Shown here: positions 1 to 24,000 of the stretch, one piece after another
Position numbering within the stretch: position 1 is the stretch's first letter
How the letters are laid out: each line of letters begins with the position of its first letter
Assembly: GCA_019186985.1 (NCBI GenBank)
Contig: JABARQ010000004.1
Coordinates: 130,414-154,413 of the forward strand
DNA length: 24,000 nucleotides
Origin: Prosthecobacter sp.
Lineage (GTDB): Bacteria; Verrucomicrobiota; Verrucomicrobiia; Verrucomicrobiales; Verrucomicrobiaceae
Direction: 5' to 3'
The notes under the pieces: generated by a model
What the model saw: the letters and a program-made list of their open reading frames with translations, nothing else
The model's database searches: none
What the model was told of the DNA's origin: nothing
Program-made: the position numbers and the translations under genes

Positions 1-2182
1 CATTCAACCGATGCAGGGCCGATGCATCCTCAACTTCTACGGCCCGCCCGGCACGGGCAAGACTCGTGCGGCTCTGGGCATCGCCTGGCACCTCGGCAAA
101 CCGCTCTATCAAGTGGACTACTCAGCGGTGATCTCGAAATACCTGGGCGACACGGCCAAGCACATCAAAGCGGCCTTTCAGGCGGCGAGGGAACTCAACG
201 CCATCCTGTTCTTCGATGAGGCGGACAGCCTGCTCTCGCGCCGTGTGGCCACCAGTGAGTCGTGCTCCACGAGCATCAATCAGAACCGAAACACGCTGAT
301 GCAGGAGCTGGACCGATTCGACGGGGTGGTGATCGTGACCACCAACCTGTTTGAGAACTACGACCCCGCCCTGTTGCGCCGGATTCAGAGCCACATCCAC
401 TTCCGCCTTCCCAACGCTTCCATGCGCCGGGAGCTGTTCACCCTCCACCTCCCCAACCCCGAACGGGTGACGGCGGATTATGCGGTTCTCGCGGAGCTTT
501 CCAAGGGCCTCAGCGGCGGGGACATCCTGACGCTCTGCCTGAATGCGATCCATGCGGGCAGCACCGACCTGCGAGGTGCCTTCATCGTGCCGAAGGACTC
601 CGCCATCCGCACGCTGCATGATCTCAGCGGCAAACGCCTCAGCCTCGGTCCGGCGGAGGATGAGGAAGCGCACGCCGCTGCCAAAAAAGCGCTGCAAGGT
701 ATCGCCAACGTCACGCTACACGCCGCTGGCAGCATGGACGCCGCTGCGCTGGCGATGAGTGATGGCGAAGCGGATGCCGCTGTCGTCTCGGCCTTCATGC
801 CCGTGCTTCTGGAAGGCTGCGGGAAACTCGAAAAGGGCCAGACGCGCCTTCTTGCCGAAACGGATCCCGTGCCCTTCATCCGCGTTTTTGCCACGGAGGG
901 CCTCGAAACGGACTTGGAGGCAAAAATCACCGCCGCGCTGTTTTCCTCCGCCAAATTGCCCGAACTGCTCACCGCGCTCGAAAGCCGCGATGGCTTCGTT
1001 TTGGCGGAAAAAGCCCCTGATGACGCCGATTGGCCGGATTGGCGCGGTAATGGCAGGCGCGGATCCATTTCCCACCTGCCAACAAAACTCCCGGAGCCGT
1101 TCAAACCGCTGTGGACGCACGCGTTGACCGGGCCCGCCATGGCCGGACCCGCCGTCAGCGGCCGGCGGCTCGTCATTCCCGACAAATCCGCCGATGCCAA
1201 ACGTGATGTCTTCCTCTGCCTCAGCACACAGGACGGCAGCGAACTCTGGCGGCTTGAATATGATGTCGCAGGCGACATGGAATACAGCAACGCCCCGCGT
1301 GCCACGCCCGTCATCCATGACGGCCTCGCATATCTTCAGGGAGCCTTTGGCCATCTGCATTGCGTCGAGTTGGAGACAGGCAAGGTCGTGTGGAAGACGA
1401 ATCTCTTCACGGACTTCGCCGCCGAGCGTCTGACCTGGGGTGCCTCCATCGCCCCGCTCGTCGTGGACGACATGCTCATCATCGCTCCAGGTGCCAAAGA
1501 CGCCTCGATCGCCGCGCTGGATCGCAAAACCGGTGCAGTGAGATGGAAGACGCCCGGCAATGCCGCCGCGTATGCCGCCTTCATCCACGCCACCTTTGAC
1601 GGCATTCCTCAGATCATCGGTTACGACTCCGGCAGCCTCGGCGGCTGGCATCCCGGCACCGGCGAACGTCTCTGGACCCTCGTGCCGCCGGACGGTTCCG
1701 ACTTCAACGTCACCACACCCATCATGCTCGGCGAGAAGCTCCTGCTCGCCACCGAAAACAACGGCACGCGGCTCTATCGCTTCGATGGCGAAGGCCGCAT
1801 CGTCACCGATCCTCTCGCCCGCAATGACGACCTCGCCCCGGACACCTGCACGCCCGGCATCGCCGGCCAGCGCGTCATCGCCACTGCGTATGGTGATCTT
1901 TTCTGCCTCGATCTGGCGCGAGGCCTGCAAACCGTGTGGCAGCAGCCTGGCGATGAGTTTCACGATCACTGCAACATCATCACCTCCGCCGACCGCGCCC
2001 TGCTCTGGACAGCCAATGGCGATCTGATCCTGCTCGACACACAGTCCCCCAAGTATGCACCCTTGGCAAAGCTGCGCCCCTTCGACGAAAAGCATCCCAA
2101 CACGCTCGCTCACCCCGCCATTGCCAACGGGCGGCTGTTCCTGCGTTCGGGAAAAGCGGTGGCCTGCTTCATTCTGGAGTAG
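1..2182 (+). CDS. AAA+ ATPase / PhnD-like half-domain / PQQ-like beta-propeller fusion protein (5' end outside window)
   Basis: One ORF, open to the window edge (frame of nt 2), stop TAG at 2180-2182. aa ~1-185 is AAA+: Walker A GPPGTGKT, Walker B ILFFDEAD, sensor-1 VVIVTTN, PALLRR. aa ~190-335 is PhnD/phosphonate-binding-protein-like: AFIVPKDSAIRTLHDLSGKRLSLG ... DGEADAAVVSAF. aa ~345-723 has PQQ/BamB-type propeller blades: GSELWRLEYD, GKVVWKTNL, GAVRWKTPG, GERLWTLVP, GRLFLRSGKAVACF. No stop and no obvious TM segment between modules. Confidence 0.85.
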   Translation, partial: IQPMQGRCILNFYGPPGTGKTRAALGIAWHLGKPLYQVDYSAVISKYLGDTAKHIKAAFQAARELNAILFFDEADSLLSRRVATSESCSTSINQNRNTLMQELDRFDGVVIVTTNLFENYDPALLRRIQSHIHFRLPNASMRRELFTLHLPNPERVTADYAVLAELSKGLSGGDILTLCLNAIHAGSTDLRGAFIVPKDSAIRTLHDLSGKRLSLGPAEDEEAHAAAKKALQGIANVTLHAAGSMDAAALAMSDGEADAAVVSAFMPVLLEGCGKLEKGQTRLLAETDPVPFIRVFATEGLETDLEAKITAALFSSAKLPELLTALESRDGFVLAEKAPDDADWPDWRGNGRRGSISHLPTKLPEPFKPLWTHALTGPAMAGPAVSGRRLVIPDKSADAKRDVFLCLSTQDGSELWRLEYDVAGDMEYSNAPRATPVIHDGLAYLQGAFGHLHCVELETGKVVWKTNLFTDFAAERLTWGASIAPLVVDDMLIIAPGAKDASIAALDRKTGAVRWKTPGNAAAYAAFIHATFDGIPQIIGYDSGSLGGWHPGTGERLWTLVPPDGSDFNVTTPIMLGEKLLLATENNGTRLYRFDGEGRIVTDPLARNDDLAPDTCTPGIAGQRVIATAYGDLFCLDLARGLQTVWQQPGDEFHDHCNIITSADRALLWTANGDLILLDTQSPKYAPLAKLRPFDEKHPNTLAHPAIANGRLFLRSGKAVACFILE
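2030..2122 (+). repeat. Direct repeat copy A (3' end of the propeller gene)
   Basis: Nt 2030-2122 match 13971-14063 at a constant offset of 11,941 bp, with one mismatch (2099 a vs 14040 g). There is no similarity upstream of the repeat. Downstream to each stop codon the copies are only roughly 60% identical by eye. Confidence 0.95.
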
Positions 2183-2427
2183 CCAGGCGGTGACTGCTTT
2201 GGCGGCGGGTGCATCCTTTTCATCCTGGAAACTTTTTCGGCAAATGAGGCGATGATAGGCAACGAGTAGGTGGCAGTCATCATGCCACCCTTGCCGACCA
2301 TGACCAGCCCCTTCTCGTGGTGGCTATGCGCTGCAAAAATCTACCCCGGTGCTGATGGTCCTCTGAGTTTTGAGATCCAGAGAATGGCTCCAAAATCCTG
2401 CTTGACTCACATTTCGCCTGAGCCTAC

Positions 2428-2457
2428 TGAAACAGTCGTTTATAAACATCTGTTTCA
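2428..2457. promoter_or_regulatory. 30-bp near-perfect palindrome, candidate TetR operator overlapping a TATAAA element
   Basis: TGAAACAGtcGTTTATAAACatCTGTTTCA. The outer 8-bp arms and the inner 10-bp core GTTTATAAAC are perfectly palindromic. It ends 7 nt before the tetR-family ATG (2464). Confidence 0.5.
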
Positions 2458-2463
2458 ATACAC

Positions 2464-3147
2464 ATGGCACACGCCGCACCAGCCTCATCCCGTGAGCGCG
2501 ACCCTGAGGGGCGCAAGGAACGCATTTTGACTGCTGCGGGCGCGGTCTTCTCCAAGGCGGGCTTTGATGCGGGGAGTGTGCGGGAGATCAGCCGGCGGGC
2601 GCGGGTGAATGTGGCGGCGGTCAATTATTACTTCGACAGCAAGGCGGGGCTTTATCGGGAGGTGCTGCTGGCGGCGCACCGGCAGTTGTTGGAGCAGGAG
2701 CCGCCCGTGACCTTGCAGGGTGGGCAGGATGCGCAGGAGGCGCTGGGGAGCTGGATCGCCTTCTGTCTGCGCTTTGTGCTGCTGAAACGCGCATCGCACC
2801 CGGTGCTGGGCAAATTGATGGCTCACGAGATGCGGCAGCCGACCGCGGCGCTGAGCGAGTTGGTAAAGCTCGTCGTGCGGCCCATCTTTGATGAACTGCG
2901 GCGCATCGTGACGGCTGTTGCCGCCCCTTCGATGGACAAGACGGAAATCGAGATGTGGGCGCATCACATCGTGGGCATGTGTGTGCACTACGAGCACAAC
3001 GCCGAGGTCATCGAGAGGCTCGGATTTTCTGTGCCGACCACCGAGGACGCCATCGCCCGGCTGGCCGGGAGCATAACCGCGCTGGCGCTGCGCGGTATCA
3101 GCGGCGCCCAAGCGGGCGCGAAAACCCTGGAACCATCTTCCTCATGA
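2464..3147 (+). CDS. TetR/AcrR-family transcriptional regulator
   Basis: N-terminal TetR HTH: ERILTAAGAVFSKAGFDAGSVREISRRARVNVAAVNYYFDSKAGLY. Its stop overlaps the next gene's start (ATGA at 3144-3147). Confidence 0.9.
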   Translation: MAHAAPASSRERDPEGRKERILTAAGAVFSKAGFDAGSVREISRRARVNVAAVNYYFDSKAGLYREVLLAAHRQLLEQEPPVTLQGGQDAQEALGSWIAFCLRFVLLKRASHPVLGKLMAHEMRQPTAALSELVKLVVRPIFDELRRIVTAVAAPSMDKTEIEMWAHHIVGMCVHYEHNAEVIERLGFSVPTTEDAIARLAGSITALALRGISGAQAGAKTLEPSSS

Positions 3148-4226
3148 AACGAGTCATCACACCTTCCCTTCTAGCGCTCGCTCTGCTGCTGCCGTCTTGC
3201 GGCAAAAAGCCAGAGGCGGCACCTCCACCTACGAAAAAGCCAGTTGCCGCCGTGACAGGCCGCACGGTCACGATCACCGAGCGCGAGGTTCCGCGCTTCC
3301 TGCGCGTGACGGGCCAGCTCATCGGGCAAAACGACGCGGTGATCGCCGCCGATGCCGTGGGCAAGGTGATCGAAACACCGGTGGAACGAGGAACTGAGGT
3401 GAAAGCGGGCGATGTGCTGGTGAAGTTGGACGAGCGGCAGGCACGGCTGGAGCTGGCCGAGGCGGAGGCTTCGCTGGAGCTGGCGAAAGCACGTTTGCTG
3501 CTGGCCAGGAATGAGCAGGAGCGCAATGCGCCGCTGGCGGAGAAGCGAGCCATCGCGCAGGCGGATTTTCAAAAGCTCATCACCGACACGGCCGCGCAGG
3601 AGGCCGAGGTGGCGTCCGCCTCCGCACGCCGCGACATGAAGCAGAAGACGCTCGCGGACAGCGTCATTCGGGCGGCTTTTTCCGGGGTGGTGGCGGAGCG
3701 CATGGTGGAGCCGGGCGAGTATGTGCGGGCGGATTCCCCGGTGGCTCGTGTGGTGGATTTGGCGACGCTTCGCCTCGTGCTGAATGTGCCTGAGACGGAA
3801 GTGGGTGCTCTCGCCGTGGGGCAGACGGTGGAGTTCACCACGGCGGCGTTTCCGGGGCGGACCTTTGTGGGAACCTTGAAGTTTCTCGGGGCGGCGGTGC
3901 GTGAGGCATCGCGCGATCTCATGGTCGAGGTCGTCGTTGAAAATAAAGACGGCTCACTGCGTCCCGGTTTCTTCTGCGATGCTCGCATCCGGCTTCGTGA
4001 GGAAAAGGCGGCTGTCGTGCCGGTGGCGGCACTTCGCGTGGAGGGATCAAGACGCAAGCTCTTCGTCATCGAGAAGAACAAGACCCTCTCCGAGCGCCTC
4101 GTGGAGGTGGGAGACACACGCGAGGACTTCATCGAAATCCGCCGAGGCGCAGTGGCCGGTGACGCGGTGTTGCTGCAACCCGGCACCGACGCCACGGACG
4201 GTGCGCCGTTTCAACCCTCCGCCTAA
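3144..4226 (+). CDS. Efflux RND periplasmic adaptor (MFP) lipoprotein
   Basis: Start chosen at MKRVITPSLLALALLLPSCG (lipobox LPSC). The tracked ORF 2955..4226 upstream of this overlaps tetR. It has a biotinyl-lipoyl-like hairpin (VKAGDVLVKLD), a coiled coil and a beta-barrel region typical of HlyD_D23/MFP. Confidence 0.9.
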   Translation: MKRVITPSLLALALLLPSCGKKPEAAPPPTKKPVAAVTGRTVTITEREVPRFLRVTGQLIGQNDAVIAADAVGKVIETPVERGTEVKAGDVLVKLDERQARLELAEAEASLELAKARLLLARNEQERNAPLAEKRAIAQADFQKLITDTAAQEAEVASASARRDMKQKTLADSVIRAAFSGVVAERMVEPGEYVRADSPVARVVDLATLRLVLNVPETEVGALAVGQTVEFTTAAFPGRTFVGTLKFLGAAVREASRDLMVEVVVENKDGSLRPGFFCDARIRLREEKAAVVPVAALRVEGSRRKLFVIEKNKTLSERLVEVGDTREDFIEIRRGAVAGDAVLLQPGTDATDGAPFQPSA

Positions 4227-4244
4227 CCTTTTCGCTTCACGATC

Positions 4245-7200
4245 ATGCAATGGCTCGCCGCTATCTCCGTCAGACGCCCGGTCCTCGCCAGCGTCATCAT
4301 CCTCGTGTTTCTGGTGGTCGGCATTCTCGGCTACACGAGACTGCCGGTGGACCGGTTTCCAAAGATTGACTTCCCCACGGTGAGCGTCGTCACGCGGCAG
4401 GACGGGGCGACACCGAAAGAAATCGAGACGGAGATCACGGACAAAATCGAGGAAGCGGTGAACACCGTCGCTGGCATTGATGAGCTGCGCTCCGTGTCGA
4501 GCGAAGGCATCTCGCAGGTGCTCGTGACGTTCGTGCTGGAGAAAAATATCGACGTGGCGGCGCAGGAGGTGCGCGACCGCATTGCTCGCATCATTCCCGA
4601 CCTGCCGGAGGGCGTGGACGCGCCCATTGTCGAAAAGCTCGATCCCGACGCCGCGCCGATTTTGAACCTCGCCCTCGTCGCTGACAGGCCGGTGCGCGAG
4701 ATCACCGAGTTTGCCGACAAGACGCTGCGCAGGCAGTTGGAAAGCGTGGCTGGCGTGGGCCAGATCACGCTGCTGGGCGGACGCCTTCGGCAGATCAATG
4801 TCTGGCTCGATCCGATGCGGCTGCGATCCTACAATCTGACCGCGCCGGATGTGCAGCGTGCCCTGCTTGCGCAGAATGTGCAGATCCCGGCAGGCACCGT
4901 GAAGAACGCGGCGAGTGAGGCAGGATTCCGCGTGCAGGGCAAAGCACGCAGCGTGGAGGAGATCGGCCTCCTGATCGTGCGTGAAGCCCAGGGTGGCCTG
5001 GTGCGCGTGCGCGATGTGGCGCGGATCGAGGACGGAGCGGAGGAACAGATGACCGTGGCGCGAAACAACGGCGTGCCCTCCGTGGTCCTCTCCATCCGCA
5101 AACAAAGCGGCACGAACACCGTGGCCGTGGTGGACGCGGTGAATGAGAAGCTCGTGGACGTGAAGAAGCTGCTGCCCACGGGCTACAGCGTGGAAGTCGT
5201 GCGCGACACTTCGACGGTCATCCGCACCAGCGTCCACGCGGTGAAAGAGCACCTCGTGCTCGGGGCGATCTTCGCCGCCATCGTGGTGCTCGTCTTCCTT
5301 GGCAACTCACGCGCCACACTCATCTCCGCGCTGGCTATTCCCACCTCGATCATCGCCGCGTTCGGCGTCATGTGGGCGGAGGGTCTCACGCTCAACGTCA
5401 TCAGCCTCGTGGCCCTCGCGCTCGCAGTGGGCATCGTCATTGATGACGCCATCATCGTGGTGGAAAACATCTTCCGGCATATGGAGGAGAAGAAGGAGGA
5501 TTCTTTCACCGCCTCCATCGAGGGGCCACGCGAAATCGGCATGGCCGTGCTTGCGACCACGCTGTCCTTGCTCGCGGTGTTCGTGCCAGTCGCCTTCCTC
5601 AGCGGCATCGTCGGCATGTTTTTGAAGAGCTTCGGCCTGACCATGGCCTTCGCCATCGCGGTGTCGCTGCTGGTTAGCTTCACCATCACGCCCGCGCTGT
5701 CCGCCCGCATGTTCCGGAACGGCGTCGGCACCCGCTTCGATGTCTGGCTGGAGCATCTCGTCAATCTGGTTTATCGACCGATCGAGGCGACCTACATGCT
5801 GCTGCTGCGCTTCTCCATGCGGCACCGGTGGATCATCGTGCTCGGCTGCCTCGGCATTCTTTTCGCCGTGCCCACGCTGATGAAGAACGTCCAGAAAAGC
5901 TTCCTTCCTCCCGTCGAGGAGGCCGAGTTCGTGGTCAGCATCCGCACGCCGGAAGGAACCAACCTGGCCTCCACCGACCTGATGGTGGAGCGATTCGCCC
6001 GCGAGATCCGCCGGATCCCGGGCGTGGAGGGCACGCTTCTCACCATCGGCGACAACGACCAGCGCACGCCCAACCTCGCGGAGGTCTTCGTCCGTCTCAA
6101 CGATCCCGCGCTGCGTCCCGACCAGCAGACCATCATGGACACGGTGCGCCAGGAAGTCGTCCCGCATTTTCCGCCGGAGTGGCGCATCTCGGTCATGTCC
6201 GTGCCGCCCTTCAACAGCGGCATGTCCAGCGCCAACGTCCAGTATTTCATCGCCGGACCCGACCTCGACGTGCTCACCCAGGCCACGGAGAGCGTGATGC
6301 GGGAAGTCAAAGACCTTCCCGGCATCCGCGACCTCGACTCCACCCTCATCCCCGGCAAACCGGAAATCAGCGGCACCGTGGATCGCAACAAGGCCGGCCA
6401 GATGGGCGCGAGCATGGCCGACATCTCCTTCACGCTGCAACTGCTCGTCGGCGGACTCGATGTCTCCACCTACGACGATGCCGGGGAACAATACGACATC
6501 CACCTCCAGGCCGAGGAGGTCTATCGCAACAGCCGCGAGATCCTCAACATCCTCACCGTGCCCTCGACCATGGCTGGACCCGTGGCCGTCACCAATCTGC
6601 TCACGCTGGAGAACACCGACAGCCCCTCACAGATCAACCGCCTCAACCGCCGCCGCCAGGTCACCATCACCGCCAACAACGCCCCCGGCGTCGGCGAAAC
6701 AGAAATCCTCGATGGCATCGCCGCCGCCGTGAAGCGACTCAATCTCCCTGCCGACTACGCCAGCGGCAGCGCCGGTCGCTCCAAGGAAATGGCGAAGGCA
6801 GGCATGGCCTTCATGGTCGCCTTTCTCATGGCCTTCATCTTCATGTATCTCATCCTCGCCGCGCAGTTCGAGAGCTGGGTGCATCCCTTCACCATCCTGC
6901 TCGCACTGCCGCTCACGCTGCCCTTTGCACTGCTCTCGCTCATCCTCTTCGACCAGTCGGTGAACATCTTCTCCATGCTCGGTATCCTCGTCCTTTTCGG
7001 CATGGTGAAAAAGAACGGCATCCTGCAAATCGACCACACCAATCAACTGCGCGGAAAAGGCATGAACCGTCTCGATGCCATCCTGCTGGCCAACAAAGAA
7101 CGCTTGCGGCCCATCCTCATGACCACCCTCGCCTTCGTCGCCGGCATGGTGCCCATGATGATGGCGAAGGGCGTCGGCGCAGCTTACAACAACGCCACCG

Positions 7201-7373
7201 CTGGCGTGATCCTCGGCGGACAAGCCTTGTCGCTGCTGCTCACCCTGCTCGCCACACCGGTCATCTATTCGCTGTTCGACGATGTGATCCACTTCCGCCA
7301 GCACCGCCGCGAGAAGCGGGCGGCAAAAGCTGCGACGACAGCCGCCGCCCAACTCGATCCCGCCAAGCCCTGA
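4245..7373 (+). CDS. RND efflux permease (AcrB/HAE-type), 1042 aa
   Basis: N-terminus RRPVLASVIILVFLVVGILGYTRLPVDRFPKIDFPTVSVVT. Length and 12-TM/two-large-loop organisation are typical of ACR_tran family pumps. Confidence 0.95.
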   Translation: MQWLAAISVRRPVLASVIILVFLVVGILGYTRLPVDRFPKIDFPTVSVVTRQDGATPKEIETEITDKIEEAVNTVAGIDELRSVSSEGISQVLVTFVLEKNIDVAAQEVRDRIARIIPDLPEGVDAPIVEKLDPDAAPILNLALVADRPVREITEFADKTLRRQLESVAGVGQITLLGGRLRQINVWLDPMRLRSYNLTAPDVQRALLAQNVQIPAGTVKNAASEAGFRVQGKARSVEEIGLLIVREAQGGLVRVRDVARIEDGAEEQMTVARNNGVPSVVLSIRKQSGTNTVAVVDAVNEKLVDVKKLLPTGYSVEVVRDTSTVIRTSVHAVKEHLVLGAIFAAIVVLVFLGNSRATLISALAIPTSIIAAFGVMWAEGLTLNVISLVALALAVGIVIDDAIIVVENIFRHMEEKKEDSFTASIEGPREIGMAVLATTLSLLAVFVPVAFLSGIVGMFLKSFGLTMAFAIAVSLLVSFTITPALSARMFRNGVGTRFDVWLEHLVNLVYRPIEATYMLLLRFSMRHRWIIVLGCLGILFAVPTLMKNVQKSFLPPVEEAEFVVSIRTPEGTNLASTDLMVERFAREIRRIPGVEGTLLTIGDNDQRTPNLAEVFVRLNDPALRPDQQTIMDTVRQEVVPHFPPEWRISVMSVPPFNSGMSSANVQYFIAGPDLDVLTQATESVMREVKDLPGIRDLDSTLIPGKPEISGTVDRNKAGQMGASMADISFTLQLLVGGLDVSTYDDAGEQYDIHLQAEEVYRNSREILNILTVPSTMAGPVAVTNLLTLENTDSPSQINRLNRRRQVTITANNAPGVGETEILDGIAAAVKRLNLPADYASGSAGRSKEMAKAGMAFMVAFLMAFIFMYLILAAQFESWVHPFTILLALPLTLPFALLSLILFDQSVNIFSMLGILVLFGMVKKNGILQIDHTNQLRGKGMNRLDAILLANKERLRPILMTTLAFVAGMVPMMMAKGVGAAYNNATAGVILGGQALSLLLTLLATPVIYSLFDDVIHFRQHRREKRAAKAATTAAAQLDPAKP

Positions 7374-8785
7374 TGCAAATCATGCTCCATCGCCACGCAC
7401 TCTGCCTCGCCACGCTTGCGCTCGCGCTCGCCTCATGCGCGGTAGGCCCAGATTATAAAAAGCCAGACACCGCCGACATCACGCCAGCAAAGTGGCGCTG
7501 GCAGCCCGCCGCGCCCAGTGATGACACCCCGCGCGGCGAATGGTGGAAGGTTTTTCGTGACAGCGAACTCAACCGTCTGGAATCTCTAGCACTCGCAGCC
7601 AGCCCTTCGCTCAAAGCTGCGCTTGCCCGTGTGGATCAAGCCCGCGCCTCCGCCCGCATCAGCGCCGCCAACTGGGCACCAGACGTGCGATTGAACGGCG
7701 ACGCGCAACGCGAGCAGATTTCAGGCAACCTGCCGACTCCCGTTCCCGTCAACATCCCCCGCGCACGGGTGAACAGCTTCGGCACATCGCTCGACCTCAG
7801 CTACGAGATTGATTTCTGGGGCAAGGTGCGCCGTGAAGTCGAGTCTGCGCGCGCCAGTGCGGATGCGGCCGGTGCCCGCTACCACAGCGCACTTCTCACG
7901 CTCACCAGCGATGTGGCCTCGCAGTATTTCCTGCTGCGCTCTTATGACGCCGAAGTGTCCGCGCTGCGCCGCACCATCGATCTGCGCGAGAAGTGGCGAA
8001 ATCTCCTCCATGAAAAACTCCAGGCAGGGGCCATACCTGAGACGGACTTCGCCCGCGCCCAGACGGAAGTGGCCACTGCCCGCGCCGACCTCGCGGATGT
8101 GAAGCGCCTTCGTCAGGAGGCCAGTGACACACTCGCGCTGCTCTGCGGCCAGCCCGCGAGCACCTTCAAGCTATCCGAGCGCCCCATCGGTGCCAAAGCG
8201 CCGCCGACCATCCCCGCTGGCATCCCGGCCAGCATGTTGGAGCGCCGCCCCGACGTTGCCGCCGCCGAGCGCGATGTCGTGGCGCGGAATGCCGACATCG
8301 GTGCCGCCAAAGCCGCCTACTTTCCCGCCGTGCGGCTCACAGGCTCGGGAGGGTTCTTGAGCAATGATGTGGACACCCTGCTCTCGGCTGACAGCAAAGT
8401 GTGGAGCATCGGCCCTAGCATCAGCGTCCCCGTCACCGGCTGGGCGGTGATTCACTACAACGTCAACCGCAAGAAGGCCGCCCGCGAAGAAGCCATCGCC
8501 ACCTTTCGCGAGACCACCCTCCGCGCCATCAACGACGTGGAAACCAGCCTCACACAGATCCGCTACCGCGCCGAGCAAGCCGCCGCCGTCGGCGAAGCCC
8601 TCACCGCCTCCACCAAAGCCACCGACCTCATCCGTGCCGCGTATGAGCGCGGCACACTGAGCTATCTCGAACTCCTCGACGCCGAGCGCACCCGCCTCCA
8701 AGCCGAACTCCAAACCGCCCGCATCGCCGCCCAACGCCACCTCGCCACCGTGCGACTCATCAAGGCCCTGGGCGGTGGGTGGTGA
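7373..8785 (+). CDS. Efflux outer-membrane factor lipoprotein (NodT/OprM type)
   Basis: Start at MQIMLHRHALCLATLALALASCAVGPDYKKP (lipobox LASC; the GPDY motif is typical of NodT OMFs). The ATG overlaps the RND stop (TGATG at 7371-7375). The tracked ORF 5828..8785 is an artefactual 5' extension in another frame of the RND gene. Confidence 0.9.
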   Translation: MQIMLHRHALCLATLALALASCAVGPDYKKPDTADITPAKWRWQPAAPSDDTPRGEWWKVFRDSELNRLESLALAASPSLKAALARVDQARASARISAANWAPDVRLNGDAQREQISGNLPTPVPVNIPRARVNSFGTSLDLSYEIDFWGKVRREVESARASADAAGARYHSALLTLTSDVASQYFLLRSYDAEVSALRRTIDLREKWRNLLHEKLQAGAIPETDFARAQTEVATARADLADVKRLRQEASDTLALLCGQPASTFKLSERPIGAKAPPTIPAGIPASMLERRPDVAAAERDVVARNADIGAAKAAYFPAVRLTGSGGFLSNDVDTLLSADSKVWSIGPSISVPVTGWAVIHYNVNRKKAAREEAIATFRETTLRAINDVETSLTQIRYRAEQAAAVGEALTASTKATDLIRAAYERGTLSYLELLDAERTRLQAELQTARIAAQRHLATVRLIKALGGGW

Positions 8786-8792
8786 GTGATTG
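8742..8792 (+). repeat. Direct repeat copy A (OMF gene 3' end plus 7 nt)
   Basis: 51 nt, 45/51 identical to 13847-13897 at a constant offset of 5,105 bp. Both encode ATV(R/P)LIKALGGGW-stop followed by gtgattg. Confidence 0.8.
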
Positions 8793-8822
8793 ACGACGCA
8801 CGAAAATTGGGGACATTGATTC

Positions 8823-9878
8823 ATGAAAAAAGCAATCATAGCCACACTACTACTCGCAGTGATCCTAACGGTGGGAGTGTGGTTTTATTCTCGCCCCGCC
8901 AAGGATCATGAAAGTGTAATCAGCGGCAACGGACGCATCGAGGCGACGGAGATCGACGTAGCCACAAAGATTGCCGGACGAGTGCAGGAGATTCTGGTTA
9001 ACGAAGGCGACTTCGTCGCGGTAGGGCAGGTGCTGGCTCGAATCCAATCGGAATCGCTCGAAGCCCAGCTTTTGGAGGCACAGGCACAGCATCGCCAGGC
9101 GCAAAATGCAGTCGCCAGTGCGGAAGCCGCCGTCGCTGCGCGTGAGAGCGACAAGCTGGCGGCGGAGGCAGTCGTGGCACAGCGGGAGGCCGAGTGGACC
9201 GCGCAAAAACAAAGGCTTGAGCGGACCGAGGGATTGAGCACCAAAGGCGCGCTTTCGCTACAAACGCTAGACGACGACCGGGCCGCGACTCGCAGCGCGG
9301 AAGCGGCCGTCAGTGCGGCCAAGGCTCAGGTCACGGCTGCGGAAGCGGCCATTCGGGCCGCCAACGCCCAAGTCAAAGGCGCCGAATCGACGACGGAAGC
9401 GACGGCGGCGACGATCGCCAGGATCAAGTCGGACATTGATGACTGTGCGCTGAAGGCACCGCGCGACGGGCGCGTGCAATACCGCATCACCCAAGTCGGT
9501 GAAGTGTTGGGCGTTGGCGGCAAGGTGCTGAATCTCGTGGATCTCGGGGACGTTTACATGACCTTCTTTTTGCCGGAAACGGCCGCTGGCCGCGTGTCGA
9601 TGGGCAGCGAGGTGAGGCTGATTCTCGATGCCGCGCCGGATTTCGTCCTCCCGGCGAAGGTCTCTTACGTTTCGAGCGTCGCGCAGTTCACGCCAAAGAC
9701 CGTGGAGACGGCCAGCGAGCGGCAGAAGCTGATGTTCAGGGTGAAGGCGCAGATAGATCGGCAGTTGCTGCAAAAGCATCTCAAACAGGTGAAGACCGGG
9801 ATTCCCGGCGTGGCCTGGCTGAAGCTCGCCGCCGACTCCGAATGGCCAGGGCACCTGGAGGTGAAACTGCCCGAATGA
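8823..9878 (+). CDS. HlyD-family membrane fusion protein (E. coli YhiI-like)
   Basis: N-terminal TM anchor ([18 protein letters not shown]), [18 protein letters not shown], a long Ala/Gln-rich coiled coil and a C-terminal beta domain. It lies 37 nt after the OMF stop. Its stop overlaps the next start (ATGA at 9875-9878). Confidence 0.9.
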
Positions 9879-12619
9879 ACGCGGGCCCTTGCATCGCCCG
9901 GCTGAGCGGCATCTCGCTGCGCCGCGGCAAGACGCTCGCGCTGGACGGAGTGAACCTGGAGTTTCCCGCAGGCCGCATGCTCGGACTCATCGGTCCGGAT
10001 GGCGTGGGCAAGTCGAGTTTGCTGGCGCTGATCTCCGGGGCGCACGCGATTCAGCAAGGCGAAGTCGAAGTGCTCGGCGGCTTGATGCGGGAAAAGCGGC
10101 ACCGGGAGACGGCTTGCCCGCGCATCGCCTACATGCCGCAGGGTTTGGGGAAGAACCTCTATCCGGCGCTTTCCGTGGAGGAGAATCTGCAATTCTTCGG
10201 TCGGCTTTTCGGACACGATCGCAGCGAACGCCGCCGCCGCATCGACGCGCTGACTTCCACGACGGGACTGAAGCCATTTCTCGACCGCCCGGCAGGCAAA
10301 CTCTCCGGCGGCATGAGGCAGAAGCTCGGCTTGTGCTGCGCGCTGATTCACGACCCGGATTTGCTCATCCTCGACGAGCCGACCACCGGCGTGGACCCGC
10401 TGTCGCGCAGGCAGTTCTGGCGCTTGATCGAAGACATCCGTCAACAGCGGCCGGGAATGAGCGTCATCGTCGCGACGGCTTACATGGAAGAGGCCAACCG
10501 TTTCGATTGGCTCGTGGCCATGGACGCCGGAAAGGTGCTGGCGACGGGGGCGCCGGCGGAACTGCGCGAGCGCGCCGGCGCGAAGACCTTGGAAGAAGCC
10601 TTCATCGCTCTGCTGCCGGAGGAAAAGAAGAGGGATTATCAGCCCGTCGAAATCATGCCCTTTCAGCCCGAAAGCGCCGAGGAGATCGCGATCGAGGCCC
10701 GCCACCTGACCAAGCGATTTGGCGGCTTCGTGGCGGTGGATCACGTCGATTTCCGCATTCGACGCGGCGAAATCTTCGGCTTTCTCGGCTCGAATGGCTG
10801 CGGAAAAACGACGACGATGAAAATGCTGACCGGACTGCTCCCGGCGAGCGAAGGGGAGGCATGGCTCTTCGACCGGGCAGTCGATCCGCGCGACATCGGC
10901 ACGCGGCGGCGTGTCGGCTACATGTCGCAATCCTTCTCCCTCTACACGGAGCTGACGGTCGAACAGAATCTCCTCCTGCACGCGCGGCTGTTCCATGTTC
11001 CCAAGGCAGATATTGCCGCTCGCGTGCTGGAAATGGCGGAGCGTTTCGGCCTCGCCGATGTGCTTTCGGCGCTGCCCGACAGCCTGCCGCTGGGAATTCG
11101 GCAGCGCTTGTCGCTCGCGGTCGCCATGGTCCACAAGCCCGAGCTGCTGATCCTGGATGAACCGACCTCGGGCGTTGATCCCATCGCGCGCGACAGTTTC
11201 TGGCGGCTGATGATCGACCTCGCCCGGCGGGATCGCGTGACGATTTTCATCTCCACGCATTTCATGAATGAAGCGGAGCGATGTGATCGCATCTCGCTCA
11301 TGCATGCGGGAAAGGTGCTGGTGAGCGATAGTCCGGCGGAACTCGTGCGCAAACGTGACGCAGTGGATCTCGAAAGCGCTTTCATTTCCTATTTGCGCGA
11401 AGCTGAGCAGGACGGCGCTTCGCCACAAACACGGGAAGAAGCGAACAAGCCCGGACCCATTCCGGTTTCGGCAACGCCGGCTCCAGTCCGGCGAAGTTTC
11501 AGTCTGCGGCGTTGCCTCAGCTACATGTGGCGCGAGGCGCTGGAATTGCGCCGCGACCCCGTGCGCGGAACCCTGGCGCTGCTCGGCTCGGCCATTCTCA
11601 TGTTCATCATGGGCTACGGCATCACCATGGACGTCGAAGACCTGACCTACGCGGTGCTCGATTTCGATCAAACCACGCTGAGCCAGAACTATGCGCTCAA
11701 TCTTTCCGGCTCCCGCTATTTCACCGAGCATCCGCCGATCACGAGTTACGAGGAAATGGACCGGCGCATGCGTTCCGGCGAACTGGCGCTGGCCGTCGAA
11801 CTCCCGCCCGGCTTCGCGCGCGACCTCCAGCGCGGCGCGCCCGTCCAGATTGGCGCCTGGGTGGACGGCGCCATGCCCCAGCGGGCCGAGACCATCGTCG
11901 GTTATGTGCAAGGCATGCACCAGGGCTGGCTCGGCGACATGGCAAAACGGCGGCTCGGCCAGACGCTGACCTACCCGAGCGCGATCGAAGTCCGCTTTCG
12001 TTACAATCCCGACGTGCGGAGCCTGCCGGCGATGGTGCCCGCGGTGATCCCCATTCTCTTGCTCATGATTCCGGCCATGCTCAGCTCCCTCACCGTCGTG
12101 CGGGAAAAGGAACTCGGCTCGATCATCAATCTTTACGTTACTCCGGTCACCCGCACCGAGTTCCTGTTGGGAAAGCTGCTGCCCTATCTGGCTCTTGGCT
12201 TGATCAACTTTCTGATCCTCACGCTCTTGGCGATCACGGTTTTCGGCGTTCCGATGACCGGAAGTTTTCCGACGCTATTCGCGGCCGCGTTCATCTACCT
12301 CATCAGTGCCACCGGTATCGGCCTGGTGGCCGCGATCTTCACCCGCAGCCAGATTGCCGCGATGTTCGCGACGATGGTCGGCACGATGCTGCCAGCCATC
12401 CAGTTCGCGGGCATGATCAACCCCATCTCCTCGCTGGAAGGAGCCGGGGCATTCATCGGCCGTGTTTTTCCCACGACCTACTTTCTGCTCATCAGCCGTG
12501 GCGTCTTCAACAAGGCGCTTGGGTTTTTCGACCTGGGCGCGGCCTTTGTGCCGCTCCTGCTGGCCATTCCCGTCATCCTCGGCCTTGCCATCGCCCTGCT
12601 GAAAAAGCAGGAAACCTGA
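9875..12619 (+). CDS. Fused double ABC ATPase + ABC-2 permease (E. coli RbbA/YhiH-like)
   Basis: Start at [15 protein letters not shown]. Two NBDs are present: Walker [10 protein letters not shown] with signature LSGGMRQKL, and GSNGCGKTT with LPLGIRQRL. The C-terminus has ABC-2 type TM helices. About 914 aa, the same architecture and synteny as E. coli yhiI-rbbA-yhhJ. Confidence 0.9.
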
Positions 12620-12622
12620 ACC

Positions 12623-13750
12623 ATGCTGCGCCGTCTCGCCAATATCTACCGCCTTGGAATCAAGGAGCTATGGAGCCTGGCACGCGATCCGTTCATGCTT
12701 GTGCTCATCGTCTATGCCTTCACAGTTGCGATCTATGTCGCCGCGACGGCAATGCCTGAGACGCTGCACAAGGCTCCCATCGCGATCGTGGACGAAGATG
12801 GCTCACCGCTCTCCGCGAGAATCACCTCCGCTTTCTATCCGCCGAACTTCCAGACGCCCATCCTGATCTCGCTCCGGGAATTGGACCCCGGCATGGACGA
12901 AGGCCGCTACACCTTCGCGCTCGACATACCCCCGGATTTTCAGCGCGACGTTCTCGCCGGTCGTTCACCGGCCATCCAGCTCAACGTGGATGCCACTCGA
13001 ATGAGCCAGGCATTCGCGGGGAGCGGCGATGTCCAGCAGATCGTGACCGGAGAAGTGAGCGATTTCGTCCGCCGCTACCGGGGCGGCACGGACGTGCCCG
13101 TGCAAATCACGGTGCGTAATCGCTTCAATCCCAATCTCGAGCGAAGTTGGTTCGGCTCGATCACGGAGATCATCAACAATGTCACCATGCTGTCGATTTT
13201 GCTCACCGGCGCCGCGCTCATTCGCGAGCGCGAGCATGGCACGGTCGAACACCTGCTCGTGATGCCCGTCACCCCCGGCGAAATCATGCTGGCGAAGGTC
13301 TGGTCCATGGCCGTCGTCGTGCTCCTGGCCACCACGATTTCATTGCTGGTCATCGTCCAAGGCGCGCTCAGCGTGCCGATTGAAGGTTCCATCCCGCTGT
13401 TCCTTGCGGGTGCCGCCTTGAATCTCTTCGCCACCACGTCACTGGGCATCTTCCTCGCGACGATCGCGCGCAGCATGCCGCAATTTGGCATGTTGCTCAT
13501 CCTCGTCCTGCTGCCCCTGCAAATGCTCTCCGGCGGCATGACGCCGCGCGAGAGCATGCCCCAATTCGTGCAGGACATCATGCTCGCCTCGCCCACCACT
13601 CACTTCGTCCAACTCGCCCAAGCCATTCTCTATCGTGGTGCCGGATTCGACGTTGTCTGGAAGCCATTTCTCATCCTGCTCATTCTCGGCGCGATCTTCT
13701 TCGCCCTCGCCCTCGGACGCTTCCGGAGGACCATCGGCCAGATGGTGTGA
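12623..13750 (+). CDS. ABC-2 family permease (E. coli YhhJ-like)
   Basis: 375 aa. An N-terminal TM is followed by a large loop, then 5 C-terminal TM helices, homologous to the permease half of the preceding gene. It starts 3 nt after the preceding stop. Confidence 0.9.
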   Translation: MLRRLANIYRLGIKELWSLARDPFMLVLIVYAFTVAIYVAATAMPETLHKAPIAIVDEDGSPLSARITSAFYPPNFQTPILISLRELDPGMDEGRYTFALDIPPDFQRDVLAGRSPAIQLNVDATRMSQAFAGSGDVQQIVTGEVSDFVRRYRGGTDVPVQITVRNRFNPNLERSWFGSITEIINNVTMLSILLTGAALIREREHGTVEHLLVMPVTPGEIMLAKVWSMAVVVLLATTISLLVIVQGALSVPIEGSIPLFLAGAALNLFATTSLGIFLATIARSMPQFGMLLILVLLPLQMLSGGMTPRESMPQFVQDIMLASPTTHFVQLAQAILYRGAGFDVVWKPFLILLILGAIFFALALGRFRRTIGQMV

Positions 13751-13803
13751 CGAAACCTGCACATTTCCCAGCCTGGCTCGTGTTCGATGACTTTGGCATC
13801 TAG

Positions 13804-13890
13804 ACATTACTCACACCCGGCCCGGGGCGCTTATTCGCATTCCGCATCGCCACCGTGCCTCTTATCAAGGCACTCGGCGGCGGGTGGTGA
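13804..13890 (+). pseudogene. Remnant of an OMF gene 3' end
   Basis: The frame ending at TGA 13888-13890 reads ...FRIATVPLIKALGGGW-stop. The intact OMF ends ...RHLATVRLIKALGGGW-stop at 8785. There is no upstream OMF coding sequence, and an in-frame TAG sits at 13801-13803. Confidence 0.7.
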
Positions 13891-13897
13891 GTGATTG
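13847..13897 (+). repeat. Direct repeat copy B (OMF gene 3' end plus 7 nt)
   Basis: See 8742-8792; 45/51 identical. Confidence 0.8.
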
Positions 13898-13970
13898 CTC
13901 CCATGCGGGGATTAGGATTGATGGCAACTGCCCTCATCAGTTCACATGGGCATTTTCCGGCACCGCTCAA

Positions 13971-14063
13971 CTGCTCGACACACAGTCCCCCAAGTATGCA
14001 CCCTTGGCAAAGCTGCGCCCCTTCGACGAAAAGCATCCCGACACGCTCGCTCACCCCGCCATT
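13971..14063 (+). repeat. Direct repeat copy B (3' end of the propeller gene)
   Basis: See 2030-2122; 92/93 identical. Confidence 0.95.
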
Positions 14064-14126
14064 TCAGGAGGCAGACTCTATCTGCGCTCCGCGAAGGTGC
14101 TGGGATGTTTCGGTCTGGCGGAGTAA
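13971..14126 (+). pseudogene. Displaced or duplicated 3' end of the PQQ-propeller gene
   Basis: Encodes LLDTQSPKYAPLAKLRPFDEKHPDTLAHPAISGGRLYLRSAKVLGCFGLAE-stop. The intact gene ends LLDTQSPKYAPLAKLRPFDEKHPNTLAHPAIANGRLFLRSGKAVACFILE-stop. The tracked ORF 13884..14126 adds 29 unrelated N-terminal residues. Confidence 0.75.
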
Positions 14127-14186
14127 AACCGAGTCCACGGCTTTTTCCTGTTAAGGCCGCGCCCAGTGCGGACGGCTCACGGGTGC

Positions 14187-14336
14187 ATGAAAACTTCCAC
14201 ACCCTCACCGCCCGCCTGTTCCAGCAAAGAATCCTGCGGCCCGTGCTCACGCGGCCTGTGCCCAGGCACCATCCTGCTTGCCGTCGTCCTGATCGTGCAG
14301 GGCGGCATCGCGCTGTGGCGCTGGCTTGTTGGCTGA
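14187..14336 (+). CDS. Small Cys-rich single-pass membrane peptide (49 aa), below the ORF-track size cutoff
   Basis: MKTSTPSPPACSSKESCGPCSRGLCPGTILLAVVLIVQGGIALWRWLVG-stop. It has a C-x6-C-x2-C-x4-C head, then one hydrophobic helix. Third codon positions are mostly G/C, like neighbouring genes. Confidence 0.45.
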   Translation: MKTSTPSPPACSSKESCGPCSRGLCPGTILLAVVLIVQGGIALWRWLVG

Positions 14337-14354
14337 ACCTTCACTCTTATCGCA

Positions 14355-14504
14355 ATGATCAAATCCTTCTTCGCCCGCCATGGCGGCGTCATCCTCATCG
14401 TCGTCGGCATCATCGCCTACGTCAGCATCTCCGGCATGTTCGGCGCGTGCCCGGCCTGCCGCGTCATCACCAAGTCCGTGGGCCTGCCCGAACTCGGAAA
14501 ATAA
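14355..14504 (+). CDS. Small membrane peptide with a CPAC motif (49 aa), loosely DUF2892/YgaP-TM-like, below the ORF-track size cutoff
   Basis: MIKSFFARHGGVILIVVGIIAYVSISGMFGACPACRVITKSVGLPELGK-stop. Nearly every codon ends in G/C (atc ctc gtc ggc ...), matching local coding bias. It ends 8 nt before the DinB-fold gene. Confidence 0.55.
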   Translation: MIKSFFARHGGVILIVVGIIAYVSISGMFGACPACRVITKSVGLPELGK

Positions 14505-14512
14505 GCCCGCCC

Positions 14513-15070
14513 ATGCCCGAAGCCAACGCCTGCCCCTACTCCGAGTGTTTGTTCGATGAAAACGCCGCCCTGCTGGAGCGCACTGCCGCGCTGCTGGAGG
14601 ACCTGGAGCCGGATGCCTATGCCACCGTGGATGCGCGATGTCTCGGGGGCAGCATCGGCGGCCACACGCGGCATTGCGTGGAGTTTTACCAGTGCTTTCT
14701 GGCCGGGCTGGAGTCTGGCCGCATTGACTACGATGCGCGTGCCAGGGATGTGCGGATCGAAAACGAGGTCGCTCATGCGGTCGCGGCCTTGCGACATATC
14801 GCGGAGGAGATTCGGGACGCTTCCGCCAGACAGGACACGATGCACCTGCTGCGCGTGATCGAAAACCACACGGGTAGCGATACGGACTGGTCCGCCACGA
14901 GCGTGGGCCGTGAGCTGCGCTTTCTGCTCAGCCACACAGTGCATCACTGCGCCCTCATCGCCATCCTGCTGCGCCTGCGGGGACGCACGGTGCCGGAGGG
15001 CTTTGGCACCGCGCCGTCCACCCTGCGGCATCGAGCCGCGCAAAAAGCCAGCTCCTCATGTGCAGCGTGA
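14513..15070 (+). CDS. DinB-fold (DinB_2-like) metal-dependent protein
   Basis: Start at MPEANACPYSE. The tracked ORF 13946..15070 has a 5' extension that overlaps the two small ORFs and the remnant region. His-rich helix motifs are present: IGGHTRHCVEFY ... LSHTVHHCALIAILLR. It overlaps the next gene by 13 nt. Confidence 0.7.
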   Translation: MPEANACPYSECLFDENAALLERTAALLEDLEPDAYATVDARCLGGSIGGHTRHCVEFYQCFLAGLESGRIDYDARARDVRIENEVAHAVAALRHIAEEIRDASARQDTMHLLRVIENHTGSDTDWSATSVGRELRFLLSHTVHHCALIAILLRLRGRTVPEGFGTAPSTLRHRAAQKASSSCAA

Positions 15071-15801
15071 CGTGGACCCATCCACGGCCCGGTGAGCTGG
15101 TGCTGTGCTTCAATCGCGATGAAAAGCACACGCGTCCCGCCGGTCTGCCGCCGTGCGTGTGGGACGCGGGCGGCTTCCTCGCTCCGCGTGATGCCTCCGG
15201 CGGCGGCACCTGGCTGGCCGTGCGGCGAGATGGTGCGGTGATGGCACTGCTGAATCATTACCCGGCGGGCTTCACGCCTGCCATGTCATCTCCCACCCGT
15301 GGACTGCTGATCCCTGCGCTATCGGCCACGGATGAAAAGATCACTTCCGCTCTTCTGCATCAGCACATCTCCGCTGGCATAAATCCTTTCCGCCTGCTGT
15401 GCCTGATGCCACAGGAGCAGAGCGCGGTGGTTTTTACCTGGGACGGCACGAGCCTGATGCGGAGGCGTCTCGCACCGCGCACCATCGGAATGCTCACCAG
15501 CTCCTCTTGGAACACAGCCGCCGTGGTGACCTCGCGTCATGCCATCTTTCGCCGATGGCTAAAGACGCATGCACATCCAACGCTGACCGAGCTGGAGGCT
15601 TTTCACCGTGAGACGCGGCATATCCATGGGCCTGCATGGGCCGTCTGCATGAGCCGTGACGACGCCCGCACGGTGAGCCTCGACACGCTGCACCTCCATG
15701 AGGGCCGCTCCTTCATGGCTCATCATCCACGTCCGCAGGGCGTGACCGGCTTTGTTCACGAAACGCATCGTGCGGAGATGCGCCTCACTTTGACCTCATG
15801 A
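15058..15801 (+). CDS. NRDE-family protein (bacterial TANGO2 homologue)
   Basis: N-terminal MC... followed by LVLCFNRDEKHTRP (the family-defining NRDE motif); 247 aa. Its stop overlaps the next start (ATGA at 15798-15801). Confidence 0.8.
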   Translation: MCSVTWTHPRPGELVLCFNRDEKHTRPAGLPPCVWDAGGFLAPRDASGGGTWLAVRRDGAVMALLNHYPAGFTPAMSSPTRGLLIPALSATDEKITSALLHQHISAGINPFRLLCLMPQEQSAVVFTWDGTSLMRRRLAPRTIGMLTSSSWNTAAVVTSRHAIFRRWLKTHAHPTLTELEAFHRETRHIHGPAWAVCMSRDDARTVSLDTLHLHEGRSFMAHHPRPQGVTGFVHETHRAEMRLTLTS

Positions 15802-17546
15802 ACTCCCCGCGTCTCTTCATCGACAGCGCCACGCTGCTGCCTCGCGGCCTGCCGCGACTCTTATATAGTGCAATACGCCCGCTTGTGGAGCGTGCCTGTG
15901 GCTTCAAGGCGATGAATGACCTCTACGCACGCCTGCAATGCCCCGGCATGACCGCGCCGAGCTTTTGCGAGGAGGCGCTGCGTTCCCTCGATGCCCGCGT
16001 GGAGTGGCCCGATGATACCACGCTGGCTCCGCTGCGTGAATGGCAGGGACCGCTCGTGCTCATGGCAAACCATCCCTTCGGCGGCGTCGAGGCACTGGCG
16101 CTCATGCAGTTGATGGAACGGCTGCGCCCCGGCAAATGGCGGCTCTTTGCCAACAGCCTCCTCGCCAGCGTTCCGGAACTCGCGCCGCATCTCATCGCGC
16201 TCGATCCGCTCGGCCAGTCGCGCGCGGTGAATCATCGAGGCCTCGCCGAGGCACGGCGCTGGCTCGACACTGGCGGGCTGCTCGGCGTCTTCCCCGCCGG
16301 ACGCGTGGCGGGATGGCACGCGGAGCACGCGCAGGTGCTCGACCTGCCCTGGAGCGATCAATTCGCCCGGCTCGCCGCCTCCGCTCACGCCGCCGTGGCG
16401 CTGCTGCATGTGCCCGGAACGAACAGCAGCCTCTTCCTCCGCGTGCCGCTACGGTGGCCGCGTCTGCGTGCCCTCTTTTTACCGCATGAAATGATGCGCC
16501 AGTCAAAGCCCATCGTCCGCTTTCACATAGGCCCGCTCATGGAGCCCGCGCTCGTCAGCCAGCTCACGCGTCCCGGCCATGCCGGGGCCAAGCTCCGCGC
16601 CCGCTGCCATCTCCTCGCTGAAATCCAGCCCGTGTCCACTGCCACGCCGATGAGCAAACCGCCCGACATCGCCCCCACAGGAGCACCGTCCGCGATGCAA
16701 GCGGAGGTGGAACATCTCACCGCTGGTGAAGGCCATCTTTTCACTCAAGGACGCTTCACCGCTCTGCTGTGGCAGCGGCACGAGGCCCCGCAGCTTTTTC
16801 ACGAACTCTCCCGCCTGCGCGAGATCACCTTCCGCGCCTCAGGCCAGGGCGGCGGCAGCAGCGCGGACATCACACGCGAAGATGACTACTACCATCAACT
16901 CGTGCTCTGGGACCAGGAGCAGCAGCGCCTCGTCGGAGCCTATCGTCTCGGCATCACGAAGGAGGTTTTGGCCCAGCGCGGCCAGCAGGCTCTGTATCTA
17001 AATCGTGTGTTTCACATCCAGCCCGCCTTCCTGGAGCAAATTGGCCCAGCCATCGAACTCACGCGCAGCTTCATCCATCCCGATTACCAAAAAGACCCGC
17101 TCGCCCTCTCCCATCTCTGGCGTGGCCTCGGCCAGGTCTGCGCCCGGCGCGGCATCCGCAGCCTCTTTGGCTCTGTCACCATCCCCGCATCGGTGAGCGA
17201 TGCCTCCCGCGCCATCATCGTCGAACATCTCCGCCGTCATCATCTGGAGGATGAATCCCTGCGCAGCCTCATCCAAGCCCGCAGCCCCTTTCAGCCACCG
17301 GGCACCGCCCATCAGCTCATCGCTGATGCACACGCTGGCGATTTCATCGAATCGCTGCGCGATACTATCCGTGCCCCCGACGGCACCCCGCGCAGCATTC
17401 CCCCACTCATCCGCCATTACCTCTCCATGAACGCTCGTTTCCTCGACTTCCATGTCGAACAAGAGTTCGGCAACGCGCTCTACTGCCTGTTGCGTGTGGA
17501 CCTTCAAAAAGCCCCCGCCACACATTTGCGTCGGTTTTTGAAATAG
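15798..17546 (+). CDS. Bifunctional acyltransferase, OlsF-like (PlsC-type O-acyltransferase N-domain + GNAT/OlsB-like N-acyltransferase C-domain)
   Basis: N-domain: LVLMANHPFGGVEALAL (NHx4-acidic block) and VFPAGRV (FPxG block). C-domain: ITFRASGQGGGSSADITREDDYYHQLVLWDQEQQRLVGAYRLG, typical of the OlsB/hemolysin-like GNAT (Acetyltransf_5) family. Confidence 0.75.
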   Translation: MNSPRLFIDSATLLPRGLPRLLYSAIRPLVERACGFKAMNDLYARLQCPGMTAPSFCEEALRSLDARVEWPDDTTLAPLREWQGPLVLMANHPFGGVEALALMQLMERLRPGKWRLFANSLLASVPELAPHLIALDPLGQSRAVNHRGLAEARRWLDTGGLLGVFPAGRVAGWHAEHAQVLDLPWSDQFARLAASAHAAVALLHVPGTNSSLFLRVPLRWPRLRALFLPHEMMRQSKPIVRFHIGPLMEPALVSQLTRPGHAGAKLRARCHLLAEIQPVSTATPMSKPPDIAPTGAPSAMQAEVEHLTAGEGHLFTQGRFTALLWQRHEAPQLFHELSRLREITFRASGQGGGSSADITREDDYYHQLVLWDQEQQRLVGAYRLGITKEVLAQRGQQALYLNRVFHIQPAFLEQIGPAIELTRSFIHPDYQKDPLALSHLWRGLGQVCARRGIRSLFGSVTIPASVSDASRAIIVEHLRRHHLEDESLRSLIQARSPFQPPGTAHQLIADAHAGDFIESLRDTIRAPDGTPRSIPPLIRHYLSMNARFLDFHVEQEFGNALYCLLRVDLQKAPATHLRRFLK

Positions 17547-17861
17547 GCAGCTTCGAATAACAATTATTTAGTTTGCGCAGGAAATCTATTCCCGAGCTCT
17601 CGTCTGTCCCTGGGTCGGGGCACCACCACGCAAATTCCATGCAAACGCAATTTTCGCACTTCCCACTTTTTTCATGCTCCAGGGGTGGCTGTGAGCCGCA
17701 GTGCCCTGCATGGAGCCGCCAGCACGCGCACAGAGGCGCATCCTGAGTTCTGTAGGATTCACCCAAATCAGTAAAGTTGCGACGCTGATTTTCCCATTTG
17801 CCTTGGCTTGTCGGTGTTGTGGCTGCTCCCGTGCCCTTCGTTTTGACGCACGGCCCGAGGC

Positions 17862-18461
17862 ATGACCGATCTGCCCGCCGTCCTCGCCCAGAAGCTCCTC
17901 CAGCACGACATCGCCAACCTCGTCCGCCGCGTTCAGCAGGGCCAACCACTCACCCCGGCTGAGCGCTCCATGCTCCAGGACATGGCGGCAGCTCCGGCGG
18001 CCCCTCCATCATCTCCCGCCTTGGTGGGCAGTTTTGTGGAGCTGGCGGCCGTCCTGCGCGTCACAAGGCGAACGATCCAGACCTGGCGGAAGCGCTCCGA
18101 TGCACCCAGGCCGACCGCCGCAGGCTTTCACGAGGTGGAGGCCTGGCGGGAGTTCATGCGCCAGGCGAGGCTTGCGGGCCAATGCAACCCGGAGGAGGCC
18201 GAACTGCGCCTGCGTCGGCTGCTGGCCGAGACCCAGGAGCGGGAGATGCGCCTTCAGGCTCGACGGGCGCTGTATGTATCGCGCGCCGAGGTGTGGGCGG
18301 AGTGGAGCCGAGTAAAGGCCCGCGTAACGAGGCTGCTGAGGGAGAAGTTTGAGCAGGAGCTTCCCGGCGTGCTGGTCGAGCTGGAGGCGGCCGAGATCCA
18401 GTCGGTGAACCAGAGGGCGATTGATGAAGTGTTGACCTGGCTCAGCCAGGGAGAGGCATAG
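17862..18461 (+). CDS. HTH + coiled-coil protein resembling Nu1-type terminase small subunits (function uncertain)
   Basis: FVELAAVLRVTRRTIQTWRKRSDAP...HEVEAWREFMRQ resembles the lambda Nu1 N-terminal wHTH (LADIFGASIRTIQNWQEQGMP...). It is followed by a charged coiled coil (EEAELRLRRLLAETQEREMRLQ). Convergent with the giant gene. Confidence 0.6.
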   Translation: MTDLPAVLAQKLLQHDIANLVRRVQQGQPLTPAERSMLQDMAAAPAAPPSSPALVGSFVELAAVLRVTRRTIQTWRKRSDAPRPTAAGFHEVEAWREFMRQARLAGQCNPEEAELRLRRLLAETQEREMRLQARRALYVSRAEVWAEWSRVKARVTRLLREKFEQELPGVLVELEAAEIQSVNQRAIDEVLTWLSQGEA

Positions 18462-18611
18462 CCAGGAATGCGTTCCAGGGGCCTGTGGCCGCTTTAGGCC
18501 ACTCCTGAGCATGGCAGCAGCCCAGAGCTGGTTGGATGCGCCCACGGCCTCGGGAACCGCCCAGGAAAACAACTCATCAATGGCAAGGTTCTAGGCGTTG
18601 GCGGGCCGGTT

Positions 18612-21600
18612 TCATTTTTCGCCCCAGTGGGCGCACACCCCCGCCTCGACTTCGATGGGCACCTGCGGGAACAGGGTGGCCATCGCCTCAATCATGGTCG
18701 ATTGGACCAGATCACGGACCTCAACCGCCTTTGCCTCAGGCACCTCGACGATCACTTCATCGTGGACCGTGGAGAGGATCTGCGCGTCGGCAGGCAGCCG
18801 CTCGGCCAGAAGAACCAGAGCCTGCTTCATGCCGTCGGCGGAACCGCCCTGGACGGGCATGTTCACGAGGGCGGTGAAACGTTCCCATTCGGAAGCGGTT
18901 TCCGGGATGAGACGGCGGCGGCCCAGCACCGTGCGCACTTCGCGGGCACCTTCGTCGGCCTTGTTGCGGCTGACGCCGTGCCACTGACGCAGGCGGTCGT
19001 AGGTGCGGAAGAACTGGCGGCGGATCTTCTCGGCCTGGTCCAGCTCCAGATGCACGCCGTAGCTGGAGGCGGCGTAGCGCACGAGGCCCGGAGCGCTCTG
19101 ACCGTAGAGCAAACCGAACGAGGCCGCTTTTCCTGTCTGCCGGTCCGCCTTACTCACGTCCTCCAGGGGTTTGCCCAGCACCTCGGCTGCGGTCTGCTTG
19201 TGCAGGTCCACGCCGTTGCGATACGCCTCGATCATCTTCTTCTCCCCGGCGATCACGGCGGCAGCACGCAGCTCGATCTGCGAGTAGTCGGCGACGATGA
19301 GCTTGTGACCAGGGCAGGGGATAAAGCACTCACGCAGCTCGCCGCGTCCCACGTTTTGCAGGTTCGGCTCCTTGGAGGCAAAGCGTCCCGTGGCCGTGCC
19401 GGTTGGATCGAAGCGGCCATGGATGCGCCCATCCGGCTTTACGCAGTCCAGGAGTGATGCAGCCTGTTGGGCGAGCTTTTCAGCGCCTCGATAGTCGAGG
19501 ATCAGCGGGATGATCTCGCCATCGTCCGCCGCCTTGAGCGTTTCCTCGTTGGTGTTCTCCAGCTCGATGCCTGAGGCTTTGAGCGCCTCAAGAAGCTGCT
19601 GCGGGCTGCCTGGGTTGAGCTTGGGAAGGTTGAGCTTTTGCCGCAGCATCCCGGCATGGTCGGAGGCGGAGGAGCGTGCCCTCGTTTCGATCTCTCGGAG
19701 CTTGGCTTTGTCCACGGCAATGCCAGCGGCTTCCATCTCGACGATGACGGGCACGAGATCGAACTCCAGACGCGCCACCCGGTCGAGCCCCTCGTGTTCC
19801 AGTTCACCCCAGAGCTTGTTGGAGAGCGCCTGGAGGTGGAACACATCTCGGGCGGCATAGGCGAGCTGATCCTCGGTGAGGAACATGGAACCCCAGTCCG
19901 AACGGCTGTGATCCGGGGCGGGAGCAATGCCCAGGTAGCGTTCCAGGCACTTGTCCAGGTCGTTGCCGGGTTTGGTGCCTGCGGTGAGCAGGCGGGCGGC
20001 AGTGAGCGTGCAGAACACGCGTGTGGCGCGCAGGCCGCATTTCACGCGCAGCCAGAGGAGATCGAACTTGGCATTGTGGGCGATGATCTCGGTGGCTTCG
20101 AGAATGGGCTTCAGTTCGCCCAGGTCGTAGCCGATGGCCCGCAGGTCGAGCGTCCAAATCGGGCCGCCCTCGCGGCAAAGGGAAAGCAGCCGGATTTCCC
20201 CCTTCCAGGGATCGAGGCCGTCGCCCTTGCCTGCCCCGCAGGTTTCGATGTCCACCGAGATGCCCGAGGCCCCGGCCAGGTCCGCACCAATCCGCTCCAG
20301 GTCACTCCGGGCGGTGCAGAAGACCGCCGACAGTGAGGTGTGAGGTGCAGTGAGGTTTGGCTGACCGTGATGTAGAGACTCAATAAATGGTCTTTCATTT
20401 TCTGAAATTGCTCCGCATTTTTCCGCGCACGCGGAACGACTGGAAAAACCTCCCTCCACCTCACACCTCACTGTTGGGGATGCCCCGGAGGAAAGCAGGG
20501 CGGCGGGTTGCGAGGAGCGGAGAAAGCGGTATTTGCAGCAGTTGGCCGATGTCCGCTGGACGCCAAAGACCACGCCCCCGAGCTCCCGGCCGTCGAACTT
20601 GGCGAGCAACTTGGCGAAGGCGACCATGCCGCGCTTCTGCGTGAAGTCGATCCAGTCGAACAGCTCCTGAACCTCCTCCACCTCCCGCACCCACTCATAG
20701 ACCGTGTTCTTGGGCGTCCATTCGCTGCCAAACCGGTCATGGCCCAGGCCGAAGAACTGACGCATGGCACGGGTGTCCTGGTCGCCGGAGGACTGGCTGT
20801 CGGCGTGCGGCTGGCAGGGATCCGGCAGCCCACAGGCAGCCAGGATGCCTCCAACGACCCTGCCCCAGTCCGGAAAGGAGGTGAACGGACTCGGTCCAGG
20901 CGGGCATCCGTTGCCAACCCAATGGGCGACCAGGGTGGCAATCGCGGAAAGCAGCTCGGAGCGGTTCTGCCGCACCCAGTCCAGGAGGTTCGGCTGACGG
21001 TAGCGATGCCCGTTGATGTCCTCCGGCGTGAACCTCAGCCGGATGCGGCGGCAGCGGCGCTCGATGTCCGGCTCCCAGGTGGCGTTGTTGGCCGAAAAGC
21101 TGAACTCCGTCTCATTGGGCAGGACCAGGGTTTCGCTCACGCCGAGGCGGCGGTCCTCCCAGATGCCCGAGTTGTCGGTGGCCGCCTCAAGGGCGGCATA
21201 ACGGACGTGCCCCTTCATGTTGGCGAGGTGGAAGAACCGGCTGCCGGCCATGAGGGCGGAGGTGATCCGCTTGCGCATTTCCTCGTCACCGTCCTTGGAG
21301 AGCGGGGCGCAGATGATCGAGCGCCCGGTGTAAAGGACGTGCGTCACATCGGCGCAGGTGTCCTTGCCGCAGCCCTCCCGGTTGCCGTCATAGATCCAGA
21401 GGGGCGTGCGCTTCCAGCGCATCAGCCCCCGGCAGAACGGCGTGATGAGGCGGGCCAGGGCATGCACCCTGGCCTGTTCGTCCTGCCACCAGAACCCGCC
21501 CTCCTCCGGCTGGCAGAACAGCTCGCCCAACAGCAGGCGAAGGGCCTCCTCAAAGCCCATCGGGCGCAACGTCGGTGCGTCGGGGCTCAGCCAGGTCCCG

Positions 21601-23432
21601 AAGCGCTCGTCATAGCCGGGCCTGGGATAGACCACCTGTCCTTCGTGAAGGACCGGCACCGGCACGTCCAGCAGGCGGACGATCCTGGGCAGCCGCGAGA
21701 GGAACTGCCGGGCCGAGAGCACCACACGCGCGTCGGACTCAGCCATGCTCTTCTGCATGAACACGCTGTCGCCTGCCTCATCCTGCCTGAGCACGCCGGT
21801 TTCCACCGAGCGCTCGGCGGCGGTCACCAGGTCGGCCGCCTTGAGCGTGTGCAGCATGGTGCCAGGGATCGCGCCCCTGGCGTCGGACTCCTTCACCATC
21901 GTGATTTCAACGACGTTTCGGGAGAACTGAAACAGATCCAGCCTTGGTCCGATCACCTCCCCCAGCTCGGTGGCGAACTCGCTGTGGCTCCTGCCGGTGC
22001 CAGGAAGCTCAATCTTCGGACGGGCGCCCGAAGGCCGCACGCCCGGCTGCCAGACGCGCAGACCGGTGCAATGAGCGGCAATGATCCCAGGGCGCTGCGA
22101 CTCGCACCATTGCACGAAGTCAGGCAGACCACGCTCGTCGCAGTGGGCATGCAGGCAGCGGAAGGCCGGCAGTGTGCCGGGCGCGTTGAAGAGCACCGTA
22201 TCAGATCCCGGTTCGCCCTTCGCCCGTTCGCTGTGCTGGTCCTGCCACGGGCAGCGCACGGCCCACTTGCCGGTGTCCGGATCCAGGCAGCCACCTAGGA
22301 TGTCCAGTTCCCCGGCCACCTTCACCAGATCCAGCGTGCGCAGGTCTTCCCGCCATTGGGACCACCAGGGCTTTTCCTTCGCAGGGCGGCCCGGCTTCCT
22401 GACCTCCGGCGTTGCAAAACCGAACCACCTCCGCAGCTGCTCCCAGCTCACCTCGGGGATCGGGCCGGTCACCTCCCAGGTGTAGCGGTGGCCGCTTTTG
22501 TGGACGGAGGGACTGAGCACCAGATTGAGGCCGTCAAAGTAGAGCTCGGCGCTTACCTTCTCATTGATCTGGCAGGTGATAGCCTTTCTGGATTTGAGCA
22601 CGCCCTCGGGCAGGTCGCGGCAGATGAAATGCAGGTGGGCACCTCCTCCGGTGCGCTCCCGGGGCACGGCGGCAAGCGCCGGATGAGCTTCCAGCCAGGC
22701 GCGGACCGAAGCACCGCTGTCAGGCTTGCTGTCGAGGTCCACGGCGACGAAGGGCGGGCGGACCACGACACCGAGGTTGTAGGGCGTTTGGGAGGAGAAC
22801 ACCTCATGAAGGTCCTCCGGGGTCACGTCGGCAGCCTTGTGGTCGCGCCAGCCTTTGGAACAGGGCTTCTTGCCCCGTTCTTTGTCATCGCCGCGATCGG
22901 GCGGCACAAGGGGGTGCACGGCCCAGCCGAGCTGCTGGTGGTAGAAGGAGGCAGCACGCAGACGGTCCCAGGAATGAATGTCCTCAGGAATCACCCAGCC
23001 ATGGCGGGGAGTGGAATCAAACTCGGGGTGGTTGATTCCTTTGATTCCATCCTGAGCCCCGGAAATGGAATCAAACTCGGTCTGCCCGGCAGGTTTGATT
23101 CCACCGGTTGATTCCAAATTGGAATCAATTTCGGGTCGTTTGATTCCTTTGATTCCATCCTGAGCTCCCGAAATGGGATCAAACTCGGTCTGGCCGGCAG
23201 GTTTGATTCCACGGGTTGATTCCAAATTGGAATCAACTTCAGGCCGGTTGATTCCTTTGATTCCATCCTGAACCCCCGAAATGGAATCAACCGCAGCGTG
23301 CTGCTTCCACTGTTCGCGTGCCGCCCGCTTGAGCAGTGTGGACACGGACACGCCAAACTGCTCTGCCACACGCCTCAGAGAGCTGCCGCCGCCTTCGTAG
23401 CACCTGCGAACCTGGTTCCAGTCCACGGTCAT
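18612..23432 (-). CDS. 1606-aa fusion: HTH / 36-aa repeats / AEP primase-polymerase / Zn motif / SF3 (D5/P4-alpha)-like NTPase / DEDD 3'-5' exonuclease / family A DNA polymerase
   Basis: Domains by nt. HTH 23292-23432 (SLRRVAEQFGVSVSTLLKRAAREQW). Repeats 23013-23288. PrimPol 22428-22970 (VAVDLD, TGGGAHLHF, SPSVHKSGHRY). Zn motif 22140-22253 (CPWQDQH...FRCLHAHC). SF3-like ~21033-21515 (GNREGCGKDT, FSFSANN). Exo ~19818-20270 (DIET checked at 20241-20252, HNAKFD, YAARD). PolA 18615-19790 (DYSQIELR checked at 19266-19289, RQTGKAASFGLLYG, VHDE). The start ATG overlaps the upstream gene's stop (ATGA). Confidence 0.9.
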   Translation of the reverse strand: MTVDWNQVRRCYEGGGSSLRRVAEQFGVSVSTLLKRAAREQWKQHAAVDSISGVQDGIKGINRPEVDSNLESTRGIKPAGQTEFDPISGAQDGIKGIKRPEIDSNLESTGGIKPAGQTEFDSISGAQDGIKGINHPEFDSTPRHGWVIPEDIHSWDRLRAASFYHQQLGWAVHPLVPPDRGDDKERGKKPCSKGWRDHKAADVTPEDLHEVFSSQTPYNLGVVVRPPFVAVDLDSKPDSGASVRAWLEAHPALAAVPRERTGGGAHLHFICRDLPEGVLKSRKAITCQINEKVSAELYFDGLNLVLSPSVHKSGHRYTWEVTGPIPEVSWEQLRRWFGFATPEVRKPGRPAKEKPWWSQWREDLRTLDLVKVAGELDILGGCLDPDTGKWAVRCPWQDQHSERAKGEPGSDTVLFNAPGTLPAFRCLHAHCDERGLPDFVQWCESQRPGIIAAHCTGLRVWQPGVRPSGARPKIELPGTGRSHSEFATELGEVIGPRLDLFQFSRNVVEITMVKESDARGAIPGTMLHTLKAADLVTAAERSVETGVLRQDEAGDSVFMQKSMAESDARVVLSARQFLSRLPRIVRLLDVPVPVLHEGQVVYPRPGYDERFGTWLSPDAPTLRPMGFEEALRLLLGELFCQPEEGGFWWQDEQARVHALARLITPFCRGLMRWKRTPLWIYDGNREGCGKDTCADVTHVLYTGRSIICAPLSKDGDEEMRKRITSALMAGSRFFHLANMKGHVRYAALEAATDNSGIWEDRRLGVSETLVLPNETEFSFSANNATWEPDIERRCRRIRLRFTPEDINGHRYRQPNLLDWVRQNRSELLSAIATLVAHWVGNGCPPGPSPFTSFPDWGRVVGGILAACGLPDPCQPHADSQSSGDQDTRAMRQFFGLGHDRFGSEWTPKNTVYEWVREVEEVQELFDWIDFTQKRGMVAFAKLLAKFDGRELGGVVFGVQRTSANCCKYRFLRSSQPAALLSSGASPTVRCEVEGGFSSRSACAEKCGAISENERPFIESLHHGQPNLTAPHTSLSAVFCTARSDLERIGADLAGASGISVDIETCGAGKGDGLDPWKGEIRLLSLCREGGPIWTLDLRAIGYDLGELKPILEATEIIAHNAKFDLLWLRVKCGLRATRVFCTLTAARLLTAGTKPGNDLDKCLERYLGIAPAPDHSRSDWGSMFLTEDQLAYAARDVFHLQALSNKLWGELEHEGLDRVARLEFDLVPVIVEMEAAGIAVDKAKLREIETRARSSASDHAGMLRQKLNLPKLNPGSPQQLLEALKASGIELENTNEETLKAADDGEIIPLILDYRGAEKLAQQAASLLDCVKPDGRIHGRFDPTGTATGRFASKEPNLQNVGRGELRECFIPCPGHKLIVADYSQIELRAAAVIAGEKKMIEAYRNGVDLHKQTAAEVLGKPLEDVSKADRQTGKAASFGLLYGQSAPGLVRYAASSYGVHLELDQAEKIRRQFFRTYDRLRQWHGVSRNKADEGAREVRTVLGRRRLIPETASEWERFTALVNMPVQGGSADGMKQALVLLAERLPADAQILSTVHDEVIVEVPEAKAVEVRDLVQSTMIEAMATLFPQVPIEVEAGVCAHWGEK
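20331..20473. repeat. 143-bp AT-rich element with 28-bp terminal inverted repeats, embedded in frame in the giant gene
   Basis: Left arm 20331-20358 is cagtgaggtgtgaggtgcagtgaggttt. The reverse complement of 20446-20473 is cagtgaggtgtgaggtggagggaggttt. That gives 26/28 matches, with the outer 17 perfect. The 87-nt centre is visibly AT-richer than its flanks and contains the hairpin TTCCGCGcaCGCGGAA (20421-20436). Confidence 0.9.
23013..23290. repeat. Tandem 108-bp repeat (~2.6 units) carrying 16 copies of the octamer TTGATTCC/GGAATCAA; candidate iteron array
   Basis: TTGATTCC starts at 23032, 23041, 23095, 23108, 23140, 23149, 23203, 23216, 23248 and 23257. GGAATCAA starts at 23013, 23067, 23121, 23229 and 23283, with the variant GGGATCAA at 23175. 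The 21-bp palindrome TTGATTCCAAATTGGAATCAA occurs at 23108-23128 and 23216-23236. The array encodes aa 49-140 of the giant protein. Confidence 0.9.
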
Positions 23433-23671
23433 CGTGCCACCTCCCCTCCAGCCTTGGAAGCACGCTTAGTCCGCTTAGAGGTAAGCTTCCGGTTGACCTT
23501 CAGGTAGCCGATCACCTCCACAATGTCGTAGCGCACCACGGACCCCAGCTGGAAGTGGGGCAGACCTACCTTGCGCAGGTTGATGAGATGCCGAACGCTA
23601 ACCTTGAGCAGTTTGGCGAGTTCAGGTTCAGTGAGCCACACTTGTGGCCGGGGAGGTGCAGGTTGGTTCAT
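23429..23671 (-). CDS. Excisionase/MerR-type (HTH_17-like) DNA-binding protein, 80 aa
   Basis: Start chosen at MNQPAPPRPQVWLTEPELAKLLKVSVRHLINLRKVGLPHFQLGSVVRYDIVEVIGYL (ATG 23669-23671, preceded by a G-run). The tracked 140-aa form adds an unlikely Cys-rich leader that crosses the palindromic control region. Its stop overlaps the giant gene's start. Confidence 0.75.
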   Translation of the reverse strand: MNQPAPPRPQVWLTEPELAKLLKVSVRHLINLRKVGLPHFQLGSVVRYDIVEVIGYLKVNRKLTSKRTKRASKAGGEVAR

Positions 23672-23686
23672 CCCCCCTGGAAGGGT

Positions 23687-23754
23687 GTCAACCAGCCTTG
23701 GGAGGGCGGCCCTGGTGATGTTCGTTGCGCAACGAAGATGGCTGGTTGGTTGAC
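23687..23754. promoter_or_regulatory. Nested palindromes in the divergent control region between the two HTH genes
   Basis: A perfect 16-bp palindrome TTCGTTGCGCAACGAA (23721-23736) is flanked by an outer inverted repeat, GTCAACCAGCC (23687-23697) / GGCTGGTTggttGAC (23740-23754). GGTTGGTT recurs at 23661-23668. Confidence 0.5.
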
Positions 23755-23769
23755 ATCGCCCCCCCGTGC

Positions 23770-24000
23770 ATGAGCAACAACATGCAATCAGGGGCAGCCA
23801 CGCCCGAGGAAACGCAGGCGAGACCAGCCTCCCCTCAACTCTGGACCGCACGCGATGTGGCGCGTTACGCTCGGTGCAGCCTCCGGCAGGTCGGGTATCT
23901 GCGGTCGGAGGGTCTGCCTTTTGTGCGCATCGGCCGCCTCATCCGCTTTGATCCTCCTCAGGTGAGAGCCTGGCTGCTGGGCCATGCACCGGCCAACCTT
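23770..24000 (+). CDS. Excisionase/AlpA-type HTH protein (3' end outside window; absent from the ORF track because no stop is in the window)
   Basis: Frame 1 from ATG 23770 (alternative ATG 23782) is open to nt 24000: MSNNMQSGAATPEETQARPASPQLWTARDVARYARCSLRQVGYLRSEGLPFVRIGRLIRFDPPQVRAWLLGHAPANL... Confidence 0.65.
   Translation, partial: MSNNMQSGAATPEETQARPASPQLWTARDVARYARCSLRQVGYLRSEGLPFVRIGRLIRFDPPQVRAWLLGHAPANL

Follow-up and report, generated by a model that had tools for sequence, protein, structure and literature searches.

A predicted initiator-polymerase fusion from a verrucomicrobial mobile element with a candidate origin inside its reading frame

The window analyzed here, a stretch of 24,000 nucleotides, contains a single open reading frame (ORF) of 1,606 amino acids encoding a fused replicase (18612..23432, minus strand). 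We consider it probable that this gene is the replicase of an integrated phage- or satellite-like element, in which the joining of a PriRep-type self-loading initiator to a PREX-clade family A DNA polymerase (PolA) ran across the initiator's origin. The host of the element is a Prosthecobacter-type Verrucomicrobium. In the initiator half, an AEP primase with a zinc motif would be followed by a D5/SaPI-Rep-like SF3 ring module and, C-terminally, by a DNA-binding domain, and a PREX-clade proofreading family A polymerase would be joined to it as the second half. Because the fusion would have run across the origin located downstream of rep, this origin would now be translated as a disordered linker.

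The uninterrupted 4.8-kb ORF reported in a preliminary description of this DNA, which left the strand unstated, was indeed present: it starts with an ATG and has no internal stop across the 1,606 codons for amino acids. Coding on the plus strand was rejected, as the plus translation of 18612-23432 is riddled with stops. The order of modules given in the same description was also correct, and each module it named has support. The chain consists of a helix-turn-helix (HTH) head, an iteron-coded linker, the PrimPol, the Zn motif, the Rep-like SF3 module, its C-terminal domain, the linker encoded by the candidate origin, the 3'-5' exonuclease and PolA.

Primase, exonuclease and polymerase domains retain their catalytic residues

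The AEP primase-polymerase domain (aa 145-340; 22413..23000, minus strand) matched Pfam Prim-Pol (PF09250) over aa 164-327, with 59.1 bits against a cutoff of 22.8 (E = 9e-16). We located the motifs VAVDLD (229-234), TGGGAHLHF (261-269) and SVHKSGHRY (309-317), and residues D232, D234, H266 and H311 were invariant among 28 diverse family members, meaning that the DxD, the sxH and the downstream His are kept. The fold was matched by Foldseek to pRN1 ORF904 (1rni and 3m1m; E values of 1.6e-7 to 4e-7, probability of 1.0). The following zinc-motif region (aa 341-470; 22023..22412, minus strand), modelled with a pLDDT above 80, harbors CPW (394-396) and CLHAHC (426-431). Its residues C394, H400, C426, H428, H430 and C431 are invariant, and we regard it as a putative metal-binding site.

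At the other end of the chain, the DEDD 3'-5' proofreading exonuclease (aa 1040-1250; 19683..20315, minus strand) matched Pfam DNA_pol_A_exo1 (PF01612) over aa 1040-1212 (70.7 bits against a cutoff of 23.6; E = 1.7e-19). It carries DIET (1061-1064), HNAKFD (1119-1124) and YAARD (1192-1196), and the Exo I-III residues D1061, E1063, D1124, Y1192 and D1196 did not vary among the 28 diverse members. The family A polymerase (aa 1251-1606; 18615..19682, minus strand) matched DNA_pol_A (PF00476) over aa 1255-1605 with 262 bits against a cutoff of 34.3 (E = 1e-77). In the same 28 sequences, D1382 of motif A, R1431, K1435 and Y1443 of motif B, and H1557-D1558-E1559 of motif C were all invariant. Thus, every motif previously claimed for the PrimPol, the zinc site, the exonuclease and PolA was found with invariant residues, and Prim-Pol, DNA_pol_A_exo1 and DNA_pol_A all scored far above their Pfam cutoffs in the profile HMM searches that had been suggested. 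With their catalytic residues invariant throughout the 28 members, the primase, exonuclease and polymerase activities of the replicase are predicted to be intact.

The solved structure nearest to PolA was that of the Plasmodium apicoplast PREX polymerase (242 bits, E = 9e-71), compared to 171 bits for Taq (5e-49) and 164 bits for Klenow among canonical Pol I structures. This comparison confirmed its placement in cluster 8 (PREX/Aquificae-like), closer to PREX than to canonical Pol I. The best NCBIfam model was PRK14975, with 468 bits, which is below the equivalog cutoff of 640; judged by this score, PolA is related to PRK14975, yet falls short of being an equivalog of that stand-alone polymerase.

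The Rep-like module has a D5-type fold and a relocated Walker aspartate

The Rep-like module (aa 471-880; 20793..22022, minus strand), delineated by Foldseek and motif statistics, is made of an N-terminal domain and an SF3/D5-type P-loop core. Its description as a D5/P4-alpha-like module was upheld by structure and not by sequence profiles. Indeed, no Pfam family, D5_N and DUF927 included, was found at an E value of 1 or below for aa 340-1035, and a family-profile search of PDB sequences found no match to the middle module. The AF2 model of aa 145-1035 (pLDDT of 89.4) matched D5-type primase-helicases with a Foldseek probability of 1.0, namely PriRep1 (7pds), SaPI5 PriRep (7ola), NrS-1 (6k9e), ASFV C962R, MPXV E5, VACV D5 and Cch; for the Rep-like module, the PDB entries matched at this probability included 7pds, 7ola, 6k9e, 8hwg, 8xj7 and 5dgk. 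Landmarks of the module are the Walker A residues G689-K690-D691, the invariant E718, A737-N738 at the Walker B position, N782 and R793, as well as beta-hairpin strands at aa 757-772, between Walker B and motif C. The module earlier called an SF3-like NTPase has the D5-type SF3 fold, but its Walker B is non-canonical, with A737-N738 where an acidic pair is expected.

Equating Walker B residues by strand topology rather than by residue-level superposition, we found that 83 of 86 sequences have an asparagine where Glu is expected, as A-N in the window copy and as D-N in distant relatives. Walker A G689-K690 was near-invariant across the family. A Walker A of the type GK-D was paired with a Walker B A-N (45 sequences), and GK-S/T/G/N with D-N/E (41 sequences). 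This swap is a perfect covariation of compensatory character, in which the aspartate is relocated to Walker A while E718 is invariant throughout. We argue that the invariant E718 and the Asp swap reflect an Mg-NTP site that is maintained under selection. Whether the module hydrolyzes ATP and is a true helicase is nevertheless uncertain, because Asn occupies the catalytic Walker B position nearly family-wide.

Because of this replacement of the catalytic Glu in nearly all 86 members, the module could be a nucleotide-binding, non-hydrolyzing scaffold or initiator, with forks unwound by an upstream Pif1/Dda-like or a host helicase. We give this reading a real, although clearly minor, chance. A gene for an SF1B helicase, translationally coupled, does precede the replicase in most loci, and SaPI Reps bind and melt their own origin without ATP (PMC9371898). 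However, no such helicase was found within 10 kb upstream in L003 and L004, the nearest relatives of the window copy. Moreover, the Walker A Lys, the motif C Asn, the Arg-finger position and the beta-hairpin are all conserved, and the invariant E718 together with the Asp swap again points to a maintained Mg-NTP site. Whatever its activity, this primase-associated SF3-like NTPase family is very large, with about 15,000 representative clusters when grouped at 50% identity, has no Pfam model and displays an odd Walker A/B Asp swap.

An N-terminal head adjoins an iteron array in long forms

The N-terminal HTH head (aa 1-45; 23298..23432, minus strand) was matched by Pfam HTH_7 over aa 4-35 with 23.5 bits, marginally under the cutoff of 23.8, and by the PHROG terminase-small-subunit (terS-type) HTH with an E value of 2e-7. 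The pattern DWxxIRxxY...KRAxREqW is conserved in every long form, and the head shares 41% identity with the C terminus of a 167-aa protein that short-form elements encode separately. It is absent from most relatives.

The head adjoins a 108-nt tandem repeat (23012..23290; 2.6 copies, 90% matches), previously reported as 2.6 protein repeats of 36 aa. The repeat exists, but it makes more sense as an array of DNA iterons than as a protein module: GGAATCAA/TTGATTCC occurs in 15 exact copies within 278 bp, compared to 0.6 expected over the whole window. The GGAATCAA 8-mer falls in three different codon contexts and occurs in both orientations, which excludes selection on the peptide only for this array. 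Every long-form homologue carries, at this position, an array based on an 8-mer of its own, and similarity between HTH heads was 60 to 65% for loci with near-identical 8-mers versus about 41% otherwise.

The array might be unrelated to replication and instead represent a pac site, a partition or centromere-like site, or a low-complexity peptide spacer, but we find this unlikely. Packaging sites often lie within terS genes, and the head resembles a terminase small subunit; in addition, most family members replicate with neither head nor array. On the other hand, this HTH is covalently joined to a replicase and not to a terminase, a distinct TerS-like gene exists, and a peptide spacer would not account for an 8-mer found in three codon contexts and both orientations. 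The head had also been described as origin-binding. For the family as a whole this finds no support: the head is missing from most relatives, and the family-wide candidate origin lies elsewhere, in the linker that connects the helicase-like module to the exonuclease.

A candidate origin is translated as a disordered linker

This candidate origin (20327..20477) consists of two inverted arms of 32 nt each (20327-20358 and 20446-20477), built of tandem GTGAGGT-type units, around an AT-rich spacer of 87 nt (20359-20445). It begins 10 codons past the C-terminal domain and is translated as the linker at about aa 986-1035. The inverted repeat is the strongest of the 24-kb window (score of 23 versus a mode of 8), and the site holds the sole intragenic 40-nt stretch with a GC content of 0.30 or below. 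The same architecture, with tandem sub-repeats in each arm and an AT-rich spacer of 68 to 120 nt, recurs in about 37 of 44 relatives; no clear inverted repeat was scored in the other 7 or so. The sub-repeat sequence is lineage specific, and both arms change in concert. A fixed-period test for sub-repeats was passed in only 16 of 32 arms because the spacing of the units varies from 7 to 10 nt. The reading frame across the linker is open in all lineages, while the peptide itself is modelled as disordered (AF2 pLDDT below 50) and shows no conservation at the protein level. No inverted repeat was found upstream of stand-alone exo-PolA genes, nor was one embedded in phiAsp2 Pas55 or in split Methylococcaceae genes, and the embedded repeat is thus specific to the fusion family of Verrucomicrobia and Planctomycetes. 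Both this repeat and the N-terminal array, as DNA-level features within an ORF, appear to be undescribed so far.

The C-terminal domain of the Rep-like module (aa 881-975; 20508..20792, minus strand) is our candidate for the origin-specificity domain. Its AF2 model (pLDDT of 80.6) has a winged-helix-like H-E-H-H-H-E-E topology; the fold search was not significant, the top Foldseek entries being winged-helix proteins with a best E value of 0.46. The domain was 71 to 91% identical among loci sharing GTGAGGT and 44 to 59% elsewhere, while the SF3 core ranked oppositely. Its similarity tracked the iteron type with a Spearman rho of 0.53, compared to 0.11 to 0.39 for the other domains, the pairs being non-independent. 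Furthermore, L165 and L009/L031 show a recombination breakpoint precisely at the linker.

This architecture and the analogy with SaPI and pRN1 suggest that the linker repeat functions as an origin. It appears improbable that the repeat acts instead at the RNA or expression level, be it as an mRNA hairpin pacing or attenuating translation of the exonuclease-PolA half, an internal-start marker, a processing site or a recombination hot spot. The arms are perfectly positioned for an mRNA hairpin, the mosaic breakpoints fall at the linker, and PREX-type polyproteins undergo proteolytic processing (PMC7689252). For a hairpin, however, complementarity would suffice, and the two to three tandem units of 7 to 10 nt per arm as well as the conserved-length AT-rich loop of 68 to 120 nt would be superfluous. 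In addition, the type of unit covaries with a protein domain, and the layout equals that of a characterized origin type, that of SaPIs.

If the repeat is an origin, replication could proceed as follows. The C-terminal domain (aa 881-975) would bind the GTGAGGT-type iterons at 20327-20358 and 20446-20477, SF3-like rings would load on both sides and melt the 87-nt AT-rich spacer, the PrimPol domain would prime the exposed strands, and the tethered exonuclease-PolA would extend the primers with proofreading. These four steps call on the domains identified above, whose activities we infer. In a fifth step, conjectural throughout and limited to long forms such as the window copy, the extra N-terminal HTH would bind the adjoining 15-copy GGAATCAA array. 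This site is probably auxiliary, with cis-enhancement, copy-number control or autoregulation as candidate roles.

The general idea of a self-contained replicase leading from origin to elongation, put forward in the preliminary description, is in line with this scheme, in which the origin is assigned by architecture and analogy. We only tentatively entertain the stronger view that the gene is a complete one-gene replicon, made of initiator, ring helicase, primase, proofreading polymerase, in-frame origin and a second, regulatory iteron array. If this were true, the gene alone would replicate any circle bearing it, needing only generic host factors (SSB, ligase). If the embedded sites are working origins, the fusion swallowed a cis-acting origin that was kept alive as a translated linker, and a DNA-binding code and a protein code share the same bases across dozens of diverged lineages. 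The system would be unusually compact, with initiator, helicase, primase, proofreading polymerase and origin in 4.8 kb, and mesophilic. Its natural orthogonal variants, in which differing iterons are paired with differing C-terminal domains, would make it an appealing basis for orthogonal replicons and minimal or in vitro self-replicating DNA.

The replicase lies on a mobile element

In agreement with the mobile element proposed earlier, the host efflux and ABC genes end at position 17546, and IMG/VR viral contigs as well as multi-copy elements carry relatives of the replicase. At its distal end, the element has a conserved 94-nt segment (17579..17672), leftward of which homology with the host flank is lost. 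Next to it lies a convergent gene (17862..18461, plus strand), also part of the element and conserved in L020, L025 and L088, that encodes a small-terminase-like HTH protein of 199 aa with weak PHROG terS/excisionase matches. In L088, its homologue immediately precedes a large terminase (phrog_15, 1e-65), and the region is 92% identical at the nucleotide level in L165. Upstream of the replicase, a gene for a 140-aa HTH_17 (AlpA/excisionase-like) protein (23429..23851, minus strand) overlaps the replicase start with its stop (ATGA), and a 66% identical homologue occupies the same position in L003/L004.

In most relatives, a gene for a Pif1/Dda-type SF1B helicase is directly upstream of the replicase and a PD-(D/E)XK nuclease gene is also a neighbor; both are absent in L003/L004. 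Since the window extends only 570 nt past the start of the replicase gene, the remainder of the element is out of sight. A tRNA/tmRNA scan for an integration site and an Rfam search found none, a promoter/terminator scan gave nothing above chance, and L004, the closest relative, showed no convincing flanking direct repeats and no integrase.

It is very unlikely that the protein serves host repair, damage tolerance or anti-phage defense rather than element replication. PrimPols of mobile elements have been linked to repair and defense, and subtilase plus HEAT and restriction-modification genes lie close by in relatives. Against this stand the embedded origin-like sites, the occurrence of several copies in single genomes, the terminase and ParB neighbors, the IMG/VR viral contigs and the mosaic exchange, all of which favor replication of an element. 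The subtilase, HEAT and restriction-modification genes have the appearance of defense-like cargo.

The fusion is widespread and recurs in independent assemblies

The survey of orthologues, meant to tell whether the modules are fused or split elsewhere, showed PF09250, PF01612 and PF00476 together in one chain in almost all of the 120 best-scoring clusters. In these 90%-identity clusters, drawn from many independent assemblies, the chains are about 1,470 to 1,630 aa long and 50 to 95% identical. Overall, the fusion is common to over 120 full-length homologue clusters of Verrucomicrobiota assemblies. Misassembly of the ORF is therefore excluded, and an assembly chimera or pseudogene fusion can be dismissed, as the architecture recurs uninterrupted, and with invariant catalytic residues, in over 120 clusters that come from independent assemblies. 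By exact-sequence look-up, neither the window replicase protein nor P0001 was on record, and no record in GenBank phages or PLSDB plasmids covered at least 80% of the replicase protein.

Comparison with known replication systems

The preliminary description did not recognize this architecture in bacteria, but an AEP-PolA fusion had already been recorded. Czernecki et al. (2023; PMC10201439) reported an N-terminal AEP primase-polymerase with a PREX-like PolA in Verrucomicrobia, Planctomycetota and Nitrospirae, and the window replicase is a member of this class. Their account gives the fusion one sentence and a table entry, and the SF3-like module, the embedded repeats and the element context are unmentioned.

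The initiator half is most readily compared with the Pri-Rep proteins of SaPIs/PICIs (SaPI5 PriRep5 and SaPI1 Rep1; 7ola and 7pds), which likewise combine a primase, an SF3-type ring helicase and a C-terminal DNA-binding domain (fold probability of 1.0). In SaPIs, the C-terminal winged helix of Rep binds iterons immediately downstream of rep, these iterons flank an AT-rich center in opposite orientation, and pri and rep are fused in SaPI5 (PMC9371898). Oppositely oriented iterons around an AT-rich center follow the Rep C-terminal domain in the window as well, and the AlpA-like HTH upstream and the TerS-like gene add to the likeness in context. Unlike SaPI proteins, to which it has no detectable sequence similarity, the window replicase has a deviant Walker B, its candidate origin is translated inside the ORF, and it is fused to PolA, whereas SaPIs use the host polymerase.

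The whole chain resembles the "3173 Pol" of the Aquificae virus TOSV (OS3173), also a polyprotein of 1,606 aa, with DUF927-helicase, exonuclease and PolA, encoded beside helicase and PD-(D/E)XK nuclease genes (PMC7689252). Likened by description, the two share an N-terminal primase/helicase region (DUF927, COG5519 in TOSV), an exonuclease and a PolA of the same clade, and most relatives of the window copy share the trio of helicase, nuclease and replicase genes. However, DUF927 was not detected by Pfam in the window replicase, the TOSV host is thermophilic and the TOSV origin was assigned to an intergenic region. The Sulfolobus plasmid replicase pRN1 ORF904 has a similar PrimPol fold (E = 1.6e-7), joins primase and helicase in a single chain and has its origin just 3' of the gene, within 166 bp downstream of orf904 (PMC4234260), but it is archaeal, is not fused to PolA and leaves its origin untranslated.

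Apicoplast PREX of Plasmodium is also a primase-helicase-exonuclease-PolA polyprotein and provides the closest solved polymerase (E = 9e-71). It differs in using a Toprim primase and a Twinkle-type SF4 helicase, whereas the window replicase has an AEP PrimPol and an SF3/D5-like module. The family is a bacterial AEP-based counterpart of apicoplast PREX and of the PolA polyproteins of thermophilic viruses.

The textbook comparison for origin-like iterons inside an initiator gene is phage lambda O, where the iterons and AT-rich region of ori-lambda lie in a stretch encoding an inter-domain linker. O itself is neither a helicase nor a primase nor a polymerase, and lambda depends on host DnaB, DnaG and Pol III. 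Finally, Pas55 of the Actinoplanes phage phiAsp2, a chain of 1,415 aa, differs in its DUF3854 (Toprim-like) head, in having no Pfam match to an exonuclease and in its lack of an embedded inverted repeat, but it shares a primase-like head, the same SF3-like module (X) and PolA, and a helicase is encoded two genes upstream of it.

A single-chain replicase conserved among Verrucomicrobia

The 1606-amino-acid (aa) replicase ORF that the preliminary description had placed at 18612-23432 proved to be real: it lies on the minus strand, begins with ATG and contains no internal stop codon. Pfam located Prim-Pol at aa 164-327, DNA_pol_A_exo1 at aa 1040-1212 and DNA_pol_A at aa 1255-1605, each far over its cutoff, together with a borderline HTH_7 at aa 4-35. 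PHROGs and NCBIfam were consistent with these calls, the top NCBIfam model being PRK14975 (bifunctional exonuclease/polymerase) with 468 bits, under its 640-bit equivalog cutoff. The identities of these domains are established.

Searching 5.8 billion proteins gave 267 matches, of which the best 120 clusters were inspected. Their identity to the replicase was 50-95%, and they carried the same three Pfam domains in a single chain of ~1470-1630 aa, the few exceptions being partial sequences. Their source assemblies were those of NCBI, JGI, ENA and Logan; clusters with a taxon name belonged to Prosthecobacter or Verrucomicrobia. Recurrence of the same fusion in separate data sources argues against a misassembly or other artefact. 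About one quarter of these 120 clusters possess the N-terminal extension (long forms), while the majority begin near aa 145 (short forms). The catalytic residues of primase, exonuclease and polymerase were invariant in 28 of 28 diverse members, as were the six Cys/His residues of the zinc motif. Species-representative genomes added Akkermansiaceae, Chthoniobacterales, Planctomycetaceae and Phycisphaerales as hosts, several single genomes harboring two or three copies, and full-length copies were also found on IMG/VR viral contigs of 23-57 kb.

Among solved structures, the polymerase domain came closest to the Plasmodium apicoplast PREX polymerase (E 9e-71), alongside one bacterial Pol I; Taq and Klenow scored well behind these two. 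We classify the replicase as a PriRep-type initiator joined through its own candidate origin to a PREX-clade proofreading polymerase. The architecture had been considered unrecognised, but AEP primase-polymerase fusions have already been listed in ~7% of bacterial cluster-8 PolAs, with Verrucomicrobia named (Czernecki et al. 2023, PMC10201439). Overall, what the preliminary description had observed stands, while its interpretation does so only in part.

The Rep-like module and its nucleotide site

For aa 340-1035, searches of Pfam and PDB sequence profiles gave no match. We modelled aa 145-1035 with AlphaFold2 from 86 sequences, at a mean pLDDT of 89.4 and with values < 50 only at aa 977-1035. 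In Foldseek, the primase head of this model resembled the pRN1 ORF904 PrimPol, and the rest matched D5-type primase-helicases with a probability of 1.0, namely SaPI1 PriRep1 (7pds), SaPI5 PriRep5 (7ola), NrS-1, ASFV C962R, mpox E5, vaccinia D5 and SCCmec Cch. This Rep-like module may act as a helicase.

In the replicase, Walker A reads G689-K690-D691 and the position of Walker B is occupied by A737-N738 (aa 683-738, nt ~21219-21386). The usual catalytic Glu position of Walker B is an Asn in 83 of the 86 family members. The Mg-binding Asp is found in Walker B, together with GK-S/T/G/N, in 41 members and in Walker A (GK-D), together with A/S/G in Walker B, in the other 45; this swap has no exception among the 86 members, and E718 is invariant. 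Being compensatory, the exchange argues for a maintained nucleotide site. The SF3-like family to which the module belongs comprises 15,166 representative clusters at E <= 0.001 (593 at E <= 1e-30) and is covered by no Pfam model. The module is mostly fused to primase heads (Prim-Pol, AEP-TOTE, DUF3854, BT4734_N) or solitary. Of the 150 representatives closest to it, about one-fifth have a length sufficient for a PolA.

A candidate origin within the translated linker

The linker that joins the Rep-like module to the exonuclease is unconserved and disordered, and it carries 32-nucleotide (nt) inverted arms at 20327-20358 and 20446-20477 (...ACAGTGAGGTGTGAGGTGGAGGGAGGTTT in one arm, AAACCTCACTGCACCTCACACCTCACTGT... 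in the other). The 87-nt spacer separating them (20359-20445) has a lowest 40-nt GC of 0.28 in a 63% GC genome and holds the sole intragenic 40-nt stretch with GC <= 0.30 in the window. The repeat is likewise the top-scoring inverted repeat of the 24-kb window, with a score of 23 compared to a background mode of 8. The same layout was found at the same place in ~37 of 44 relatives, with arms of two to three tandem 7-10-nt units and an AT-rich spacer of 68-120 nt, and it was kept even where the Rep-like module was only 43-55% identical. The arm unit differs by lineage (GGGGACAT, GGGACTT, GGGATGT, GGGGAAGT, GGAAACCTC, GGAGACGTT, TTGTCCACC and others), and when it changes, both arms alter together. 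Although the encoded peptide is unconserved, the frame is open in every lineage. Nothing comparable was present upstream of stand-alone exo-PolA genes. We infer that this repeat serves as a replication origin.

In SaPIs, the C-terminal winged helix of Rep binds iterons located immediately 3' of the rep ORF, half of them on each side of an AT-rich center and in opposite orientation; in SaPI5, pri and rep are fused, and the Reps are self-loading helicases (PMC9371898). The pRN1 origin lies in <= 166 bp downstream of orf904 (PMC4234260). The candidate origin of the replicase also follows the Rep-like module but, unlike those of SaPIs and pRN1, which come just after rep or orf904, it is translated. 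The Aquificae virus TOSV encodes a DUF927/exo/PolA polyprotein of equal length (1606 aa), adjoining a helicase and a Cas4-like nuclease (PMC7689252). However, the TOSV origin was assigned to an intergenic region, in contrast to the embedded candidate of the replicase.

Within the Rep-like module, the C-terminal domain (aa 881-975) tracks the iteron type, while the other domains do not. Its identity to the window was 71-91% in loci that have the same GTGAGGT unit as the window and 44-59% in all others. The SF3 core ranked in the opposite way, some non-GTGAGGT loci reaching 82-87% compared to 76-77% for GTGAGGT loci. Across locus pairs, which are non-independent, arm similarity correlated with the identity of aa 881-975 (rho 0.53) more than with that of other domains (0.11-0.39). 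A separate model of aa 881-975 (pLDDT 80.6) displayed a winged-helix-like order of elements, and its best fold matches were the winged helices of Stn1, kleisin, LmrR and ArsR, all non-significant. This domain is the presumed reader of the linker iterons.

An 8-mer array at the N terminus

The 36-aa repeats of the preliminary description correspond to a genuine 108-nt tandem repeat at 23012-23290, more plausibly an array of DNA sites than a peptide module. Fifteen exact copies of GGAATCAA/TTGATTCC occur in 278 bp, against 0.6 expected over the entire window, where a single further copy lies elsewhere. This 8-mer is decoded as G-I-K, L-E-S or, in reverse orientation, D-S; its use in several frames and both orientations therefore indicates selection on DNA. 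An array was found 80-600 nt into the gene in every long-form relative, each with its own 8-mer (AATGGCAC, AGGGGACA, AGGGTTCA, CGGTATGC, TGCTTCCA and others), and HTH heads were 60-65% alike in pairs with near-identical 8-mers compared to ~41% otherwise. In short-form elements, the homologous HTH forms the C terminus of a separate 167-aa protein. In such short-form elements (L085:17870-19264, minus strand, with homologues in L084, L087 and L091), a clamp-loader/DnaC-like AAA protein adjoins a 167-204-aa protein bearing that HTH at its C terminus.

The array and the linker origin have no motif in common, and their specificities assort independently, locus L030 having the linker unit of the window and not its array. 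In our interpretation, the HTH head uses the array as an auxiliary cis site, which could act in any of replication enhancement, copy control, autoregulation or packaging. No description of an embedded origin, of the array or of the Walker swap was found in the full-text literature searched.

Modularity of the replicase

Metagenome contig L165 (PJQF01000774.1) shares 92% identity with the window over a stretch that starts where the linker ends and takes in the exo-PolA, a 199-aa gene and a 94-nt segment. Upstream of the linker, L165 harbors another Rep-like module, of the type found in loci L009 and L031. Compared to window 17607-20246, these mosaics are 80-92% nt-identical in the exo-PolA half and ~43-53% aa-identical in the Rep-like half. 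The breakpoint is the linker bearing the candidate origin, which supports modularity of the replicase there. As the simplest history, a pri-rep gene would have been joined, across the origin, to an exo-PolA gene farther downstream, and the origin would persist as a translated linker.

Other modules vary as well. A BT4734_N head replaces Prim-Pol in three loci (L018:11313-16136, L021:1331-6181 and L025:10001-14773), which retain the HTH, array, Rep-like module, embedded repeat and PolA; L018 and L021 have an additional stand-alone Rep-like gene just upstream. In Pas55 of phage phiAsp2, the primase head is DUF3854. In a Methylococcaceae MAG (L074:2425-7029), the modules are split over three adjoining genes, encoding a RepB-primase protein, a 374-aa protein and an exo-PolA. 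Since the latter starts with a TubC_N-type docking domain, non-covalent assembly instead of fusion is suggested. Pas55 and this split version both lack the embedded linker repeat.

The element and its neighborhood

Host genes occupy 1-17546 (AAA/PQQ protein, TetR regulator, RND efflux system, ABC transporter, DinB, TANGO2 and acyltransferase), and the element starts near 17579. A sharply bounded 94-nt segment (17579-17672), which includes a 31-codon minus-strand ORF, is ~82% identical in four related elements whose flanks are unlike on both sides. Its exact core matched three metagenome contigs, and it had no Rfam or tRNA match. The distal end of the element is placed at this segment. Convergent to the replicase, a small-terminase-like 199-aa gene (17862-18461, plus strand) is kept in L020, L025 and L088. 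In L088 (L088:15408-17815), the homologue sits directly before a large terminase (phrog_15, 1e-65). Because no terminase follows the gene in the window, the element may be satellite-like or decayed.

The start of the replicase shares bases with a 140-aa HTH_17 gene, and the window ends 570 nt upstream of the replicase. In most relatives, the upstream order is a 237-aa uncharacterised protein, a PD-(D/E)XK exonuclease, a translationally coupled Pif1/Dda-type helicase and then the replicase; the closest relatives, L003 and L004, are devoid of this trio. ParB-like proteins, methyltransferases and an integrase are found near the replicase in some loci.

RND efflux operons (TetR, HlyD, AcrB, OEP) were observed 2-10 kb from the element in the window (2428-8168) and in the flanks of L002, L008, L009 and L031. 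Their distance and orientation to the element differ among genomes, and the L008 operon is 82% nt-identical to that of the window. This proximity may be coincidental, mark a hot spot of insertion or mean that the operons are cargo. At 11-2182 (plus strand), a 723-aa protein of unusual architecture combines an AAA ATPase, a phosphonate-binding-like periplasmic-binding domain and a PQQ-type beta-propeller. Finally, the 63% GC sequence gives rise to spurious long ORFs, such as 18009-18572 (minus strand) and a listed 985-aa ORF at 5828-8785 (plus strand) overlapping the AcrB gene in another frame, of which likely only the C-terminal part (OEP domain) is real.

Follow-up and report, generated by a model that had tools for sequence, protein, structure and literature searches.

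What lies at this locus? The window, by which we mean the whole 24-kb stretch of DNA that was analyzed, carries the replicase gene of a small integrated element found in Verrucomicrobiota. The product of this gene runs, in order, through an HTH, linker 1, a PrimPol domain, a D5/SF3-like helicase with a proposed winged-helix-like end, linker 2, a 3'-5' exonuclease, and PolA. The DNA encoding each of the two linkers holds a repeat array. The features are as follows:

18612..23432, reverse strand: replicase gene, a continuous ORF of 1606 aa
18618..20315, reverse strand: 3'-5' exonuclease (aa 1040-1212) and family A DNA polymerase (aa 1255-1605), from Pfam
20327..20477, no strand: array 2, candidate core origin, encoding aa 988-1033 in disordered linker 2
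20508..22025, reverse strand: middle domain (aa 470-975), a D5/SF3-like replicative helicase with Walker A GCGKDT, from AF2 and Foldseek
22173..23003, reverse strand: PrimPol (archaeo-eukaryotic primase) and zinc-binding region (aa 144-420), Pfam PF09250, 9e-16
23013..23290, no strand: array 1, 15 exact octamers and one with a single mismatch, encoding aa 48-140 of the replicase
23295..23432, reverse strand: N-terminal three-helix HTH, coding for aa 1-46, proposed reader of array 1
23429..23671, reverse strand: small HTH_17 (excisionase-like) gene, immediately upstream of the replicase gene and conserved in relatives

The outer domains have Pfam matches: HTH_7 at aa 4-39 (E 3e-6), PF01612 for the exonuclease (2e-19), and PF00476 for the polymerase (1e-77). 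AF2 models the HTH with pLDDT ~90 (helices 5-15, 19-26, and 30-39) and the PrimPol domain with pLDDT 85-97, while both linkers are disordered (pLDDT <40 across aa 46-143 for linker 1 and ~30 for linker 2). The middle 620 aa found no match in a Pfam or PDB sequence search, and the identity of the middle domain (pLDDT 80-97) was drawn from PHROGs, distant homologues, and a fold search. Its Foldseek matches—ASFV PrimPol, MPXV E5, SaPI PriRep1 (7pds) and SaPI5 (7ola), SCCmec Cch, and the NrS-1 C-terminal region—span E values of 1e-7 to 1e-5, with PriRep1 and SaPI5 at ~1e-6. The C-terminal part of this domain (aa ~885-972), just before array 2, consists of three helices and a beta hairpin, and it is from this order of secondary-structure elements only that we propose a winged-helix-like end. 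The window ends at 24000, and the right-hand part of the element lies outside it; no tRNA integration site was found within the 24 kb.

How is array 1 built? The octamer TTGATTCC/GGAATCAA has 16 exact copies in the window, 15 of them inside 23013-23290 and one stray at 12656; shuffled versions of the window hold 0.87 on average and three at most. A variant with one mismatch, TTGATCCC, occupies 23175-23182. An earlier note on this DNA had counted sixteen copies in 278 bp: the density stands, but the sixteenth octamer is this variant rather than an exact copy. Two more one-mismatch octamers adjoin the array at 22971 and 22987, and the extended consensus is aaTGGAATCAA. Tandem Repeats Finder assigns 23012-23290 a 108-bp period (2.6 copies, 90% matches) with a 54-bp sub-period, and each 108-bp unit carries six octamers and translates into a 36-aa peptide repeat. 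This is the relation between DNA repeat and peptide that the note had described, and its two perfect 10+1+10 palindromes (TTGATTCCAAATTGGAATCAA, 21 bp) were likewise located within the array, at 23108-23128 and 23216-23236. On the coding strand, GGAATCAA occurs 10 times and TTGATTCC five times. The array begins ~140 nt past the replicase start codon, right behind the N-terminal HTH as the note had placed it, with the HTH match at aa 4-39 and the array in codons 48-140.

Is the repeat kept for its peptide or for its DNA? The octamer is read three ways: as GGA-ATC-AA (GIK/N, n = 8), as xTT-GAT-TCC (xDS, n = 5), and as G-GAA-TCA-A (ES-T, n = 2). The linker uses codons that are uncommon elsewhere in the gene (GGA 64% vs. 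10%, AAA 100% vs. 21%, GAT 100% vs. 23%, and TTG 100% vs. 3%), and its GC3 is 0.47, against 0.79 in the remainder. We measured constraint on 14 trimmed units of the repeat, drawn from the window and from three relatives that are 86-95% identical. Among these 14 units, 2/532 cells differ in the heptamer core vs. 88/812 outside it, and 0/190 third-position cells differ within the word vs. 45/258 outside, counts of cells that lack phylogenetic independence. Counted by column, none of the 15 third positions within the word varies, compared with 11 of 21 outside (P = 7e-4). The octamers are under purifying selection, synonymous sites included, and array 1 is kept for a function at the DNA level. 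The earlier note had suggested just this, that the repeat is maintained as DNA with the peptide as a tolerated linker, and had proposed comparing relatives. In that comparison the sequence between the octamers drifts, but the synonymous positions of the octamers stay fixed; the frozen third positions, rare codons, and three readings bear out the first part of the suggestion. The second agrees with the disorder of linker 1 and with the orthologues, in which linker peptides are unrelated between lineages and neither their sequence nor their length is conserved.

Does the arrangement extend beyond this element? Every related Verrucomicrobiota locus with an in-frame HTH (29/29) has a repeated 6-8-mer in the HTH-PrimPol linker. 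Dense hot spots, defined as stretches in which a 7-mer occurs six or more times within 300 nt, are present in 28 of these 29 loci, the exception being L048 with three copies; windows with at least six copies are rare across ~1 Mb of locus DNA. Conversely, an array upstream of PrimPol is absent from all ~45 HTH-less loci, which have the same PrimPol-helicase-PolA core. Family-wide, array 1 comprises 8-28 sites over 160-480 bp, and its word differs by lineage (TGGAATCAA, TGGCAGCA, TGGCACC, TGGAAGCA, GGGAACA, GGGGACA, GGGTGCA, and GGTATGC). When the frameshifted locus L076 is added to the 29, the word occurs in both orientations in 25 of 30 loci and in at least two orientation-by-frame contexts in 23. 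One relative, L012, whose HTH is 84% identical to that of the window (PrimPol, 61%), has eight dispersed copies of the window's octamer in a nonrepetitive linker.

The word also tracks the protein. HTH residues 21-35, the recognition helix, predict the motif class with an AUC of 0.94, compared with 0.59 for the adjacent PrimPol domain and 0.42-0.74 for the remaining domains (pairwise values that lack phylogenetic independence), and the recognition-helix motifs SVSTLL, SERTLF, and PFDT[IVL]K are each paired with one word. Part of this covariation is co-inheritance, because the HTH and the array are physically adjacent. Conservation at the DNA level and co-occurrence with the HTH, the word class following the recognition helix, are the two properties expected of a cognate site array that co-evolves with a DNA-binding domain, and array 1 has both, as judged from sequence comparison. 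Its likely binding partner is the replicase's own HTH, as the earlier note's link between the array and the N-terminal domain had implied; the co-occurrence and the covariation with the recognition helix both point that way. The neighboring HTH_17 protein was considered as the binder and rejected, because it occurs both in relatives that carry array 1 and in those that lack it.

Where, then, might replication begin? A second array lies in the same gene, 2.6 kb from array 1. Array 2 is a 32-nt inverted repeat whose arms are 91% complementary around an 87-nt AT-rich spacer; inverted sets of the heptamer GTGAGGT/ACCTCAC (2 + 3 exact copies) flank the spacer, which itself holds a small hairpin, TTCCGCG-TG-CGCGGAA. 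The lowest-GC stretch of the replicase gene in the window lies in array 2. The same architecture is found at the same position in 41 of 56 related loci, the other 15 failing strict criteria, and in 34 of the 41 the 80 nt with the least GC anywhere in the gene lie in the array-2 spacer. Array 2 is present with or without the HTH and is kept equally often in class A and class B loci. Its motif is predicted by the helicase middle domain (AUC 0.80-0.87), and we propose that the winged-helix-like end of the helicase is its reader. The array-1 word is missing from the array-2 zone and vice versa, which holds for the window as well as for 19 relatives.

This anatomy resembles the origins of SaPIs, in which a central AT-rich region is flanked on both sides by two or more iterons, the two sets run in opposite directions, and the C-terminal winged helix of the helicase reads them (PMC9371898). 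Array 2 has the corresponding layout, opposed iterons (2 + 3 heptamers) around an AT-rich spacer, beside a Rep-type self-loading helicase. It differs in position: the SaPI origin is intergenic, just downstream of the rep ORF, whereas array 2 lies inside the ORF and doubles as linker-coding sequence. Its location fits a fusion of exonuclease and PolA domains downstream, which would have engulfed the origin. Array 1 has no SaPI counterpart.

Could array 1 nevertheless be the origin, or one of two, with lambda-O-like iterons in linker DNA bound by the N-terminal domain and unwinding nearby? The lambda origin lies inside gene O, and lambdoid iterons and their DNA-binding domain diverge together. 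Like array 1, it places the initiator's sites in the initiator's own gene, behind an N-terminal DNA-binding domain and in interdomain-linker DNA, so an origin of this kind would look similar in sequence. The dense sites of array 1 and their covariation with the HTH also suit such a role, as does base composition in the window, where array 1 counts as AT-rich by the standard of the genome (GC 0.49; lowest 60-nt window 0.40, vs. 0.37 in the array-2 spacer). Lambda iterons, however, are 19 bp long and partly symmetric, and the region that unwinds follows them directly. There are four of them plus an adjoining AT-rich region (PMC3017604); array 1 has 16 8-mers and no discrete AT-rich block beside it. 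In most relatives its GC is 0.5-0.7, and the GC minimum of the gene falls in array 2 in 34/41 loci. The two systems differ further: lambda O recruits host DnaB via P and is unrelated to the HTH-PrimPol-SF3 helicase-exonuclease-PolA replicase, and the gene here has a separate origin-like array 2.6 kb off. Array 1 thus has the clustered short word of an iteron origin but neither its adjacent AT-rich unwinding element nor its presence across the family. The ~45 relatives with the same replicase core but without the HTH and array 1 keep array 2, and array 1 is therefore dispensable for replication in the family.

For these reasons we consider an origin at array 1 unlikely, and the candidate intragenic origin that the earlier note had proposed there probably is not one. 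Array 2, with inverted iterons around the lowest-GC stretch—the canonical anatomy of an origin—is more likely to be the core replication origin, and array 1 is best read as an accessory cis site. In the window itself array 1 is AT-rich, so the unwinding argument is weaker here than family-wide.

An accessory site of this kind has a precedent in phage P4, whose crr is a cis region kilobases from the origin, made of long direct repeats with several octamers bound by the alpha protein. The likeness is close: array 1 has 108-bp direct repeats (2.6 copies) with six octamers each, 2.6 kb from an origin-like array. P4 ori and crr, however, share one common octamer that is read by one C-terminal domain, whereas arrays 1 and 2 have unrelated words, apparently read by two domains. 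On this one point the P4 analogy drawn in the note fails: in the window and 19 relatives the two words are mutually absent, which rules out P4-like iterons common to both arrays. Two cis sites in one replicase gene are also found in N15, in which RepA primes, replication starts inside repA, and a centromere site lies inside repA as well (PMC2847241). The N15 centromere is bound by SopB rather than RepA, and no homology or common repeat architecture with our replicase is established.

How might the two arrays work together? We think it probable that array 1 is a set of cognate sites for the replicase's own HTH within the DNA that codes for its tether, an accessory replicator or specificity module whose unwinding origin lies elsewhere, at array 2. 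HTHs on flexible ~100-aa tethers would dock at the 16 array-1 sites, whose orientation would not matter because the tether is flexible, and docking would gather the replicase on the same DNA molecule that carries its gene. The helicase module would then load 2.6 kb away at array 2, presumably with looping of the DNA between, its winged-helix-like end reading the heptamers and the AT-rich spacer serving as the unwinding site, after which the fused PrimPol and PolA would prime and copy. Lineage-specific words with matching recognition helices would limit cross-talk between co-resident elements. The accessory role may be that of a tether, an enhancer, or a feedback site, which sequence alone cannot separate from a second origin.

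A bolder version is possible, if well short of probable: that the tether DNA is a self-encoded landing pad, serving as the HTH's own site array and giving a cis-acting replisome and fast-diversifying incompatibility groups, with a second linker-embedded origin. The HTH, translated first, could dock cotranslationally on its source gene copy, and the one-chain replisome (primase, helicase, and proofreading polymerase) would then act preferentially in cis; the specificity groups would allow several related elements per genome. If true, this would be a previously undescribed form of replicon self-recognition through dual-coded disordered linkers.

What does the locus offer more generally? It is a clean case of dual coding, in which a protein-coding stretch is shaped mainly as DNA across dozens of elements with differing words, and the HTH helices that nature has paired with words of 7-8 bp may amount to a readable recognition code. 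In our proposal, a single polypeptide reads the origin, primes, unwinds, proofreads, and synthesizes DNA, and the domain-array pairings and the start of unwinding become predictions for an unstudied Verrucomicrobiota replicon family. If the proposal is true, the gene may be a minimal replicon, replicase and proposed cis sites together, attractive for vector construction in a phylum whose genetic toolkit is small; it would also mean that a gene fusion can swallow an origin and leave it working. The protein family itself is not new: AEP-PolA fusion proteins of Verrucomicrobia, Planctomycetota, and Nitrospirae make up PolA cluster 8, and PMC10201439 remarks on Verrucomicrobia proteins in which a PrimPol is joined to a family A polymerase. 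The passages concerned touch on the fusion in passing and do not speak of an N-terminal HTH, embedded repeat arrays, or an origin, and our literature search found no description of these linker-embedded arrays.

Two further readings keep the HTH as the partner of array 1. If the array were purely autoregulatory, HTH-bound replicase would act as an elongation roadblock that limits replicase synthesis and copy number, with no direct part in initiation. The sites do lie within a transcribed gene, ~140 nt after the start codon, and the logic of HTH and site is that of our main explanation; no octamer copy is present in the promoter region (23433-24000), and any regulation would therefore have to be by roadblock. 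Yet 8-28 sites over 160-480 bp are far beyond what a roadblock needs, which makes a purely regulatory array improbable, and regulation of this kind is compatible with an accessory replicator rather than exclusive of it.

Alternatively, array 1 could be a packaging (pac-like) or partition (centromere-like) site for a small-terminase-type HTH, inside the gene of its binder. Pac sites are known inside terS and pacA genes, among PHROGs the N-terminal HTH matches a small-terminase HTH best (3e-8), and six relatives lie on contigs called viral; repA of N15 carries initiation and centromere sites together (PMC2847241). The HTH here, however, forms part of a replicase rather than of a terminase or ParB, and all six viral-contig relatives belong to the class without the HTH and array 1. 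No capsid, terminase-large, or ParA gene occurs among the conserved neighbors or among the ten ORFs of L084, the one viral-contig locus examined, and we consider this reading very improbable. Of those ten ORFs, some encode a type I R-M system, an HTH_17 protein, or products of host type, and others carry no annotation; with neither capsid nor terminase among them, a phage context for L084, and with it a pac role, was rejected.

We give almost no weight to an array without DNA-binding function, whether a low-complexity peptide linker made by slippage—the region is, after all, a 108-bp tandem repeat—or an mRNA structure (the RNA is more stably folded than shuffled versions, z = −3.5), because slippage yields one orientation and one frame whereas array 1 shows both orientations and three readings, its synonymous positions are frozen while the flanks drift, L012 retains the word without a tandem repeat, the architecture persists in other lineages with words that change along with the HTH helix, and inverted copies produce the extra RNA stability automatically. 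A plain repeat of the slippage kind does occur in the family and served as the contrast: L010 has a CAACCCGCC ×10 repeat, with orientations of 10+/1−.

What does the gene that carries the octamer array encode? Pfam places four domains on its 1606-aa product, and the unannotated middle (aa 470–975) has a high-confidence fold in the AlphaFold model—one that matches D5/SF3-type primase-helicases (ASFV PrimPol, MPXV E5, SaPI PriRep1, and SaPI5) as well as SCCmec Cch and the C-terminal region of NrS-1. Distant sequence relatives of this middle module stand behind Toprim, zinc-ribbon, or PriCT primase domains. Taken with the Pfam domains, this fold makes the replicase, as modeled, a one-chain replisome. 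Two of its segments, aa 46–143 and aa 975–1040, are predicted to be disordered. A passage of PMC10201439 mentions AEP-PolA fusions of Verrucomicrobia in passing; in full-text literature searches, neither embedded arrays nor an origin turned up for this replicase family, and its cis elements appear to be undescribed so far.

Features of the replicase gene in the window
18612–23432, minus strand: replicase, 1606-aa ORF
aa 4–35: N-terminal HTH (Pfam)
aa 164–327: PrimPol (Pfam)
aa 1040–1212: 3'-5' exonuclease (Pfam)
aa 1255–1605: family A polymerase (Pfam)
23013–23290: array 1, codons 48–140
23108–23128 and 23216–23236: 21-bp perfect palindromes of array 1
20327–20477: array 2, two 32-nt arms, 91% complementary, with GTGAGGT/ACCTCAC heptamers and an 87-nt spacer

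The octamer TTGATTCC or its complement occurs in 16 exact copies in the 24-kb window, 15 of them within 23013–23290, against an expectation of 0.87 copies per window (maximum 3) in dinucleotide-preserving shuffles. The earlier note had placed sixteen copies in that interval; fifteen are exact, and the sixteenth is a one-mismatch copy at 23175–23182. Both perfect palindromes that it reported were found. Tandem Repeats Finder describes array 1 as 2.6 copies of a 108-bp unit (90% matches) with a 54-bp sub-period.

Is array 1 constrained as DNA or as peptide? The octamer is read as GGA-ATC-AA (GIK/N, 8 copies), xTT-GAT-TCC (xDS, 5 copies), and G-GAA-TCA-A (ES-T, 2 copies), and the codons it forces are unusual within the gene. 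GGA makes up 64% of Gly codons in the linker vs. 10% in the rest of the gene, with corresponding shares of 100% vs. 21% for AAA (Lys), 100% vs. 23% for GAT (Asp), and 100% vs. 3% for TTG (Leu); GC3 is 0.47 vs. 0.79. The earlier note had proposed a comparison of synonymous positions, which we ran on 14 repeat units from the window and the related loci L003, L004, and L005 (86–95% identical). Differing cells numbered 2/532 in the heptamer core vs. 88/812 between cores, and 0/190 vs. 45/258 at third codon positions. Because cells are not independent (and the counts ignore phylogeny), the safer figure is that of columns: third positions varied in none of 15 columns in the core and in 11 of 21 between cores (p = 7e-4). 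With one word in three readings, rare codons, and frozen synonymous sites, the sequence evidence upholds the proposal that the octamers are functional DNA: array 1 is constrained at that level and not as peptide.

How general is this pattern? A scan of species-representative genomes yielded 80 related loci, almost all of them in MAGs of Verrucomicrobiota; most lie on MAG contigs, and some are frameshifted or truncated. HTH, linker, and PrimPol share a single frame in 29 loci (window included), and every one of these linkers holds one repeated 6–8-mer. A dense hot spot—defined as six or more copies of a 7-mer within 300 nt—is present in 28 of them, L048 having 3 copies only. Across ~1 Mb of locus DNA, the background is usually ≤2–3 copies of any 7-mer per 300-nt window, and nearly all windows with 6 or more come from these arrays. 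The words are lineage-specific (aaTGGAATCAA, TGGCAGCa, aaaTGGCACC, aaTGGAAGCAa, cGGGAACAa, GGGGACA, GGGTGCa, and GGTATGC), and the linkers are 162–477 nt long. With the frameshifted L076 added, the word appears two or more times in each orientation in 25 of 30 loci and in two or more orientation-by-frame contexts in 23 of 30. The lineages encode unrelated peptides (GIK/DS, NGS/AAK, NGT/GAKS, GNK/LFP, EGT/SPQ, and HTGM), which, along with the predicted disorder of aa 46–143, agrees with the suggestion that the peptide is tolerated as a linker. The most telling case is L012, whose linker has no tandem repeat, yet contains 8 dispersed GGAATCA copies.

Two other repeats were seen among the relatives. 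Upstream of the replicase, L010 has ten plain tandem copies of CAACCCGCC (1597–1690) in a single orientation and frame, encoding a PAQ/PTR peptide; this ordinary slippage repeat shows the null for these elements. L001 has a third kind of array (4760–5045): nine CGGGACA copies that face either way, some of them forming spaced inverted pairs, precede a 187-aa ORF and lie ~1.2 kb ahead of the replicase gene; their word is similar to the array-1 words GGGAACA and GGGGACA.

Which protein would read array 1? In our hot-spot scan of related loci, no array was found upstream of PrimPol in those lacking the HTH; there, a Pif1-like helicase gene lies right against the start of PrimPol. Each word class has its own signature in HTH helices 2 and 3, with recognition helix SVSTLLKRAARE paired with TGGAATCAA and recognition helix SERTLFRRSAKE with TGGCAGCA.

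Recognition-helix motifs and array-1 words
VSVSTLLKRAARE: GGAATCA
VSERTLFRRSAKE: GGCAGCA
VPFDT[IVL]KKR: GGCACCA
VPFSTLGKRAVRE: GGGAACA

Pairwise identity of HTH aa 21–35 predicts "same word" with an AUC of 0.94, vs. 0.59 for the adjoining downstream PrimPol and 0.42–0.74 for other domains (AUCs computed ignoring phylogeny). L012 and the window share their word and 84% identity in the HTH, with PrimPol only 61% identical. HTH and array 1 thus look like a co-inherited module that is probably co-evolving, although adjacency adds to the signal. The replicase's own HTH is the likely reader, as the earlier note had supposed: the array occurs only with the HTH, and its word tracks aa 21–35.

Where would replication start? 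A second array also recurred in the scan, ~2.55 kb beyond the start of PrimPol, both in HTH-bearing loci and in those that lack the HTH. Its layout is stereotyped in 41 of 56 evaluable loci: 2–3 words at 7–10-nt spacing, ~100 nt of AT-rich DNA, and 2–3 inverted words, spanning ~140 nt in total, with a locus-specific word. The gene-wide lowest-GC 80 nt falls in the spacer in 34 of these 41; the window's own spacer is AT-rich, with A-tracts and a small hairpin (TTCCGCG-TG-CGCGGAA, 20421–20436). Array 2 lies in the second disordered linker, right after the three helices and beta hairpin that end the helicase fold, and its word tracks the helicase domain (AUC 0.80–0.87, vs. 0.54–0.69 for PrimPol and 0.46–0.68 for exonuclease and polymerase, again ignoring phylogeny). 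The published anatomy of SaPI origins, where the reader is the winged helix of the Rep helicase (PMC9371898), is the same, except that array 2 is inside an ORF; plausibly, an origin formerly situated directly behind rep was swallowed up when a PolA gene downstream of it was fused on.

The strongest rival account is that of the earlier note, in which array 1 is itself the origin. Lambda ori in gene O is among the closest analogues, as is N15 repA, where one gene holds two sites, for initiation and for the centromere (PMC2847241). P4 crr is an analogue of array 1, but the likeness stops at the shared word: none common to arrays 1 and 2 was found. As the origin, array 2 is the better candidate because of its unwinding element, helicase context, and near-universal presence, while array 1 is missing from more than half of the family. 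With the origin so placed, we read array 1 as a putative accessory docking array, which would keep the replicase on the DNA that encodes it and serve as a second determinant of specificity. Different words within one MAG (L013, L023, and L064 in one; L003 and L077 in another) fit the specificity role and suggest incompatibility-like diversification. A pure feedback site carries less weight than an origin, and a pac or partition site less again; an array without function comes last, given its frozen synonymous sites.

Many MAGs hold two or three family members (e.g., L013/L023/L064, L003/L077, and L020/L035), usually with different array-1 and array-2 words; L004 and L005, from the same MAG, are an exception and share one word. 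Just upstream of the replicase, most relatives encode an HTH_17 protein, a 246-aa unknown protein, a PD-(D/E)XK nuclease, and a Pif1-like helicase (L007, 7095–9998; same relative positions in L019, L020, L024, L028, L036, and L050); the window's clade (with L004–L006) lacks Pif1 and nuclease genes directly upstream. Downstream are a 221-aa unknown protein and a DUF559-like protein. No recognizable integrase was found among genes flanking the replicase in relatives. The six IMG/VR loci (L083–L088), on 23–57-kb contigs classified as viral, all lack the HTH and array 1; the checked neighbors of L084 are a type I restriction-modification system and host-type genes (epimerase, HAD hydrolase, and DprA), with no capsid genes among them.

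In the window itself, 1–17.5 kb holds ordinary chromosomal genes (RND efflux, ABC transporters, and an acyltransferase), and the element continues beyond the edge at 24000. A 199-aa ORF (17862–18461, plus strand) with weak HTH_23 and excisionase/small-terminase-like matches separates the replicase stop codon from the acyltransferase gene of the chromosome; since homologues occupy the same element end in 8 other loci, it may mark the left boundary. At the other end, an operator-like inverted repeat, TGTCAACCAGCC ... GGTTGGTTGACA (23686–23755; arms of 12 nt, 92% complementary and separated by 46 nt), and a palindrome at ~23718–23739 lie in the interval from the HTH_17 gene to a divergent HTH ORF that runs off the window; this is probably a regulatory switch region of the element.
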